Source: Ostreococcus lucimarinus (lineage: Eukaryota). From it: a DNA stretch of 64,000 nucleotides. The notes under the pieces were generated by a model. That model was not told the origin of the DNA. It was given only the letters and a program-made list of their open reading frames with translations, and ran no database searches. The stretch is taken from the NCBI GenBank assembly GCA_000092065.1, contig CP000595.1; one strand, given 5' to 3'. Below are positions 1 to 64,000 of this stretch, one piece after another. Both the position numbers and the translations under genes were made by a program. Numbering within the stretch: the stretch's first letter is position 1; each line of letters begins with the position of its first letter.

Positions 1-5
1 CGACG

Positions 6-938
6 ATGCGAGGCCTGGCGTTGGGAAGACGCGCGGCGCGCGTCGGCGCGCGAGGCGTCGGGACGACGACGCGCGCGTCGCAGGCGGAATCTCAAACCGC
101 GACGAGCGAACAACAACAGGGAGAACAATCTCAGCAAGGTGGTTTGCAGCGACAGCAAGAGCAGAAGCGAGCGCTGGCGCGGTCGCCGTTGTCTTCTATG
201 ATGGCGTTTCCGAGTCTGATGTCGGGCATGACGCCGTTCGGGTTGTCGAGAAGCATGCAGAGAGAGATGGCGAACATGATGAACTTGATGGATGACATGA
301 TGACGGGCGGGGCTCTGGCGCCGTTTGAGACGCTGGATCCGTTTAAGATCACGATGCACGCCGATCACACGCAAGGGGTGCCTCAACAAATCTTGAACTT
401 TCCGATGGGTACGACGACGACGACGACGACGCGAGCGAGCGAGAGCAAACGAGAGCGGGACGAAACCTTGAATCACGAGCGAGCGAGAGCAAACGAGAGC
501 GAGACGAAGCCTCGAATCACGACGTGAACGACTGACGTTTGACTCATCGTCGACCCTTTCCGCGCACCACCAGACGTGATTCAAAAGAAGGACAAGTACA
601 TCGTCAAGGCTGATTTACCGGGCCTGTCGATGAAGGATGTCAGCGTCGAGGTGGACGAAAAGAATCGCATCTTACACGTCACGGCAAAGCGCGAGCACCG
701 AGCCGAAGAACAAGACGAAACCGTGGACAAGGGCGCGAAGTGGGTCGCGTACGAACGGTTCTACGGCAAGATGGATCGCTCGTTCGGCCTTCCCGAAGAC
801 GCGGTGGCGGAAAAAGACGCCATCAACTGTCGATTGGTGAACGGCGAGCTCACGGTGTCCATCAAGCGCAACCCGCCGCAGGAGGAAGAGGCCGAGAAGC
901 AGGCGCCGCGCACGAAGATTCCGATCATGGATCACTAA
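6..938 (+). CDS. Chloroplast-type small heat shock protein (HSP20/alpha-crystallin domain), two exons: join(6..408,574..938)
   Basis: The ORF 576..938 has an alpha-crystallin domain signature (KYIVKADLPGL...DVSVEVDE...ILHVTAKRE...GELTVSI). The upstream ORF 6..527 carries a presequence plus a Met-rich amphipathic region typical of plastid sHSPs. The two are joined by a GT..AG intron 409..573 (donor G|GTACGA, branch-like ACTGAC, acceptor CACCAG|). Splicing gives an in-frame ...ILNFPM-DVIQKKDKYIVKADLPGL junction that matches sHSP consensus. Confidence 0.6.
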
Positions 939-1136
939 AGCAGTGTGTGTGGTCGTGATCCAGGCCGGACAATCAAGACTTTGCGTTCGCGAATCGCTGG
1001 TTCGCGAGCGTCGATACGGTAGTCTCGAACTCATTTTAGTTTTGTCTTTTCATCACATCACATCACATTAGATCTCCGGATCAGATGGAGAATAACTACG
1101 AGCCATACTCTCATCATCGTTATCATAAACTACGTC

Positions 1137-2780
1137 CTAGCACCACTCGATCGTCGACGGAGGCTTGCTACTCACGTCCAAGACGACGCGATTCACTTCC
1201 TTGACTTGGTTCGTGATGCGCGTGCTGACCTCCTTCAAGAAATCGGTCTCGAACGGGAACCAATCCGCCGTCATGCCGTCGGCCGAAGTCACCGCACGCA
1301 AGCCGATGACGAAGGAGTGCGTCCGTTGATCGCCCTGAACGCCGACGGTGCGAATCGGCAAAAACACGGCGAACGCTTGCCAAATGTCGTCGTAAATCCC
1401 GAATTCACGAATGGTGTTGATGTAAATCTCGTCCGCGCGTCTCAAAATATCTAACGCGTTGTCCGCGGTGACGTCACCGAGGATGCGCACCGCGAGCCCC
1501 GGTCCCGGGAACGGGTGGCGCGCCAAAAACGCGCGCGGCACGTCCATGATGGCGCCCAACTTGCGAACTTCATCCTTGAAAAGCATGCGAAGCGGCTCGA
1601 CGAGCTCGAAACCGAGTTCTTTGGGCAAGCCGCCGACGTTGTGGTGCGACTTGATCGTGTGCGAGTGCTTTTGATCGCTGCCCGGGGGCGGACACGACTC
1701 GATGACATCCGGGTACAGCGTCCCTTGCACCAAAAACGTCGGGCGCACGCCCGTGCGCTTTTCAATCTCACCCTTGAAGTTTTTAAAGCACTCGATGAAC
1801 TCGGCGCCGATGATTTTGCGCTTCTTCTCCGGATCAGTCACGCCCTTGAGACGCGTGAGCATTTGCTCGGAGTGATCGACGCAATCCACGGGGAGGTGCA
1901 AGTTGTCGCGAAACATCTCCATGACGCGCTCTTGCTCCTTGTATCGCAACAACCCGTTGTCGACAAAGACGCAGTGCAAGCGATCGCCGATGGCTTTGTG
2001 CACCAGCGTCGCCGCGACGGCGGAGTCGACGCCACCGGACAAGGCGCAGATGACGTGCGCGTCCGGGCCGACTTTTTCCTTGACGATGGCGATTTGTTCC
2101 TCGAGCACGTTCGCCATCGACCACCCGGCGCTCACGCCCGCGACGTCGAATAAGAACCTTCTCAGGGTGTCCAACCCTTTTTCGCTGTGCGTCACCTCGG
2201 GATGATACTGCAACCCGAACAACTTTCGCTTCGGGTCCTCGATGGCGACCACCGCGCCCGCCTCTGATTTCCCCACGCACGCGAATCCCTCCGGCAGCTT
2301 CGTCGCCTCGTCCCCGTGCGACATCCACACCTGCTCGCGCTCGCCCGCCTTCGACCCTTGGCCGTACAGCACCGAATCCGAGCTCTCATACACCACCGGC
2401 ATGCGTCCGTACTCCCCCTTCCCGCGCGCCGCCTCCACGACGCCGCCGAGTCGCTGCACCAAGAGCTGCATCCCGTAACAGATCCCCAGCACCGGTATCG
2501 ACTCGCGCGCGCAGTACTCGAAGAACCCCTCCGGCACGCTCGGCGCATCGTCCACGTGCACCGAATTCGGTCCTCCCGACAGCACGATCACCCTCGGCGC
2601 GTGGCTCTCGATCCGCTTCAAATCCGCATCCCCCGGCAGCAAGATCGAGTACACGCCGAGCTCGCGCACGCGTCGCGTGATCAATTGCGTGTACTGCGAC
2701 CCGTAGTCGAGGACGACGCACGCATCCACGCCATCGGTCGCGGTCTTTCGCTTCTTCGCGCACGTCGGCGACGGCGCCAT
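1137..2780 (-). CDS. guaA: GMP synthase (glutamine-hydrolysing), GATase plus ATP-pyrophosphatase domains
   Basis: Strong full-length similarity: GATase motifs (GICYGMQL, YHPEV) and the PP-loop SGGVDS; C-terminal GMP synthase dimerisation domain. The ORF extends to 2825, but Met at 2780 (MAPSPT...) is a more likely start. Confidence 0.9.
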   Translation of the reverse strand: MAPSPTCAKKRKTATDGVDACVVLDYGSQYTQLITRRVRELGVYSILLPGDADLKRIESHAPRVIVLSGGPNSVHVDDAPSVPEGFFEYCARESIPVLGICYGMQLLVQRLGGVVEAARGKGEYGRMPVVYESSDSVLYGQGSKAGEREQVWMSHGDEATKLPEGFACVGKSEAGAVVAIEDPKRKLFGLQYHPEVTHSEKGLDTLRRFLFDVAGVSAGWSMANVLEEQIAIVKEKVGPDAHVICALSGGVDSAVAATLVHKAIGDRLHCVFVDNGLLRYKEQERVMEMFRDNLHLPVDCVDHSEQMLTRLKGVTDPEKKRKIIGAEFIECFKNFKGEIEKRTGVRPTFLVQGTLYPDVIESCPPPGSDQKHSHTIKSHHNVGGLPKELGFELVEPLRMLFKDEVRKLGAIMDVPRAFLARHPFPGPGLAVRILGDVTADNALDILRRADEIYINTIREFGIYDDIWQAFAVFLPIRTVGVQGDQRTHSFVIGLRAVTSADGMTADWFPFETDFLKEVSTRITNQVKEVNRVVLDVSSKPPSTIEWC

Positions 2781-3225
2781 CGTCCGTCGGTGTGTGTCGC
2801 CGTCGCCGCCGCCGCCGTCGTTCAAATTTTTGTTTTTTTGAAAAAAATTCGCCAGCGCGGGGCGCGGCGTCGATTATTGGTGGCGCGCGCGTCGCGCGGG
2901 CGCGACCGACGGTTCGCGCGGTCGGCGGTTCGCGCGCGGCGCGGCGATCGGACGGCGCGCGACGCGCGGCGTCGCGCGAACGAACGCGGCAAAAAATCGC
3001 CAAACGGCTTTAGGCGCACGCGAAGAAAAAGCTTCGAAACTGCACGGTCGAACGCGACGCGCGTCGTGGGTCGGCTCGCGCGGCGATGGGCGACAGAGTT
3101 ACGGTTTTTTCGCCGCGAGGGGGACGAAGCGACGAATCGTCGAATCGACGCGAACGACGCGCGCGGCACACCGCGACGCGCGACGCGAGCGACGCGAACG
3201 ACGCGAACGCTTCGCGAACGAAACG

Positions 3226-4548
3226 ATGGCGAGCGCGACGACCAAGGCGACGCGTCGACGGTTGAGCTGGCGCGACGCGCTGGACGAGACGCGGACGTAC
3301 GACGACGACGACGGGGACGGCGCGAAGGACGGATGGGCGCGGCGCGGTGGCGCCGCGGACGAAGAGAACGCGACCGCGCGACGAGCGAAGGGTCAAAAAA
3401 CGAGCGCGTCGCCTCGGAGAGCGCTCGCCGCGGTGGATGCGAACGCGACGATGACGTCGCCGACGACGCGATGCAACACGTTTTTGGCGGGGTCGACGCC
3501 GGGGGCGATGAGCGCCAAGCACGCGTCGCGGGTGCGCGCGCTCGTGGAGGTGGATGAACCGGAGGAGGAAGCGGAGGTGGCGGAGATTTCGTTTGACTTC
3601 GAGGACGAGAGCGCGATGATGTCGCCGGCGTCGGTGGACGACGCCGAACTCGAGTCGGATTCCACGGGCGACGTCACGGTGGTGATGTCGAGCAAGCGAG
3701 GAAGGCTGTCGCGCGTGAACGAGACGTTCAACGTGTTCAAATCGCTCGCACAGCTGGCGATATCGCCGTCAGAGTTGGACGTCTCCAAGCGACGCGCGCC
3801 GACGCCGATGAACACGCCGGCGACGACGTTGACGTTCGACGACGACGTGGATTCGCCCGTCGTGCAAGCGAGAACCGAAGCCGATTTGCGCGACACGGTT
3901 GAGAAAATTGCCAGCTCTTTGGTGGACGTCGAAGACGTGATGTCGTCTTATACGACCAGAGTTCGCGCGCACCGCGTCGCGAAGGCGCTCGGGGCGGCGA
4001 TTTTCATGCTCGCCATTTCCGCTCGATTATACTTTGCCTGGAACGTCGCCATCGCGGCGTTCCGTCCGCGGTACGCGATCGATGGAACCGCGTTCGCGTA
4101 TCGTTGGTTTTGGCGTTCACGAACGAATTGGAACGTCCCGTTCGCGTTCGCGGGGTACGCTTCGTACGGTGAGTTTATGATTCAAAGGGCGCTCGACGTC
4201 GAGTCGCGGCGAGCGATGACGCGCGCGGCGGCGTTTCGAGCCGCCGTGAGCGCCACGAGGCGCGTCGCCGTCGTTTTGGCGTACATCAGCGGCGTTTTCG
4301 GAATTTTTGGGGTAGTCGCGAAGGCGAGCGAGGACCCCCATCCGGGCGAGACGACGAAGCGCGGCGCGACGTCGCCGTTCGTCTTCGTGCCGAAAGTCAT
4401 GATGATGATGACGACGACGACGGACCCAGAGCGGCCTCGGCGGCCCTCTTTTGGTGCGTCCGCTGTTTTGGATACTTCCGATCGCACATCATCGACGCAC
4501 CGGGAAATGGACGGCGAAGCCGACGAGTTCGCCGTCGTGCGCGTGTAA
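3226..4548 (+). CDS. Hypothetical protein with acidic N-terminal region and predicted TM helices
   Basis: A 440-aa ORF with non-random composition and hydrophobic segments (AAIFMLAISARLYFAWNVAIAAF; VAVVLAYISGVFGIFGVVA). No recognisable domain. Could include undetected introns. Confidence 0.35.
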   Translation: MASATTKATRRRLSWRDALDETRTYDDDDGDGAKDGWARRGGAADEENATARRAKGQKTSASPRRALAAVDANATMTSPTTRCNTFLAGSTPGAMSAKHASRVRALVEVDEPEEEAEVAEISFDFEDESAMMSPASVDDAELESDSTGDVTVVMSSKRGRLSRVNETFNVFKSLAQLAISPSELDVSKRRAPTPMNTPATTLTFDDDVDSPVVQARTEADLRDTVEKIASSLVDVEDVMSSYTTRVRAHRVAKALGAAIFMLAISARLYFAWNVAIAAFRPRYAIDGTAFAYRWFWRSRTNWNVPFAFAGYASYGEFMIQRALDVESRRAMTRAAAFRAAVSATRRVAVVLAYISGVFGIFGVVAKASEDPHPGETTKRGATSPFVFVPKVMMMMTTTTDPERPRRPSFGASAVLDTSDRTSSTHREMDGEADEFAVVRV

Positions 4549-4828
4549 AATAATTTCAGATTTCAGACGTGGACTTCTTTTGTAATAAAACACACCACAC
4601 GAAGTGAAGTCAAGTCAACACGTGGATCGCCGATGCACGCATGGACTGACGGGTACGAAATCAGTGAGGTGAATAAATCAAAAACCAAAAAGAAGAATCG
4701 TAAGAATCGTTTAAGTACCAGATATCAACGCACAAAACGTGTACGAGCGTTCGGCGCTCAAACGCAGGCTGGTGGAAATCACAGAAAAGAACCCGAAAAA
4801 GAACAAAAGAACAAAAGAATCAAAAGAA

Positions 4829-5002
4829 TACCGGCGCAGGGGCTCGAACCCTGGACCACAAGCTTTCGCTACGCGAAACCTGAGAATGCGATTGGGAGCG
4901 CGAACTCCCCGCTTCGCTCGGATTTATTTTTTCGGACCCGATATTCATCGGGAAACCTCATATATTAAGAGGCTTGCGCTCTACCAACTGAGCTACGTCG
5001 GC
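4829..5002 (-). tRNA. tRNA-Lys (anticodon CUU) with a roughly 100-nt intron after position 37
   Basis: The minus strand reads GCCGACGTAGCTCAGTTGGTAGAGCGCAAGCCTCTTA, then the intron, then AGCTTGTGGTCCAGGGTTCGAGCCCCTGCGCCGGTA. This gives a canonical D arm, U33, CTT anticodon, perfect 5-bp anticodon stem, TTCGAGC T-loop and discriminator A, with no encoded CCA. There is a T-rich stretch about 35 nt downstream (Pol III terminator-like). One A5:C68 acceptor mismatch. Confidence 0.55.
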
Positions 5003-5198
5003 TAATGATGACAGAAATAAGCTAAAATCGTCCCCACCGATCGTCGCGCTGGCGATCGATGTTTGTTATGGGTTGAAGCGTAGTAGACGTCGGCGTCCAG
5101 AAGAAGCGCGCGGTCATCCCGCGACGTCGCCGGAACGAACGCTCTCTCAATTCGAATCGACACTGGATTACAATCAATCAATCAATCAATCAAAACTA

Positions 5199-6914
5199 CT
5201 ACCCGCAGTGCGCCTCGACGGCTCGAACGATCGCCCTTGTCGTCTCCTCGACGCGCGTCTCTTCGCTCGCCTCGACGTAGACGCGAACGCAATCCTCCGT
5301 ACCGCTCGGACGCACGAACGCGCGACATCGAGCGTCGTTCGACGCTCGCACGATGGCGTCGATGGCGTCCTGGAGACCCTCCGGCTCGGCGACGCGGCGC
5401 TCGGCGTCAAAGGTTTGAATCTTCGTCCTGTCCGCGACGACGACTTTGGTTTGTCTCGAGGGCAAATCTTTGTAAAACGATCCCAAACGAGGCGCCTTGA
5501 CGGTTCGCCGTAATATGGCCTCGACGAGTAAGATGCCGCTCATGGCGTCGCCCACGGAGGGATTGATGACCCGCTGCGCGTTCGTCAACGCCAAGAGCGC
5601 CTTGACGGCGGGCATGTCGCGAGCCACCAGCGCCTCCACCGTCGCGTCCTCGATCGCCTTGCTCGCGCTCGGGGAAAACAAAGCCGTCCCGTGGCCGTTC
5701 GATTCGAAGTACACCCCTATGTCGAATTCCTCCGCTCGATGGTGCAGGTGTTTCACCCCCGTCGGCACGCACGCCGGCGCCGCGCCGAGCTCGCGAGTCA
5801 AAAACTCCGTCGACGCTCCGTTGGCGTACGCCGTTTGCACGACGCCCACGGTGATGTCATTCAAATACGGTGCCGCTTCTTTGACGCGCGCGTTCATCCA
5901 GCACGCGATGAGCACCGCCAATTGATCGCCGTCGACCAAATCGACGCCCCCAGCGGCCGTCGTTTGAAAATAAACCAGTCGGTCCGCGTCGCCGTCGATG
6001 GACACGCACCGCGTGCCCGCGGGCAAGTTTTCAAAACCTCCGCGGGTCGGGATAGTTTTTCCCTTTTGCACGAAATCGCTACCGACGCCGTCGTTCAGCG
6101 ACGACGTCGGCTCGTCGCCTCGGTTTCGCAAATCAAACGCGAGCCCGTACGGCGCCACCGCTTCGCCGAGCGACGACAACTTCACACCGCCCACGCCGTC
6201 CGCGCAATCGATCACCACCGTCGCGCCGTGATCGTCGTCTTCGTCCTCGTCTTCGTCCCTCTCCGTCAGCGCGGCGTATCCCGCGGACAAGCGATCGTAA
6301 TACGCGCGCTCCGAGTCGTCGGCGCCGACGTTCGCGCAATACACGTAATAGTGCAACTGCGGCGTCGTCGCGATCCCGCGATCGACGGCCTCGACGCCCA
6401 TCGCGTGCACGCCCGCCAGCGTCGCGTCCGCGAGCGCGCGTCCGCTCTCTCGCGTGTCTCTCGCCACGAAGACGCGCGCCGACGCGTTCGCCGACGCCGC
6501 GTCCGCCGGCGCCGCCGTCGCCATCGCCTCTCGCAGCGCCCGCACCTGCGTCTCCGCGTCCCCGTCCTCGGCGTTCGCTAACATCTCCGCCACGCCCTCG
6601 AGCGCCATCGGCAGCGTCCCTCCCGACGGTTCCACGAGCTTCACGCCGTTATCCGACGCCGGGTTGTGGCTCGCCGTCACCACCATCCCCGTCGTCTTCC
6701 CCCCGTGCGCCATCGCTCGCGCCGCGGCGAACGCGCCCGCTCGAAAGCACGTCGATCGCAACGCCGTCGCCGTCGTTCGGAATCCCGCCGTGCCGTACGC
6801 GAACCGCGTCGGCGCCGATCGATCTCCATCGTCTTCGCGTCGCGGCTTCGCGTGCTTCACCGTCGCCTCGGCGTACGATCGCGCCCAGGGCTCGCGCGCG
6901 GCGTCCGCGGACAT
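5199..6914 (-). CDS. AGM1: Phosphoacetylglucosamine mutase (AGM1/PGM3, alpha-D-phosphohexomutase superfamily)
   Basis: FAYGTAGFR N-terminal motif, TASHNP active-site serine loop, DGDADR metal-binding loop, and C-terminal RPSGTE sugar-phosphate loop. The ORF runs to 7928 (909 aa), but the upstream 337 codons are an R/A-rich low-complexity read-through. Met at 6914 (MSADAAREPW..VKHAKP) fits AGM1 N-termini. Confidence 0.85.
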   Translation of the reverse strand: MSADAAREPWARSYAEATVKHAKPRREDDGDRSAPTRFAYGTAGFRTTATALRSTCFRAGAFAAARAMAHGGKTTGMVVTASHNPASDNGVKLVEPSGGTLPMALEGVAEMLANAEDGDAETQVRALREAMATAAPADAASANASARVFVARDTRESGRALADATLAGVHAMGVEAVDRGIATTPQLHYYVYCANVGADDSERAYYDRLSAGYAALTERDEDEDEDDDHGATVVIDCADGVGGVKLSSLGEAVAPYGLAFDLRNRGDEPTSSLNDGVGSDFVQKGKTIPTRGGFENLPAGTRCVSIDGDADRLVYFQTTAAGGVDLVDGDQLAVLIACWMNARVKEAAPYLNDITVGVVQTAYANGASTEFLTRELGAAPACVPTGVKHLHHRAEEFDIGVYFESNGHGTALFSPSASKAIEDATVEALVARDMPAVKALLALTNAQRVINPSVGDAMSGILLVEAILRRTVKAPRLGSFYKDLPSRQTKVVVADRTKIQTFDAERRVAEPEGLQDAIDAIVRASNDARCRAFVRPSGTEDCVRVYVEASEETRVEETTRAIVRAVEAHCG

Positions 6915-7797
6915 CGCTCGGCGTCGCGTCGCGTCGCGGCGCGCCGTCGTCGCCGCGCGGCGTCGCGTCGTGCCGAATCCACCCATTCGTCCATCCATCC
7001 ATCCATCCATCCGTCGTCTTCCGCACAGCGCGACGCCGCGCGCGATGGCGACGGCGCGCGCGACGGCGCGCGCCGACGCGCGCGTCTCGCCCTCGCGCGC
7101 GCGCCGCGCGACGCGCGCGACGGCGACGACGCGCGGCGCGCCGGACGATTCCCGCGCGTTGGCGCCGACCGCGACGTTCGCGACGACGACCGCGTCGACG
7201 CGCGACGACGCCGTCTCGCGCGCCGCCGACGCGCTCGCGAGCGTCGACGCCGCGACGTGCGCGACGGCGCTCGCGCTCGCGTTCGTCACCGCGCGGTGGC
7301 GCGCGGCGACGCGAGAGCGGAGACGCTGGCGCGACGAGGCGCGACGACTCGACGAGGCGAACCAAGAGCTCGAGTGGCGACTCCGCGTCGCCACCGCGGA
7401 GAGCGACGGCGCGGACGACCTTCGCCGTCGTCGATCGACGCCGCGAGCGAGGCCCGCGAGCGCGCCCGCGACGTCGCCGCCGACGGACGCGCGCGACGTC
7501 CTCGTCGACGGTTTGCGCGCCGAGACCGAGGCGCTGCGCGCGGCGCTCGCGCAGGCGCGCGCCGCGCAGAAGTAGAGCCGTAGCTTAGTCGAAAATGTAG
7601 ACACCGGACGCGCGTTCGGACGTCGATCGCGACGCGTCCGACCGCGGCGTCGTCTCGCGCGCGTCGAGTGAAATAAAACGCCCGCCTCACTGAAAACGCA
7701 TACGTAACATGTGACCAAATCGGGACGGGTTTTCGTGACCGGCGCGCGCGCCAAAGCCCTAACGCGCGTGCGCGATCGGCCTTTCGCGACGCGCACG

Positions 7798-9288
7798 ATG
7801 CCCGCCGCGCTCCCCGTGGTCTCCGTCCAAGGCGGCAACGGCGCCACGAGCGCCCTGCCCGAAGTCTTCCTCTCCCCGATTCGTCCGGACATCGTCAACG
7901 CCGTGCACACGGGGCTGAACAAGAACAACCGTCAGGTGCGGCGGAGCGCGACGCGACCGCGCGATGCGAACGAGGGCGACGCGTGGACGCGCGCGCGACG
8001 CGAACGAGGGCGCGGGAACGAGAGAGCGACGACTGACGAATGTGCGCGCGTCGTTTTTGCGATCGCGATAGGCGTATGCGGTGTACAACCGAGCTGGGTG
8101 CGTCGACGACGCGAACGCGCGATCCATCGCGACCTCGGCGGGCGTCTGAACCCTCACCAGAGAGGGTTTCGGAGGCGCGCGACGACGACGACGGCGCGGC
8201 GCGGTGCGAGCGAACTCGAACGAGAGACTGACGAAAGATCGATTTAAACGAACAGGCACCAAACTGCGGCTGAATCCTGGGGTACCGGTCGCGCCGTGTC
8301 TCGTATTCCGCGCGTTCCGGGCGGCGGTACGCACCGCGCCGGTCAAGGGGCGTTCGGGAACATGTGCCGCGGCGGTCGCATGTTCGCGCCGACCAAGGTG
8401 TGGCGCCGCTGGCACCGACGCGTGAACTTGAAGGAGAAGCGATATGCGGTGTGCTCTGCGCTCGCGGCGTCCGCCGTGCCGGCGCTTTTGCTCGCGCGCG
8501 GTCACCGCGTCGAGGGCGTTCCGGAGGTGCCGCTCGTCGTCGACGACAGCGCGAGCTCCATCAAGAAGACGGCCAAGGCGGTTGAATTGTTGAAGCAACT
8601 CGGTGCGTACGCGGACGTCGAAAAGGTCAAGGCGAGCCGTAACATTCGTTCCGGTAAGGGTAAGATGCGTAACCGTCGTTACGTCCAACGCCGAGGCCCG
8701 CTCGTGGTGTACTCTGAGGACAACGGCGTCACGCGCGCGTTCCGCAACATTCCGGGTGTGGAATTGTGCTCCGTCGACCGCCTCGGTTTGCTCACGCTCG
8801 CCCCGGGTGGACACGTCGGCCGATTCATCATCTGGACCAAGAGTGCCTTCGACAAGCTCGACTCCATCTTTGGCACTGCGTCCAAGAAGAGCGCGTCCAA
8901 GAAGGGCTGGAAGCCGCCGACGAACATCATGGCGCAAACCGACTTGGCGCGTCTCATCAACTCTGATGAAGTTCAAAGCGCCGTCAACGCGCCGAAGGTT
9001 GGTGCTACGCGCGCGCACGCGCCGCTCAAGCGCAACCCGCTCAAGAACAAGTCCGCCATGGAACGCCTCAACCCGTACGCCAAGGTCGCTCGCGAGATGC
9101 AAGCTCGCGCGCAGGAGGAGCGCTCCAAGGCTAAGGCGAAGAAGAGCGCCACTGCGCGCTCGGCGGTTGGCCAAAAGTTCTACGAATCCATGAAGGTGGA
9201 CTCCAACTACGAAGGCGAACTTTTCGAAGATTTCGACGACTGGCTCACCCGCGGCGCGCCCGTGGTGCAAGGCGGCGACGACGAATAA
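7798..9288 (+). CDS. RPL4: 60S ribosomal protein L4 (uL4), three exons: join(7798..7935,8072..8097,8256..9288)
   Basis: Near-identical to conserved uL4 blocks ([20 protein letters not shown] / [57 protein letters not shown]...). Exon 1 ends NNRQ|GTGCGG. A 26-nt microexon (8072..8097, AYAVYNRAG) restores the conserved PYAVSxxAG segment. The second intron runs GTGCGT..AACAG, with ACTGAC branch motifs in both introns. Confidence 0.85.
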
Positions 9289-9497
9289 GCGTCTTAGCAA
9301 CGGACCATTTAGCTCGTTTGTCATTACGAACACACACCCTAATGACCCTAATGAAATTAAGAAACAGTCGCCAGCAGGCTGTGCGACCGCGCTACTTTGA
9401 CTAACTCTCTAGATTATGCTACAAAAACCGTGCTACTACTAATCGCGGCGAGAAGACGGCTCAACTTCTCATCGCTCTATAACAAACGACGCGTTTG

Positions 9498-12400
9498 TCA
9501 TCGGCGTTCGCGCCCCGGTAGCGCGCGAACGCTCGATCCGAGTGCGCGTGAGAGTGCCCTGAGCGCCGACGCCACGGAGGCGCTGGATGAGGATGTTTTC
9601 ATCGCCTCGGGATCGAGCAGGAACGTCACCGCGGCTTCGATGTGTTCGACGCGCCGCGATACTTCGTCGCGCGCGCGATCATCGGTGGATGAAGCGCACT
9701 GCGCGAGGAATTTCGTCGCCGCGACGAGAAGTGCCCGCCCGCGTTCGCTCGCGCTTTCTTCCACGTAGAACGCGTTCGGCGCGAGCGCCGGCGTCGACGA
9801 TGGGTCACCCCAACGCACGTCGCCGAGATCACACGACTCGCGAACGACGGCGGTTTCCGGAAGCGGCGCGAGCGCGTCGCTCAATGCGCGTTCCGCCTCT
9901 TTGCGCTCGAGAGCGACGGATTTGTCGTTCAGCTTTTGCGCCGTGGCGAGCACTGCCTTCAATCGCTCAATCTCAAGCGCGCGAGGCGAGCGATCTTTCG
10001 ATTTTGAGAACAAATTGACCGACACTTGATTCTGCTCTCGACTCGCCGGCGACGCCAGAGCGGCGCGAACGAGAAACGATACCGATGCCGCGGCGTACGC
10101 TCGCGTCACGCGCCACACGGCGTTTGAATTCAACGCCGCGTCGAGCAAAATCGTTCTGTCCTGAACGTTCGGCGCGGTTCCGGTCACGGCGACAGAGATT
10201 GATGTGGGTACGTTCGTCACCGGTCTCCGCGGCTCCTGCGGCAAATCTTGCGCGCGCGCTCCGGGAAACGGAAAGCGCGCGCGAGTCGACGACGGTTTTT
10301 GCAGCGGTCGAGGATGAGGTTGCAATCGCTCCTGACGTTTTCGCTGCTTTGACACCGTCGTCGTCGTCGTCGTCGTCGAAGACGAGGTCGCGGATTTGTT
10401 CTCGACCTCGCGCGCCGCTCGTCGACCCCCAAATAGCGGGACCAAAATATCCGTCAACACTGCGGCGACGCTCGCCGTGGCGTGATGGTCGCCCGATCTC
10501 GTCGAGTCCGTGGCCTCGTGCACCATGACGATGAGCGGAAAGGCCATCGAACTCAACAACATAGAAGGCGCGATGGCGTGGCTTTCGTCTTCGTCGTTCG
10601 TCATCAAGTCGCACATGAATTCGACCGACGTGATGACTCGTCTCGCCGCGCACTTTTGCGGCGCTCTGAGCGCAGAGAGGACAAAGTGTGGAAGATACCG
10701 CCTCATCGCAACATCGCCGACGACGCCGAATGGTTTGTTACCGATTCCCTGTAACGCTTTCGCGAGGGATTCGACGAGCGAGCGCTCGCGCGCGCGTGAA
10801 TTTGGAGTCCCAGTGATGGCTTCGAGGACGCCGAACGTGGCGATGGCGAGCTGTCGCTGTGTCACCGCAAGGACGCGCTCGTTTGAATCTCTCTGCGCCG
10901 TCTTCATCGCGTCATCGATGGCGCACAAATGCGCGCGAAAGACGTCTCGCTCGGACGCTTCCAAGTTCGTCGCCAGGAGCTCACCCAGAGGCGAACGTTC
11001 GTTTCTCGAACCCCAAAACCACGCCGTCGACGGAGGCGAGGGCGAAAGACGAGGAAGCGCGAACGTCGTGTCTTGATCACGAATATTTTCCGCCGACTGC
11101 GTGTCGGCGAGAAGAATTATCGAGGCACAATGTGTGGCCATCTCTCGAACTAAAGCGCCAATGATGCGCGCGTACGGCGCGTTTGACTCGTGTGAGCCGT
11201 CGCGTGCTCGAGTTTGCCGCTTGTACAGCCCGACACAGTGAGCAGGCAATGCGAGGGCGATGCGACGCATGGTAGAGACTACGCGCACGTCACTTTTCAC
11301 ATCCGGCTTGTTGAGCTCTTTCGTCACCAGTGTTGCGACCGCAGCGCGAAAAATACCCTCTTTCGATGTCAAGAGCGCTCCCGGTCGCTCGCCGGCGGCG
11401 ACGACGTGAGATTCGCCGCCAATCTTCGTTTTCCCGCGTAACACCGCCGCAACGGCGGCGCCTCCTTTAGATTGCGACCAACCTACGGTCGGTACTGGAG
11501 AGGCTTGTTGATTCATTGTCAAAAGCTCGCTTCGCGCGCACAACGCAACGGCCAGCGGCGCGGCGCCGCCGGCGACAGAGTCCGCCGCAAACGCCAACCA
11601 CGAGCACAACGTTAAGTCGAAGTCTTTCAAACCGTACTTATCCGAAAATGAACCAGGAGAATATATCGTTGCGAGAGACCTTGACGTGAACACGCGCTCT
11701 CGCCAATCACTTGACAGCGCACGCTTGTCAAGCGCGCCCAGAGTTTCGAGCCCCTCGTTTCTGCATTCGGTGGCGGCGCAGCCGAGTACAGCGAACGCCG
11801 TGGCCCATGCCGCGGACGCTTCGGCGATCACCGCTCCGTCGGCAAACGCGTGAGTGGTCCCTGGTATCGATGGTTCGAGCGCTCCCGTCATTTTTTGACA
11901 GTCGGCCAACGTTGTCATTGCTCGAACTGCTTCCTCTGCTGGTTTCGCTCGGCCCCATTCGCTGCTCGTCGCCCCGCGAGCAAGCCAAATTCCGAGGCAT
12001 GTCGTCACAGCGCGCAGTAAGATGCACCGGGGTGCGGGGTCGTCTCTACAATTGATCTGCGATGCGAGCGAGGTGAAGATTTGCTTCAAGCAAAGCATGG
12101 CTTGATCATCCAGAGAAGATTGCGCGCAAGCGCGAAACAGTTCGATGTGGACGCTTGCGCGATGCTGGAGACGCAGCGCCGCTGGAGACAAAGGGAAGGT
12201 GTGTCCTCCCAATGCCCTGAATTCATTGTCGCTATTCTTGTACGCACACACTTCATCCGTGATTTTGCTCAAGCGAGCGTCGGGAAGCCATTTGCCGAGC
12301 TCGCGGCGTAAAACCTTGTGCTCGCACGCGCACTTTGCGAGATGATCGCCGAGCGCGCGATACAACGCCTCACACGCCGTACCAGTCACGAACCGAGCGT

Positions 12401-14324
12401 TTGCAGCTTTGAAGGACTCATCATACGGTCGCCACACCAAGGGCATGCACGCTTGACAACACGCAGCGGACTTTCGTGCCGTCAAGCGCCAGTCTTGCGC
12501 GGCGCCTGAATTCACACTCGCGCCGTGAACGAGTTTCCACAGCACTCGCACTGGATGTCTATCCGCCGTGCATCGCGGCCACCACGCGACAAGCTCTGCG
12601 ATGCGCTCGCAAATCGCTTGCGTATACTCTTCCTGGCTGAAGTGTGTAGGCGGCACGATCCCGCTCTTGGGCTCTACTGGAAAGCTCGCGACGCGAGATT
12701 CGTCCAACAACCAACCGACGACAGCCCACGCCTGCGTTGCCCAATCCGTGCCCACTGCGTGTTCGAGTTGATAACCTTTGCTGTACCACAGCTTTGCGGC
12801 GATAAAGGTAAGTTCCCACGCCACCTCGAGCGATCTTGCGTGACTGCTGTCGTCGAGAAGCGTGTCTCGCTCGAGCTTGGCAGCCTTTCTAATCGTCTCG
12901 CGTTCGGCCTCCACCAATTTCGGTAAAGTCTCTCGAAGTCCCGTCCAAAGTCCATCAGCACGCTCGAGAAGTGCCATCGCGTGTCCCCAACCGTCTATTT
13001 CGTCCAGCGTCATCTCATTCGAGTCGCCTGGCGTTCGCGCTGATGCGCCGACGCGACCCACGCTCCGGCGACTGACGAAATCCTTCATCGCCTTTTCGAG
13101 CACGCGCAAGCCTTCTACTTTTGCTTCTTCCACCGCCGCAGTCCACTCCAAATCGTCGTCGTTGGAGCGTTCGAATGCAGCCAGCGTGGTGTTGTCAGCC
13201 GTCGTCGTCGGAGCTCGATCGCCGAAGACACGATGATCGAATTTCCACGGCGCCGCCGCCTTCGTGAACACCGTCGTAATTCGAGGTTGCGTCGAGTTGT
13301 CGCGAGCGAGCGCCGACTTGTTTATCTCCCCAAACGTCTGCGTCCGCCGTCCCGTCGAGTTGTCGCGCACCAACAGCACCGTCGGACTCACCGCCTCGCT
13401 CGGCGGAACGGCGCGACGCCGTCTCGCCGGCGACGCCTCAACTTCTCCGACGACGACGACGCCCGGTGACTCGCTTTCACGCACCGGCGAAGACGCGTGA
13501 TCATGTGCCTCGTTCTCATCGTCATCGTCATCGTCATCAAAATCATCTTCATCCCACGAAACCGCCGGTCCTCGGCTCAAAACGTCCTCCACCGATTTTC
13601 CAAACGCCGTTCGTCTCACCATCCCTCGCTTCCCCTTACCGAATCGCTCGTTCACCACGTCCGCCACAGCGAACGATTTCACCCCTCGCGTCCGATCTTG
13701 ACTCGATTCGCTGTGCAACGACACCTCACCGTCTGATATTTCAAATCCTTCCTCGTCCTCGTCGGCGGCGCGTTCGATTTCGTCGTCGCGTTCGCTCGCC
13801 GACCCATCATCCGTTCGTCCTCGCCCATTCGCCCGCGATCGATGCGCATCGATGAGCATGGTCGTGAGCGCGCCTCTCGACGCGTCGTCGTCGTCGTCCG
13901 CGTCCGTGTCGCTCGCCGCGACTTTCCAACGCGCCGCGGCGTCGTCGTCGGCGTCAGCATCGTCCCATTCGTCCCTCACGCGCCGTCGTTTCGCGTCCTC
14001 GCGCCCGCGCGCATCGTCGACCGCGTCGGCGAGGAACGCCTCGACGTCGCGCGCGTCGATTTCGGCGCTCGCGCGCGCGTTCGTCGCGTCGCGAAGCGGT
14101 TTTTCGCCGTCGCGGTGCCGCCGCGACGACGACGACGCGACGGCGCCGCCGACGCGCGCGTCCGCGCGCGCGCGCGAGGACATCGACGACGACGCGCTGG
14201 ACGCGTTCGTCGCGCGTCGCCGCGAGCGACTCGCGAGCGAGGCGCGGTTTGAGGACGGACGGGCGCGGCGGGGACGCGGCGACAGCTCGGCGGCGTTTGA
14301 ATCGCGGCGGCGAACGCGCGACAT
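9498..14324 (-). CDS. Large (about 1600 aa) hypothetical protein with acidic/Ser-rich N-terminal low-complexity region and a long alpha-helical-repeat-like body
   Basis: A 4.8 kb ORF cannot be chance at this GC level. The central 1100 aa have protein-like composition and no repeats. No motif I can assign with confidence. Confidence 0.55.
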   Translation of the reverse strand: MSRVRRRDSNAAELSPRPRRARPSSNRASLASRSRRRATNASSASSSMSSRARADARVGGAVASSSSRRHRDGEKPLRDATNARASAEIDARDVEAFLADAVDDARGREDAKRRRVRDEWDDADADDDAAARWKVAASDTDADDDDDASRGALTTMLIDAHRSRANGRGRTDDGSASERDDEIERAADEDEEGFEISDGEVSLHSESSQDRTRGVKSFAVADVVNERFGKGKRGMVRRTAFGKSVEDVLSRGPAVSWDEDDFDDDDDDDENEAHDHASSPVRESESPGVVVVGEVEASPARRRRAVPPSEAVSPTVLLVRDNSTGRRTQTFGEINKSALARDNSTQPRITTVFTKAAAPWKFDHRVFGDRAPTTTADNTTLAAFERSNDDDLEWTAAVEEAKVEGLRVLEKAMKDFVSRRSVGRVGASARTPGDSNEMTLDEIDGWGHAMALLERADGLWTGLRETLPKLVEAERETIRKAAKLERDTLLDDSSHARSLEVAWELTFIAAKLWYSKGYQLEHAVGTDWATQAWAVVGWLLDESRVASFPVEPKSGIVPPTHFSQEEYTQAICERIAELVAWWPRCTADRHPVRVLWKLVHGASVNSGAAQDWRLTARKSAACCQACMPLVWRPYDESFKAANARFVTGTACEALYRALGDHLAKCACEHKVLRRELGKWLPDARLSKITDEVCAYKNSDNEFRALGGHTFPLSPAALRLQHRASVHIELFRACAQSSLDDQAMLCLKQIFTSLASQINCRDDPAPRCILLRAVTTCLGIWLARGATSSEWGRAKPAEEAVRAMTTLADCQKMTGALEPSIPGTTHAFADGAVIAEASAAWATAFAVLGCAATECRNEGLETLGALDKRALSSDWRERVFTSRSLATIYSPGSFSDKYGLKDFDLTLCSWLAFAADSVAGGAAPLAVALCARSELLTMNQQASPVPTVGWSQSKGGAAVAAVLRGKTKIGGESHVVAAGERPGALLTSKEGIFRAAVATLVTKELNKPDVKSDVRVVSTMRRIALALPAHCVGLYKRQTRARDGSHESNAPYARIIGALVREMATHCASIILLADTQSAENIRDQDTTFALPRLSPSPPSTAWFWGSRNERSPLGELLATNLEASERDVFRAHLCAIDDAMKTAQRDSNERVLAVTQRQLAIATFGVLEAITGTPNSRARERSLVESLAKALQGIGNKPFGVVGDVAMRRYLPHFVLSALRAPQKCAARRVITSVEFMCDLMTNDEDESHAIAPSMLLSSMAFPLIVMVHEATDSTRSGDHHATASVAAVLTDILVPLFGGRRAAREVENKSATSSSTTTTTTTVSKQRKRQERLQPHPRPLQKPSSTRARFPFPGARAQDLPQEPRRPVTNVPTSISVAVTGTAPNVQDRTILLDAALNSNAVWRVTRAYAAASVSFLVRAALASPASREQNQVSVNLFSKSKDRSPRALEIERLKAVLATAQKLNDKSVALERKEAERALSDALAPLPETAVVRESCDLGDVRWGDPSSTPALAPNAFYVEESASERGRALLVAATKFLAQCASSTDDRARDEVSRRVEHIEAAVTFLLDPEAMKTSSSSASVASALRALSRALGSSVRALPGRERR

Positions 14325-14477
14325 CGAGACGCGCGCTGTGCGCGCGAATGGACGCGACCTTGCGCGGGATCGGGTACAGAAACTTTGCGGTGCGTCCTGG
14401 ATGTGCGATGGCGCGCGCGATGGCTGGGTGTTGATGATACATGAGGGACGCGTCGCGCGGCGCGTGGCGCGCGCGAA

Positions 14478-16652
14478 TCAAAAGACGAAACCGCCGAGGA
14501 TGATGAGCACGGGCCCGATCACGGGGAGGCGCTGCTGGATGCGTTCGAGTAAATCGTCGTCATCATCGTCGTCGCGAGATCTCCTCGCGACGGTGCGGGA
14601 AGGCTTCGATTTGGGTTGGGGTTTGGACTTGGCCGGACGCGCCGCGACTTTCGTAGTCGGCTTGGCGTGGCGCGCGGGCTTGGGTTTCGGTGCGCTCTTA
14701 CGCGCTGGCTTGCGGGTGTCGGCTGGGCGACGATTGAGCCTGGGCATTCGCGCAGCGGCGCGGGTGAAACCACCGATTCCAGCGAGCGCGCCGCCTTGTT
14801 TGCGATCGATCGCTGCTGCGCCTTCGAGTCCGCCTTGACGCTTGGTCAGATAGCGGCGCCACACCGAGGCTTCGCGCCACGCGCACTCGGCGTGGGATAA
14901 ACTCAACATGAAGACCAATTGTGTCGCCGCACGGACCTCGCGGAAGTTCATCGTGACTCTGTTCGTCGGTGGAGCCAAGGTGAAGCTTAAAATACTCGCG
15001 ACAATGAGCGCCAACGCGCCGTTCTCCGCGTGCACCTCGCCCGTGGACATGAGCTCTATGGAAGCCAAGATGGCGAGGGCGTTCGTCGCAGGGTGCAATC
15101 GTCGCAGGATGCCGTTCACCCACGGAAATGCGTCGAGGAAGACGTCGTGGTTGATCATTCCATAGTGTTCGTGCGGAGCGCCGACGATGGCACCGCCTGG
15201 AATCGGCCACAAAGCGCCAATGAACGTCGCCAAACTCAGCGGCGGAACGATGGCGGCGGCGGCGTTGGCGATGACGCCTCGCGCACTATCAGTGTCGGTT
15301 CTTCCCATGGAGGCTAGGGTGGCGGGAAGCAGCAATGGTGCGGCACGACGAGCGATGGCTTGGGGAATCGCCACGCGTCGCATAAACTCTTCGCCGAGCT
15401 TCGCAGAGAGCGACAAGACGACACTGTGCGCCGCTTGAATACCGGCGTTGGCACACAGCGCCACAATGGCGAGTTTTGCACCACCACCGTGCGCTTTCTC
15501 GACACGCGCGCTATCTAAAGACTTCATGAACGCCTTTACGTGTCCAACCGCCACGGCTAAGCGATACATCTTCGCCCCGAATCCTCGTTTGGCGTTGAGC
15601 ACTTTGTTGATGCCCTTTTCGTGTTGGCGGCGACGAATGAGCGTGTCCTCACCCGCCGCCCAAGCCGCGGCGCGACGCATCTGCTGCTCTAAATTTTTCC
15701 GCGTGCGTGCGCTCGCGGGCGAATTCGGGGGAATCCTCGTTCCGAGCGGCGTGCGCACGGGCGAAGGAGACCACGGCGCTGGCGATCTCGTCGACGCGCT
15801 CGACGTCGGCGACACGAACGGCTCGCTCTGCTCCGGCGACGCCACGCGCGCGAATCGAACATCTTGCTGCACCTCATCGCGCGCTTCGTCTCTACGATCG
15901 GCGACGGGAAATGACCATGAATCTTCCTTCTTCGCCTTCACCGCGACTTTCTCGCGCGGCGGCGGCGAAGGTTTCTTCGGCGTCGAATACGAAGCCTCTG
16001 AAAAATTTGGCGACGCCGCGGCAAACGACGCCTCGGGTACCGCCACCGGCGCCACCGGCGCCGTCGCCCCGACGCCCACACGCGTCGTTTCAATCCCGAT
16101 CTCTTTCTCGCGCCAATTGAAATCGTACTCCATCGCCTCCTTTCGCCTCGCCTCTCGCGTCCCGACGTCCGCCGGCGCCGCGACGTTCCCGGCCGCCAAG
16201 GTCCCGATCGCCCCGATGCTCGTCACCACGTCCCGCACCGGGCTCCCACTTTCGGGCGCGTCCCAGTGATTCGCGTACCCGTGATTGAACGTCGTCTTCG
16301 GCTCGTACCGCGTCGCATCACCGATCGTACCGCCGCCGCCGCGTCCAGCCGCGTCTCGCCGCAACTGCTCCAAAAACGTAAACTGCGCCCCATCGCTCGT
16401 CGGTGACGACGTTTCGAACCGCGTGTGCGTCGTGGGTTTGTAATCAAACGTTCTCGACGCCGTAGACGCGCTCGGGGAGCTCGACGGGCGCCACGCGCGC
16501 GAATAATCGCTGTCGTTGTTTGTGCCGTTGGAATCCGTCGGAACGCCGCCGACGCGCACGGCGTGAGCGTTCGACGCCGTGTACGGCGACGCGCGATTAC
16601 CCACGTGCGGTTCTCGCACGTTCTCGATAGTCACGTCGTCCGAGGTCGGCAT
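14478..16652 (-). CDS. Hypothetical tail-anchored membrane protein with K/P/A-rich basic region
   Basis: A 724-aa ORF. The C-terminus has a poly-Asp stretch followed by a single hydrophobic anchor (LPVIGPVLIILGGFVF) at the very end; a KPxxKP-rich segment lies upstream. The start is uncertain. Confidence 0.45.
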   Translation of the reverse strand: MPTSDDVTIENVREPHVGNRASPYTASNAHAVRVGGVPTDSNGTNNDSDYSRAWRPSSSPSASTASRTFDYKPTTHTRFETSSPTSDGAQFTFLEQLRRDAAGRGGGGTIGDATRYEPKTTFNHGYANHWDAPESGSPVRDVVTSIGAIGTLAAGNVAAPADVGTREARRKEAMEYDFNWREKEIGIETTRVGVGATAPVAPVAVPEASFAAASPNFSEASYSTPKKPSPPPREKVAVKAKKEDSWSFPVADRRDEARDEVQQDVRFARVASPEQSEPFVSPTSSASTRSPAPWSPSPVRTPLGTRIPPNSPASARTRKNLEQQMRRAAAWAAGEDTLIRRRQHEKGINKVLNAKRGFGAKMYRLAVAVGHVKAFMKSLDSARVEKAHGGGAKLAIVALCANAGIQAAHSVVLSLSAKLGEEFMRRVAIPQAIARRAAPLLLPATLASMGRTDTDSARGVIANAAAAIVPPLSLATFIGALWPIPGGAIVGAPHEHYGMINHDVFLDAFPWVNGILRRLHPATNALAILASIELMSTGEVHAENGALALIVASILSFTLAPPTNRVTMNFREVRAATQLVFMLSLSHAECAWREASVWRRYLTKRQGGLEGAAAIDRKQGGALAGIGGFTRAAARMPRLNRRPADTRKPARKSAPKPKPARHAKPTTKVAARPAKSKPQPKSKPSRTVARRSRDDDDDDDLLERIQQRLPVIGPVLIILGGFVF

Positions 16653-16757
16653 GGCGACGGGCGCGGCGACGAATGACGCGGGGGGACTGAATCAATCCAA
16701 GAATGCAAAATTTGGCGCCGCGAATGAACGCAAAAGGTTTGATTCGACGCGAATGTT

Positions 16758-18530
16758 CTACGCCAAGGCTACGAAATCGCTAGAGCGGCGGGAAAACAAA
16801 CGCATGAAATTTGATTTCGCGCGATTGAGCGCGTTTCGAAGCTCGCAGGCGAGGACTTCGAATAAAAGGACGCGACCTTCGCGCTCGCGGAGGGCGTCGA
16901 GCGCCACGCGGAATCGAGGCGTGGAGGCGAGCAGGGAGACGTCTTGGAGCATGGCGAAGAGCATGTGGATGGAGAGCGAGCGCGTGCGCTCGTCTGTGGC
17001 GAGCTGGCGGATGACTTTACGAATCACGGGCGAACCTTCGGGGTTGGCGAGTAATTTCTTCATCGAGTACGGATAGACCTCGGCCAAGATGTTGAAGTTC
17101 GCGTCGGCGGATTTTGCCATGCCTTCGAGCGTGCCCAACGCGCGTGCGTTGTTCAAAAAGTACGGCGGTAGGACGAACTTGAAGCGCGGAACCAAGGCGA
17201 CGAGAGCGCCGAGGAGTTGGTCGAAACGCACGTTCGGGACGCCGCCGCCCTCGGGAAATTTCAGCGTGGCGTTTGCCGCGTCCTCGAGCGCCGACTCGAG
17301 CGCGCGCATCTCGCTCTCGTCCTCGAGTACTTCGGGCGGAATGAGCATGAGTTCGCCGAATAGTCGACCTACCGCAGCGTAATTGCGGCTGAAGATCAAC
17401 AGCGCCACGGCGGCGACTAAACCATCGCGCACTTGTTGCGGCACCGTGGACACGAGACCGAAATCCAAGTACGCCAAACCGCCGTTGGGCAATTTTAAAA
17501 TGTTCCCGCCGTGCGGATCGGCGTGCATCACCCCAGTCTCTATCAGCTGGCTCAGCGTGCACGAAATACCGAGCTTGACGTAGTGCAAGTCGTCCGCGTT
17601 CACCGCGCCCGTTCGCCCGGCGGTTAACTTTTCGCCTTCAATCCATTCCATGACGATGACGCGCTCGCCCACGCCGTACTTGTCAATCAATCGCGGCACC
17701 ACGATCCCGGGCTTGGGCAACGATTTCGCCGCGCTGCCGTTCTCACCGTAAAGCGCGTTGAACTGCATCAAATTCGCCGCTTCGCGTCTGAAATCCATCT
17801 CTTCGTATAATCGCGAGCAAAATTCATTCACGGCGTCCAGCGCGCGCGCCTTCACCTTCCCCGTGCGCTCCACCGCGCTCGCTCCGAGCCGTAACAACGC
17901 CGCATCCGCGTCCACCATCTCCCTAATTTCAGGTCGCTGCACCTTTATCGCCACCGTTTCCCCGTCTAACGTCGCCTTGTACACCTGCGCCAACGAAGCC
18001 GCCGCGCGCGGCGCGCCCGCCGCGCGCACCGCCTCCGCGACCGCCTCTCCCTCCGCTCCCAGATCCTCCCGCACGATCTCCACCGCTCTTTCATCGCTGA
18101 ACGCCGGCATGTCATCGCACAGTCCGCGCAGCGCTCGCGCCAGGTCTTCGCCCACGATGTCGCCGCGCGACGACAGCGCTTGCCCGAATTTCGCGTACGT
18201 CGGCCCGAGCGCGCCCACGGCCTCGACCAAACCTTCGCTCCTCGACGAATCGCTCGCGACGAACGCGACGCGCGCGCCCGCGCGTAAGATGTCGCCGACG
18301 CGCGCCAGCATCGCCGTCGGCATCGCCGTCGCTTCGCGCGTCCGATGTTTCGACGCTCGCGTGGACGCGTCCCGCCGATTACGTCGACTTCTTCGTCCGT
18401 TTTCGCGCGAGCGCGACCGCGCGCGCGTCGCGACGCGCCGTGACGACGCGACGCGACGCGCGCTGCGTCCCGCGGACGCGCTCGTGGACGCCGCGAGCGC
18501 CGCGCGCGCGCGCGCGGGCGCGAAAGCCAT
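16758..18530 (-). CDS. ABC1/ADCK (aarF domain) atypical kinase, organelle-targeted
   Basis: ABC1 family motifs: [33 protein letters not shown]. The ORF extends to 19403, but the upstream part is R-rich read-through. Met at 18530 starts a presequence-like [15 protein letters not shown]. Confidence 0.8.
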
Positions 18531-18713
18531 GACGACGCGACGCGAAGTGACGCGCCGTTCGGCACTCTCGCGCGCGTTCGCGCGTCGCGCACGGTTCGTC
18601 GCCGCCCTCGCGCGCGCGCTCGAGGTGGACGCGTAACGCGCGCGCGTCGTCGATCGACGCGCGGCGCGGACGGCGCGGCGCGGACGGCGCGGTGCGCGGA
18701 TAAAGCGACGACG

Positions 18714-20183
18714 ATGTTGTCCCGGGGCGTCGGCGGCGGCGCCGTCGCGCGCGCGGCGGCGCGCGGGCGAGCGAACGGCGCGCGAGGACGCGATACGAGA
18801 CCGTGCGCGCGAGGGTTCGCCGCGGACGAGCGCGCGCGCGAACGCGCGGTGGTGGTGGCGGCGAACGCGGACGCGACGCGGCGCGGGACGAAGGTTATCG
18901 CGCGCGCGGCGAACGCGGCGACGAGTGGAAAGATAAAGAAGGCGGAAGAGGCCAAGGTGAAGACGAAGACGAAAAGTTTGATGAAGAAGGCGCTGCGCGT
19001 GGAGGCGGTGAGCGCGGTGGTGGAGGCGGAGGTGGAGCGAGAGACGGCGTCGACTCGAGGGTCGGCGGCGAGCGCGGGGATGGAACCGAAGCCCATGATC
19101 GCGCCTAGGGTGAGTAAACAGGCGAAAGCGAAGGATGGAGTGAATGGGAAGAACGGTGAAGGGGCGACGAGCGGTGAGGGGACGACGCGGCTGACGAGAC
19201 CGAAGTTTGCGGACGAGGCTTCGTTTACGCGCCGGCGTAAATTTCCAGTGTTGTTTTACAGTAAAGAGATGGAGCCTTTGGCGCGAAAGGTGGCGGAGGA
19301 GAGCGATCACATGGTCGAACTCGGACAGATTGATTGGCGCACATTCCCCGATGGGTTTCCAGACTTGTTCATCAACGACGCGTACGATGTGCGGGATCGG
19401 CACGTGGCGTTTTTAGGCTCGTTTCACACGCCCGAGGTCATCTTTGAGCAGTTGAGCATCATATACTCGCTGCCCAAGATGTTTGTCGCATCGTTCACGC
19501 TCGTGCTGCCGTTTTTTCCAACTGGCACCGCCGAGCGAGTGGTACGCGAGGGCGAGGTCGCCACCGCGGTGACGTTGGCGCGGATTTTGAGCAACATTCC
19601 GCCCTCGCGCGGGGGCCCGACGAGCACCATTATTTTCGATATTCACGCTCTTCAGGAGCGATTTTATTTCGGCGACAGCATCTTGCCATGCTTCGAAAGC
19701 GGCATACCGCTCTTGCTCGACCGTCTGAACGAGCTCGAAGACTCGAACAACGTCGTCATCGCGTACCCAGATGAGGGAGCGTACAAGCGATTCAACTCCT
19801 TCTTCGCCGCCGCGGGTTACGAGTGCATCGTCTGCACCAAAGTCCGCGAAGGCACCAAGCGCATCGTCAAGCTCAAGGAAGGCGAACCGATCGGGCGCCA
19901 CGTCGTTATCGTGGACGATCTCGTACAATCCGGTTCCACCCTGATCGAGTGTCAAAAGCTCTTGCACCGACTCGGCGCCGCCAAGGTGTCCGCCTACGCC
20001 ACTCACGGCGTTTTCCCCAATGCCTCCTGGAAACGTTTCACCTCCACCGGCGCCGGCGGCCAGGGTTTCTCAAACTTTTGGATCACCGATTCGTGTCCAC
20101 AAACCGTCGAGGCCGTTCGAGACGCCGAGCCGTTCGAGGTATTATCCCTCGCCCGCGCCATCGCCGACGCCCTCGAGGTGTGA
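18714..20183 (+). CDS. PRS: Ribose-phosphate pyrophosphokinase (PRPP synthase), class II plant-type (PRS3/PRS4-like), with N-terminal extension
   Basis: Long collinear match to class II PRS blocks ([55 protein letters not shown]). The roughly 160-aa N-terminal extension is R/A/K-rich (transit peptide or spacer). Confidence 0.8.
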
Positions 20184-20431
20184 GATCCGACGCCTCGTTT
20201 CCTTAGCAATCACCCCCTCATCGTTCCCGTTCGCGCGTCGCGCGCTCGCGCTCGTTACATATTCTTATTCGTGTCATTCGTGTCAATTTCACGCATTTAT
20301 TAGCATCACGCGTTCGTTTCGCCGCGGCTCGTCCGTCGCGTCGCTTCGTCGGTTGGTTGGTGCTTTTGCTGACGAGGATTCCCGATCGCGCGTCGCGCGC
20401 GTCACACCCGCGCGTCGCGCTCTGACGCATC

Positions 20432-21409
20432 ATGCGCGCGACCGCCGCGCGAATCGAACCGTCGCGCACCTCGTCGCGCGTCGCGAACCGCGCGCGCGCG
20501 CCGCGCAGGCGTCGCGCGCGCGCCGCCGCCGCGTCAACGATCGGGGACGCGAACGAAAGCACCGACGCCGCCACGGCGTACGACGTCCTGGGCGTCCGGG
20601 AAAACGCGACGAAAGATGAGATACGACGAGCGTTCCTGCGAATGAGCAAGACGCATCACCCGGACGTGCGACAGACGAGCGGTGATGACGACGGGATGAT
20701 GGCCAAGGTGAATTCGAGCTACGCGGCGTTGTTCGACGACGACGCGCGAAGGAAATACGATGCGAAACTGCGGGAATCGAGGAAAGGAGATGCGAAAATG
20801 AAACGCGCGAGCGATGGGGTGACGGCGACTTACGAAGGGTTGGTTGGACCGATCGTGAACGATGAGATGGCGTCGCTCGACGTGTGTAAAATTGAAGAGT
20901 GCGCGGTGGACGCGGCGGCGGAGATGATCGATTCTATACGACAGTGGGCGAGGACGTTGGCGTTTACGAGCGAATTACCGTTGCCGTTGCCGGTGAGTGT
21001 GGACGATTTGCCCACGGGCGCGCGGCTGGCGTTCATGCGGTACGATTCGAGCCAAGGATTGCGAGAGGCGGGAGCGTTGAGACTCGAGGTGCTCGAAACG
21101 AGCGAGGGCACCAAGGTTTCGGTGTCTCGATCATTCGCGAAGGCGTCTCGCGCGGCGAAATTCGAAATTCCCGGCGAAGGGCGTGTGATGTCAGCATTTA
21201 TGCAGGAGTTTAAGTTTCTCCTCGGCGAAGACGAGAAGAGAACGAGGAAAGTCGACGAGGCTTCAGACGACGACTTTGTGAGCGCTTTTAAAAGCGCATT
21301 TGCGGCGTTCATCTTACCAGGTTTGCCCATGTTTGGTGCCACTAAGAGCGCGCCGGGTGGCGCGTATAACGCGTACAATTTAAAGCACGACGCCAAGCAC
21401 ATCGATTAA
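20432..21409 (+). CDS. DnaJ (J-domain) protein, organelle-targeted
   Basis: J-domain with HPD motif (YDVLGV...THHPD...) after an R/A-rich presequence. The C-terminal 200 aa have no recognised domain. Confidence 0.7.
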   Translation: MRATAARIEPSRTSSRVANRARAPRRRRARAAAASTIGDANESTDAATAYDVLGVRENATKDEIRRAFLRMSKTHHPDVRQTSGDDDGMMAKVNSSYAALFDDDARRKYDAKLRESRKGDAKMKRASDGVTATYEGLVGPIVNDEMASLDVCKIEECAVDAAAEMIDSIRQWARTLAFTSELPLPLPVSVDDLPTGARLAFMRYDSSQGLREAGALRLEVLETSEGTKVSVSRSFAKASRAAKFEIPGEGRVMSAFMQEFKFLLGEDEKRTRKVDEASDDDFVSAFKSAFAAFILPGLPMFGATKSAPGGAYNAYNLKHDAKHID

Positions 21410-21485
21410 GCCAGCCAGTACAGTAGTTACAACAGTGTAGAGCGTTTTTTCAATCACAGCGCGCGCAAATCTTTACCTAAAAATG

Positions 21486-22202
21486 TCACCCACGCGTCGT
21501 CATTTGCACCACATCCGCCACGACGTCTTTGTACTCCCCGTATTTATCCAGCGCTGTCGATGCCGCCTCTTTGAGCCTTTTCCTCGTCGGAACTGGCCCC
21601 CAAAAGTAGCCACCAAAGCCAAGGAACGCGCAACGGTCGCCAACGTAGACGACGCGCGCCAGCATCCAATCCTCGCTCGTCACCGCGCTCGTCCCTCCAG
21701 CACCTCCAATCGCCGACGTCAACTTTCCCCACACGCTTTTCGCAGCTTTACTCGTCCCAGCGGCGACGAGGTCCTCGCCGATTGTCGCCCGCGCGAAGGC
21801 GCGATACCACGCGCCGACTCTCCCGACCGTCCCGCGCTCGTCCGTTTCCCGTTTCCGCAGTCTCTCCAAGTGTCGCTCGAAAAATCTCGAGAAATGCTTT
21901 TCGCTCGTGTACGGCTTCGTCGCCGCTGCGAACGCGACAGCGCCCGCGGCGATGGCGAGAAGTCGCGTCTGCGCGCTTCTCCTGATTATTCCGAGTTCGT
22001 TCACAAACTCCCTCGTTATGGCGCGCGAGCGAAGTAACATCGCCGAAGAGACGACGTCGAGCTCGGTTTTCACCTTGGTCGTCGCCAACGCGAGCGCCAA
22101 GGCGAAGGCGATGCGATGGTACGGCGCAAGATCGTCTGGCATTGGGTCGCCTCGGAGTGACGCTACGCGGCGACGCGCAGAGCTAGATGTTGATGAATAC
22201 AT
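21486..22202 (-). CDS. Hypothetical protein
   Basis: A 238-aa ORF with protein-like composition, chosen over the overlapping R-rich + strand ORF. The first ATG lies only 18 bp from the stop of the upstream gene, so the true start may be an internal Met. Confidence 0.4.
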   Translation of the reverse strand: MYSSTSSSARRRVASLRGDPMPDDLAPYHRIAFALALALATTKVKTELDVVSSAMLLRSRAITREFVNELGIIRRSAQTRLLAIAAGAVAFAAATKPYTSEKHFSRFFERHLERLRKRETDERGTVGRVGAWYRAFARATIGEDLVAAGTSKAAKSVWGKLTSAIGGAGGTSAVTSEDWMLARVVYVGDRCAFLGFGGYFWGPVPTRKRLKEAASTALDKYGEYKDVVADVVQMTTRG

Positions 22203-22220
22203 AATGCGACCGGCTAAGGA

Positions 22221-23285
22221 TTACAAGCGCTTGACTGAGGAGAATTCGACGCCGCGATCGGTCCACTGACTGCGGAGCGACGCGAGCGTGCGCTCGAGGA
22301 TATCATCGTCTGGCGCCGCCGACGGGCGGAAGACGCGCTCGCCGTGCGCCACGGCGACGGCGGCGCTGAGATCTCGAGTCGCGCTCGCATCGATCGTGCC
22401 CTCTGGACAGATAACTTTTTGCACGAACGTCGCTTCGTCGACGAAGTCAAAGTGGCCGGCGCCGCACGAGATACCCCAGGGTGGGTGGTCGCGCGCGACG
22501 GCGCCGCTCGGCGATGCGGCAAAGAATTCGGCAAAGTTTGACTCCGCGGGCGCGCATTCGCCACCGTTCGCGCCACCCACGATCGCCACGGGCGGTACGG
22601 CGGATGGATTCACTTTCATAGCCGCCAACGCGCTGGGGTAGCCCACGCCGAGCGGCGCGTACACGGTATTATCGACGGGATCGAGCAAGCAAATCGCCTT
22701 AATGCGTTTGTCTCGCGTCGCTTGGAGCATGGAAATCTTCCCTCCTCTGCTGTGCCCGATCAAGTAAACCGCCTCGGCGTCGGCGTAAGGCGATATCAGT
22801 ACGTCTGACCCCACCCAAGATATCAAATCGTCCAAAATCGCCGTGCTCAGTTCGTCGTCCAGCGACCCTCCCGCGACGGATTCCGTCTTCGTGTACGTCA
22901 CCACGACGTAACCCCACGAACACAATCTCCGCGCGATCGACGCGTACGCGTCGCCATCGATCAAGAACCCAGGGGTGATTATCGCCACCGGATACGGCGC
23001 CTCCATCGCGTCGTCCTCAGCCCGCGATCGCGTCGCTCCGCGCTCGACTTCGCCCAGCGGAAACAGCGCGTCCGGCGACACCTCCACCCTCGGCACGTAC
23101 ACCTTGATCCTACTCAGGCAGCTCAGCCCCGTGCACGATGGAAAGCACTTCGCGCACGTGTGTTCGAGCTGCGGCAGCACGCGCACGCGGTACGGTCCAG
23201 GCAGCGCGTAGTCGACCGCCGCGCTCGTCGCGCTCGCGTCCTCGTTCGCGTTCGTTCCCATCGGCACCAGCGCGCTCGCCCCCAT
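22221..23285 (-). CDS. Chlorophyllase-like alpha/beta hydrolase
   Basis: GHSRGG nucleophile-elbow motif in a chlorophyllase-family context (ITPGFL...YVVV...GHSRGGK...LDPVD). The ORF runs to 23690 via R/S-rich read-through. Candidate starts are at 23285 (MGASALVPMG) or 23537. Confidence 0.6.
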   Translation of the reverse strand: MGASALVPMGTNANEDASATSAAVDYALPGPYRVRVLPQLEHTCAKCFPSCTGLSCLSRIKVYVPRVEVSPDALFPLGEVERGATRSRAEDDAMEAPYPVAIITPGFLIDGDAYASIARRLCSWGYVVVTYTKTESVAGGSLDDELSTAILDDLISWVGSDVLISPYADAEAVYLIGHSRGGKISMLQATRDKRIKAICLLDPVDNTVYAPLGVGYPSALAAMKVNPSAVPPVAIVGGANGGECAPAESNFAEFFAASPSGAVARDHPPWGISCGAGHFDFVDEATFVQKVICPEGTIDASATRDLSAAVAVAHGERVFRPSAAPDDDILERTLASLRSQWTDRGVEFSSVKRL

Positions 23286-23728
23286 CGCGAGCGCCACCGC
23301 GCGTCGTCCCAGACGCGCATCATCCGCGCCCGCGCGCGACGACGTGGACGCGCGCGCGCCGCTCGTCGTTCGACGCGCTCGACCTCGGTCGTCCCGTTCG
23401 CGAGATTCGTCTTCAAACTCCTCGCGCGACGCGCGCGCGCGTCGCGACGCCGACGCGCGACGTCCGCGACGCGGCGAGCATCGCGCGCGAACCGTCGACG
23501 CGGTCGGGCGCGCGCGCGACGCGACGACGCGCGACATCGAGCGCGTTTCGAAGCCGCCGCCGATGAGTGACGACTCGTTCGTCACTCTTCGCCGCGATTG
23601 CGTCGATATCGAGCGAACGCGATCGCGCGCGTCGAAGCGAGGCGATAGGTATCGATCGTCGACGTCGATTGGCGTCAGAGCGAACCGCAAAGGCGCGCGC
23701 GTCGCGAGAGAATCGCGGTTGAAGCGCG

Positions 23729-24583
23729 ATGCTGTACCTCATCGGCCTCGGCTTGGGAAATGAACGCGACGTCACGCTGCGAGGGCTGGACGCGATCAAG
23801 CGCTGCTCGAAGGTGTACTTGGAGGCGTATACATCCGTCTTGGGCGTGGACGTGCGAGCGATGGAGGCGCTGTACGAGAAACCGGTGCGAACGTGCGATA
23901 GGGCGTTCGTCGAGCAGGGCGTCGACGCGGTGCTGGACGAAGCGTTGAGCGAAGACGTCGCGTTCTGCGTCGTCGGTGATGCGTTCGCGGCGACGACGCA
24001 CTCTGATTTAGTGCTGCGAGCGATCGAACGCGGAGTGGCGGTCAGACCGGTGTATAACGCGAGCATCATGAACGCGGTGGCGGGCACCGGGTTGTCGCTG
24101 TATAATTTCGGCAAGGCGGTTTCAATTTGTTTCTTCACGCAGACGTGGAGGCCAGACAGTTTTTACGATTTGATTCGAGACAATCGGAAGAGTGGGGCGC
24201 ATACACTGTGCTTGTTGGACATTCGAGTGAAGGAACCGACGGTGCGAGCGCTGTGTAAGGGGATCGAGGAGTACGAGCCGGCGAGATTCATGACGGCGGC
24301 GACGGCGGCAAAGCAAATGTTAGAGGTGGAGGAAAGTCGGGGAGAGGGCGTGTACGGTGAGGACACCATGTGTGTCGCCGTTGCGCGCATCGGTCAGGAT
24401 GATGAAAAGATTCGTGCGTGCACGCTCGGGGAGATGCGTCGCGTGGACATGGGCGCGCCGTTGCACTCGCTCGTGCTCGTCGGCGACGTCATGGAGATCG
24501 AGTCCGCCATGTTAGCCACGCACGCCGTCAAGCCCGAAGACTTTTACGACGGAGATGCACCGTGTCAAATGCTCGACGGGTAG
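23729..24583 (+). CDS. DPH5: Diphthine synthase (DPH5, diphthamide biosynthesis methyltransferase)
   Basis: MLYLIGLGLGNERD...YLEAYTS N-terminus and full-length tetrapyrrole-methylase-fold similarity typical of DPH5. Confidence 0.9.
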   Translation: MLYLIGLGLGNERDVTLRGLDAIKRCSKVYLEAYTSVLGVDVRAMEALYEKPVRTCDRAFVEQGVDAVLDEALSEDVAFCVVGDAFAATTHSDLVLRAIERGVAVRPVYNASIMNAVAGTGLSLYNFGKAVSICFFTQTWRPDSFYDLIRDNRKSGAHTLCLLDIRVKEPTVRALCKGIEEYEPARFMTAATAAKQMLEVEESRGEGVYGEDTMCVAVARIGQDDEKIRACTLGEMRRVDMGAPLHSLVLVGDVMEIESAMLATHAVKPEDFYDGDAPCQMLDG

Positions 24584-24801
24584 CGCACACTGACCGATTG
24601 TAGATTAGCCATTCTTTTGATATTCAACAATTCTCTCAACGACTCGCGACTAATCACATCTTATTCGCTGTCTCGCGTTTAACTAAACTCACGCCCACTG
24701 CTGCCCTCCTCGCGCGCGTCGTACACTCTCTCGCCTCATTACACTATAATTCACATCGTTCGTTCCCTTCCCTTACGTCTCTGCTCGTCCGTTCGACCCA
24801 A

Positions 24802-25176
24802 TCACGGCGTGGACGTCCTTCCCCGCGCGCATTCGCTCGCGCATCGTCTCAAACACTTCTCATTCCATCCTGGCACCCCGTGTCCCGCCGTGCACGCCAC
24901 CCGCGCGCACGCGTCGACGCATGCGTCCGTCGCACTCATCCCGCACGTCGTCACGCACGTGTGCATGAGTTCCGCCTTGCCCAAACCACCGAGCTTGGCC
25001 ATCAAACGATCGGACGCGCAGACGCGCTCGCACGCGAACGACACCTCGTTCTCGTCCACGACGCCTCGGCGAAGCTCTTTTTGCGAGTTTTGACGCGTGT
25101 TCAAGAAGGTTTTAGTCGCCACGGCGACGGCGGTGGCGGCACCGATGGGAGCGGCGATGAGGGCGAGCTGGACCAT
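24802..25176 (-). CDS. Small hypothetical Cys-rich membrane protein
   Basis: The ORF 24802..25251 has a TM segment (MVQLALIAAPIGAATAVAVA) followed by a Cys-rich domain. Weak evidence only. Confidence 0.3.
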   Translation of the reverse strand: MVQLALIAAPIGAATAVAVATKTFLNTRQNSQKELRRGVVDENEVSFACERVCASDRLMAKLGGLGKAELMHTCVTTCGMSATDACVDACARVACTAGHGVPGWNEKCLRRCASECARGRTSTP

Positions 25177-25350
25177 CGCGGCGCGGCGCAGAGTGCGGCG
25201 AAAGTGAAGGAAGAATTGAGGACTCGGGCGCGCTGATTCGGGCGTCTGCAAAGAGGCGAGTTAGATAAAATTACATGTCGACCGCGTGCGCGGTTCAACG
25301 GGATTTTGCGAACGTGGGGGGATGGAATCGTTCGTACGCTGAGCGACGGT

Positions 25351-28080
25351 TTAAAGGATGCCGTTCAGAATGCGTTGGTAAAAGTCGTACTGACGCGTGC
25401 TCCAGGCGTCGATGGAGTCTGAAATCATGCCCAGTACCGTTTCCACACACTGTTCTTCGCTTAAAGCGAGGTTGAAGCGTCTTCGGAGTTGCTTGATGAC
25501 CTTCGGTCCGGCGTTGAAGCACGGACAACCGCTGGCGCCCATCATTTCGACGAGCAATACGATGCGCTCGGCGTGTTCGCGAACGGCGAGGTAGCCCTGG
25601 ATGCACAGAGCCTTGTACGCGTCGAACGCGTCCGAACGGCTGCCTTCAACATCGCTGTCCATGACTTCCAAGTATTCTTTCGTGAGCTTGAACGGGCTCG
25701 ATTCAAAGTTTATGCCGCCGGGAGACGTGGAGAGCATGAAATTGAAGTCGATGTGTATCAAGTGTCCATCGTCGTGCAGCAAAATATTGCCGTTGTGACG
25801 ATCCTTTACTTGCAACAAGTAGGTAAGGATGGAATATCCCGCCAGTGATTCGACGAAGTTATTCTGCGCCTTGCGGAATTCTGGCGTACCAACACCAAAC
25901 TTTCGCTCAAAGTGTTCGCGCAGCGTCGTGCCGCGTTGCGATCGCGACTTCAACGCGTGCACGCTCGGCGCATCCGTCACCGCTTCAATCAACGCACTGT
26001 GCGTGTTCGTGGTCAAGATGTCAAAGTCTCGAATCCAGCATCGAACACCGGCGGTGCGATAGATTTCTGCAAACGTACGAACGAGTTGCAGCGCCAGTAA
26101 TTCTTGCCTGCAATTATCGCCGGCCTTTATGATGATGGGCTTTAGCCCCCATCCAGGCAGATTTCCATACGGTGATGAGTGTCGAATACGCTCGCGCTTG
26201 TCAGCCCACAATTCGCCCAATCCACCCGCGCTGCGCTTGTGCGGGGAAGATGTGAGCGCTGCGCCCACTCCAGTCGCCGTGGGAAGCGAAGTGACGTCAA
26301 AGGCGTCCTTCTCCGGAGCCCACGATGTGCGGTTCACCTGAGCTGCCATCTCAATCAAACCAATTTCTGATGGTTTACGTTGGTGCGGTGATTGCGTAAT
26401 GTCCATGTGACCTTGCGTGGCGACGACGTGCATGACGACGCTTTCGCTGTGCTCATCCGCCGTGAGGACGACATTGACGAGCTCGTCCGCGAGAGAGTCC
26501 TCTGTGCTAAATGAATCAGTCCCCGCACCGTCTATCGTCGGTAAGTCCCCGTAAGCTTTGTCTAGCGATCTACGAATACGTTCGCGCGAGTTGATCGTGA
26601 AATCATCTCCCACAGGATAGAAATCTTCAACGGTTGGAAGGCCCGAAGACTCGGCAGACGATGTAGCGTTGTGCATCTCTTCTTGCGTCGGATTGGAGCT
26701 CACGACTTCTAAACAGACGAGGTACGGCGCCTTCTCGCGACTATTCAACAGCACAGCCTCTTCCCACGGTACGCGAATCACTCGCTCCATCTCGCCGTGG
26801 CCCATCGGAAACAAGATTCCGGTACCCTTGTCGGTGTGGCGAAAGCGCTTGTTCATCTGCGCCAACTCTCGACGCAAGATACTTTGACGATTTTCGAGCG
26901 GAAACACCTTCGACAGCTTCAACGAAAGCTCGCACAAGTCATCCGTGAGCTTCATCGTCGCGTCGAACGTTTTCCTTCGAAGATTCAACGCCTTGGCTCC
27001 ATCCTCAGCCGGTAACCCCTTCGTTCCGCACACGCCAAAGAGCGACGACAATCCACCCGAGGGTGATCGTAATCCCGCATCTTTCGTCTTGCCCGGTGAC
27101 TTCTCTTTGTCTTTGTGATGATCTCTATTCTTCTTGCCCGAGTCTTTTCGCGAACCGGAGGGAGAAGACCGAAAGGAGAGCGCTCGCGAGACGCCGGCGA
27201 GGAAACCTCCCGCGGCGGGCGGCGACTCCACCCTCTTCCCATCGAAGCCATCGCTCGATCTTCGCCCCGGCGACTTCGCCATGCCGAATATTCGTCTCGG
27301 TGGCGTCACGGGTTCCGGAGTTGACTCCGCGGGCGCTCCCGTCCGCCCGTTCCTCGGCGGACTTCCTCCTCGCTCCGTCGTCGCCGTCGCCGCCTCCGTC
27401 CCCGCGCTCTCCCCTCCCATCGGCACCCGCTCCTCAAACGGCGCCGGCCACGTCCCATTCTTCACCGCTTCCCTCGCGCACTCGTCCCTAAAATCCAACA
27501 CCGCCTTGGACTCCGCGCTGTCCCCCGCCGCCGCCGCCAGCAACCAGCATATCTTTGTCGCCAGCCGCAGCGATCGTCGACTCGTCATCACCATCATCCT
27601 CTCAAAGCTCGCCAGGTGTCCCGCGTCGCTCCCGCGCTCGTTCGTCTTATTTTCCACCGCGTGCACCCACATCGTGACCATCTGGCTCAGGTACCGCTCC
27701 AGCGCCTCGTCCGACGTCTCTCGATACAGTCTCGCGCACAGGTAGTCGCTCACCCCCGCGTGTTCGCGTCGCTCCCACAGGTTCGACACCGCGATCCACG
27801 CGTCGAATCGCTCGAGGTGTTGAAAGTAATCCAGCAGCACGCGCGCCCGCTCGCGCTCGCGCGCGATCGCGCTCGCGTCGTCGCGCGAGGTCGTCGAGAC
27901 GCGCGCGCCCGAGTCCCCATCGCGCGCGACGCCGACGCGCGCGTCGTCGTCGTCGCGCGCGCGCGCGAGGGCGTCCGCGCGCGCCGCGCCGCGCGTCTCG
28001 CTGTCGACGAAGCGTTCGAGGGAGTCGGCGAGCCAGGCACCGCCGCTCTCGTGCCGGGCGTGCCGCGACGCGCGATCCAT
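25351..28080 (-). CDS. Phosphatidylinositol 4-kinase, type III beta-like (PIK1/PI4KB)
   Basis: PI3/PI4-kinase catalytic domain (GDNCRQELLALQL, KDRHNGNIL catalytic loop, HIDFNF activation loop) with an N-terminal lipid-kinase-unique helical region. Start at Met 28080 or 28164. Confidence 0.85.
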   Translation of the reverse strand: MDRASRHARHESGGAWLADSLERFVDSETRGAARADALARARDDDDARVGVARDGDSGARVSTTSRDDASAIARERERARVLLDYFQHLERFDAWIAVSNLWERREHAGVSDYLCARLYRETSDEALERYLSQMVTMWVHAVENKTNERGSDAGHLASFERMMVMTSRRSLRLATKICWLLAAAAGDSAESKAVLDFRDECAREAVKNGTWPAPFEERVPMGGESAGTEAATATTERGGSPPRNGRTGAPAESTPEPVTPPRRIFGMAKSPGRRSSDGFDGKRVESPPAAGGFLAGVSRALSFRSSPSGSRKDSGKKNRDHHKDKEKSPGKTKDAGLRSPSGGLSSLFGVCGTKGLPAEDGAKALNLRRKTFDATMKLTDDLCELSLKLSKVFPLENRQSILRRELAQMNKRFRHTDKGTGILFPMGHGEMERVIRVPWEEAVLLNSREKAPYLVCLEVVSSNPTQEEMHNATSSAESSGLPTVEDFYPVGDDFTINSRERIRRSLDKAYGDLPTIDGAGTDSFSTEDSLADELVNVVLTADEHSESVVMHVVATQGHMDITQSPHQRKPSEIGLIEMAAQVNRTSWAPEKDAFDVTSLPTATGVGAALTSSPHKRSAGGLGELWADKRERIRHSSPYGNLPGWGLKPIIIKAGDNCRQELLALQLVRTFAEIYRTAGVRCWIRDFDILTTNTHSALIEAVTDAPSVHALKSRSQRGTTLREHFERKFGVGTPEFRKAQNNFVESLAGYSILTYLLQVKDRHNGNILLHDDGHLIHIDFNFMLSTSPGGINFESSPFKLTKEYLEVMDSDVEGSRSDAFDAYKALCIQGYLAVREHAERIVLLVEMMGASGCPCFNAGPKVIKQLRRRFNLALSEEQCVETVLGMISDSIDAWSTRQYDFYQRILNGIL

Positions 28081-28335
28081 GGCGACGCCGGCGAGTGCGG
28101 AGACGCGAACGCGATCGAACCTCGATCGCGCGCGCGTCGATCGCGTTTGAAATTCAATCGTCACGACGTCGATCGACGATGGACGCGATCGAGGTTCGAT
28201 CGAGATCGAGAGGTCGAGACGCGAGAGCGACGCGACGGAGACGCGAGAGGCGCGCGAGGCGCGCGCGGGAAGGGCGGGATTTCACTGGTGTTACAGGGAT
28301 GATGGGTTCGGTGATGATCGTCGCCGGCGAATCGA

Positions 28336-29075
28336 TCAACCGGGATAGGTCTCGGTGAGCGCGGATAACGTCTTCGGTAAGCCGACGAATTTCAACTCGC
28401 CCCACTGTCGCCACGCGAAGGCGCACGTTAAACAGTTGAGCACGATGGTCGCCGCGGCGAAAATCAGGGAAACCAAACTGTAATCTGCGTTTTTGCACAC
28501 GTAATAATCCGAACTCAATACCACGGACGCGCACTCGGTGATGGACATGACGACGAACGTCGCCATGGCCGCGGTGAACAGCGCGTAGGACGCGAACTCC
28601 GTCCCGGGCGGCGGCGCCTTGCGAATCACGTACATCGCGATCAAGATCACCGTGTACGCCCAGAATCCCGCGTACACACCGACGACGCCCTTAAATTGAT
28701 AAAACTTCGTGAATCCACACCCCGCTTCACCGCAGTCGTTCAGCGTGCTCAGCTCCGGCCCCGCCAGTCCCTCGGTTTGTTTCGCCATGAACGAAAACGT
28801 CGTCAACGCCATCAACTGTTCGTTCGTCGTCGTCGTCGCGTCCTAGGTCAGTCTCCGCGCGTGCGAGTTCACCGTCGCGTCGCGTCGCGTCGCGTCGCGT
28901 CGCGTCGCGTCCCACGCACGCTCTCCACGAGCAACGCTCGAAACTTTGGATTCTTCATCAGCCTGTGATTCATCAGCGACGTCCCCTCCACGCTCGCTCC
29001 CACGCGTTTCAGCAGCGGTTCCCGCGCTTCGTCCGACGCCCCGGGCGCGTCGTCCATCGTCTCATCGCTCGCCAT
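28336..29075 (-). CDS. Four-TM membrane protein (CASP-like/MARVEL-like topology), two exons: join(28336..28815,28920..29075)
   Basis: Exon 2 is the 159-aa 4-TM ORF. Exon 1 (MASDET...ALLVES) ends at GAG AGC|GTGCGT. The 104-nt intron carries a (GTCGC)n microsatellite, an ACTGAC branch motif 32 nt before the acceptor GAACAG|TTG, and is phase-0 in frame. Confidence 0.5.
28874..28911. repeat. (GTCGC)7.6 pentanucleotide microsatellite inside the intron of the 4-TM gene
   Basis: Read directly from the sequence. Confidence 0.9.
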
Positions 29076-29909
29076 CCCGCGATATCCCTCGTCGTCGTCG
29101 TGTCGTCGTCTGAAGCGACGGCTCAACACCTTCGAGGTGTTGAGCCGTCGATCCATCGATCGATCGATGCGCGATGCGATCGACGCTTTGAGTTTCGTTT
29201 CATATCGTCGATCGACTCCGCGAGGTTCGACGCGACGCGATTTCATCGTTCGACCGCTCGAACGTTTGCGGCGACGGCGCGGCGCGCGCCGCACACCTCC
29301 GCGCGCGGAGGCGTCACCGCGCGCGCGCGTCGTCGATCGCGCGCGAATCCGCGAACGCGTCGCGCGCGCTTCCCGACGCCGCCGATCGCGCGCGCGGCGC
29401 GGCGTCGCGTCGAATGCCCCCGTCGACGACGCTGCTCCGCGCGCGCGATCTCGAGCGCGCGCTCGCCGAGCCGTGGCCGAACGCGCGATGCGCCACGGCG
29501 CTCGACGACGCGATGATCGACGCGCTGAAAAATCGGTTCGCGATCATGACGCCGTTCGCGAGGCGCGGGGCGGTGTGCGCGGCGATGTTGGCGTCGAAAC
29601 GCGCGACGAGCGCGCGCGCGATCGCGACGTGGCGGGACGTCGCGGCGGGAGACGCGGATGAGTGGGTGCGAGCGATGGCGCGGGCGATGGATGAAAGCGG
29701 GGAAAGATTCGATTGCGACCGATTCGCGACGGATGTGCCGGTGGTGCGTGTGCGAGCGATGCGCGAGCGAGGGGAATGCGACGAGAATTCATTCGGGAAG
29801 GCACCGTGGTGTGAATGAACCCTAACGCGAAGGACGCGGGAAACGACGCGGGAAACGACGCGGGAAACGATTACTGACGAATGAACGCCGCGGTGTTTGG
29901 TAAACTTAG

Positions 29910-30587
29910 GTGAATACCGCCGTGCGGGCGATAAAGGAGACGATTGCGAACGCGGGGGAGGATGGGATGACGCGAAGACCGCGCGCCGACGCCTACCTGA
30001 CGATGAAAGAGCCGACGGCGCATGGACACTTCACGCTGAGAGAACGGCGCGAGCCGAAGAAGCGGCCGATGAGTGCGGGAAGTCGAGGTGCAACGATCGC
30101 GGGCGATGGTTCGTCGCAAGTGAATCGCGCGCAGGCGAACATCTTTGCGCCGTCGCGCAAGCCGACGGCCAGCGGAGGCGCTTCGTTTTTGCGCGACACG
30201 GGTCGATCTGGCAGTGTCGGTGCCGCGCGTTCGCGAGTCGGTGGCGGCATTCCTCGTCCAGGGGCGAAGACTATGGTCATCGACGTCGCCGAAGCCGCGC
30301 AACTCGGCGCTACTTCGCAAATCGACGATCCTCTCCGAGCGCAAGCGCAGGAGGAACGCGATCGCAAACGTCAACGAGAAAAGGAGGCCAAGGAGCAACG
30401 CATGCAGAGATTGATGCAAGAAATCGAGGCAAAGAAACAAAGGGAATTGACGAGAAAACGCGAACGCGACGAAGAAATTTTGGAGAAGAAGAAGGCTTAC
30501 CGGGCGGAGATTGAAGCAAAGCGCGCGAACAAGCGCGTCGCTTCCATCGCCACGCCGTCGCCCACGGACGAACCGGCGACGTGGTGA
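29910..30587 (+). CDS. Hypothetical K/E/R-rich coiled-coil protein
   Basis: Three frames are open here. The charged heptad-like frame (QEERDRKRQREKEAKEQRMQRLMQEIEAKKQREL) is the most protein-like. An ACTGAC plus CTTAG acceptor-like signal immediately upstream suggests it may be a downstream exon. Confidence 0.3.
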   Translation: MNTAVRAIKETIANAGEDGMTRRPRADAYLTMKEPTAHGHFTLRERREPKKRPMSAGSRGATIAGDGSSQVNRAQANIFAPSRKPTASGGASFLRDTGRSGSVGAARSRVGGGIPRPGAKTMVIDVAEAAQLGATSQIDDPLRAQAQEERDRKRQREKEAKEQRMQRLMQEIEAKKQRELTRKRERDEEILEKKKAYRAEIEAKRANKRVASIATPSPTDEPATW

Positions 30588-30961
30588 ATAGTGACGGAAT
30601 AGTAACAAAAAAGACACAGAGTATCCGCTTGCGCGCATTCGTGCGCGCAGCGCGCTCACATGACTGCGCATTCGTGCGTGGTTTGTACAAAAAAAGCCGA
30701 CTCCCGCGTCGGAGCAAAAAAAATTGATAAGCGCTCGAGCGAGCGCGACGAAGAAGCGAGCCAACTTCGTCGTTCGAGCGTGGAGTACACTACGATAGCT
30801 ACCCCCTAGCGAACGATCGTCTCGATCGTTCGATGAAATTCAGAACCAACCAGGAAACCGGAGAAAAATCAAATCGTCCCGCGTCTCGCCCGCTCGAGGC
30901 CCCCACGTCGTCGCCCGCGCGCTCCGGTGACGTCACTTCAACGCGTCATCTTTCGTTCGCC

Positions 30962-31774
30962 ATGTTTCGCGCCGCCCTGCGACGCGCGTCGACGCACGCG
31001 AGCTTGAACGCGCGCGTCCGCGGCGCGTTTCGCGCGCTCGCGACGTCGGCGACGCAGAAAACCGGCGGTATTTACGAAGTGCGCACGTACGACATCGAAC
31101 CGTCGCGACTGGATGAATACCTCGCCATGTGCGCCGACAGCGCGAACGAACGCAAAAAAGTGACGAACGAAGGTTTCGTCGGATTCTTCGTCACGGAGCT
31201 CGGCGGTGACGCGCACGAGGTGACGCACGTGTACCGATACGACGATTACGACGCGCGAGACGACGCGCGAAACGCGATGAAGCGGAGCGAAACGTGGACC
31301 GCGTTCCTGAAAGCGTCGAAACCGATGGTGAGACGACAAAAGAGCGAGATATTCTTAGAGGCGACGAAAGCGACGGCGAGCGCGGGAATGGAGGCGAACG
31401 ATGTGCTGCGACGGGCGCGCGAAGGGAACGGAGGACGCGCGGACGGCGTCTTCGAGTGGCGGCGGTATCAGCTCGAGTTGGGATACAACCCGATCCCGAA
31501 GCTCGTCGACGCGTTAGCCAAGGGACTGCCGTCGAAATTAGCGAGCGATCGAGACGGGCGCGGGGAGTTGGTGTGGATGGGATACAGCGACGTGGGGAAA
31601 TTGAACCAATTCGTCGAGCTGTGGCGATACGACTGCTATCAGGATCACATAAAGGCGCGCGAAGCCGCGCGGTCCGCCGATGCGTGGCGCGCGGCGATCA
31701 ACGAGATCGCGCCTATGGTTCAAATGTTTGATACGCAGCTCATGCGACCAGCGGCGGCGTCGCCGATCAAGTAA
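30962..31774 (+). CDS. NIPSNAP family protein (mitochondrial)
   Basis: Tandem NIPSNAP/dimeric alpha-beta barrel signature (IYEVRTYDIEP...EVTHVYRYDDY... and second half ...GELVWMGYSDVGKLNQFVELWRYD). Met 30962 starts a classical mitochondrial presequence (MFRAALRRAS...). Confidence 0.65.
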   Translation: MFRAALRRASTHASLNARVRGAFRALATSATQKTGGIYEVRTYDIEPSRLDEYLAMCADSANERKKVTNEGFVGFFVTELGGDAHEVTHVYRYDDYDARDDARNAMKRSETWTAFLKASKPMVRRQKSEIFLEATKATASAGMEANDVLRRAREGNGGRADGVFEWRRYQLELGYNPIPKLVDALAKGLPSKLASDRDGRGELVWMGYSDVGKLNQFVELWRYDCYQDHIKAREAARSADAWRAAINEIAPMVQMFDTQLMRPAAASPIK

Positions 31775-31806
31775 ACCGTCGTCGTTGTAATTTTTAATTC
31801 GTTCGT

Positions 31807-32763
31807 TTGTCGTCGCCTCGACGCCGCCGTCGCGAGCCGTCGGCCGTCGCCGCGCGTCACAGCGCGGCGCTCCATCGCATGCGCGCGACGACGCACGCGA
31901 CGACGTCGATCGCGATGCAAGGAACTAACGGCGCGCGCGACGCGACGGCGACGGCGCACAACGGCGGCGCACAACGACGCGCGGCGACCGCGCCGGCGCA
32001 CGCACAAGATGGCGAAACCGCGACGACGATGCGGACGACCGAAGGCGCGCGGCACCGCGTCATCTTCTTCGACTGCGACGATTGCCTGTACAAGAACGAT
32101 TGGCGCACGGCCAACGTGCTGACGGCGAAGATTGAGTCGTACACGACGCAGAGGTTGGGTCTGCGAGACGGCGACGCGTACGCGCTGTACAAAAAATACG
32201 GCACGTGCCTAAAGGGATTGATGGAGGAGAAGTACCTGGACACGCAGGAACACTTGGATGAATTTTTACACTACGCGCACGATATACCGTTGGATATTGA
32301 GCGAGACGAGAAGCTTCGAGCGATGCTGCTGAAGATTAAGACGCCAAAGTGGGTATTTACGGCGTCCGTCGCGGCGCACGCGCGGCGGTGTTTAGAGAAG
32401 TTAGGAATCGATGATTTATTCGAAGGAATCATAGACGTTCGCGCGGTGGGGTGGGAAACGAAACATTCGCCTCGAGCGTACGAAGCGGCGATGCGAATCG
32501 CGGGCGTGGACGACCCGTCCGATTGTCTGTTTTTGGACGATAGCGTGAGCAATATGCGCACCGCGCGCGAGGTCGGATGGACGAACGTGCTGGTCGGTAC
32601 GCACGCTCGAGATGGAGGAGAGCTCATCACGTGCGATCATGCCGATCACATCATCGCCACCGTGCACGAGTTCGAGGCGCTCATGCCAGAACACTTTGAC
32701 GAAATCGAAGACGCGGCTCCGGGCAAGCGCGAAGAGGACGCCGTGCCTGGAGCGCCCAACTGA
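31807..32763 (+). CDS. HAD-superfamily hydrolase, SDT1/pyrimidine 5-prime-nucleotidase-like
   Basis: HAD motif I FFDCDDCLY, motif III/IV region FLDDSVSNMRTAREVGW. The start is uncertain within the first roughly 70 codons. Confidence 0.7.
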   Translation: MSSPRRRRREPSAVAARHSAALHRMRATTHATTSIAMQGTNGARDATATAHNGGAQRRAATAPAHAQDGETATTMRTTEGARHRVIFFDCDDCLYKNDWRTANVLTAKIESYTTQRLGLRDGDAYALYKKYGTCLKGLMEEKYLDTQEHLDEFLHYAHDIPLDIERDEKLRAMLLKIKTPKWVFTASVAAHARRCLEKLGIDDLFEGIIDVRAVGWETKHSPRAYEAAMRIAGVDDPSDCLFLDDSVSNMRTAREVGWTNVLVGTHARDGGELITCDHADHIIATVHEFEALMPEHFDEIEDAAPGKREEDAVPGAPN

Positions 32764-32936
32764 CGTCGCAGACGAACGAGCGACTGAATGAGTGAGCGAC
32801 TTAACTTACTAAATATATTTGAATTGATAACAAGAAGCCATGGCGGTGCGCATGCCTTTCGCACCTCACTCAAGCGCGCGCCTTCCCAAAAGTCCGCGAG
32901 CGCGACGCCGCCGCACTTCACCTCGCGCCCTCGAAC

Positions 32937-33578
32937 GTGCCCCACGCGCGCGCCTCGACGATGGATTGTTGCGCACGCGTCGACGCGCGCGTATCCGCGC
33001 GCGAGGCACCCTCGCACGCGCGAACGCGACGCCTTCGTCCTCGCCACCATTTTTCGGCAAGCTCGACTTTGACGCGTCGCACGCGCGCGCGCGTGGCGTT
33101 CGCGCGCGCATCGAGCGACGACGGCGTCGCGAGTGACGTCGTTGGAGTCGTCGTCGTCGATCACGGCTCGCGCCGCGCGGCGTCGAACGAGCAGCTCGAA
33201 CGGTTTGCGGCGCTGTACGCGACGGCGACGGGACGCGCCGTCGTCGAGCCGGCGCACATGGAGCTCGCACCACCGACGATCGCAGATGCGTTCGAGCGGT
33301 GCGTCGAACGAGGAGCGAACGTGGTCGTCGTGGCGCCTTTTTTTCTGTCGCCGGGACGACACTGGCAGGAGGACATACCGAGACTGGTGGACGAGGCGGC
33401 GGCGGCGCACCCTGGGGTGAAGTATTTAATCTCTGCACCGATAGGGTTGCATCCGCTTATGGCGGAGGTGATCGATTCGCGTTTGAGGCATTGTTTAGCG
33501 CACGTGAATGAAGGTGGACCAGAGTGTGATGTTTGTGCGGGGTCAAAGTTTGGGTGCGAGCTTCGGCGAACGAGTTAG
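32937..33578 (+). CDS. SIRB: Sirohydrochlorin ferrochelatase (SirB, CbiX-type) with C-terminal Cys cluster, plastid-targeted
   Basis: CbiX-small fold motifs (VVVDHGSRR, VEPAHMEL, FFLSPGRHW) and a C-terminal CxxC...C cluster (CDVCAGSKFGC) as in plant SirB, preceded by an R-rich transit peptide. Confidence 0.75.
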   Translation: MPHARASTMDCCARVDARVSAREAPSHARTRRLRPRHHFSASSTLTRRTRARVAFARASSDDGVASDVVGVVVVDHGSRRAASNEQLERFAALYATATGRAVVEPAHMELAPPTIADAFERCVERGANVVVVAPFFLSPGRHWQEDIPRLVDEAAAAHPGVKYLISAPIGLHPLMAEVIDSRLRHCLAHVNEGGPECDVCAGSKFGCELRRTS

Positions 33579-33680
33579 CGAGAGCAGAAATAGCCGACGG
33601 CGTTTGTCGTTACATGTTCTTTCCTAGTAAGCGTAAGCGTAGCGCAGATGTACAAAAAAGATGCGAATTTATTTTTTTTT

Positions 33681-36600
33681 CTATTTTCTTGCCGCGTGGT
33701 ACAGCTCAATGTAATCCAACGCGGGTCTGTTCCATGAGAAATCGCACGACATGCAGTTTGCTTGCAAGGCGTGGAATTTTTCTATGTCGTTGTAGAACAG
33801 ATCAATGGCACGGTTCAACGCGTAGTCAATATCGTGCGCTTCTGTACCGTCGAACTGAAATCCATTCGGTGTCATTCCTTCCCATTCAGCCTTGGCGTGA
33901 TCGTGATCGTAATCAAATACAGTGTCCGCGAGACCGCCCGTACGACGAACGACGGGAACGGTGCCATATCGCATCGCAATGAGCTGAGATAAACCACACG
34001 GTTCGAACATCGACGGCACGAGAATCATATCGGAACCAGCGTAGATCAGGTGCGATAACGGTTCGTCAAAGTACAAGTGCAAGGCGGCATCGTTGAAATG
34101 GTTCTGTTTCAAAGCATTCGCCATGTCTTCAAACTCGCGCTGCACGTTCGGATCCGGGGCGCTTCCGAGCAGCACGACCTGACAACCTCGCTCGAGCGCT
34201 TTGAAAATGGCGTGCTTGATCAGATGAATTCCTTTTTGATGCGTAAGACGCGTTACGACGCCGATGAGCGGTACGTCGCTCTTGTTTGAAATGTTACTCC
34301 TCGAGCACAAAGCTGCGCGACAAGCCGCCTTGCCTTCAGCAACTGTGTCTATCTCATATGATACCGGTAAGCACTTGTCATTCGCTGGATCCCAGATATC
34401 GGGATCGATCCCGTTCACCACGCCGTGGAATTTTTGGAGTTGATGAGAGATGGAGTCGTGACCTGAAATCTCTTGCGCGTACGATCTCGACACCGTTGTC
34501 CCAATTTGACTGTAATCCATCGCCTCGCGGATCAAGCTTTGACCAAAGTCGAGGTTGTGAATGGTGAACACCACTCGAGGGTTACCTAAGCCATAGTTGT
34601 GATAGTCTTCCCAGTACACCTTGGCCACGGGTGCGGTTTGCCAATCGTGACAGTGAATGATGTCGGGCTGTCGACCGCTTTGCAACATCCATTCCAAAGC
34701 TGCTCGACTAAAGTATCCAAATCTCTCGGCATCCGTCAAAGGAATCTCCAAGTAGTCGGTACCGTAAATCATGCCAACCTTGAACATACCATTGTCTGGA
34801 TCGATGAAGTAAGTCTTCACTCCCTCTACGGTACCGCTGAAAACGTGGTTGTAACAGCCACCCCACTGAAAGCCTTCCTCCTCCTTCAAGTCTTCGATGA
34901 GATCGTACTTGAGGACGTCGTATTTCGGAAGAACGACTTCAACTTTGTGCCCTTCCGCTTGAACAGCCAATCCGAGTGATGTGACAACATCACCAAGGCC
35001 ACCAACCTTGGCGATTGGAGCCATTTCGACGCTCACGCTCACGACGTGAAGCGGCTTCTCCACCACGGCGACACCTTTTTCATCCTTGCCTCCGATCACG
35101 GGAATGTGATAGTCCATGTTGTTACGGTTATCGTAGTGAGCTCCTTCGTGGTTTCCGTTGGAGAACACGAAATCCATCATGTACGCGTCGGTAGGGATGT
35201 TCAACTCAACTTCCATGCGCTTTTCGCCCTTGACAAGAACCTCAGTCATGGGGAGTTTGAAAGTCTTTTCGTGCGACCATCTGTTCCAACTCCCCACGAT
35301 AAACACGCGCTCAGACCCTTTGAGCGACGTGTTATTGGGATTATAGAACAGCTTCATGATTTTGCCTGCCTCCAACTGACCCGGCTCTGTGAAAAGTACA
35401 TGCTCTTGCTGCTTGAGCGTCACCGCTTGCGCCTTCGCCTTTGCCTCCGCTTTCGCCTTATCTCGCTTGTCCTTCTTGATCTTATCAGCCTTCTCTTTTG
35501 CGTGTCGAGCAGTCGTAATTTCTTGAAATCGTTGCAAAACTGAACTCATTCGCGCAATCTCGAGTTTTTGCGAAGCGTTGCGAACCGGAGCGTGGAAATC
35601 TGCGCGGTCGGCGTTGTCGTAAATGGCACCGCCGTCGCTAAAGACAAAATCCATCACAGCGGCAGTTGCAGGCACATCGACCGTCGCGATGAATGTATCA
35701 TCAGCGCCAGTAGACTTTTCCATTCGCACTTGCTCGGCACCGGTCCAGTCATTCGAGCCGTAGTGCATAACAATGGTATTTTGGCCGTGAAGAACTCTGT
35801 TGGTGGGGCAATAGCGCACCGTGACGGGCATACCGACGACTGGTACCGCAGGTTCAAGACTCCAGAGGTTGGCATCGCTCGGTGTCGAGCCGTCCAAGTG
35901 TCGCGAAATCCCAGAAAACTTGGCTGATACTTCATTCGTGGCGATTTCCCAGTCCTTCGCGGCCATCGGGATCGCCGCCGCAAGTTCCTTCGCCTCGTCA
36001 TACGCGACTTGCAGCTCAGCGGATAATTCCTGTTCCATACGGAGCTCTTCATCGAGTTCGATAGTGGAGACCGTGTTCTTTTGACTTTTGGCCAGTTCTT
36101 CGGCCGCGAGGGCTTGAAGCTTGGCTTCGGCAAGAGCAGCAGCCTTGACCTTGGCTTCGGCCTCTGCCACGGCCTTTGCCTTAGCCTCCATCTCAGCAGC
36201 GGCGGCAGCTTCAGCTTCGGCTTGAGCGGCGGCAGCTTCAGCTTGAGCTTCGGCTTGAGCGGCAGCAGCTTCGGCTTTGGCTTGAGCGGCGGCAGCTTCA
36301 GCTTGAGCTTCGGCTTGAGCGGCAGCAGCTTGAGCTTCGGCTTCGGCTTGAGCGGTTGCGGCTTGAGCTTCGGCTTCGGCTTGAGCGGCGGCAGCTTGAG
36401 CTTCGGCTTCGGCTTGAGCGGCAGCAGCTTGAGCTTCGGCTTCGGCTTGAGCGGCGGCAGCTTGAGCTTCGGCTTCGGCTTGAGCGGCGGCAGCTTGAGC
36501 TTCGGCTTCGGCTTGAGCGGCGGCAGCTTGAGCTTCGGCTTCGGCTTGAGCGGTTGCGGCTTGAGCGGCGGCTTCTGTGTTGACGGCGACGTCGATGATA

Positions 36601-37922
36601 TCTTCATCAGTTTCTTCAACTTGCACGGTTCCCATTTCGCTAGTCTTTGTCGTAGACTTGCTCAATAAGAAGGCTTTCTCAGCTTTCTCTGCCGCTCGAA
36701 GTCTAGCTTCCAATACTTCGCGTTCTTGTCGCAACTTTTTCTCTTGCATGAGAAGCTCTTTGAGAGCGGCGCTCGCTTCATCTTTTCCGCTCGTCGCGCG
36801 CTCTTCAACTTCAGTAAACTCAACGGGAGCGGGTGGCGTCTCCACAACTTCGGAGACGACGGGCTCGCATGCTGGCTTCTGCGGATCTCGTGCCTTCGCT
36901 CTCGCCTCTGCATCTGCTCTTATCTTTGCCATCTTGGCATCCACCTGCGCTCTCACTCTGGCTCGCGTGTCTGCTTTCAACTTCTCCAACGCCGCGGCTT
37001 TCTCCTCTGGTGTTTTGGCGACAAATTTCGGCGCAGTTTTCTTTGCTTTTGCGTCTTCTTTTGCCTTGGCTTCCGCGAGACGCCGCTCCTCTTCGGCGGC
37101 CTCAGCCTTGGCGGCTCTTTTAGCTTCCATCGCCGCGCGAGCTTCGCTTTCAGCCTCGGCGGCGGCGCGCGCCTCGAGCTCTCGTTGCTCAATCGCCTTT
37201 CGAGCCGCAGCCTTCTCTCGCTTCTCCCTCAACTGTCTGTTCTCCTCCTCGAGCGCTCGAAACGCCATCAAAGACTGCCGCTCCGCCTCCAGTCGCCGCA
37301 ATTCCCGCTCCATCTCAGCCTCCTCGTCGCCCTCCGCCGCGCTCGCGCTCGGCGCCATGACCACCTCCATCTTCTTCGGCACCACCCCCTGCACCCCCCC
37401 GAACGCCTCTCGCGCCCGTATCTCGCTCTTCAGCGCCGTTATCTCCCCCCGCAGCGCGCGCACGTCCGCCGCTCTCGGCGCCCCCCCGTCCTCGCTCGGC
37501 GCCAGCATCGCTCGCAGCGTCGTCTCCAGCCCCTCCAACCGCGTTCGCAGTTCCTCCGTCGCGCTCCCTCGCGCGTCGTCCGTCACCGCGCGCGTCATCG
37601 CCCGCTCCCGTCGCCCGTCGTCGCGTCGTCGCGTCCCCGTCGTCGCGCCTTTTCGCATCCATCGCGTTTCCGTCGCGTTCGCGCGCGTTCGCCCCCTCGC
37701 GCGCGCCGTCGCGACGGCGTCCGCGCGCGTCGCGATCGCCGCGCCGAGCGCCATCGCGTCGAGCGTCGCGCGTCGCGCCTTCGCGCGTCGTGCGTCGCGC
37801 GCGTCGGCGTCGCGCGCGTCTCGTCTCGCCCGGGTGTGTGGTGTGGATAACGCGGCGTCGCGCGATCGCGCGGCGTCACTATACATGGGCGTTCGTACGG
37901 CGAATCGGGCGTATAGTAACAT
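33681..37922 (-). CDS. SS3: Starch synthase III-like (GT5 catalytic domain plus three CBM53-type starch-binding modules plus coiled-coil/low-complexity N-region)
   Basis: KVGGLGDVV (KXGGL) motif and GT5/GT1 catalytic region at the C-terminus. Three repeated starch-binding modules sit upstream. The N-half holds coiled-coil plus an (AQAEAEAQAAAA)n repeat array. The annotated first ATG lies inside a tandem repeat, so the true start is uncertain. Confidence 0.85.
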   Translation of the reverse strand: MLLYARFAVRTPMYSDAARSRDAALSTPHTRARRDARDADARDARRAKARRATLDAMALGAAIATRADAVATARARGRTRANATETRWMRKGATTGTRRRDDGRRERAMTRAVTDDARGSATEELRTRLEGLETTLRAMLAPSEDGGAPRAADVRALRGEITALKSEIRAREAFGGVQGVVPKKMEVVMAPSASAAEGDEEAEMERELRRLEAERQSLMAFRALEEENRQLREKREKAAARKAIEQRELEARAAAEAESEARAAMEAKRAAKAEAAEEERRLAEAKAKEDAKAKKTAPKFVAKTPEEKAAALEKLKADTRARVRAQVDAKMAKIRADAEARAKARDPQKPACEPVVSEVVETPPAPVEFTEVEERATSGKDEASAALKELLMQEKKLRQEREVLEARLRAAEKAEKAFLLSKSTTKTSEMGTVQVEETDEDIIDVAVNTEAAAQAATAQAEAEAQAAAAQAEAEAQAAAAQAEAEAQAAAAQAEAEAQAAAAQAEAEAQAAAAQAEAEAQAATAQAEAEAQAAAAQAEAQAEAAAAQAKAEAAAAQAEAQAEAAAAQAEAEAAAAAEMEAKAKAVAEAEAKVKAAALAEAKLQALAAEELAKSQKNTVSTIELDEELRMEQELSAELQVAYDEAKELAAAIPMAAKDWEIATNEVSAKFSGISRHLDGSTPSDANLWSLEPAVPVVGMPVTVRYCPTNRVLHGQNTIVMHYGSNDWTGAEQVRMEKSTGADDTFIATVDVPATAAVMDFVFSDGGAIYDNADRADFHAPVRNASQKLEIARMSSVLQRFQEITTARHAKEKADKIKKDKRDKAKAEAKAKAQAVTLKQQEHVLFTEPGQLEAGKIMKLFYNPNNTSLKGSERVFIVGSWNRWSHEKTFKLPMTEVLVKGEKRMEVELNIPTDAYMMDFVFSNGNHEGAHYDNRNNMDYHIPVIGGKDEKGVAVVEKPLHVVSVSVEMAPIAKVGGLGDVVTSLGLAVQAEGHKVEVVLPKYDVLKYDLIEDLKEEEGFQWGGCYNHVFSGTVEGVKTYFIDPDNGMFKVGMIYGTDYLEIPLTDAERFGYFSRAALEWMLQSGRQPDIIHCHDWQTAPVAKVYWEDYHNYGLGNPRVVFTIHNLDFGQSLIREAMDYSQIGTTVSRSYAQEISGHDSISHQLQKFHGVVNGIDPDIWDPANDKCLPVSYEIDTVAEGKAACRAALCSRSNISNKSDVPLIGVVTRLTHQKGIHLIKHAIFKALERGCQVVLLGSAPDPNVQREFEDMANALKQNHFNDAALHLYFDEPLSHLIYAGSDMILVPSMFEPCGLSQLIAMRYGTVPVVRRTGGLADTVFDYDHDHAKAEWEGMTPNGFQFDGTEAHDIDYALNRAIDLFYNDIEKFHALQANCMSCDFSWNRPALDYIELYHAARK
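36190..36580. repeat. In-frame 36-nt tandem repeat array inside SS3 coding sequence (roughly 9-10 units, each encoding AQAEAEAQAAAA)
   Basis: A visible period-36 repetition (gcttgagcggcggcagcttgagcttcggcttcggcttgagcggc...) on the + strand. It translates on the minus strand to (AQAEAEAQAAAA)n. Confidence 0.85.
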
Positions 37923-38018
37923 AGCGCCGCGTCGCGCGTCGTGTCGTCAGTATACATGGGCGTTCGTACGGCGAATCGGGCGTATAGTAACATAGCGCCG
38001 CGTCGCGCGTCACATCGC
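37877..38018. repeat. Two tandem copies of a roughly 71-bp unit (about 93% identical) in the divergent promoter between SS3 and the SET-domain gene
   Basis: The first copy is 37877..37947 and the second 37948..38018; both begin with ca(c/g)tatacatgggcgttcgtacggcgaatcgggcgtatagtaacatagcgccgcgtcgcgcgtc. The unit is AT-richer than its surroundings and carries TATA-like motifs. Confidence 0.85.
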
Positions 38019-38021
38019 GCG

Positions 38022-39452
38022 ATGGCGCGCGCGTCGCGCGCGGAGCTCGCGCGGCGCGCGGTCGCGATCGCCGTCGCGGTCGCGGGCGTCGCGCTCGCGG
38101 CGACGCGCGCGAGCGACGACGCGCGCGCGACGGCGACGGCGACGGCGATCGCGACGCCGACGGCGCTCGACGCGCGATTTCTGCGATGGATGGACGCGCG
38201 CGCGCTCGCGGCGACGGACGACGCGCGAGCGCGCGGGATGGTCGTCGCGCGCGTCGAGGATTGGGAAGACGAACGCGCGGTGGGCGCGAGGCGAACGCGC
38301 GGGGCGTTTGGCGCGCGGGGAGGGAAAGGGGAGGTGGAGACGAGGATCGCGCGGGACGCGGCGCTCGAGCGCGGGGCGACGACGGCGGGCGCGGGGAAGG
38401 ATGAGTGGGCGCTGGCGATCGAATTGATGCGAGAGCGAGCGAAGGGAGGGGTGAGCGCGTACGCGCCGTTCGTGGAGTCGCTGTACGAACACACGCCGGC
38501 GAGGGCGGTGGAGACGTCGAGAGCGGCGCGCGCGCGGTTGGAGGGACACGCGGCGGCGGAGACGATGAGAGAGTACGAACGAGACGCGGAGGATGGATGG
38601 CGAGCGGCGCGAAGGACGTTTGAGACGTTTCCATCGATTTTTTCCGTTCATGAATTCACGCGCGCGGCGTTCGAGGAGGCGTTGGCGATCGTTCGCGCGA
38701 ACTCTTTCGAGGCGAGGAGCGAAGACGGGACGCGCGCGCGCGCGCTCGTGCCGATGGCGCATTTGCTTTTGCACGACACCGGGAGCGAGGTTCCGTGCGT
38801 GAAGATCGTAGACGGTGTGTTCGTCATAAACGTTGACGAGCACGAAGAGGGAGACGAGTTGTCGTGCAGTCACGGTGATTATTCCGACGCCGAGACGTTT
38901 GCACGATTCGGCGTGAGCGCGTTTTATTCAGCCGAGAAGAACGCGAGAAATAAGATAAAGTTTGCGTTTCCGAGCGAAATTTATTCCATGAAAAGCTTAG
39001 ATCGATGTGGATCCGTCGAAAATATCGCATTCACGGACGCGGGTGCGACGGAAGAGTTTATGTGCGCCTTGAGACTCGCCTCGGCGAATGAAACCGAATG
39101 GGCCGCAATCTCAAAGTCTAAAGCCAGCGTTCGAGCGCTTCGTAAGAAACCGCTGAGTGAGGAGAGCGAGATAGCGGTTTACGAAGCATTATTTGCCACG
39201 CTCACCGAGTTACTGAACTCCTACCCATCGAGCGATAACGAAGACGAGCGATTATTACAAAGTCGGACGCTGCAGTCGGCGCCCGACGAGGAGCGCGCGG
39301 TGACGATTCGTCTTCGAGAGAAACGTCTCGCGCTGAGTAGTTTGAATGCTGTCCAATACGCCGGTCGTCAACAACTCGGCGGTTTGTTGTTCGACAAGCA
39401 TTTTGCCGACGTGTTACCGTCTCCTGTCAACGTGCGGCAGACAAACGGATGA
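38022..39452 (+). CDS. SET-domain lysine methyltransferase-like protein (Rubisco LSMT/SETD3-like architecture)
   Basis: SET-like core (ALVPMAHLLLHDTG...) followed by a substrate-binding-like helical C-domain. N-terminal signal/transit-like hydrophobic stretch from Met 38022. The ORF formally opens at 37941 with GTG inside the repeat. Confidence 0.5.
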   Translation: MARASRAELARRAVAIAVAVAGVALAATRASDDARATATATAIATPTALDARFLRWMDARALAATDDARARGMVVARVEDWEDERAVGARRTRGAFGARGGKGEVETRIARDAALERGATTAGAGKDEWALAIELMRERAKGGVSAYAPFVESLYEHTPARAVETSRAARARLEGHAAAETMREYERDAEDGWRAARRTFETFPSIFSVHEFTRAAFEEALAIVRANSFEARSEDGTRARALVPMAHLLLHDTGSEVPCVKIVDGVFVINVDEHEEGDELSCSHGDYSDAETFARFGVSAFYSAEKNARNKIKFAFPSEIYSMKSLDRCGSVENIAFTDAGATEEFMCALRLASANETEWAAISKSKASVRALRKKPLSEESEIAVYEALFATLTELLNSYPSSDNEDERLLQSRTLQSAPDEERAVTIRLREKRLALSSLNAVQYAGRQQLGGLLFDKHFADVLPSPVNVRQTNG

Positions 39453-39515
39453 CGCGTGATCGAGTTGTGTTTGTAGCATAAAGATTGTATTGAAAGAATA
39501 TTTTTACTGTACAGC

Positions 39516-41180
39516 TTAATCGACATACTCAGGTACTGAGTTTAGGACTTCATCGAGCTCGGTTCTAAACTCTTCCTTGGCTCTGTTCGTTTTACCGCCG
39601 ACGACGATGGCGGTTTCCTCCTGAATGGCCCATATTTGCGAATGCGAGAGCAAGCTGAGGAACGACGTCACCATCAGCCCGGCGAACCCAGCGTATACGA
39701 GTGGAACCCCTGGATCAGTTTTCAACTCCAAGCCCGTACTTCCCTTCACGTCACCGAGCATGAGCTTGATTCCATCGACGACGATCGGTTTCTTGCTTTC
39801 AGGACGGCGGACGCCCGCAAACGCGCCCTTGCTGTCGTAAATCGCCACGCTTTGGAAATCCCGAGCGACGAGAGAAATGCCTCGCCGCTGGTCATCGTCG
39901 AAACTTAATGGTAAAAACGTGCCCCATATTCGGCCCTGAAACCCTCCTTTGCCTTCTAAAGACGCCATAGGAAGGACGTATGTGTTTTCAGTTTCTGTCT
40001 CGCCATCTGCGCCGGGCTTTGCGACAGTGACTTGCATGGATGAAAGCGCCCAATCCGTTTGATACATCGTCACCCCGCCCGCTCTCAATGGAACATTCAC
40101 TGATATCGTCTTTCTAGACATTTCTTTACCGTTGGGATCGACCACGCTCAGATCGGAATAAAATTGCGACACCTGCCCGTTCGGAAGGTAGTCAATCGTG
40201 AAATCGTTCACCTGAACGCTCGATTTCGCGATGCCAGGCATGGATGACAGCAGCGAACCGCGTGTCAAACCGGAGGCGATTTCAAATGAAGATCCATCTG
40301 GGACCATCACCGATCCACTCAGTCCTCCAAGACCGCTGTACGCCGCTCCGCCGAGGGTGAACAACAACGCCGCGTGCACGCCGATGGGCGCTAGTCGCCC
40401 TATCAATCCCTTGAACGCATACATTTTCTTCCCTTTGATGAAGACTTGATACCCGCGATCGGCTAATAAATCGCTGAAATCGCTCAGTCTGGCTCGAGGA
40501 ACAGATTCTGCCTCTTCCATGGCGAGCAAAGTCGCGCGTCTATCCAAAAATTTCCATTTGGCTGAAACTTTCCAAACGGGCCACTGCCTCGTCACCGTGC
40601 ACGCCGTCAACGACGCCCCTAAGAGGCCTAATAATCCTAAAAAGTACCACGTCGTGTAAATGTGATCCAATCCAAGGTCGAGAATCAAAGGAAAGTCTAT
40701 GAAACCAAGGCTCTTATTCTCCGTGGGATAGTTTTCGACGTACCACGCAAACGACTTGTTCTGTTCAATCACCGTCCCGAGCGCAGAGAATCCCGCGATG
40801 ACGAGCAATTCTCCTATCGCGAGTGGCAACGACGAGAGTGATTTCAGCGTCTTTTTCCCCATCGACGGCAGCTCGCGCTCGAACAGCCATTTCGAGAACG
40901 CCGCGTCGTCGCCGTCGCCGTCGCCGTCGCCGCGTCCCGGTCCGGGCGACGGCGCTCCCTTCGCCGCTCGCTCCGTCGTTTCCGGCCTTCGCGCGTTCGC
41001 GAGCGTTCGCGCACCGCGTCTCCGATCGACCGCTCGTCCGCGGACCGCGGCGCGGCGCGCGGGCGCGCGGTGCGCGGCGTTGAGCGGCGGCGACGCGAGT
41101 GCGCGACGACGCGCGCGCGCGGCGACGGCGACGACGACGGACGACGACGACGCGGGCGACGCGTACGCGCGCATGTTCAC
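39516..41180 (-). CDS. CCS1: Cytochrome c biogenesis protein CCS1 (ResB family), plastid system II
   Basis: ResB/Ccs1 conserved blocks (TMs near the N-terminus, ISVNVPLRAGGVTMYQTDW, C-terminal TM) after an R/A-rich transit peptide. Confidence 0.85.
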   Translation of the reverse strand: MNMRAYASPASSSSVVVAVAARARRRALASPPLNAAHRAPARRAAVRGRAVDRRRGARTLANARRPETTERAAKGAPSPGPGRGDGDGDGDDAAFSKWLFERELPSMGKKTLKSLSSLPLAIGELLVIAGFSALGTVIEQNKSFAWYVENYPTENKSLGFIDFPLILDLGLDHIYTTWYFLGLLGLLGASLTACTVTRQWPVWKVSAKWKFLDRRATLLAMEEAESVPRARLSDFSDLLADRGYQVFIKGKKMYAFKGLIGRLAPIGVHAALLFTLGGAAYSGLGGLSGSVMVPDGSSFEIASGLTRGSLLSSMPGIAKSSVQVNDFTIDYLPNGQVSQFYSDLSVVDPNGKEMSRKTISVNVPLRAGGVTMYQTDWALSSMQVTVAKPGADGETETENTYVLPMASLEGKGGFQGRIWGTFLPLSFDDDQRRGISLVARDFQSVAIYDSKGAFAGVRRPESKKPIVVDGIKLMLGDVKGSTGLELKTDPGVPLVYAGFAGLMVTSFLSLLSHSQIWAIQEETAIVVGGKTNRAKEEFRTELDEVLNSVPEYVD

Positions 41181-41375
41181 GACGTCGACGCCGAGGACGC
41201 TCGAGCTCGCTCGCGGCGTCGCGCGTCGTCGTGTGCGCGTCGTCGCGCGTCGGTGTCCACAACCCTGGCGCGCGCGCCGAGGCGAAACGCGGGCGCCGGA
41301 ACGCGAATGAAAGAATGAGAAATGAATTCGATGAGGAGCGCGCTAGGAAACTATGCATCTTAATCTATCTAAAAT

Positions 41376-43196
41376 CTATCGCCGCGCTCGCTCGACGTGG
41401 GAGCGAGTGTGTGGGGTGTGGTACATGCGCGCCCAAGCGGCGAGGGCCTCGCGTCGGAACGGCGGTCGGTCCACCGCCGTGTCGCCGCCGAGCAAGAACG
41501 TGGCCAAACAACGCGATCCTTCGTCATCGTGACGGCCGCCCCACACTGCATCAATGCCGGTGAGTGCGAAAAAGGCTTCTCCTGGAGGCGGGGCGCCGTT
41601 TGGGGGCCAGTCTTCTCCCGACCAATACGAAGAATCGCGACCGGCGTCTGGAAAAAATTCAAAGCCGCAATGTGCCCCACAGCGCGGGCACAAGATCGGT
41701 AGCCATGCGTATCCTTCGAACCAAGAAAACTCAGGATGTGGCTCATCGGTATCCAGGACGACATCGGTGGTTCGATCGAGGAGCTCGTACGGACTCGTCG
41801 ACCAAAGCTCGCGCAAGCTTTCATTTTCGACAGTGCTCAAATCGACGGCGTTGCGCGCAAAGACCGCGTATCTATCGTACCAACCTCCGGGATTGAAAAA
41901 GATTTTACTCCTGACCGCAGTCGGAACAGTGTCTCGCAACTCAACAGAATCGGTGCGGAATCCGTCGATGTTTGAAAATTGCCGCATCATTCGAGTCGTC
42001 GTCAATACGAAGCCGCATCGATGCGTCACCGGAACGTGATTTGGCGGCATGACGGCTTCGAGCTGCAACCTGCTTAAAATCAAAGACAGACGAGAGTACG
42101 CGTCATCAATCGAGAGGACGAGCCAGCGAAACTGAGTGTCCAAAGCGATCGAAGGTATGGCATGAAGACACCAAAATGAAAATTCCGAGGGATGTCTGGC
42201 GCCGACGGGAAGCGACTCCTCGACGACTTGACGCAATGCCTCTTCCTTCCACGCGACTGCGTCCGTGAACTCGCGTTTGCTTTCGCTCAGGTAATCTAAA
42301 ATTTTTCCCATCAATTTTCTGCTATCGTGCACTCGATTATCGCGCTTGTGCACCCCCAGAGTATAAACGTTGATGCCGCTCGGCGCGAAGACGTCGTCGA
42401 GCGCGACGGGTGGGAACAACGACATGTCGTGCATGCTGTTGAAAGCGTTCTCTCGCGCCTTTGTCGTGTCGAAATCATCGGGAAACTCGCACCAAACGAT
42501 GTTTAACGCGCGGAACTCCACGAAGCAGGGCGTCCGATGAATCCATTGACACAGCGTCCCGACGCATCCAAACGTCGCCCCTCTCGCCGGCTCGTGCCCC
42601 TCTTCGGTCACACCGGTCGCATTCGACGCATCGAGCGCGAACACCACCAATCCCGTCGAGCGTCGCCGGACGGCACCGTCATCCCCATCATCGAGCGAGC
42701 CGTCTCGAAACGCGTCCTCGGGCGTCGTCGTCTCGCGCGTCCCCTCCAACCCCCAACCTTGCTCGACGCCATCGCGCGCGTACGCCACCAACTCTCGCGT
42801 TCGTCTCGCCGCGCTTCGCCGTCGCCACAACCACGTCGCGCTCTCCGTCGGCGCCTCGATCCTTTCTCCCGGCACTAATCCCGCGAGCGCCGACGTCGCC
42901 TCGACGAACGCGCACGGCGGCGCCGCGTCCATCTTCGACCCACCGCCTCGGCGTCCGCGGTCGTACCTCCACGCGCGCGCGCGCGCGCTTTCGACCGCTC
43001 TCCCGTACGTCTCGAACGCCCGCTTCGCGTCGATCCATCGTCGCGCGGCGTCGCCGTTCGTCTCGAACGCGTCCACCGCGTCGTCGTTCGCGGCGACGCC
43101 TCGACCGAGCGCGGCGACGTCGGCGCGATCGCGCGCGCCGTCGCCGCGTCCCGTGCGCACGGTGACGCGCGGGTACGCGTCGTCGAAGAGGTCCAT
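41376..43196 (-). CDS. CULT-domain (cereblon/Lon-N-like) protein
   Basis: C-terminal CULT signature SWFEGYAWLPILCPRCGAHCGFEFF resembles the cereblon thalidomide-binding-domain core (WFPGYAW..CxxC..GWKF). The N-terminal 250 aa are low-complexity and may be over-extended. Confidence 0.5.
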   Translation of the reverse strand: MDLFDDAYPRVTVRTGRGDGARDRADVAALGRGVAANDDAVDAFETNGDAARRWIDAKRAFETYGRAVESARARAWRYDRGRRGGGSKMDAAPPCAFVEATSALAGLVPGERIEAPTESATWLWRRRSAARRTRELVAYARDGVEQGWGLEGTRETTTPEDAFRDGSLDDGDDGAVRRRSTGLVVFALDASNATGVTEEGHEPARGATFGCVGTLCQWIHRTPCFVEFRALNIVWCEFPDDFDTTKARENAFNSMHDMSLFPPVALDDVFAPSGINVYTLGVHKRDNRVHDSRKLMGKILDYLSESKREFTDAVAWKEEALRQVVEESLPVGARHPSEFSFWCLHAIPSIALDTQFRWLVLSIDDAYSRLSLILSRLQLEAVMPPNHVPVTHRCGFVLTTTRMMRQFSNIDGFRTDSVELRDTVPTAVRSKIFFNPGGWYDRYAVFARNAVDLSTVENESLRELWSTSPYELLDRTTDVVLDTDEPHPEFSWFEGYAWLPILCPRCGAHCGFEFFPDAGRDSSYWSGEDWPPNGAPPPGEAFFALTGIDAVWGGRHDDEGSRCLATFLLGGDTAVDRPPFRREALAAWARMYHTPHTRSHVERARR

Positions 43197-43309
43197 GCGC
43201 GGCGCCGCGCGACGACGACGACGACGACGGCGACGCGCGGCGACGTGCCGGTAACACTATTCGTTTTCATCACTCCGCGACGCACGACGACGGGTGTTGC
43301 GCGCGCGCG

Positions 43310-44683
43310 ATGGGCGCGCGCGCGCGATGGGCGCGCGCGATGGCGGCGGTGACGATGGTGACGCTCGCGACGTCGATCGCGGCGGCCGAACGCGTCGAAC
43401 GGGAGGACGCGGTGCGAATGTATTACGTCAACGCGCGCGGTGCGACGACGAAGCGATTGGAGATGGAGCGCGCGGTGGTGGCGCTGGACGCGCGCGCGCG
43501 AAGGATCGAGCGCGTGGACGCGAAGAGACGATCGACGCTGCTGATGACGTACGAAACGGCGACGTGTGGACGCGGAAGATTCGCGCCGAGCGCGCACGCG
43601 GAGCGACGAGAACGATTCGGCGAGGAGTACTTGAACGCGCTGGGGACGTCGCTGTCGCACCTGGAGGCGGTGTACGCGGCGTACGACGACGGGGCGAGCG
43701 TTGCGTTGATCATGGAGGACGATGCGCGATGGGACTTGCTGCCGACGTGGTCGAGCGATTTGGAGAAATTCGTGGAGCGGTTGCCGGAAGACTGGACCGT
43801 GACGCAGTTGTCGGCGCTCGGCGATTACGCCGAGACGACGAAATTGTTTTACGATTGGCAGCGCGAGCGAAAGAATGCGCCGGGACAGAGTTTGACGACA
43901 TTACCCAAAGGTTCGCGGCGTTTGAGCGGTACGCAGGCGTATCTGATCAGTCGTAAGGGGATGAGTAGATTAGTGAAGGCGTATCGATCGCCTGCTGGAA
44001 AAACGGATGTGTGTTCAATGACGTGCGTGGAGCTCGAGGAGTGCGTCTTGGCCGACGGTGTGCACTTGGATGAGAAGTATAGAGTCGCCACGCCGCCACT
44101 ATTTGTCGAACGCTCCCCAAGCAGCGACTTTCTCGATTCGTCGCGAAATATGATTCTCAGCTGGGCCGTCTCGCTGTCGCTGACTCAAGGCAAGGCGGCA
44201 AATTTGCGCATGGACGGAGATATGATTCGCGATGTTTTGGCGGAAGGCTTGAAAGTTCCCGAACACTTGAAGCCCAACACGTTCATGGAGCATTTCAATT
44301 ACCATTGCAAGCTCAATCACGGCGGTGGTTCAAAGTGTTCGATCAAAAAGGCGTACTTGGTCAACCAAAAGCCGCCACGGATGGAAGAGCCAGCTCTGGC
44401 CGAAGAAGCGCCCGTAGACGCCGAAGAAAATTTCCGAGGTCACAATGCATCCGCATTAGGTCGCGTGGTGATGTCTCGTCGAGATCTCGCTCCGAAAGAA
44501 ACGAGTATCTGGTCCGAGTATTCCAAATCGACGCCCTTCATTTCGATGTTCGTCTTCGGCGCGTTGACGACGTTTGTGCTCGCGGCGAGCTTCGTGTTCG
44601 CCAAAACACGCCCCGAGTCGTCCAGGGACGAGTTACAGACCATTCTCCCTATAGATCCGCAAACTGAGGAGTATTATTCCTAA
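43310..44683 (+). CDS. Glycosyltransferase family 25-like membrane protein
   Basis: N-terminal signal anchor, GT25-like MYYVNARGATTKRLEMER...ERVDA and SLSHLEAV...IMEDDA blocks, and a C-terminal TM helix. Confidence 0.5.
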   Translation: MGARARWARAMAAVTMVTLATSIAAAERVEREDAVRMYYVNARGATTKRLEMERAVVALDARARRIERVDAKRRSTLLMTYETATCGRGRFAPSAHAERRERFGEEYLNALGTSLSHLEAVYAAYDDGASVALIMEDDARWDLLPTWSSDLEKFVERLPEDWTVTQLSALGDYAETTKLFYDWQRERKNAPGQSLTTLPKGSRRLSGTQAYLISRKGMSRLVKAYRSPAGKTDVCSMTCVELEECVLADGVHLDEKYRVATPPLFVERSPSSDFLDSSRNMILSWAVSLSLTQGKAANLRMDGDMIRDVLAEGLKVPEHLKPNTFMEHFNYHCKLNHGGGSKCSIKKAYLVNQKPPRMEEPALAEEAPVDAEENFRGHNASALGRVVMSRRDLAPKETSIWSEYSKSTPFISMFVFGALTTFVLAASFVFAKTRPESSRDELQTILPIDPQTEEYYS

Positions 44684-44723
44684 TAATAAATCTTTGTTGT
44701 ATTAAAGACACCTAGCTATAGCT

Positions 44724-45269
44724 CTATTCGTCCGACTCTGGCGGTTGCATTCGTTTCGCGTTTATAATCTTGTCCTTCAGCTCGGTGTAGTCCCCGGTGA
44801 AATCGAAAATCAACCCGAGATTGTCCACAATCTGATGCCACACCTCGCACTCACCACACTGCACCCACATCGTCCCCCGTTCGAGGACCTCAGGGTTGAT
44901 CATCCGCATCGTTCGCCCCTCGCACTTGTTACACGTAAACGTCATCTGCACGCGCCGTCGCGTTCGCGGCAGCTGCACGCTCGCTCGCCCCTCTTCTTCG
45001 CCCTCGTCATCGCTTGACGATGTACCACCGTCACCCAAGACGTTGACGCGCGCCACCGATCGCGCGCGCGCGAGCGGGACGTCGTCGCGACGTCGCGCGA
45101 AGAGTCGCGTCGAGAGCGACGGCGCGCGCGCGAGGACGACCGAGGCGGCCCGAGAGCGACGCGCGACGCGCGAGGACGAGGGCGTGCATGCGGATGTTGT
45201 GCTGCGCTCGCGCGCACGCGCGAACGGCGACACGCGCCCCGGTCGGGCGAGGGTGAGGGCGAAGGACAT
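44724..45269 (-). CDS. DNL-type zinc-finger protein (Tim15/Zim17/HEP-like Hsp70 escort), organelle-targeted
   Basis: FTCNKCEGRTMRMINPEVLERGTMWVQCGECEVWHQIVDNLG matches the zf-DNL C4 ribbon after a presequence. Confidence 0.8.
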   Translation of the reverse strand: MSFALTLARPGRVSPFARARERSTTSACTPSSSRVARRSRAASVVLARAPSLSTRLFARRRDDVPLARARSVARVNVLGDGGTSSSDDEGEEEGRASVQLPRTRRRVQMTFTCNKCEGRTMRMINPEVLERGTMWVQCGECEVWHQIVDNLGLIFDFTGDYTELKDKIINAKRMQPPESDE

Positions 45270-45454
45270 GACGCGCCGCGCGCGCTGCGTTGTGACGACG
45301 AGCTCACTCAGATGTGATTGATCGTTCTGGTCGCATATGAATTACATAACTCGCTATACATTCGGAACATCAATCACTGCTAGCAATCGTAATGACTAAA
45401 TCCGTCGTCGTTCTCCAAGCGCGTCATCGTCGCGCGCGTCGTCGCTTGCGCGAG

Positions 45455-46789
45455 CTTACGCGAGGGAGGCGAGGAGGGCGCTGGCGGTCTCTTGGACATC
45501 AGCAAGAAGCGCGGTGGCGGCTTCTTGGTCCTTTTGGCGGATGGAGAAGTCGAGGTTTTCGAGCTTCTTGTAGAAGGCCTTGGCTTGCGCGGCGTCCGCA
45601 CCCTTGATTTCGACGAGGTTGTTGATGTCGAAGCGGAGGGTACCGACTTGGCGGCGAAGCTCGTTGGACGCTTGGGTCCAGTACTTCTTGCCGACGTACT
45701 CACCAACATCCTTGTTGATGCGAGTCTATAAATCGTAAGTGGCACATTGCATCGTCAGTCTCTCATTCGTCGTCCTCGTCACGTTCGTCGTCGTCATTCG
45801 CCGCGTTTCGCGTCGAGCGCCGCACGCACCACAGACTCCGTCGCGCGCGCCGCGGTTTCCTTTTGCGAAAGCTTTTGGAAAGAGAAGCGGGACGGGCCAT
45901 CGGATCGCGGCTTTTGGTCCAATTCCAAGTCACGAGCCTTCGCGCGCACGAAATTTGTCAACAGTCAGTCTCGAGCTCTCGCGCGCGTTCGCTCGCCTCA
46001 ACCACCCTCCACTCGCCCGATCGATCGATCCGGGCGGATTCGAGCGAATCTCGCGAGATTCGAGGGCGCGACGCGATTTTACGCGTAAATAGCGCTTCGA
46101 GAGCGTTGAATACGGTATTCGACCCCCCGAATGGGTTTTCCACGCTCGCATCGATCGACGCGACCGGCCCGGGTTCGACCGGTCGTCCAGGTTCGACGCA
46201 CCTCGTAGATGAGCTGCAACCCGGTTTGGTTCTCCACGCGCTTGTCCGTGAGCTCGATGCCCGTCGCCGCGAACGCGGCCGGGGTCGCGCTCAAGACGAC
46301 CGCCGTGACGGCGGCGAGGGACACAGCCTGTGCGCGCGCGATAAAATCCAGCACACGCGCGATCGCGAGTTCGCACGCGACGCGCGCTCGAGCGTCGGAC
46401 GACGCGCGCGCGCGCGGGATGACGATCGATCGCGAATGCGATAGCGATCCACGCCCCGCGCGAATGTGCGCGCGCGTCGACGTCGAGCGCGCGTCGGTGG
46501 ACGCGATCGCGCGTTTACGGAGCGGGGCGATTCGGTCAGTCGAAATTCATTCGATCGTTCGCGCGCGTCCCGGGCGTCGAAAGCGCGTCGGACGCGTCGA
46601 CGCGTGCGCGATAGAATCGCATCATCACCATCGTTCGCGCTCGTATCAACCATCGATCGCTCGATCGCGGGTCCGTACCTTGTTCGCCGAGGCCTTGACG
46701 ACCGTGTTCGCCTTGACGGACTTCGAGGTGGTGATCTTTTGGGCGATGGCCTTACCGGTGAAGGCGGACGTGGACGCGGCGACAGACAT
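45455..46789 (-). CDS. psbQ: Photosystem II oxygen-evolving enhancer protein 3 (PsbQ), four exons: complement(join(45455..45724,45829..45936,46202..46327,46679..46789))
   Basis: Not in the ORF track. Exon 1 is an S/T/K-rich stromal transit peptide (MSVAASTSAFTGKAIAQK...) ending AAG|GTACGG. Exon 2 is a hydrophobic lumenal signal with AFA|A cleavage site (AVSLAAVTAVVLSATPAAFA-ATGIELTDKRVENQTGLQLIYE). Exons 3 and 4 (ARDLELDQKPRSDGPSRFSFQKLSQKETAARATESV / TRINKDVGEYVGKKYWTQASNELRRQVGTLRFDINNL...FYKKLENLDFSIRQKDQEAATALL...) align with the PsbQ mature region (..[50 protein letters not shown]..). All introns are GT..AG and phase 0, two with ACTGAC branch motifs. Mature length is about 147 aa. Confidence 0.7.
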
Positions 46790-46961
46790 GGTCGAACGTT
46801 CGTGTGCGATGCGAAGTGCGGGTCGCGCCGGGCGCGCGCGGGATCGGATCGAGGTCGCGGCGGACTCGAGGTCGCTCGGGGGGGGGGGGTCGGCGCGAGT
46901 CAGGATTCGACGTGTAGGGTTTTCGACACGAATGTCACAACATTAGGCGCGACGCGCACGA

Positions 46962-49844
46962 TTATACGGGCGTACCGCCCCGATCTCGATCTCGATCTCG
47001 ATCTCGATCTCGATCTCGATCCGCGGACTCGCGCGTGAAGCCGTCTCGACCGTTCTCGTTTGGGCAATACTTTGCCACGCCGTCGTCCGAGATGGGCACG
47101 ACAGATTGTTCGCCGGCGTCGTAACTGATCGACGGCGACCACACGAGCTGGATGGTTTCGCCGACGTTCTCGAAGGAGTGAATCCAACCGCACGGCATGA
47201 ATAAAATGTCGCCCGCCTCGACGACGGCGCCGAAGCCGCGCGAACGCGCGATTTTGGGTTGTTTGTCCAAGTCGACGTTGAAGGCGTTCCCCAGATAGAC
47301 GGGATTGTACAACTCTTCACCGCCGACGCGCGCGGAGAGCGGGTAGAGGTTTTCCTCATCGGCGCGATCCCAGACGACGGCGCGTTTCGAGCCTTGAACC
47401 ACTAAAACCATCACGTGAGCCGGTTTGGCGTGATGATGCGCGTGATACGCTCGAACGCCATCGCCACTGGCGAAGAGCATAAACTTTTTGAACTCCGTAG
47501 GTCGCTCGCGAAAGAGTATCTTGGAGATATACGACCAGTCTCCGCGCAATTTCGTTTCGACAGCTGCTTTGACGCGTTCGGCGAGTGCCGGACATTGTTC
47601 AATAATGTGCCACGAGTGTACGCTCGGTGGCCATAAATTATCCGCTGGGTGTAAAAAGTCCACGCCGCGTTTTCTGGCTATTTTGGATTCCCCCATCAAC
47701 TCACTATCGAAAAAATCTCTCAGTGTTTTAATCTTTCCTTTGCCTTCGAGAAAATCCAACGTTTCATTCAGCGTCAAACCTCGTGTCGTTTCGAGACGTT
47801 CGGAAAGATCTCGCAAAAGTTTTTGATGCGTCGTTTTCGTCATAGACTGGAACAATGGCACTATTTTCGACCCCAAGTCGGCGAATGCATCGCCGCATAA
47901 ATCTAAAATGAGCTCTCGCGTCACGACGCTTCGTAGCACAGTTGCAAGGTTAGCGTTTTCGATCACCACTGGTTGCCCTTCCTTGACGTATTTCCGCTCG
48001 AACGCGTCAATTGATAGTGTAGATGCGTCAACGCGCTCGATGTTGTTCCACTGAAAACTCGGATCGCTCGACGACAGCAGCAGCGGTATATCATCATGTT
48101 GCGGCGCCTCGACCGTCGGCGCGCGTTTGTTTCGTTGATGATCCTCAACTCTTTCGCCACGACCGAGGTTGGCTTGATCATCTTGAATTCGAACTAAAGA
48201 CTCTAGGAAAGACGTAACACTTTGGGCATCGTTCGGTCCGATGAAACTCTGTGCGATCGCATTCAACTCCTTATGATTTCGCACATACGGCCCAAAGTGT
48301 GACGTTTTCATCTCGCGTCTGGCTTTTAGTGACTCTTCCACGGGCCACGGACAATTTAATGGATCGCAACACGGCGCATTAATGTCATACTGACTTTCTG
48401 CTTGAAGCAAAGTAGTCTTAAGCGCACCCTCAAAGCCGTAACGATTCAATAAAGTCGCGCGATCTTTCAGAAAGGCGACATCTTCTTCGGCGATGCTGTA
48501 CTTTTCCATCAACTCCTCTATTGTTGCGTCAGTGACTTCCGCCAAAAACGCGCTAAACGTGGAAGGAAACGTGCGGTGAATGGCACCCCCCTCCACCCAA
48601 CATCTGTAATCTAAGATAGCTCCGATAGTCGGTGACCAGTTTCCGTTTTCAAGCTCCACGATGCACGCCGGTTTAGTTTCGTTGGCAGACTTTGCGTGGC
48701 ACCTTTCCATCCACGGCAAAGTTTTTTCTTTCTCATAGATCACATAACCTGCAACATAGTGCCAGTGATGGCGCGTCCCGGGAATGCTCACTGTGCTGGT
48801 TTCGTCCTCACGTTTCAACATGTCCTCGTTGTCTATCAGCATCAACGACCCTTTGGCTTCGTCGATGAAGATGTTGAATATATTTCTGTCGTGGTTACCA
48901 AGGAGGAAGTCCATCAGAGTCATCCCTATGACGTCCTCTCGCTTAAGTCGCGATACAACGAGAAAAAGTTCTTTCGTCATCATGTTCTGGCCTGGTCTGG
49001 CACCATTGATATCAGTTGGCGCGATTCCCTTTGCCCAGTCTGTGACGAGAACGTGAGTGTTTTGCTTTCCACCAAGAGAACGTGTGTCGCGTGGCGTGAA
49101 AAACTTCAAAGTCTTTGCCTCCGTAGGCGACACAAGTCGCCCGAACCCCATTGTTTCGATCAATCGATGGATGGCTGATATCCTTTCCGGGGATCGATCA
49201 CGCTGACTGTGGAAACCGCCACACGTTTCGTCAACCGGCGTCGCGTTTGCGTGTTGACGAAATTGTCCACGAATACCGCACCAAGCCTTGACGCTCACCT
49301 TTTTCCCTTCGCTCGTAACTCCTCGCAACACCATTGCCTCAGATTTGCCGACATACCTCCCTGGATTTCCCGCGTCGATGCGCTCAACTTTGACGTCGCA
49401 GTCGCAGCGCTCGCACCACCCACGCGAGTCGACGACGTCGTCTTCGCCCAGCTCGGAATGAGGCACGCATGTGGAGCAAGACGAACACGTCTCAAAGCTC
49501 GCGCGTGTACGCTTGTGATTTGTGTCTGCCCCGCGTTCATCGTCACTATCTTTCCGCACGTCGGCGTCGGCGTAATCAGCGTCAGCGACACCATCGGCGA
49601 GTTTCAGCGCTCTAACAGCAATCGTCTCGCGACGCGGCGACGTCCTCGTGAGTGCGACGGTGAGCACGCACACGAACGCGATAGAATAACACGGTGGTTT
49701 CCACCGCGCGGGCCTTCGACGCCTCTTCGTGGCGTGATGCCACATCGGAGGCGCGGAGTGACGTCGGGACGGCGACAAGCGAGAAGGCGTCGTAGAACGC
49801 ATGGGAACTAAAGCGACGCGTGCGTAACGAATGCGCTGCTTCAA
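46962..49844 (-). CDS. JmjC (cupin) domain protein with an N-terminal kinase-like domain and C-terminal (DR)6 tail
   Basis: C-terminal JmjC fold (HAHHHA..., ILFMPCGWIHSFENVG). The N-half contains a catalytic-loop-like LLGNHDRNIFNIF...LIDNE segment of uncertain family. The last codons are translated from a (GATCTC)n microsatellite. Confidence 0.65.
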   Translation of the reverse strand: MKQRIRYARVALVPMRSTTPSRLSPSRRHSAPPMWHHATKRRRRPARWKPPCYSIAFVCVLTVALTRTSPRRETIAVRALKLADGVADADYADADVRKDSDDERGADTNHKRTRASFETCSSCSTCVPHSELGEDDVVDSRGWCERCDCDVKVERIDAGNPGRYVGKSEAMVLRGVTSEGKKVSVKAWCGIRGQFRQHANATPVDETCGGFHSQRDRSPERISAIHRLIETMGFGRLVSPTEAKTLKFFTPRDTRSLGGKQNTHVLVTDWAKGIAPTDINGARPGQNMMTKELFLVVSRLKREDVIGMTLMDFLLGNHDRNIFNIFIDEAKGSLMLIDNEDMLKREDETSTVSIPGTRHHWHYVAGYVIYEKEKTLPWMERCHAKSANETKPACIVELENGNWSPTIGAILDYRCWVEGGAIHRTFPSTFSAFLAEVTDATIEELMEKYSIAEEDVAFLKDRATLLNRYGFEGALKTTLLQAESQYDINAPCCDPLNCPWPVEESLKARREMKTSHFGPYVRNHKELNAIAQSFIGPNDAQSVTSFLESLVRIQDDQANLGRGERVEDHQRNKRAPTVEAPQHDDIPLLLSSSDPSFQWNNIERVDASTLSIDAFERKYVKEGQPVVIENANLATVLRSVVTRELILDLCGDAFADLGSKIVPLFQSMTKTTHQKLLRDLSERLETTRGLTLNETLDFLEGKGKIKTLRDFFDSELMGESKIARKRGVDFLHPADNLWPPSVHSWHIIEQCPALAERVKAAVETKLRGDWSYISKILFRERPTEFKKFMLFASGDGVRAYHAHHHAKPAHVMVLVVQGSKRAVVWDRADEENLYPLSARVGGEELYNPVYLGNAFNVDLDKQPKIARSRGFGAVVEAGDILFMPCGWIHSFENVGETIQLVWSPSISYDAGEQSVVPISDDGVAKYCPNENGRDGFTRESADRDRDRDRDRDRDRGGTPV
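46982..47020. repeat. (GATCTC)6.5 hexanucleotide microsatellite, coding for the (DR)6 C-terminal tail of the JmjC protein
   Basis: Read directly from the sequence. It lies within the final 20 codons of ORF 46962..49844. Confidence 0.9.
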
Positions 49845-49879
49845 TCACGATAAGTCTATCTATTGATTATTGCTTAATA

Positions 49880-52800
49880 CTATTTTGGGGATTCCCGCGA
49901 GTTCGTGGAGTGCGCGGTGAGATGGCGCTCGTCCAAGGCGATTAAACGTTCGCCGCGTCGGTGTGTTCGAGCTTTCCAGCGCTCACGTAAATCTTGCAAC
50001 TGTGAGCTCAAAGCGCCGTGTTGCTGGCGAATAGTAATCGTAGAGTCAGCCTTGATCGTTTCAAGTAAATCGTCGTCGGCGAAAGGAAGACGTTGACCAG
50101 TCATGCTTCGAAGTTGGATGCGTTCGCTTTCCTTTGCCATTTTCTCTTGATGAATGATCTCTTCGTCTCTCTTGGCGTCGAATTCGTCGACAATCGCCTC
50201 TTCAAATTCCAAGTCGCGAATAGCGCGCTTGATGAGGCCTTCTTCGCCCTCTTCGCGGAACTGGCGAACCAACGTTCGGGCAAAATCATACCATGCCCAT
50301 GCGTGCAGGATGAACAACAAGGCCGTGATGAGATCGACAAAAGTCGAGCCTTGTCCACCTTGTTCGCCTGATTGTTTGAAAATCAGTCCGCCGGTGAATG
50401 TTGCCATAGTAGCAAGTAAGCCATGTGTCTCGATCTTTGCGTACTTTTCGCCGGCATACGGTTTTGCGACGATGTGGAATACAAAGAAAAGTTGCAACAT
50501 ACAATTCACCGTGTATCCACCAATGACTGCACTTCGTCTAGATACGATCACTATGAAGATCAGGATGAATTTTCTCGCGAATATGACCCATTCCCACCAC
50601 CACGCGGACTTGACATTGATTCCCTTGAAGAGCAAACCGAGACGATATTGCACCATTGCTGAATCGTGCTCGCCGACAATGTCTTCTCCGCGAGCGAGCT
50701 GCAGCAAACCGTATGGAATACCGACGATATACAGTATAGCCCAAACGATGACCATAAACAAGTAAAGTGAGTAGGCGGTGCCCCGGCATTGGACCGAATA
50801 GTCGGATACAAAGTGTCGATCGCTGTCGCCAGACGTACCAGTGCACTGCGTGAACTCAGCCAAATATTGAACAAGGGTGGGATAGAGAAGCCACAGAGTC
50901 GCGACGAGCCATGATATTACTATGTCGTAAGCTCTGATGTTTCGCACTTCTTCAAGACCGACATCGTGCTTGTTCACTTTATTCGTGTTACCACTATCGA
51001 TGGCGTTTGTTTCTTCATCTTCAGCAGAATCATTTGCCTTTGTCTTCTTCGTGGCTTCCACTCTAGCTTGGGCCGTTGCCTCTCTCAACTCTTCGACGTA
51101 CTTGATAACCGTGAAGATGATGAACAAGAATATCATCAAGCCTAGTGGGAGCAACTCGTGAAACAGTAGATTTCCGTAAAACTTCCAGCCAATGGCGCAC
51201 TTTGCTGACGCCGACCGTATGTCAGGTAACGAAAGCTTCTCGGCGATAAGTAAGAATGCTTTCATCGAATCCGGCCATGCGAGGTCTAAATTTTTCGCCA
51301 ACGCTGTCATTTGTAAATAGGTGACAAACGATTTTATCATGCCGACGACTTGTGAACTTCGGCGTTGATTGACAACCCGAATGAGCCACACCAGCAACAA
51401 TATCCAGAGAAAGTTGACGACGACGATCGGAAAGTTGAGCACTCGATATGCTCCTGCCGAACAATCGTAACATTTTGGTGGATATGCTTCTCGAATGGCG
51501 TGGTACGCATAACCATTCGCACAAGCTGCGCACATAGCACCAGTGTACCCTGCATCAAGACATGTGCTGTTTACGCCGCCTAGGCACGCGTCAGGGTACG
51601 GACACGCGCGAAATTTCAGCGTTTGTCGGTCAAATCTACTGAAACCAGGAAGCGCTTCGACATTTTCGAGCTCATCACCGTAACATTTTGCACCTTTCGG
51701 GCATGCCATACATTTGTAATCATCGAGTGGGAGTTGTCGATAATAGCTCTCGAATGGGACACTCGTTTGAGAGATGCAGTGGCAGGAACTCTTGCTCACG
51801 TGACCAAGGGCGCCTAAAAGTTGCACTCCTGACTGTGCTTGATATGTTTGCCTCAATCTGCCGTCAACTCGCGAAGTATCCATGGAGATTGGGCACGACG
51901 TGCATGCTCCGTCACCGTGCGCCACTTTGTAGAAGCCATTCTTGCACGGCACACACATGCCATACGGGTGAAGAGCATCGAGCCATCGAGATGACCCAGA
52001 TGTAGCTGTCTTATATAGAGTTATATTCGTTTCGACATAAATGGTATCGATATCTTCAGTATATCCCGTGCCTCCACTAATGTCGGCGGTGAAGCCAGGA
52101 ATGCACTCGCACACGCCAGAGCGAAGCACGCTGTTCGGTTTGACTGTTGAGCAATTCATGACCGTCGTTGGAGTTGAAGGTACGATACTCACATTCAACG
52201 TTGAAGCCGAAAAATTCAGCTCATAGGCATTCGCGCGCTCACCGATGATTGTGATTGAATCGAATTTCGCCAAGCCGTTCACCATCGCCGCCTCTGTCCC
52301 TGAAATGCTCGCCACAGCGGGCGATACACTGACCGTAAGCGTCGTATTGATATCGACGCACACGTTTCCTACAGAATCGATCGCCGCGATGACTGGTGCA
52401 GGCGAAAGTGCGAAGTCATTTTCGTTTATGAAGGGAGGTGCCGTGACGACGGCCAACGCTGTCGGCGCGCCAGGGACTACGGTGAACTCCAACATGTCAG
52501 TCTCCAGCACAGGATAGAGCGCACCAGGACATCGACTTGAGCCACATGATGAAGCGAATCGCAAGCGATAGGTCCCAGCTAATGCATTTTGAATATGCAG
52601 ACCGACATTATAGTGTGTGTCGGGCGCAATACCACTATACCCAGCCTCCCTGCAATATGATGGTGCGGGGTTGGTGTACACCACTCTGTACGTGTAAGCA
52701 CCAGTCGTGGGATTACTGGAGACCACAGTCCTCGGGCTAGAGTCAAGTGAATCTTTGCACCATCCCACTCCACCATTTACTGCGAGAAGAGATCCATCCC

Positions 52801-55800
52801 ATTCGGCTTGCAAGGTTGGTAGCACACTTGCCCGTGGTTGATCCTCCGCTGGCACGAAAGAAAATAGCTCAACCGTGATGTTACGCGCTTCGGTGTCCCA
52901 CATCGAGCCCACATGATAACCGCCAGGATCAGTCATTTGCACGACAAAGTCACGAAGATCCAGGGTTTGCGCTGCGATATATTGTGCAGGATCCCGACAC
53001 AAACCTCGGTCGACACGTGTGAACGAGTTACCGGTGCACGTGTCAAGCGCCGCTGGGTACCCAGCGCTGTAAGTCAGTTGTGTGGAGACCGAATCGAGAC
53101 CCGCTGTAGAAAACGTCAATGAGTACGTTCCGGTGCACGGTCGATAGAATACGATATCATCAAACACCGCTGTGCCCGCAACGATAGTCTGAGGTGTGTA
53201 TGATACATTCGTCTCAAAGTTGCAAGCGCTCACGACCACGCGCTCCGCCTTTACAGAAACTTCGTAATTTAGGTTGAGCGCATTCAAGCCTGCATCGACC
53301 ACACGAATCTGAATCATACTCAATTTTACTTTTTTTGCCGTGGAATACGCAGTCTGCAACGCGATTGCTGCACCGCTGGCAGGTGACGTGAAAGTCTGAA
53401 CAATTAATCCACCATTAATATTTTGCATGAAAAAGAAAAAATAAGTAAGCCTTACCGGTGAGATGAAAAGCGCACTTGCAGTGCCAATCGTAATCGTAAA
53501 TGTACGAGTCGCGGGCGCAACGCTGAGCCCTAACGCGGTACAATTGTCGCAGTTGAAAGAAATCACATAATCCCCGATCTGTAATTAATTGTGTGTGAGG
53601 ATGAAAGTTCTAATGAAATCTGTCATCAATGGGAGCGTACCTCTGGGGCATTGATCACTGTGTCACGAAGTAGTGTACTGTCGGTTCCCGCCGCTATGAC
53701 GCCATTTCTCCCGCTCGTCGCAAACGTATGCCTACATTTTGAATAAAATTAATTAATTCCGGTTATGAATTAATTAGAATCGAAACGTACCTTTGACCCA
53801 CGATACTGGCGATAATACTGTACTCGTGAGTGTTAAGCGACCCGAAACGATTACCTGCGTCATCTGCGATCGCAATTTCGAAAGGGCCGAGGGTTGTTGA
53901 TGCCGTCGCCGGGTATGATCCTTGTGGTGAATTTGCCACGACCAGTTTAGCTGGATCTCCTAACGCCACTGTTACCGCATAAGTCGCAACGGCCTTGCCG
54001 TTGAGATAAAATACGATATCGTGCTGCTGCGCAGTCGGCGCGAGCAGCACGAGGTTCTTAAACTCAACGACGCCGGGTGTGCCGCCCTGTGTATTTAAAT
54101 AAGTTAATTAATTGTTCTCCGTGAAATAAATAATTCATCGCGTTCGAGCATAGTTGACTCACCTGAGTTGCACACGTCGTAGTGCTACCACACGATATCG
54201 CAAAAGTTTCCCCTCCTATCAAGGGATTAATTCCCTGTGGATAAGCCGCCAATTCGGCGGTTTGGCAGACAACAAATATTTGTGCCCCGGTCGGCGAAGC
54301 CGAAATAAAATTCCCTCCGCCATCGTAAAGTCGCCCAACTAGAGGACTAGAAGCGTTCGCAATCGATGTTTCTAGCTTAGATTTGAATGTTCCACTACCT
54401 TGTGTTTCGTCGAGGATCAATTGTGCCGCATTTCCCAAAGTCACGGAAAAGTAGTACTGTGCACCCAGCAGACCCGGCGAGTGGATGTCGACGGCGTACG
54501 TACCGATGTACGGCTTGGCGATGTGTAGTCCATCAAAATAGCTTCCACCAGACTCAGTGTTGGCTTCAAAAGTCGCCACTGATGTACATGATACTCCATG
54601 CAGTGTCGACGATGTACTGGCAAGCCCAGCACATTCGCATGCGTTGCCTTCACCAGTTCTTCTGCACAAGGTGACATTTTGCGGCGATAAGTGCACACGT
54701 CTGCTAGGACATGTCTCGCAAGCTTTCGTTTCAAGATCATCGACGGGATTGAAAGCTCCGTCGAGAATAGTCACCACGACTGGGTACATTGCAACGTCCG
54801 ACGCGGCGCGATATTGATGACAAGTGCAGTTGACATTAGTTTGGCACGCTCCGTCGACTGTGGCGCAGTACGGCAGTAAGCCGAGGTGATTGGATCGCCC
54901 TGCCGTGATCTCTAAATCCACGCTTGCAGACCTCAAACTCGAATCGGACGACACGAAAGTCAAATTGTACGTTCCTTTCTGCGGCTTGACGAGATGCAAA
55001 CCTGAGAACGTCGCAGTCCCAGCGCTCGAAGTGGTTTCCACAAGAGAGCCGGTCCTCGGGTACAGTGAAGTATCTGTGTATACAGTAAGTACCGACGTTC
55101 TTGCGATTGTTGTCGCATTTGCACCGAGTATGAACGGATGAATTTCGACGTTTGTGTCATTCATCATCGCCGTCAACGTAACTCCGTTCGGCAAAGTCCC
55201 CGTCGGCGACTCATTTCCCGCCCCATCCACCGGTACGACGACGAAGTCATCCAGAGGCACAGAGTGCCCGGCTGAGTATGCTGTTGCCTCGGATAGTTGG
55301 ATGCTTTCAGTGAATGATGGTGAAAATTCTAAGACTTTGGGGCTGGTGACCTTGAATCCGCTCACGGCTCCAATCAAAACGCTCACCGTGAGAACTGTAC
55401 TTTGTAGCTTTCCCACGCGCAACTCGCCACTCACTTCAGCGCCAGTCTCAATGACATTAAGGGTGTGCGTACCGACTTTCGGTGAATTTGCAATCAAACC
55501 CGTGAAAGAAACTTGACCGTTGCCATTCGTGAACATCGCAGTCGTTCCAGAAAGTTTCAAAGTTTCGCAAGTCACTTGAATGGTACGATTTGGCGCTACT
55601 GCATCCGTGGTTGAGTGACGATCCGCGGTTCCCATTGAATTGCCGAGCATATCTTGAACGTATACCGTGAACGAACCCAATCCTACAGATTGATCAGCTG
55701 TTACCGATGATAATATCGATTGACTCGAAGCTAGTTCATATCCAGCATCTCCAGCTAGCACATTCACCACTTGGAGAACGGGTGTTAAATCGCCAGACGA

Positions 55801-58800
55801 GAATGTCAATCCGAACTCCCCGACGACAGGTCCGACTACTTTGAGATCAGAAAATCGCCATACACCGCTGTCGTCTCGTTTTACTTGCAAAGTACCATCC
55901 AAAGTGATACCAGCCGATGCATGTACGGTCACAGTACGCGGCGTAATTTCCGCCGCACCGACAAAGTTATTCCCCCCGTCGTATGCGCCAATGATAATTT
56001 CACCTACGGATTGCTTGGGTGCCTCGGCGTAAACTGTTCTCTTACTATACGTCCCATTTATACGAAGGTAAGACGGTTCGCCGATCTCCATTTGCATAAT
56101 TGAATGCGCGCGATATCGAACTCCATTCAACGTCGTCGTAAACTGAACAATGTACTTTGAAGCCTCGCCAAAGTCTCCTCGTGTGGCATCGCTATACGTG
56201 ATATCGTCCGTGGATCCTACAGCTCGTGAACCAGAAGGTGGCATAGCGACAAGTCTGAGATCTGAAAATGATACTCGACCATCATTAGTCGTCTTGTTCA
56301 GCGTTCCAGTGAGCTGGGCTCCGATACTTCTCTCTCTGTAGTCTTCGTTGCTGTTGAGTGTACCCGTCACGAGTGACGCTTGTACGGTGACGTCATCAAG
56401 AGATAGCGTCTGAAGCATACTTCCACCGATGTCAACGATGTCGACTGTCAAATGTCCGATCGATACGTTTCGGGCCGCGTCGAGCACGACGACATCTGTT
56501 GGAAATAACGTAGCACTTGATATCATAGAATTCTCCGTCGCCGCGCCGGGTGTCACCTTCAAACCACCGCTCGAACCTGGTGTTACGGATAAATAGGCGT
56601 GTGCAAGTACACCAAGGTCATCACTACATGCACCATCATCATTGGTACAATCGGTTGCGGTAAAAGTGATCACGTATTCCCCAGCGGTTGGTATCGAGGA
56701 TAGCTGTGGAGTGAATGTTGCGATGCCGTCCGAAGTCTGCACTGATGACGTTGCCTCGGTGATAGCGACCTCTGACGGCCCAGAAATACTCGCCGAAATT
56801 GTGTAACCTTTCGTACCTCCTTGACCACGGTCATAGTTGATTTCAGTTCCATCGATATCCACAAGTCCAACCTTGAACGTTCCAAGTGAGAAATCTGTCG
56901 CGGCAACTCGAGCTTGATGCGAATCCGGTCCACTCAAGAGCTTAACTCCAACTGGTGGTCCATGAAGCTTCAAAATCCCTCCACTAACGTAATCAATACC
57001 GTTCAGTGCAACTGCGACCTGCGCATCTTGCGGTTGTCCGTTCGTAAGCCATGGAAGCGGACTCCCAACTGGATTGGCGCACCTTCCATTGACTACATTG
57101 CACACAGGACACTTGATTTCTGACGAACTAACGAACACCGCACTGGTCACACTCGTCGTGTTATCGTTGAACTTACATTTTAAATCGGGCGAATTCAGAA
57201 ACGGACCTCCGAGTATGCGAAGCAGTACTGGCGCGAGATCGGCATCCTCGCCTGTGAGAAGAACCTTGGCGTCATCTGAACCAATCTTTGTACTAATTAT
57301 GACGGCTGGATCGTGATAACGTAGATATATCTGACCAGAGTTCCACAGCGAGTTGGTCCAAATGCTTGTTGGATCGCTCGAATCGGTTGGTAATCCATCG
57401 AACGATATTTGGACTTCGCTATAACCTATAGTGGAGGAGTTTGAATTTGACGCCGACGGTGCCATGCATGAGAGCTCTGTCGCCGAAACATAAGTTGCTG
57501 GCGACCAAGATGTCTTCGAAAACCCATTATTAGCGTCATAAGTGTGTCCAAACCTACATGAAATCGAATGACTCATTCCACTGGCAAGGGTAGGCGAATA
57601 AAAGCCAGATCCATGAATTTTTATCGGCGTTCCAGACGTGAGCGCGCTGATGTGAGTCGGCTCGATCCCCGAAACGATCACCGTGGAGTACTTTGTGTAC
57701 GTCGTACTCGCCGCAGAACTCACCGCGAACACGCTGCGCTCGCCCGGTACGGCGCTGATGCCACCGATGGTGTGGCTTTCTTCAAATGTCCCCACACGCT
57801 TGAAACAACCGCTTATACAAGCACTAGACGTGTCCGTACCCCCTATTTCGATCTTGACGATCCGACTCTTACCGCTTTCACGCGATCCCACGGCCCAGTA
57901 CATGAAATCTTTTTCTCCTGCCGTCGCTCCGGTTTGAACGGTAGCGCTCAGAGCATCACGCTCTCCGAGCGCTGCGTCAAGAGCAATCACGGCGAGTGGA
58001 CTATCGCCTTCAGCAAAATTCAAGTCAAACATGAAGATGCATGCCGCGCGATTTTTACACCCCGGACAGTCGCCGTCTCGACCTGAAGTGCCCACGTATC
58101 CATAGCCGTTGTGCTTTGTGATCGCAGTAAACGTCGAAAAGCGTCCTTGCTTTGAATCGAGCTGCCCTTCGCACGCCTCGAGCACCTTGACGTTTGTTGA
58201 GTCCAAATACATTTCAACCCCATCGCCGTCACGAGTCCCTGAGTTTGTATTCACCTTGAACAAAGTAGGATAAAAGGTTTTGCCATCGGAGTCATCCAAG
58301 AGGGCAGATCCAGCGAAGATGACATAGTTGACACCTGTTTGAGTATGCGCCACACTCGTCTCCAACCTCATGGCGTCCGGGGCAAGCGAACATGTGGGGC
58401 ATTTAGTGCTCAGTAAACCCGGAGCTAAGAAGTTTATTCCTTTATCGTTCAAACTGCCGTCGACGTGACCAATGACGCTTCGCGACAGACCGTCTTCGTG
58501 CGTGGCCTTGTACACTATCATGCCGTTGGCTGGGTCTGTGCCCATGGCATCCAAAATGTACTGCTCTTTTGAGAAAGTCGCACTCGCCTGACCATTTGTC
58601 AATGAACTGAGAACGCAGTTCGCCCACTGCGATGAATCTGATGAGCATGTAGTACCGACATACTTGAAAAGCGAAAATCTAAACTGATTTGCCGTGGTCT
58701 GATGCCACATGTTCACTGGCACGACGACGCCCGTCAGCGCTGTCGACAAATCGGCAGCCATTTTAGCGTACACTCCGTACCAACCGCGCGACTTCTGAGG

Positions 58801-59379
58801 ATCCACATGTCCATATGCTCTCGGATGCTTCGCTGCGCACCCGCTCGAGATCCCAATACCGCAAAAATTTGGCAAAGGTGTTATCGACAATGGCACCGCG
58901 CCCGTTGTCTCTCGTCTCGGTCCGTTCGTTTGTCCCCAACCTCTCGCCGTCACTGCGTTTGAGGTAAAAGTCTCCGGATACCTCGGATCGACTTCGATCA
59001 CTCGCGTTCCATTAGCATCTTGCGCGTAGACGTAAATTACGTTCTTTCGCGTGTCTACCATGACGTCTTCGACGTACTTTTCGTCGTACGCCGTCCCGGC
59101 GGTGTCGTACTCGTACCCCGCCGTCCCATCCAAGCGCGACTCTTTCACCACCGATGGCGTGGGAACATCGCACGCAAGTCCTGCCCATCCTGCCTCGCAC
59201 GCGCACACGCCGTCTAAGCCGCATCGCCCCTGTCCAGCGCTCGCCGAGCACCCGCGCTCGCAACGATTGAACGTCAAGCCTTGACATGAGTGCGCCAACG
59301 ACGCGATGACGACGACGAGCGCGACGGTGACGAGCGCTCTGAACCCTCGGCGCGAGCTTGTACGACCGTTACCACCCAT
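49880..59379 (-). CDS. Giant (about 3080 aa) surface-receptor-like protein: signal peptide, EGF-like module, multiple IPT/TIG and Ig-like beta-sandwich repeats, Cys-rich furin/ephrin-receptor-like modules, polytopic (7-8 TM) domain, cytoplasmic coiled-coil tail. Five exons: complement(join(49880..53395,53456..53578,53641..53731,53791..54086,54163..59379))
   Basis: ORFs 54064..59634, 53763..54050 and 49880..53566 join in frame through four short AT-rich GT..AG introns (54087..54162, 53732..53790, 53579..53640, 53396..53455) with consensus donors (CAG|GTGAGT, AAG|GTACGT, GAG|GTACGC, CCG|GTAAGG). TIG-like repeats (e.g. VIVSGIEPTHISALTSGTPIKIHGSGF...SCRFG), the N-terminal EGF module (CQGLTFNRCERGCSASAGQGRCGLDGVCACEAGWAGLACD) and the C-terminal TM cluster are read directly from translation. 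Start is taken at Met 59379 (signal peptide); the ORF opens at 59634. Confidence 0.65.
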
Positions 59380-59920
59380 CGTCGCGCGGCGAGCGGCGCT
59401 TGAAGTCGCGCGTTCCCGCACGCTCACCCCGCGTCCCGCGCGATGGCCGCGGCTTCCGACTTCACGAGACGATGCGACGCGCGCTCGAGCGCGTCGTCGG
59501 CGCGAGCGGCATGGACGACGAAGCGAATGAGCGCTGAGACGAAGTTTGTGTGTTATACACGCACCGCTCGGCGTCGACGCGGTGGAGTGACGCGGCGACG
59601 CGTTGACGCGAGACTCGACCACCAACGACTCCAAGCGACGAATGGAATCGTCGCGGCCGCCTCGGCGACGCGGTCGTTGGTTCGTTTGTGAGTTTATTTT
59701 CGTTTCAACGAGTTTTTACGCTTTGAAGAGTAATAATGGACTATTATTTTAGATATTGAAAAAGGAAAGTTGCAAACCCCAAGTCATGTCGCGAATCGCC
59801 CGTCTCGGCGCCCAAAGGCGCTTTGAGACGACGAGGTCGAAGACGCTAAACGTGCGATTTTGAGACGACCGCTCGATCGCGTGCGACGAATTTGAGTGAA
59901 ACTTTGAAATAATTTGAAAT

Positions 59921-60835
59921 TCACGCCTCAAGTGACGCTTGAGAGAGGTTTCTATACATTTCCAGAGATTTAACGGGATGGTACAGCGCGTCGCGGCGAA
60001 TCGGCGCAAGTCTGGGTACCGCGTCAAAGTCAAAGGCCGGACGCCAGCGCATGTAAGCTACGTCGGGACCCAAATCACGGAACGAGAATGTGTCGGAATT
60101 CACCGTGAGGAAAGTTGGTAGGAATGCCTCGTGATGTCCGCTGCTTCTGGTAGAAGTGGAGAGGTGCGCCACCGCGGCGGCGGCAAAGTTTCGCGAGATC
60201 CGAAACGCGGGCAACAAGGCACTTTGCTTGCACCAATTCGGAAGGCCTCGACAGTACGTGCAAGATGGCCAGTGATTCCATGCCGTCTTGTTTGAGTACC
60301 GAAATGTTGTGTTGAAAGCGATGAGATCACTCGAATCTGATTCGTATTTCTCAAAAAGCGTTTGCCACGAGCCGGTGAAAACCACGTCGGGCTCGATGAT
60401 CCAGCCGAAGTCGATCCACGCTTGATCTGGCTGCGTGAGCCATCTCAAGGCTCTTGGCTTCACTGAAGCACCGTATATTCCTGAGAACAACTCGAACGAA
60501 TGACTTCCGTAACGCAATCGTTCCACCTCCCGAGAGGCTTGCACGACTGTCGCGTCGTCGGCAGTTGACGTGTTGAACCAAGGGCGAAACTTGCCTTCAT
60601 AAACCAACACTTGGGCAGAGATTCGTGCAGAGCGAGTGTTCGAGAAAACCGTGTCGCGAGCGAGGCGGTGCAGATCGTCTAGTTTCCTGTCGTTACCAAC
60701 CGTCAGAATTACGACTGTGTGTACGCTACTTTTTGTTTCTGGAAGGGGGTAGAGAAAGGCGAAGAGAAACGAACCACACACGAGCACAAGGAGCAGCCAA
60801 CGCTTAGTCAGTTCACGAGCCCGGCGCTTGCGCAT
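59921..60835 (-). CDS. Type II membrane protein, putative Golgi glycosyltransferase-like (family unassigned)
   Basis: N-terminal basic stretch plus signal anchor (KRWLLLVLVCGSFLFAFLY) and a roughly 270-aa lumenal globular domain. Intermediate GC. The family is not recognisable with confidence. Confidence 0.45.
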   Translation of the reverse strand: MRKRRARELTKRWLLLVLVCGSFLFAFLYPLPETKSSVHTVVILTVGNDRKLDDLHRLARDTVFSNTRSARISAQVLVYEGKFRPWFNTSTADDATVVQASREVERLRYGSHSFELFSGIYGASVKPRALRWLTQPDQAWIDFGWIIEPDVVFTGSWQTLFEKYESDSSDLIAFNTTFRYSNKTAWNHWPSCTYCRGLPNWCKQSALLPAFRISRNFAAAAVAHLSTSTRSSGHHEAFLPTFLTVNSDTFSFRDLGPDVAYMRWRPAFDFDAVPRLAPIRRDALYHPVKSLEMYRNLSQASLEA

Positions 60836-61013
60836 CTAAACGCACAGATTCAATAATCGACGCGGAGTTTTTTGTTTACATCAGCGTGCGCGCGCAGAGG
60901 TGCCGTTTTAGAAGTGCCGAGGCTCGAGGGCGCGTCGCGTCGCGTCGCGTCGTATCGCGTCGTGTACCGCGCATTCTACGTTTTCTATTTCACACATTCC
61001 CTTCTAAGTTATC

Positions 61014-63326
61014 TTAATCGAGCGCCAATGGAATATCCCCTTCTTGCAACAATCTTCCAATCTGTGCCATCCGATCCCTGTTTGCCTTCTTCTCCGTGGC
61101 CATATCTAAGAGTAAGCTTCGCATCTCGTGCTCGACGTCGTCGACTCGCTCGTACGCTTCGCGCACGATGGCATCGCTTTCCTCTCTGATGGCGATTGCC
61201 CGCGTCTCATACATACTGGCCTTATCCCTCGCGATCGCCAGTTGTTCACTCAGCTCCTCCAATTGGTGCTGCAATTCTTTACTCTTCGCTTTTTCGATAC
61301 TATCACTCGTCTCCAGAGTCTGCGTCAACCGCTTGATCTGGGATTCCATGTGAACAATTATGCGGTCGCGTTCAGCCACGGCATTATTTGCTTTGCTGAT
61401 CGCGTGCTCATACGATGCGTGATCGACCTCGGAGTCCGCGAGAGCATTTTCTAGCTCTGTGATGTTCATTTCCATCGACTCTACCTGTTGGACCAAAGAT
61501 CGACACTCTTCCGACATCGCATTCATCCTTGCTTCCGCCTCCACCATTCTCGCGTCGTGCGTCCTCAACGATTCCGCTTTTTGTTCGCGTAATCGAACAG
61601 CTTCATCCTTCAGAGACTTAATGAGCTGATTCTGGTGCTGAAGCATATCGTTCTTGATCTTTGTGCTCTCATCTGCTGATTCGAGCTTCAATTGAAGAGC
61701 CTCGACGTCCCGGATGAGTCGCTCGGCGAGCTCTTCTCGCTCGCGAGCCTTCTCTTCTCGCGCCGCGGCGGACCTCTCAGCCTTCAACGCCGCGACTTTG
61801 GCGCTCTTGATCGTCGCATGCGTGCTTTCCCTATCTATCACCGCCCCACGGGCGCGCTCGAGCTCTTCTTCCATGAGAACAACCATCTCACGCGTCTTGG
61901 CGTAACCTTCGAGTTGATCGCGTTGACTTTCCACCACTTGCGCCAATTCCTCGTTGAGTGTCTCAGCCTCGGCGCGTTCGGCACACGCGACTCGAAGTAA
62001 TTCTCGCATCTCACTGAGACCCGCTTCTTGGGCAGCAATTTTCTCGTTACTCGCGATCGCGGCTTCTTCGTGCGCATGCTGTTCGCGTTCCATCGACGAA
62101 ATACGCTCCTTCAAGCGCGCGTTCTCCTCGATGGCTTGCGCGTACACCGTCGATTCCTTACGAGCTTCGTTCACGCGATCGTTTAGCAACGCGTTTTGCT
62201 CGTCCATGTACATGGCTTTCAGATTTGCGAGATTCTCCGCAGATTCCGTCCTGACTTCTTGCAATATCGTCTCCAACTCACTGACTCGCAGTTGTGCTGC
62301 TTCCTCGTTTCTCGACGCGCGCTCGATGGCTTGCGAGGCTTTGGTCAACTCTCGGCGGAGAGTTTCGACTTCTTCACGAAGGCGGCGCTCGCTCGCGTCG
62401 TCGATCGTCACGTTAGACATCGCACTCTTCTGCGTCTCTACGTCTTTCATCAAAGGTGCCTCCGTTTGACTCGACTCTTCCCGAACGCGCCTGACGACTT
62501 GCTGATCAAAATCGATGGCTCGCTTCGCCGCATCCCCGTTGACCTGCACGCCGCGCGATTTGACGCTCTCATCGGCGGCTTGGAAGGCTGTTTGTCGTTT
62601 TTCACCCGAACGGTCCCCGCGTTGAGGCGTTCTCGAAAACTGCTCTGCGTGGGGAGGCGTCATGCTGCTTCGTCCGGGAGCCGTCGTCGCAGACGCGTCG
62701 AGAGTCTTTGTCATCGCCTTTGTGCACGTTTCGACGCTTAAAACCACACCATCTAGGTGCGTGAGCCAAGGAACGAGCGATGCCATCGTAATTCTATATG
62801 ACGGCACATCGCACATCCCGTTCGTTTCTTTCCCGATCACCGATCCTTCTTCCATTTTCAACCGAAGCGATTCCAAGCGCGTCAACTCGCTGAGCGCTCG
62901 CGCGGCTTGGAAACTTTCCAACGCGTTCCCTCGCGCGTCGAGCGCGCGAATGCCCCACTCCGCCCCGTCACTCCTCGCAAACCCACTCAAAGACTTGATT
63001 TTATTATTGGAAATGTTCACTCGCTCCAGCGTCGTCGACGCTCGTTCGAATCCCCTCGTCGACTCGAGCGCGTTGCTCGCCAGATTCAGCGTTCGCAGGC
63101 GAGTCAACTTTTCCAACCCTCTCGCCTCCGCGATGGCGTTCGACGACAGATCGAGTTCTTCCAACCGCGTCAACACCGCGAACGCTTCGCAATCCATGCT
63201 CGTTATCTCGCACGCGTGCGCTCGCAGCGCGCGTAAATTTACGAATCTCTCCAGCGATTCGATCCGCTCCGGCGTCCCGAGCGCCGTCCCGTACGTCGCC
63301 AGCTCTCGCACGTCCTCATCCGCCAT
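61014..63326 (-). CDS. Leucine-rich-repeat plus long coiled-coil protein (LRRCC1/centriolin-like; flagellar/basal-body-type architecture)
   Basis: SDS22-type LRRs (LEELDLSSNAIAEARGLEKLTRLRTLNLASNALES...) followed by about 550 aa of uninterrupted heptad coiled coil. The ORF extends to 63620; Met 63326 (MADEDVRELATYG) is the likelier start. Confidence 0.65.
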   Translation of the reverse strand: MADEDVRELATYGTALGTPERIESLERFVNLRALRAHACEITSMDCEAFAVLTRLEELDLSSNAIAEARGLEKLTRLRTLNLASNALESTRGFERASTTLERVNISNNKIKSLSGFARSDGAEWGIRALDARGNALESFQAARALSELTRLESLRLKMEEGSVIGKETNGMCDVPSYRITMASLVPWLTHLDGVVLSVETCTKAMTKTLDASATTAPGRSSMTPPHAEQFSRTPQRGDRSGEKRQTAFQAADESVKSRGVQVNGDAAKRAIDFDQQVVRRVREESSQTEAPLMKDVETQKSAMSNVTIDDASERRLREEVETLRRELTKASQAIERASRNEEAAQLRVSELETILQEVRTESAENLANLKAMYMDEQNALLNDRVNEARKESTVYAQAIEENARLKERISSMEREQHAHEEAAIASNEKIAAQEAGLSEMRELLRVACAERAEAETLNEELAQVVESQRDQLEGYAKTREMVVLMEEELERARGAVIDRESTHATIKSAKVAALKAERSAAAREEKAREREELAERLIRDVEALQLKLESADESTKIKNDMLQHQNQLIKSLKDEAVRLREQKAESLRTHDARMVEAEARMNAMSEECRSLVQQVESMEMNITELENALADSEVDHASYEHAISKANNAVAERDRIIVHMESQIKRLTQTLETSDSIEKAKSKELQHQLEELSEQLAIARDKASMYETRAIAIREESDAIVREAYERVDDVEHEMRSLLLDMATEKKANRDRMAQIGRLLQEGDIPLALD

Positions 63327-63818
63327 CGTCGTCGACGGTCTCAGATCGATCGTCCCTCGACCTCCCGCACCGCGCGCGCCCGCGTCTTCTACCTCGCGCC
63401 CCGTCGTCCCTTCCCCCTCCCGCGCGCGCGTCCGCGTCCCGTCCCGCCCCTCGCGCGCGCGTCCCGATAACGAGGCGTCGTCGTCGCCATCGCTCGCGTC
63501 GTCGCCATCGCTCCCTCGGTCCTTCGCCCGCGTCCCGACCGCGACCGCGACCGCGCGCGCGGAGTCCTCTCGATCGAGCGTCGCGCCCTCGCTCGCGCGC
63601 GCCTCCCGCGCGCGCTCCATGCGCGCCGGCGCCCGAGCCGTCGCGAAGTCGCGGTCGACGGACAGACATCGCGCGCCGGAGACGCCGGGCGCGTGCCTTG
63701 ATTTTCCGGGTGTGCGGACCCCTCGCGTCGACGGGTCGCGACCCGCGACGGGGGTTCACGGCGCGCGATCGATCGAGATCCGCGAAAAAGGCGACGCTCG
63801 GCGACGCTTGGCATGGCG

Positions 63819-63874
63819 CGTCCGAACGTCCGAACGTCCGAACGTCCGAACGTCCGAACGTCCGAACGTCCGAA
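63819..63874. repeat. (CGTCCGAA)7 octanucleotide microsatellite upstream of the LRR/coiled-coil gene
   Basis: Read directly from the sequence; an additional partial copy lies at about 63893..63908. Confidence 0.9.
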
Positions 63875-64000
63875 CGTCCGAACGTCGACGCGCGCGCGTC
63901 CGAACGTCGACGCGCGCGCGGCGCGATGCGGGCGCGACGGGCGGCGACGGCGGCGACGACGCGATCGAGGGCGAGACGAGACGAGGACGGACGACGCCTC

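What the first reader, a model, noticed from the sequence alone, without database searches (positions are those of the whole stretch)
49880..59379. Architecture of the giant protein: EGF, repeated TIG/IPT domains, ephrin-receptor-like Cys modules, a 7-8 TM domain and a coiled-coil tail
This combination looks like an adhesion/receptor molecule. It has a very large extracellular beta-sandwich array with Cys-rich modules (CVPCKNGFYKV...ACTSCP; CMACPKGAKCYG), anchored by a polytopic membrane domain rather than a single TM, and a charged coiled-coil cytoplasmic tail. Such proteins in picoalgae are candidates for cell-surface recognition, for example virus or grazer interaction or gamete recognition. 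Its position in a compositional island adds to that suspicion.
Basis: inference. Interest (0 to 1): 0.6.

Follow-up and report, generated by a model that had tools for sequence, protein, structure and literature searches.

The report
Ostreococcus giant CRMP-family surface protein
The window encodes a real 3080-residue surface protein of an Ostreococcus picoalga, the green-algal counterpart of the CRMP proteins that parasites such as Toxoplasma need to fire their invasion organelles; its membrane part resembles a fungal family of putative stretch-activated calcium channels, but its role in the alga is untested.

Summary
The gene is real, on the minus strand at 49880-59379. It has five exons and four short AT-rich introns and encodes 3080 aa. 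The model aligns end to end with an O. mediterraneus transcript product and an O. tauri protein.

- Confirmed: one EGF, two TIG domains, one ephrin-receptor-like module plus a DUF7630 module, and a polytopic membrane domain.
- Corrected: only two repeats are TIG. Eleven further repeats match no Pfam family and resemble bacterial invasin/Big_1-type repeats.
- Corrected: the membrane domain models as nine helices, not 7-8.
- Missed: a 7-bladed beta-propeller at aa 81-564.
- Not supported: the "coiled-coil" tail shows no heptad signal above shuffles.

The C-terminal core is homologous to Toxoplasma CRMPA and CRMPB (profile E 1e-60 and 8e-29). The O. tauri orthologue is already named "cysteine repeat modular protein 2-like", so this is a new member of a known kind.

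The wider family of about 2500 clusters overlaps Pfam PF06011, the fungal Flc/Pkd2 "TRP" family with nine TM helices. This suggests a contact- or force-to-calcium transducer, which is inference only.

The low GC belongs to the gene itself, in an orthologue too. It is not evidence of foreign origin.

The parts
49880..59379 (-). Whole coding region of the giant gene. Five exons: 59379-54163, 54086-53791, 53731-53641, 53578-53456, 53395-49880 (stop included). Product 3080 aa.
   Evidence: Splicing model. End-to-end, junction-gapless alignment to the O. mediterraneus transcript product and the O. tauri protein. Orthologous locus with the same layout.
53396..54162 (-). Region holding the four short AT-rich introns: 54162-54087, 53790-53732, 53640-53579, 53455-53396. 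GC is 0.24-0.37. Three of them carry AATTAATTA shortly before the 3' splice site.
   Evidence: Introns 3 and 4 sit at the same positions in orthologue L002, where stop-containing insertions fall exactly there.
59278..59379 (-). Signal peptide, aa 1-34.
   Evidence: Hydropathy peak at aa 10-37 after an Arg-rich N-terminus. A similar hydrophobic N-terminus is present in the O. tauri and O. mediterraneus orthologues.
59140..59277 (-). EGF-like domain, aa 35-80, six Cys at 40-70.
   Evidence: EGF_Teneurin 25.0 bits (cut-off 24.3) and EGF_2 E 9.7e-4.
57688..59139 (-). 7-bladed beta-propeller, aa 81-564. No Pfam family matches it.
56962..57687 (-). Two IPT/TIG domains, aa 565-689 and 690-806.
   Evidence: PF01833 34.5 bits, E 2.1e-8, two stretches. 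TIG is also recorded for orthologues P0007-P0009 and for P0015 and P0022.
52157..56961 (-). About 11 Ig-like repeats of 105-197 aa, aa 807-2322. Shared pattern: ..F.V.V.D..GN... G.A.F..L....P..G.Y.L.F. The span includes the four introns.
   Evidence: Motif scan and repeat alignment. No Pfam hit at E 10. Repeated BLASTP matches (E to 2e-10) to the Big_1/Invasin_D3/CarboxypepD_reg repeat region of P0011. The same repeat type occurs in family member P0028. The fold was not modelled.
51455..52156 (-). Cys-rich juxtamembrane stalk, aa 2323-2556. It holds an Ephrin_rec_like module (aa 2389-2417; nt 51872-51958) and a DUF7630 module (aa 2504-2540; nt 51503-51613).
   Evidence: 25.6 bits against 23.1; 24.8 bits against 27. 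DUF7630 is found in 16 of 29 family members and in TgCRMPA at 64.6 bits. Nine invariant or near-invariant Cys.
50273..51454 (-). Nine-helix membrane domain, aa 2557-2950. Helices: 2558-2585, 2592-2611, 2648-2676, 2731-2756, 2782-2812, 2843-2860, 2865-2886, 2892-2920, 2926-2950. Charged loop at 2677-2730. Cys-bridged hairpin between C2760 and C2779.
   Evidence: AlphaFold2 model m83518d77584e, pLDDT 85.4, pTM 0.84. Hydropathy. Homology to the TgCRMPA/B 9-TM cores. PF06011 hits of relatives map to aa 2765-2960.
49883..50272 (-). Charged cytoplasmic tail, aa 2951-3080, with conserved motifs RAxRDLExE, LPFADDDLL and LSSxLxxLRxxW.
   Evidence: The motifs are shared with the O. tauri, O. mediterraneus and Micromonas-type homologues. 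60% identity to L002. No significant heptad periodicity. No Pfam hit.

Best explanation
The gene encodes the Ostreococcus orthologue of a CRMP-family (cysteine repeat modular protein) giant surface protein.

Shown:
- The order of parts is signal peptide, one EGF, a 7-bladed beta-propeller, two TIG domains, about eleven invasin/Big-like Ig repeats, a Cys-rich stalk (Ephrin_rec_like + DUF7630), a nine-helix membrane domain and a conserved acidic tail of 130 aa.
- The stalk plus membrane domain is homologous to the 'conserved core' of Toxoplasma CRMPA and CRMPB.
- It belongs to a pan-eukaryotic family of about 2500 clusters at 50% identity. In this family the same core carries very different ectodomains.
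- Several family members score above Pfam's cut-off for PF06011. That is the fungal Flc/Pkd2 'TRP' family, which also has nine TM helices and a C-terminal cytoplasmic tail.

Inferred mechanism:
- The long, rigid, glycosylated ectodomain projects from the naked cell surface and binds a partner or bears load.
- Displacement is passed through the disulfide-rich stalk to the nine-helix domain.
- That domain acts as an Flc/Pkd2-like cation (Ca2+) conduit, or as a conformational transducer.
- The conserved tail recruits cytoplasmic partners and couples contact to a cellular response such as regulated secretion. This is what CRMPs do for rhoptries in Toxoplasma and mucocysts in Tetrahymena.

The ligand, the localisation and any ion flux are unknown.
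For: Gene model.

CRMP homology:
- The 29-sequence family profile gives 211 bits, E 1.2e-60 against TgCRMPA and 106 bits, E 7.7e-29 against TgCRMPB.
- A profile of the window sequence and its six closest relatives (rows 1-7 of A1) gives E 1.4e-30 and 3.9e-11.
- hhalign probability is 99.9%.
- The CRMP sequences came from S2 Table of PMC9815656.
- The O. tauri orthologue OUS44311.1 is named 'cysteine repeat modular protein 2-like protein, putative'.

Nine helices. CRMPs are described as having 9 TM helices, N-out and C-in, and as being required for rhoptry or mucocyst exocytosis.

Family size: 2518 representatives at E <= 1e-3. Named members come from Micromonas, Anaeramoeba, a ciliate and a cercozoan.

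PF06011 link:
- 12 of 29 members hit at E <= 0.01.
- Four score above the cut-off of 28.5: P0028 46.4 bits E 3.4e-12, P0112 35.4, P0142 30.3 and P0154 29.0.
- All align colinearly to profile positions about 228-417, which correspond to window aa 2765-2960.
- The window hits P0028 at E 8e-32.
- Independently, Foldseek of the model against BFVD ranks first a Megaviridae protein named 'Transient receptor potential ion channel' (E 8.7e-4, probability 1.00, TM 0.43/0.52).
- S. pombe Pkd2 has a signal peptide, an Ig-like ectodomain, 9 TM helices and a 135-aa tail.
Against: - The window sequence itself gives no PF06011 hit even at E 10. TgCRMPA and TgCRMPB give none at E 1. The channel-family link is therefore transitive.
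- I could not compare directly with a fungal Flc or Pkd2 sequence or model. afdb50 was unavailable.
- Whether PF06011 proteins are themselves channels is debated, and no structure of one exists.
- Ostreococcus has no known extrusome-like organelle, so the exocytosis analogy may not transfer.
- No partner paralogue comparable to CRMPB was identified.
Confidence: 0.6

Rival explanations
1. It is a passive adhesin or surface-coat protein. The ectodomain does the work (cell-cell, cell-particle or matrix adhesion, or shielding against viruses), and the nine-helix domain is only a strong anchor with no transducing role.
For: More than 80% of the protein is ectodomain built of adhesion-type modules: EGF, propeller, TIG and Ig-like repeats. 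No catalytic or signalling domain is found in the tail.
Against: The membrane domain and juxtamembrane stalk are the most conserved parts (65-68% to L002, against 43-63% for the Ig repeats). They are the only part conserved across about 2500 clusters with unrelated ectodomains. Polar residues in the helices are invariant or nearly so: Q2604 in 29 of 29 sequences, K2851 in 28, and R2850 and E2898 in 26 each. That degree of conservation is not expected of a mere anchor. The tail motifs are also conserved.
Confidence: 0.2
2. It is an adhesion-GPCR-like receptor that signals through heterotrimeric G proteins, as PANTHER suggests for TgCRMPA and PfCRMP1.
For: A large adhesive ectodomain on a polytopic domain resembles adhesion GPCRs. 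The literature calls CRMPa 'GPCR-like' and reports a GAIN-like match in Tetrahymena CRMPs.
Confidence: 0.07
3. It is a plexin/Met-like or fibrocystin (PKHD1)-like receptor, because it combines a beta-propeller with TIG domains.
For: A propeller followed by TIG domains recalls Sema-PSI-IPT in plexins and Met. Long TIG arrays recall fibrocystin.
Confidence: 0.03
4. The 3080-aa product is an artefact that fuses two or more separate genes: the two long ORFs of 1856 and 1228 aa.
For: Prokaryote-style gene callers split the locus into three ORFs in every metagenome contig.
Against: A complete O. mediterraneus transcript ORF of 3109 aa and the 3123-aa O. tauri protein align end to end with the spliced model, with no gaps at the junctions. 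The segments between the ORFs have canonical GT..AG ends and restore one frame.
Confidence: 0.02

Closest known systems
Apicomplexan and ciliate CRMPs (Toxoplasma CRMPA/CRMPB, Plasmodium CRMP1-4, Tetrahymena CRMP1/2)
   Same: The core is homologous: a juxtamembrane Cys-rich unit (DUF7630) plus nine TM helices. Both have ephrin-receptor-like and EGF-like Cys modules, giant size, an N-terminal signal peptide and a cytoplasmic C-terminus. The O. tauri orthologue is already named CRMP2-like.
   Different: The ectodomain differs. Here it is one EGF, a propeller, two TIG domains and eleven Ig-like repeats, with only one ephrin-like module. Alveolate CRMPs carry MAR, Kringle and C-lectin modules and many Cys repeats. 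The host is a green alga with no known rhoptry- or mucocyst-type organelle. No A/B partner, MIC15-like protein or TSP1-like protein was identified. The conserved tail motifs (LPFADDDLL) were seen in the O. tauri and O. mediterraneus orthologues and in the closest, Micromonas-type relatives. Whether alveolate CRMPs carry them was not examined.
Fungal Flc/Pkd2 family (Pfam PF06011 'TRP': S. pombe Pkd2, Trp663, Trp1322; S. cerevisiae Flc1-3)
   Same: The layout matches: signal peptide, extracellular beta-sandwich domain(s), nine TM helices and a cytoplasmic tail of about 130 aa. Family members of the window protein score above the PF06011 cut-off over the last five helices. The top viral fold match is annotated with this family's name.
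   Different: The window protein itself does not reach the PF06011 model. The fungal TRP_N/ML-like lipid-binding domain is absent, and the ectodomain here is about 2500 aa instead of about 150. DUF7630 is not a feature of the fungal proteins, as far as I know from memory.
Animal polycystins and fibrocystin (PKD1/PKD2, PKHD1)
   Same: The concept is shared: a huge ectodomain of Ig-like or TIG repeats coupled to a polytopic domain thought to gate cations.
   Different: No sequence or fold match to 6-TM TRP/PKD channels, REJ, GPS or PLAT was found. This is analogy only.
Bacterial invasin/intimin-type Ig-like (Big_1, Invasin_D3) repeat adhesins
   Same: The eleven central repeats give repeated pairwise matches to such a repeat array in P0011. 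They share the D..GN and G.A.F motifs.
   Different: None of the repeats reaches any Pfam Big or Invasin model. The setting is eukaryotic, with intron-containing coding sequence.

Membership tests
CRMP family (cysteine repeat modular proteins; 'conserved core' of Singer et al. 2023) | Sequence homology of the core (EGF-like Cys units + TM domain) to TgCRMPA/TgCRMPB | tested here: met
CRMP family (cysteine repeat modular proteins; 'conserved core' of Singer et al. 2023) | Nine transmembrane helices at the C-terminus | tested here: met
   The AlphaFold2 model (pLDDT 85.4) has nine long helices consistent with N-out, C-in. Hydropathy alone gives 7. This is a prediction, not an experiment.
CRMP family (cysteine repeat modular proteins; 'conserved core' of Singer et al. 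2023) | Cysteine repeat modules of the GCC2_GCC3/Ephrin_rec_like type, plus EGF-like modules | tested here: met
   One Ephrin_rec_like at 25.6 bits (cut-off 23.1), DUF7630 at 24.8 bits (below 27) and EGF_Teneurin at 25.0 bits (cut-off 24.3). There is only one ephrin-like copy, so the 'repeat' aspect is weak.
CRMP family (cysteine repeat modular proteins; 'conserved core' of Singer et al. 2023) | Surface exposure of the N-terminus, cytosolic C-terminus, heterodimer with a second CRMP, requirement for regulated exocytosis | not testable with these tools
   Known for Toxoplasma and Tetrahymena from experiments. Here the only support is a signal peptide and the distribution of Cys and glycosylation sites.
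Pfam PF06011 'TRP' (fungal Flc/Pkd2 nine-TM family) | Match to the PF06011 model above its gathering score (28.5 bits) | tested here: not met
   The window TM region gives no hit at E 10. Relatives do: P0028 46.4, P0112 35.4, P0142 30.3 and P0154 29.0 bits. The relation is therefore at superfamily level and transitive.
Pfam PF06011 'TRP' (fungal Flc/Pkd2 nine-TM family) | Nine TM helices followed by a cytoplasmic tail of about 130 aa | tested here: met
   compared with the description of Pkd2.
Pfam PF06011 'TRP' (fungal Flc/Pkd2 nine-TM family) | N-terminal TRP_N/ML-like lipid-binding domain | tested here: not met
   No such Pfam hit anywhere in the protein.
Pfam PF06011 'TRP' (fungal Flc/Pkd2 nine-TM family) | Cation (Ca2+) permeability | not testable with these tools
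   Requires electrophysiology or reconstitution.
IPT/TIG domain (PF01833) | Match above the gathering score | tested here: met
   34.5 bits, E 2.1e-8, two stretches in aa 565-806. Not met for the other 11 repeats.
Canonical TRP/polycystin channels and adhesion GPCRs | 6-TM TRP/PKD channel fold, or 7-TM fold with GAIN/GPS | tested here: not met
Coiled coil (tail) | Heptad periodicity of hydrophobic residues over 28 residues or more | tested here: inconclusive
   In my own crude heptad score, 31% of shuffles reach the observed maximum. No COILS or Marcoil run was possible, and the tail was not modelled.

The most novel reading that the evidence does not exclude
The CRMP core, including this Ostreococcus protein and the Toxoplasma and Plasmodium CRMPs that trigger rhoptry discharge, may belong to the same nine-TM superfamily as the fungal Flc/Pkd2 putative stretch-activated Ca2+ channels. 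CRMPs would then be contact- or force-gated cation channels carrying interchangeable giant ectodomains, and giant viruses would encode stripped-down versions. In Ostreococcus the protein would be the cell's main surface mechano- or contact sensor, for example for virus, grazer or mate contact. I found no paper in the held library that links CRMPs to PF06011 or Pkd2. One paper only speculates on a Piezo-like role.
Probability: 0.3. Interest if true: 0.75.

Novelty: new member of a known kind. Interest (0 to 1): 0.42.

Why it matters
CRMPs are essential invasion factors of Toxoplasma and Plasmodium, and their molecular action is unknown. They are usually described as an alveolate feature.

A full-length, well-conserved CRMP-family gene in Ostreococcus shows that the core module is pan-eukaryotic. 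Ostreococcus is the smallest free-living eukaryote and a genetically tractable green alga. The core module is also independent of rhoptry-type organelles.

The overlap of the wider family with the fungal Flc/Pkd2 nine-TM family gives a concrete, testable mechanism, namely cation flux gated by load on the ectodomain. This applies both to the algal protein and to the parasite proteins.

For picoalgal biology, this is one of very few giant surface proteins on a naked cell. That makes it a reasonable candidate for contact-dependent processes, but nothing here shows which one.

Tried and rejected
- Pfam on the whole 3080-aa protein gave only two sub-threshold hits and missed EGF and TIG. Scanning segments was needed.
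- The search for homologous proteins with the family profile A1 returned a single fragment. With P0015 it returned only P0015 itself. Both searches were wasted, because the word index is swamped by TM-type words.
- The window C-terminus found no viral relative.
- afdb50 was not installed. There was therefore no structural comparison with AlphaFold models of Pkd2, PfCRMP2 or Dictyostelium Q86I19.
- PDB sequence-profile searches with the Ig-repeat profile and the core profile found nothing meaningful.
- Plexin/Sema, fibrocystin, adhesion-GPCR and canonical TRP readings were considered and rejected (see the rival explanations).
- The horizontal-transfer or outlier-chromosome reading of the low-GC island was rejected, because the orthologue shows the same GC dip.
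- My first domain table used wrong borders for the N-terminal half. One search replaces it.
- The species was not identified beyond Ostreococcus. It is not O. tauri or O. mediterraneus at these identities.
Full report
**Gene model**

The feature lies on the minus strand. Two long ORFs (54064-59634 and 49880-53566) are separated by a stretch holding short AT-rich segments with GT..AG ends. Removing four introns (54162-54087, 53790-53732, 53640-53579, 53455-53396) joins everything into one frame of 3080 codons.

The model is backed by independent data:
- A locus from a related species (L002) has the same three-ORF layout. It carries stop-containing insertions exactly where introns 3 and 4 lie.
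- A complete 3109-aa transcript ORF of Ostreococcus mediterraneus aligns end to end with the model at 58% identity, with no gap at any exon junction.
- The 3123-aa O. tauri protein does the same at 61% identity.

The window is therefore from another Ostreococcus species. A neighbouring gene's exact product occurs on dozens of Tara and ENA marine metagenome contigs.

**Anatomy of the ectodomain**

A Pfam scan of the whole protein was nearly blank. Scanning segments gave the following, with borders.
- aa 1-34: signal peptide.
- aa 35-80: EGF domain, EGF_Teneurin 25.0 bits against a cut-off of 24.3.
- aa 565-806: two TIG domains, 34.5 bits, E 2.1e-8.
- aa 807-2322: about eleven repeats of 105-197 aa with a shared pattern (F.V.V.D..GN ... 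G.A.F..L....P..G.Y.L.F). They reach no Pfam model even at E 10. They do give many pairwise matches (E to 2e-10) to the repeat array of P0011, which Pfam labels Big_1, Invasin_D3 and CarboxypepD_reg. I call them invasin/Big-like Ig repeats. Their fold was not modelled.
- aa 2323-2556: a Cys-rich stalk with one Ephrin_rec_like module (25.6 bits against 23.1) and a DUF7630 module (24.8 bits, below 27).

**Membrane domain and tail**

An AlphaFold2 model of aa 2460-2965, built on 29 diverse homologues, is confident (mean pLDDT 85.4, pTM 0.84). It shows nine long helices. Several observations fit an N-out, C-in nine-TM topology:
- a signal peptide and a Cys-rich N-terminal part;
- a charged loop at aa 2677-2730;
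- a Cys-bridged beta-hairpin between C2760 and C2779;
- the odd number of helices needed to place the tail in the cytoplasm.

The same topology has been determined or predicted for CRMPs.

The 130-aa tail is charged and 60% conserved to L002. It carries motifs (RAxRDLExE, LPFADDDLL, LSSxLxxLRxxW) shared with the O. tauri, O. mediterraneus and Micromonas-type homologues. A heptad test is no better than shuffles, with 31% of shuffles reaching the observed score. 'Coiled coil' is therefore unsupported.

**What family it is**

An exhaustive HMMER search with aa 2320-3080 found 2518 cluster representatives at E <= 1e-3. The shared part is aa 2467-2959, which covers the last Cys-rich unit and the membrane domain. 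It always sits at the C-terminus of large proteins, up to 6588 aa, whose ectodomains are unrelated. These include EGF arrays, ephrin-like arrays, Kelch or RCC1 propellers, laminin-G, fn3, CUB and TIG. Named members come from Micromonas pusilla, Anaeramoeba, a ciliate (named 'DUF7630 domain-containing') and a cercozoan.

The architecture recalled CRMPs. I took the TgCRMPA and TgCRMPB core sequences from the S2 Table of Singer et al. 2023 and tested them directly.
- The window sequence alone hits TgCRMPA at 38.8 bits, E 1.9e-8 for a nominal database of one million sequences. The alignment runs from DUF7630 to the eighth helix.
- The family profile gives E 1.2e-60 against CRMPA and 7.7e-29 against CRMPB.
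- A profile of the window sequence and its six closest relatives gives 1.4e-30 and 3.9e-11.
- hhalign gives 99.9% probability.
- TgCRMPA carries DUF7630 at 64.6 bits.
- The O. tauri orthologue is already named 'cysteine repeat modular protein 2-like protein, putative' in NCBI (OUS44311.1).

Membership in the CRMP family is thus established and, at the level of database annotation, already known.

**Link to a channel-like family**

Scanning the 29 aligned cores against Pfam showed that 12 hit PF06011 'TRP'. Four are above its cut-off of 28.5: P0028 at 46.4 bits, P0112 at 35.4, P0142 at 30.3 and P0154 at 29.0. All align colinearly to profile positions about 228-417, which map to window aa 2765-2960, the last five helices. 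P0028 also carries the same Ig-like repeat type and DUF7630, and the window hits it at E 8e-32.

PF06011 is the fungal Flc/Pkd2 family. S. pombe Pkd2 is described as signal peptide, Ig-like ectodomain, nine TM helices and a 135-aa tail.

There is independent structural support. Foldseek of the membrane-domain model against viral predicted structures ranks first a Megaviridae protein named 'Transient receptor potential ion channel', followed by two more Megaviridae proteins (probability 1.00).

Three points count against the link:
- The window sequence and the TgCRMP cores do not themselves reach PF06011.
- A PDB sequence-profile search is empty.

The link is therefore transitive and at superfamily level. 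No solved structure tells us what the fold does. I found no paper in the held library that connects CRMPs with PF06011 or Pkd2. One paper speculates that the CRMP complex might sense force 'like Piezo'.

**How it most likely works**

Shown: the parts, their order, the homologies and the conservation.

Inferred:
- The protein sits in the plasma membrane with about 2550 residues outside.
- The propeller, TIG and Ig array binds something or bears load.
- The disulfide-rich stalk couples this to the nine-helix domain.
- That domain transduces the signal, most plausibly by passing cations as proposed for Pkd2 and Flc, or else by conformational signalling to partners bound at the conserved tail.

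I put CRMP-family identity above 0.9 and the transducer or channel mechanism at about 0.35. The stated overall confidence is 0.6.

Conservation argues against a mere anchor. The stalk and helices are the best-conserved parts (65-68%), and the only parts shared across the whole family. They hold invariant or near-invariant polar residues (Q2604, R2850, K2851, E2898).

**The island and the virus idea**

The GC dip (0.48-0.52 against 0.60-0.65) coincides with the gene. It recurs at the orthologue in L002 (0.47-0.50 against 0.53-0.64). It is an inherited property of the gene, not evidence of recent transfer.

No close relative exists in IMG/VR. Distant family members are encoded on contigs binned as giant-virus MAGs, namely L005-L007, which are 56-60% identical to P0034. 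Distant members also occur in Megaviridae environmental sequences. The L007 neighbourhood has GC 0.26 and carries FGE-sulfatase, Skp1, PhyH and F-box-LRR genes. That does not prove viral origin.

**Verdict**

This is a real, correctly delimited gene. The protein is a new member of a known kind, the CRMP family, whose closest orthologue already carries that name. The most interesting residue of the analysis is the family-level overlap with the Flc/Pkd2 nine-TM family. If confirmed, it would give CRMPs a testable mechanism.

Noticed in passing
window 53396-54162 (minus strand): The four introns are 59-76 nt long with GC 0.24-0.37. Three of them carry AATTAATTA 8-25 nt upstream of the 3' splice site. 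TTAATTA occurs nowhere else in the 64-kb window. It may be an intron-specific branch-site or recognition motif of this intron class.
   Followed up: partly
cluster of P0002 (orthologue from another Ostreococcus-type species): NCBI protein MAK95839.1, 'MAG: hypothetical protein CL994_05805 [Euryarchaeota archaeon]' (1499 aa), clusters at 90% identity or more with exon 1 of this eukaryotic gene. An Ostreococcus-type contig was probably mis-binned into an archaeal MAG.
   Followed up: no
L005-L007 (IMG/VR GVMAG contigs); BFVD hits A0A5J6VHI1, A0A5J6VI06, A0A5J6VLW6: Contigs binned as giant-virus MAGs (GC about 0.26) encode 1600-aa family members with an ephrin-like array plus the nine-TM core. 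Megaviridae environmental proteins share the membrane-domain fold, and one is named 'TRP ion channel'. The neighbours on L007 (FGE-sulfatase, Skp1, PhyH, F-box LRR) do not settle whether the contig is viral or from an AT-rich eukaryote.
   Followed up: partly
window 46962-49844 (minus strand): The gene immediately downstream is a 960-aa ORF with a Cupin_8 (JmjC-like) domain (E 2e-11) and a weak PI3/PI4-kinase match. Its 3' part shares the lower GC. Downstream synteny differs from L002, where small ORFs, PsbQ and zf-DNL follow.
   Followed up: no
window 59921-60835 (minus strand): A 304-aa ORF just upstream matches no Pfam family. It sits where L002-L004 have a 327-aa ORF directly upstream of the giant gene. 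It may be a conserved neighbour. The sequences were not compared.
   Followed up: no
window 39516-45269: The flanking genes show a photosynthetic green-lineage host: ResB/CCS1 (E 1e-73) at 39516-41180 and a zf-DNL protein at 44724-45269. The same gene order (zf-DNL, 457-aa ORF, 606-aa ORF, ResB, Rubisco-LSMT substrate-binding) occurs on Tara metagenome contigs.
   Followed up: partly
P0015, P0020, P0022 (relatives found): A second group of related proteins has the same overall architecture but a different tail motif set (FADNSxRD, HLQLSxNLExxRxxW). It may be a paralogous lineage, which recalls the CRMPA/CRMPB pair. Neither P0015 nor P0022 carries a source name, so no organism could be assigned to this group, and a further search with P0015 found only P0015 itself.
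   Followed up: partly

Follow-up and report, generated by a model that had tools for sequence, protein, structure and literature searches.

Do the three ORFs that lie close together on the minus strand of this Ostreococcus lucimarinus locus represent separate genes, or are they pieces of a single very large one? The stretch of DNA analysed here (64,000 nucleotides, hereafter the window) contains ORFs 54064..59634, 53763..54050 and 49880..53566, and the initial annotation proposed that they are joined by four AT-rich introns into one gene of roughly 3080 aa. The ORF coordinates and spacing that it gave were matched in our analysis (gaps of 13 and 196 nt). Scripted splicing that excised the four segments yielded a stop-free ORF of 3,165 codons over 59634..49880. 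From the first ATG at 59379, the protein begins with MGGNGRTSS..., a signal-peptide-like sequence, and the complete spliced CDS (49880..59379, minus strand) proceeds through five exons to a stop codon at 49882..49880, encoding 3,080 codons (3,080 aa upon translation) with no interrupting stop.

In transcriptional order on the minus strand (slashes mark the splice junctions), exon 1 (54163..59379, 5,217 nt) is followed by intron 1 (54087..54162, 76 nt, GC 0.32, phase 0, CAG/GTGAGT...ACACAG/G). Exon 2 (53791..54086, 296 nt), which is the coding portion of the "95-aa ORF", leads into intron 2 (53732..53790, 59 nt, GC 0.24, phase 2, AAG/GTACGT...ATGTAG/G), and exon 3 (53641..53731, 91 nt) leads into intron 3 (53579..53640, 62 nt, GC 0.37, phase 0, GAG/GTACGC...TTACAG/A). 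Exon 4 (53456..53578, 123 nt) precedes intron 4 (53396..53455, 60 nt, GC 0.27, phase 0, CCG/GTAAGG...GTTCAG/A), and exon 5 (49880..53395, 3,516 nt) includes the stop codon. The textbook donors and acceptors (CAG, TAG, CAG and CAG for the latter), the AT-rich bodies of 59–76 nt and the correct phase at each junction, all of which the initial annotation had reported, are therefore borne out, as is its remark that the fourth intron is 60 nt long and stop-free. GC content is 0.24–0.37 in the introns versus ~0.50–0.57 in the flanking exons. U12-type introns have an RTATCCTT donor and a TCCTTAAC branch site; this type was ruled out by the four donors, GTGAGT, GTACGT, GTACGC and GTAAGG.

The four introns are crowded into 767 nt, and the remainder of the 9.5-kb CDS is intron-less. 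The suggestion that further in-frame introns might hide inside the long exons found no support: no other short AT-rich GT..AG coding segment was found there, and gaps in the orthologue alignments did not exceed 12 aa. The only other AT-rich coding patch, at 51998–52065, was considered as a hidden intron and rejected, being devoid of splice signals and reading as ordinary coding sequence. We also considered, and rejected, a fusion with the next ORF (46962..49844): a stop codon and AT-rich spacer DNA lie between the two, and this ORF possesses a start region of its own and a different domain content (Cupin_8). A search of 53200–54400 against Rfam returned only a chance-level lncRNA match (E = 1), suggesting that the segments are not known RNA genes.

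To place the locus in an evolutionary context, we compared it with the same gene in four further lineages recovered from metagenome contigs, at 99%, 94% and, in two cases, ~61% protein identity. All four intron positions are identical in the five lineages, and all four introns have GT-AG ends, a GTRNG-like donor and a YAG acceptor in each of them. The GC content of the relatives' introns is 0.22–0.40. Orthologous lengths are 76/76/76/75/74 nt for intron 1, 59/60/60/57/57 nt for intron 2 and 60/60/58/61/60 nt for intron 4; intron 3 is 62 nt in all five lineages despite its diverged sequence. Where lengths change, they do so by 1–3 nt and not in multiples of three. By contrast, exon 2 (296 nt) and exon 3 (91 nt) are of constant length in all five lineages, and exon 4 measures 123 nt in O. 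lucimarinus-like lineages, whereas that of the sister lineages is three codons shorter (114 nt). Since intron lengths vary by non-multiples of three and exon lengths are kept, only removal of the segments preserves the frame. Within exons 2–4, substitutions at the three codon positions (15/16/32 and 6/6/20) are biased towards the third, and in the same comparison indels are confined to introns. Spliced orthologues are stop-free and exceed 3,080 codons. Variation among O. lucimarinus contigs (n = 12) was too low to inform, the single intron variant being a 1-nt indel polymorphism in intron 2 of contig L013, the 99% identical one.

These comparisons bear directly on the reading in which the three ORFs are separate genes or what is left of a broken one (a pseudogene), and in which short intergenic spacers or products of decay account for the AT-rich segments. 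ORF-based callers do split the locus on metagenome contigs, into products of 1,787, 95 and 1,228 aa. Nevertheless, we regard separate or decayed genes as extremely improbable: the 296-, 91- and 123-nt pieces hold their length and frame down to ~61% protein identity, their substitutions show the third-position bias, the spliced ORF is stop-free in every lineage, and neither a start nor a stop is possible within the 91-nt exon. Intron-less homologues and repeat domains that continue through the junctions argue against it as well.

Distant homologues were found with exon 5 alone and then locally aligned to the spliced protein. Four of them (P0077, P0078, P0079 and P0083) are uninterrupted ORFs called on ENA/Logan contigs. 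Two were aligned through the region: P0077, and P0078, which falls in a cluster with a protein of Micromonas pusilla. Both are continuous across the four junctions with no gaps there. Internal paralogous repeats (E ~1e-9) span junctions 2–4 and show no gap at junctions 2 and 3, and an HMM built from other repeats crosses junction 1 (E = 4.8e-10) and junction 3 (E = 0.039). Taken together, the conserved positions, the non-coding evolution of the segments and the uninterrupted colinear homologues indicate that the four segments are real GT-AG spliceosomal introns, whose excision from the mRNA we infer from sequence comparison. The spliced frame, the conserved positions, the stop-free orthologues and the colinear homologues likewise support the proposal that three ORFs and four introns make up one gene of ~3080 aa. 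The introns are probably specific to Ostreococcus, being kept in the Ostreococcus-like relatives that were recovered and absent from the homologues found outside these.

A second possibility concerns intron 4 only: introns 1–3 would be real, but 53455..53396 would code for a 20-aa insertion, VRLTYFFFFMQNINGGLIVQ, in O. lucimarinus, a reading that implies peptides spanning VRLTYFFFFMQNINGG. The segment is 60 nt long, without a stop codon and in frame; furthermore, short AT-rich introns in Mamiellales mating-type regions are reported to show raised retention (PMC13298755), and an isoform retaining this one could be translated untruncated. The in-frame, stop-free state is, however, found in the O. 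lucimarinus genome only. The counterpart in the 94% relative measures 58 nt, and that in one of the sister lineages 61 nt; neither can be coding, since retention would shift the frame. Moreover, neither homologues nor paralogous repeats have a 20-aa insertion at this place, and the segment combines a GC content of 0.27 with a GTAAG donor, a CAG acceptor and the ATTAATT core shared with the other introns. We therefore consider a coding segment 4 improbable, and treat 53396..53455 as a fourth intron.

In all likelihood, the product of this 9.5-kb gene is a secreted or membrane repeat protein of 3,080 aa, judging from its predicted sequence. The signal-peptide-like N-terminus is followed by an EGF-like Cys motif and then by many repeats of ~80–100 aa; Cys-rich ephrin-receptor-like modules, a C-terminal multi-pass membrane region and a charged tail are also present. 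Pfam matches were limited to Ephrin_rec_like and DUF7630, both within exon 5. The initial annotation had described similar beta-sandwich repeats. The repeats themselves were recovered both by internal alignments (E ~1e-9) and by the repeat HMM, but the beta-sandwich label was not upheld: a PDB sequence search and a low-threshold Pfam search assigned no fold to them, and a single-sequence AlphaFold model of a paralogous repeat contained only strands, at a pLDDT of 36.

The exact 3,080-aa product had no match in a collection of 15 billion proteins that holds O. lucimarinus RefSeq, UniRef and EukProt proteins, suggesting that the public gene model differs or is missing. Likewise, an exact look-up of the exon 1 product, from its ATG to the first stop, gave no match. 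Pieces of the gene, including peptides derived from intron 4, have been deposited in public protein collections by ORF-style pipelines. The gene model presented here would annotate the locus as one 3,080-aa gene in place of split ORFs.

Next, we asked to which class the four introns belong. In O. lucimarinus, ACTGAC and a GTGCGTG donor are found in 87% of the EST-confirmed introns outside chromosome 2; in chromosome-2 introns, by contrast, GTRNGT is preferred and branch signals are weak. The species has been presented as a "natural experiment" on two intron regimes in one nucleus (PMC2483917). BOC1/chromosome-2-type introns were reported by Derelle 2006 and Palenik 2007, as cited in PMC3491373 and PMC2367439. 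They have been defined as introns of <75 nt and <43% GC inside the BOC1 region (PMC3879977), and described as 40–65 bp long (PMC3491373; PMC2367439). Like BOC1 introns, those of the giant gene are short (59–76 nt), AT-rich (24–37% GC) and GT-AG, have GTRNG(T) donors instead of GTGCGTG, lack ACTGAC in O. lucimarinus, and occur several to a gene in low-GC host DNA with a sharp GC drop at each splice site. Their GC content is below the 43% limit throughout; introns 2–4 (59, 62 and 60 nt) are also under 75 nt, and intron 1 is 76 nt, or 74–75 nt in the sister lineages. Unlike BOC1 introns, they number just four, clustered in an otherwise intron-less 9.5-kb CDS.

They also lie outside the BOC1 region, the low-GC part of the larger outlier chromosome, chromosome 2, if our assignment of the chromosome is correct. 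Proteins neighbouring the gene are exact matches to XP_001421591 and XP_001421748 of O. lucimarinus CCE9901, and the record is 468,366 bp long. Chromosome 2 has 489 genes and chromosome 15 has 267 (PMC2367439); at ~1.75 kb per gene, the record length fits chromosome 15. We infer from this length and the published gene counts that the host record is a standard chromosome, and neither of the outlier chromosomes. The location being different, we file the introns as BOC1 style only, and not as BOC1 in the strict sense. Within the record, they sit in a conserved, gene-sized island of low GC (~50% over 12 kb, with flanks at 54–70%). Very probably, then, these are four U2-type GT-AG introns of the short, AT-rich "chromosome 2/BOC1-type" style, in one 9.5-kb gene within a low-GC island on a putative standard chromosome. 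Such a cluster would separate intron style from chromosome identity.

The initial annotation had also set these introns apart from the GTGCGT/ACTGAC introns found elsewhere. This contrast is correct and matches the dichotomy published for O. lucimarinus (PMC2483917). Its further suggestion of a distinct intron population holds as to distinctness, but the class is an already described one, the chromosome-2/BOC1 type (PMC3879977; PMC3491373), met here outside that region. Canonical introns on the standard chromosomes of Ostreococcus and Micromonas have an AG/GTGCGT(G) donor, a (G)ACTGAC(G) branch point and a mean length of ~188 nt. The giant-gene introns share with them the GT-AG ends, the same kind of chromosome and presumably the same single U2-type spliceosome; they differ in donor consensus, branch motif, length and base composition, and none of the four in O. 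lucimarinus has either the GTGCGTG donor or ACTGAC 20–35 nt from the AG. We also noted canonical-looking intron candidates elsewhere in the window, which are pattern matches with 57–70% GC.

The least expected feature of the giant-gene introns is an invariant AATTAATTA core close to the 3' end of each; BOC1 introns, by contrast, have been described as having no discernible branch motif. The introns as such are less of a surprise, since short AT-rich introns are well known in this group and ~13% of the confirmed non-chromosome-2 introns were already known to be without ACTGAC. On the minus strand, the core reads AATTAATTAA in intron 1 (54104..54113) and in intron 2 (53749..53758), the latter with a second copy, CTAATTAATT, at 53768..53775. 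In intron 3, AATTAATTA occupies 53582..53590 and ends 3 nt ahead of the acceptor CAG, and in intron 4, ATTAATT is at 53402..53408 with a second copy, ATTAAT, at 53414..53419. The AATTAAT(T) motif noticed in the initial annotation is thus present, but not at the 8–25 nt from the YAG given there: the core ends 3–17 nt upstream, varying with the intron and the lineage, and further copies extend to ~34 nt.

Several counts set this motif apart from its surroundings. AATTAAT has 12 matches on both strands of the 64-kb window, all within 53402–54232, against an expectation of 2.55, and none of 100 shuffles reached 12. Seven of the nine ATTAAT in the window fall within the 257 intron bases, and none falls in 785 nt of similarly AT-rich non-intronic segments of the window. 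The presence of the motif in all four introns has a p of ~2.5e-4 by composition-preserving shuffles. Among 26 related loci, AATTAATTA is present in 23; every occurrence is inside introns of the giant gene. Neither the window nor the flanking DNA of the 26 loci has copies outside them, and this speaks against an origin from a dispersed mobile element. Across the five lineages, no other invariant block in any of the introns is as long as the core, and sequence outside it shows only 46–62% identity when the two main lineages are compared. Of the 39 intron differences that distinguish the L019 and L023 lineages, none falls in the core (~5.5 expected).

Most likely, judging from this pattern, the core is a putative branch site or AU-rich recognition element. 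UUAAU within it fits yUnAy and lies 6–23 nt from the intron 3' end. The branch-site reading is uncertain, however: the candidate branch A of introns 3 and 4 would be just 6–10 nt from the 3' end. An appreciable though lesser chance must be given to real introns whose AATTAATTA core has no splicing function, being instead a slippage by-product, a relic of common origin (introner-like or from a duplicated source) or a site at which protein binds the DNA, TAATTA being a core of the homeodomain type. The (AATT)n-like runs vary in copy number among lineages, and introns 1 and 2 are ~70% alike by eye over their 3' 27 nt, hinting at shared ancestry. In addition, intron 4 of the sister lineages also has a canonical ACTGAC, just upstream of the motif. 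The invariance of the core in four introns of five lineages, its avoidance by recent intron substitutions, and the lack of it in equally AT-rich DNA elsewhere in the window all point away from a core devoid of function. As a general observation, (AATT)n-like runs can come from replication slippage in AT-rich DNA.

How might such introns be spliced? They would probably be recognized by intron definition, with their length of 59–76 nt, the fall in GC from ~50–57% to 24–37%, the GTRNG donors and the YAG acceptors as cues, and the AAUUAAUUA element in the 3' third of the intron as an additional one. The element would most likely serve as the branch site, as UUAAU fits yUnAy and could pair with U2 snRNA by A-U and G-U pairs; alternatively, a splicing factor might bind it as an AU-rich element. 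We tentatively suggest, as a possibility that we would not put higher than that, that AAUUAAUUA is a dedicated cis signal, either branch site or AU-rich intron-definition element, that enables splicing of short AT-rich introns amid a rigid GTGCGTG/ACTGAC genome, so that two intron regimes are specified locally. If true, local sequence and base composition would set the intron regimes, not chromosome-2 territory and not a spliceosome pool of their own. In that case, the island would serve as a miniature "autosomal" model for the way in which low-GC, possibly low-recombination DNA erodes introns to the BOC1 style. Four introns with one conserved 9-mer also offer a small, defined target for splicing and branch-point work in a transformable relative.

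Two further kinds of intron are worth comparing. Like the Micromonas introner elements (IE-A to IE-D; PMC3879977), the giant-gene introns appear lineage-specific, are absent from Micromonas-like homologues and share a sequence element. Introner elements, however, are multi-copy, longer, GC-rich and avoid low-GC DNA (PMC3879977), whereas the giant-gene introns have merely a 7–10-nt core in common, and no other copies of the four were found in the window or in the 26 related loci. CTAATT-type hexamers are the commonest branch-point-like motifs in the AU-rich short introns of plants and AT-rich protists (PMC2483917, Table 2). The giant-gene introns resemble these in having (C/T)TAATT inside the conserved core, and AU-richness with intron definition as the proposed logic; unlike them, they make up only a very small share of the introns in their genome, which is GC-rich and intron-poor and has rigid ACTGAC in its other introns.

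On the minus strand, in silico removal of four short AT-rich segments joins the ORFs 54064..59634, 53763..54050 and 49880..53566 into a single stop-free frame of 3,165 codons, whose spliced product has exactly 3,080 aa when counted from the first ATG (59379). Intron 1 (54162..54087, minus strand) is 76 nt long with a GC content of 0.32 and is bounded by CAG|GTGAGT...ACACAG|G. Introns 2 (53790..53732, 59 nt, GC 0.24, AAG|GTACGT...ATGTAG|G), 3 (53640..53579, 62 nt, GC 0.37, GAG|GTACGC...TTACAG|A) and 4 (53455..53396, 60 nt, GC 0.27, CCG|GTAAGG...GTTCAG|A) follow on the same strand. The initial annotation had placed these introns from the sequence alone; its coordinates, donors, lengths, phases and product size all proved right once the minus strand was read and spliced. 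At its N-terminus the product has a signal-peptide-like segment and an EGF-like cysteine motif, and its C-terminal part contains a multi-pass membrane region followed by a charged tail that ends at the stop at 49880. An exact look-up in a large protein collection did not find the 3,080-aa product, and the corrected gene model is probably new. We noted that public collections contain "proteins" that start within intron 4 or translate it (MQNINGGL..., VRLTYFFFF...; 53396-53566; entries P0031, P0035 and P0037), because metagenome pipelines apply prokaryote-style ORF finders to a eukaryotic locus. Neighbouring algal genes also carry bacterial-style names, e.g. "curved DNA-binding protein CbpA" and "SlyX".

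When metagenomes were scanned with the first part of exon 5, contigs of the same species and of several relatives came back. Many Tara and ENA contigs with 99.8-99.9% identity to the window carry the exon-5 ORF product, and further lineages are represented by contigs L013 (99.2% nucleotide identity to the window), L015 (94% protein identity), and L019 and L023, from two sister lineages (L017-L022 and L023-L026) that each share ~61% protein identity with the window and 87.6% nucleotide identity with one another. All four segments lie at identical positions in the five lineages. Exons 2 (296 nt) and 3 (91 nt) and intron 3 (62 nt) have the same length in all five; in the order window/L013/L015/L019/L023, exon 4 measures 123/123/123/114/114 nt (a difference of three codons), intron 1 76/76/76/75/74 nt, intron 2 59/60/60/57/57 nt and intron 4 60/60/58/61/60 nt. 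The frame is kept across lineages only if the segments are removed, and the orthologous spliced ORFs then run for more than 3,080 codons without a stop. In O. lucimarinus, intron 4 keeps the frame and has no stop; in the 94% relative and one of the sister lineages it would cause a frameshift, hence its in-frame length in O. lucimarinus is incidental. Substitutions in the mini-exons 2-4 follow a coding pattern (15/16/32 and 6/6/20 at codon positions 1/2/3), and in the comparison with these exons indels were confined to the introns, which evolve as non-coding sequence.

The protein is also continuous across the junctions. The junction region aligns with two paralogous repeat regions of exon 1 (E about 1e-9), gap-free at junctions 2 and 3 (as in APE|IGDYVISF versus IPTAGEYVITF). 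An HMM trained in iterative rounds on the remaining repeats of the protein crosses junction 1 (E 4.8e-10) and also, at E 0.039, junction 3. Exon 5, searched exhaustively with HMMER, recovered about 2,000 homologues. The closest outside the five lineages, all of them ORFs called on ENA and Logan contigs, are P0077, P0078, P0079 and P0083; a Micromonas pusilla CCMP1545 protein belongs to the cluster of P0078. All four matched the junction region by BLAST; P0077 and P0078 aligned through it with no gap at any of the four junctions, and therefore the spliced reading is the one that fits the family. These homologues lack the introns; if they are orthologous, parsimony suggests intron gain in the Ostreococcus lineage. 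With the frame restored, positions conserved and homologues colinear, the proposal that four introns join the ORFs into one ~3080-aa gene held up, and we consider it very likely that the segments are real introns of one gene.

Two intron regimes are known in Mamiellales (PMC2483917, PMC3879977). Standard chromosomes have few introns, with an AG|GTGCGT(G) donor and an (N/G)ACTGAC branch point (PMC2483917, PMC3879977); ACTGAC is found in 87% of EST-confirmed non-chromosome-2 introns of O. lucimarinus (PMC2483917). BOC1, the low-GC half of the big outlier chromosome (chromosome 2 in Ostreococcus), has many short AT-rich introns of 40-65 bp (PMC3491373, PMC2367439), defined as <75 nt and <43% GC (PMC3879977), and chromosome-2 introns have GTRNGT donors and weak or indiscernible branch motifs (PMC2483917). 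Candidate canonical introns in the window, identified by pattern matches at 8098-8255(+), 24414-24603(+), 29744-29909(+), 28919-28816(-) and 45829-45726(-), are 104-190 nt long and 57-70% GC, each with a GTGCGT donor and with (A/G)ACTGAC located 15-35 nt before a YAG. The four introns are unlike this GC-rich type, as had been claimed, and resemble chromosome-2/BOC1-style introns in length, composition, donor type and absence of ACTGAC. They differ from BOC1 introns in the strict sense by their location, hence we class them as U2-type GT-AG introns of BOC1 style. U12-type introns were ruled out since the donors do not fit. Nor are the introns recognizable as introner elements, because they have only a short core in common and no further copy was found in the window or in 26 related loci. 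The suggestion that more in-frame introns hide inside the long exons was not borne out: scanning both strands of the window for other short GT..AG segments far more AT-rich than their flanks gave no candidate in coding sequence, and a second AT-rich coding patch (51998-52065) is without splice signals.

A starch synthase III-type gene and further green-algal genes lie in the window, and two of the neighbouring proteins have identical counterparts in O. lucimarinus CCE9901 (XP_001421591 and XP_001421748), on a 468,366-bp record. Given 489 genes on chromosome 2 and 267 on chromosome 15 (PMC2367439), a genome-wide density of about 1.75 kb per gene, and 149 kb for the small outlier chromosome 18 (PMC3491373), we infer that this record fits chromosome 15 and neither outlier chromosome. 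Most of the window has a GC of 58-74%, which falls to about 49-52% at 47-59 kb; the giant gene has a GC of about 0.50 and a GC3 of 0.51-0.53, against 0.60-0.77 for the GC3 of its neighbours. A gene-sized low-GC island (47000-59400) is also found in a ~61%-identity sister lineage (L019, 1000-9000). Chromosome 18 has a reported GC of 53%; the island is lower, yet apparently on a standard chromosome. A 2026 study attributed the BOC1 style to erosion in a non-recombining mating-type region, invoking AT-biased mutation without gBGC and deletion bias (PMC13298755). Among seven near-identical haplotypes (alignment of L004-L009, comparing 49880-59634 with its flanks), we counted 4 SNPs in the ~12-kb island, and dozens, besides in-frame indels, in the flanking 11 kb; the low island count is only suggestive because the contigs were chosen for an identical exon-5 product, a bias in that part. 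Introns of this kind have been described before from the algal order; the novelty lies in a case outside the outlier region and in a conserved 9-mer.

AATTAAT occurs 12 times on both strands of the 64 kb, all within 53402-54232 (2.55 expected; 0/100 shuffles reached 12). Seven of the nine copies of the palindromic hexamer ATTAAT in the window fall within the 257 intron bases, and none in 785 nt of other window segments with ≤35% GC, mostly intergenic. For the motif to occur in all four introns, composition-preserving shuffles give a p of about 2.5e-4. Across the five lineages, the longest invariant block of each intron is a AATTAATTA-type core: introns 1 and 2 have AATTAATTAA, intron 3 has AATTAATTA once an alignment offset is taken into account, and intron 4 has ATTAATT. 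Outside the core, intron identity between the two main lineages is 46-62%, no better than that of exons at the nucleotide level, and none of 39 intron differences between the sister lineages falls within 36 core positions (about 5.5 expected). The core includes UUAAU, compatible with yUnAy, and (C/U)UAAUU; in rice and Plasmodium introns, CTAATT is the most frequent of the branch-like hexamers reported (PMC2483917, Table 2). AAUUAAU could pair with the U2 GUAGUA box via A-U and G-U pairs, as an AT-shifted ACUAAC/ACUGAC. Against a simple branch site, in introns 3 and 4 the putative branch A and the 3' end are just 6-10 nt apart, AATT-unit copy number differs among lineages in a slippage-like manner, and a canonical ACTGAC also stands directly upstream of the AATTAATTA core in sister-lineage intron 4 (L019 5975-5980; L023). 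Intron 4 of O. lucimarinus is without ACTGAC, and this contrast could be a snapshot of turnover between two branch-signal types. On balance, the chances that the core has a splicing role of some kind are about even; if it does, we are doubtful that it is a dedicated signal. That it is non-functional or acts at the DNA level seems rather unlikely.

We propose that the pre-mRNA would be spliced by the ordinary U2-type spliceosome via intron definition, the likely cues being short length, a GC drop, GTRNG donors, YAG acceptors and the AU-rich core. From their sequence features, the four segments would be excised as spliceosomal introns, and the gene's low GC, whatever its cause, appears to accompany a chromosome-2-like intron style.

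The downstream neighbour (46962-49844, minus strand) is a 960-codon ORF that starts ~80 nt past the giant gene's stop; it has a Cupin_8 (JmjC-like) domain together with a weak PI3_PI4_kinase fragment, and its GC is also somewhat low (GC3 0.58). We rejected it as a part of the giant gene; it is a separate gene beyond an AT-rich spacer. A ~20-nt block (59784-59804) within the AT-rich spacer that precedes the giant gene occurs as two unrelated haplotypes, GAGACGGGCGATTCGCGACATGA and GAAGACGCCGCCCGCGCGCGCCA. An inversion was rejected; lying about 400 nt before the ATG, the block resembles a small replacement polymorphism.
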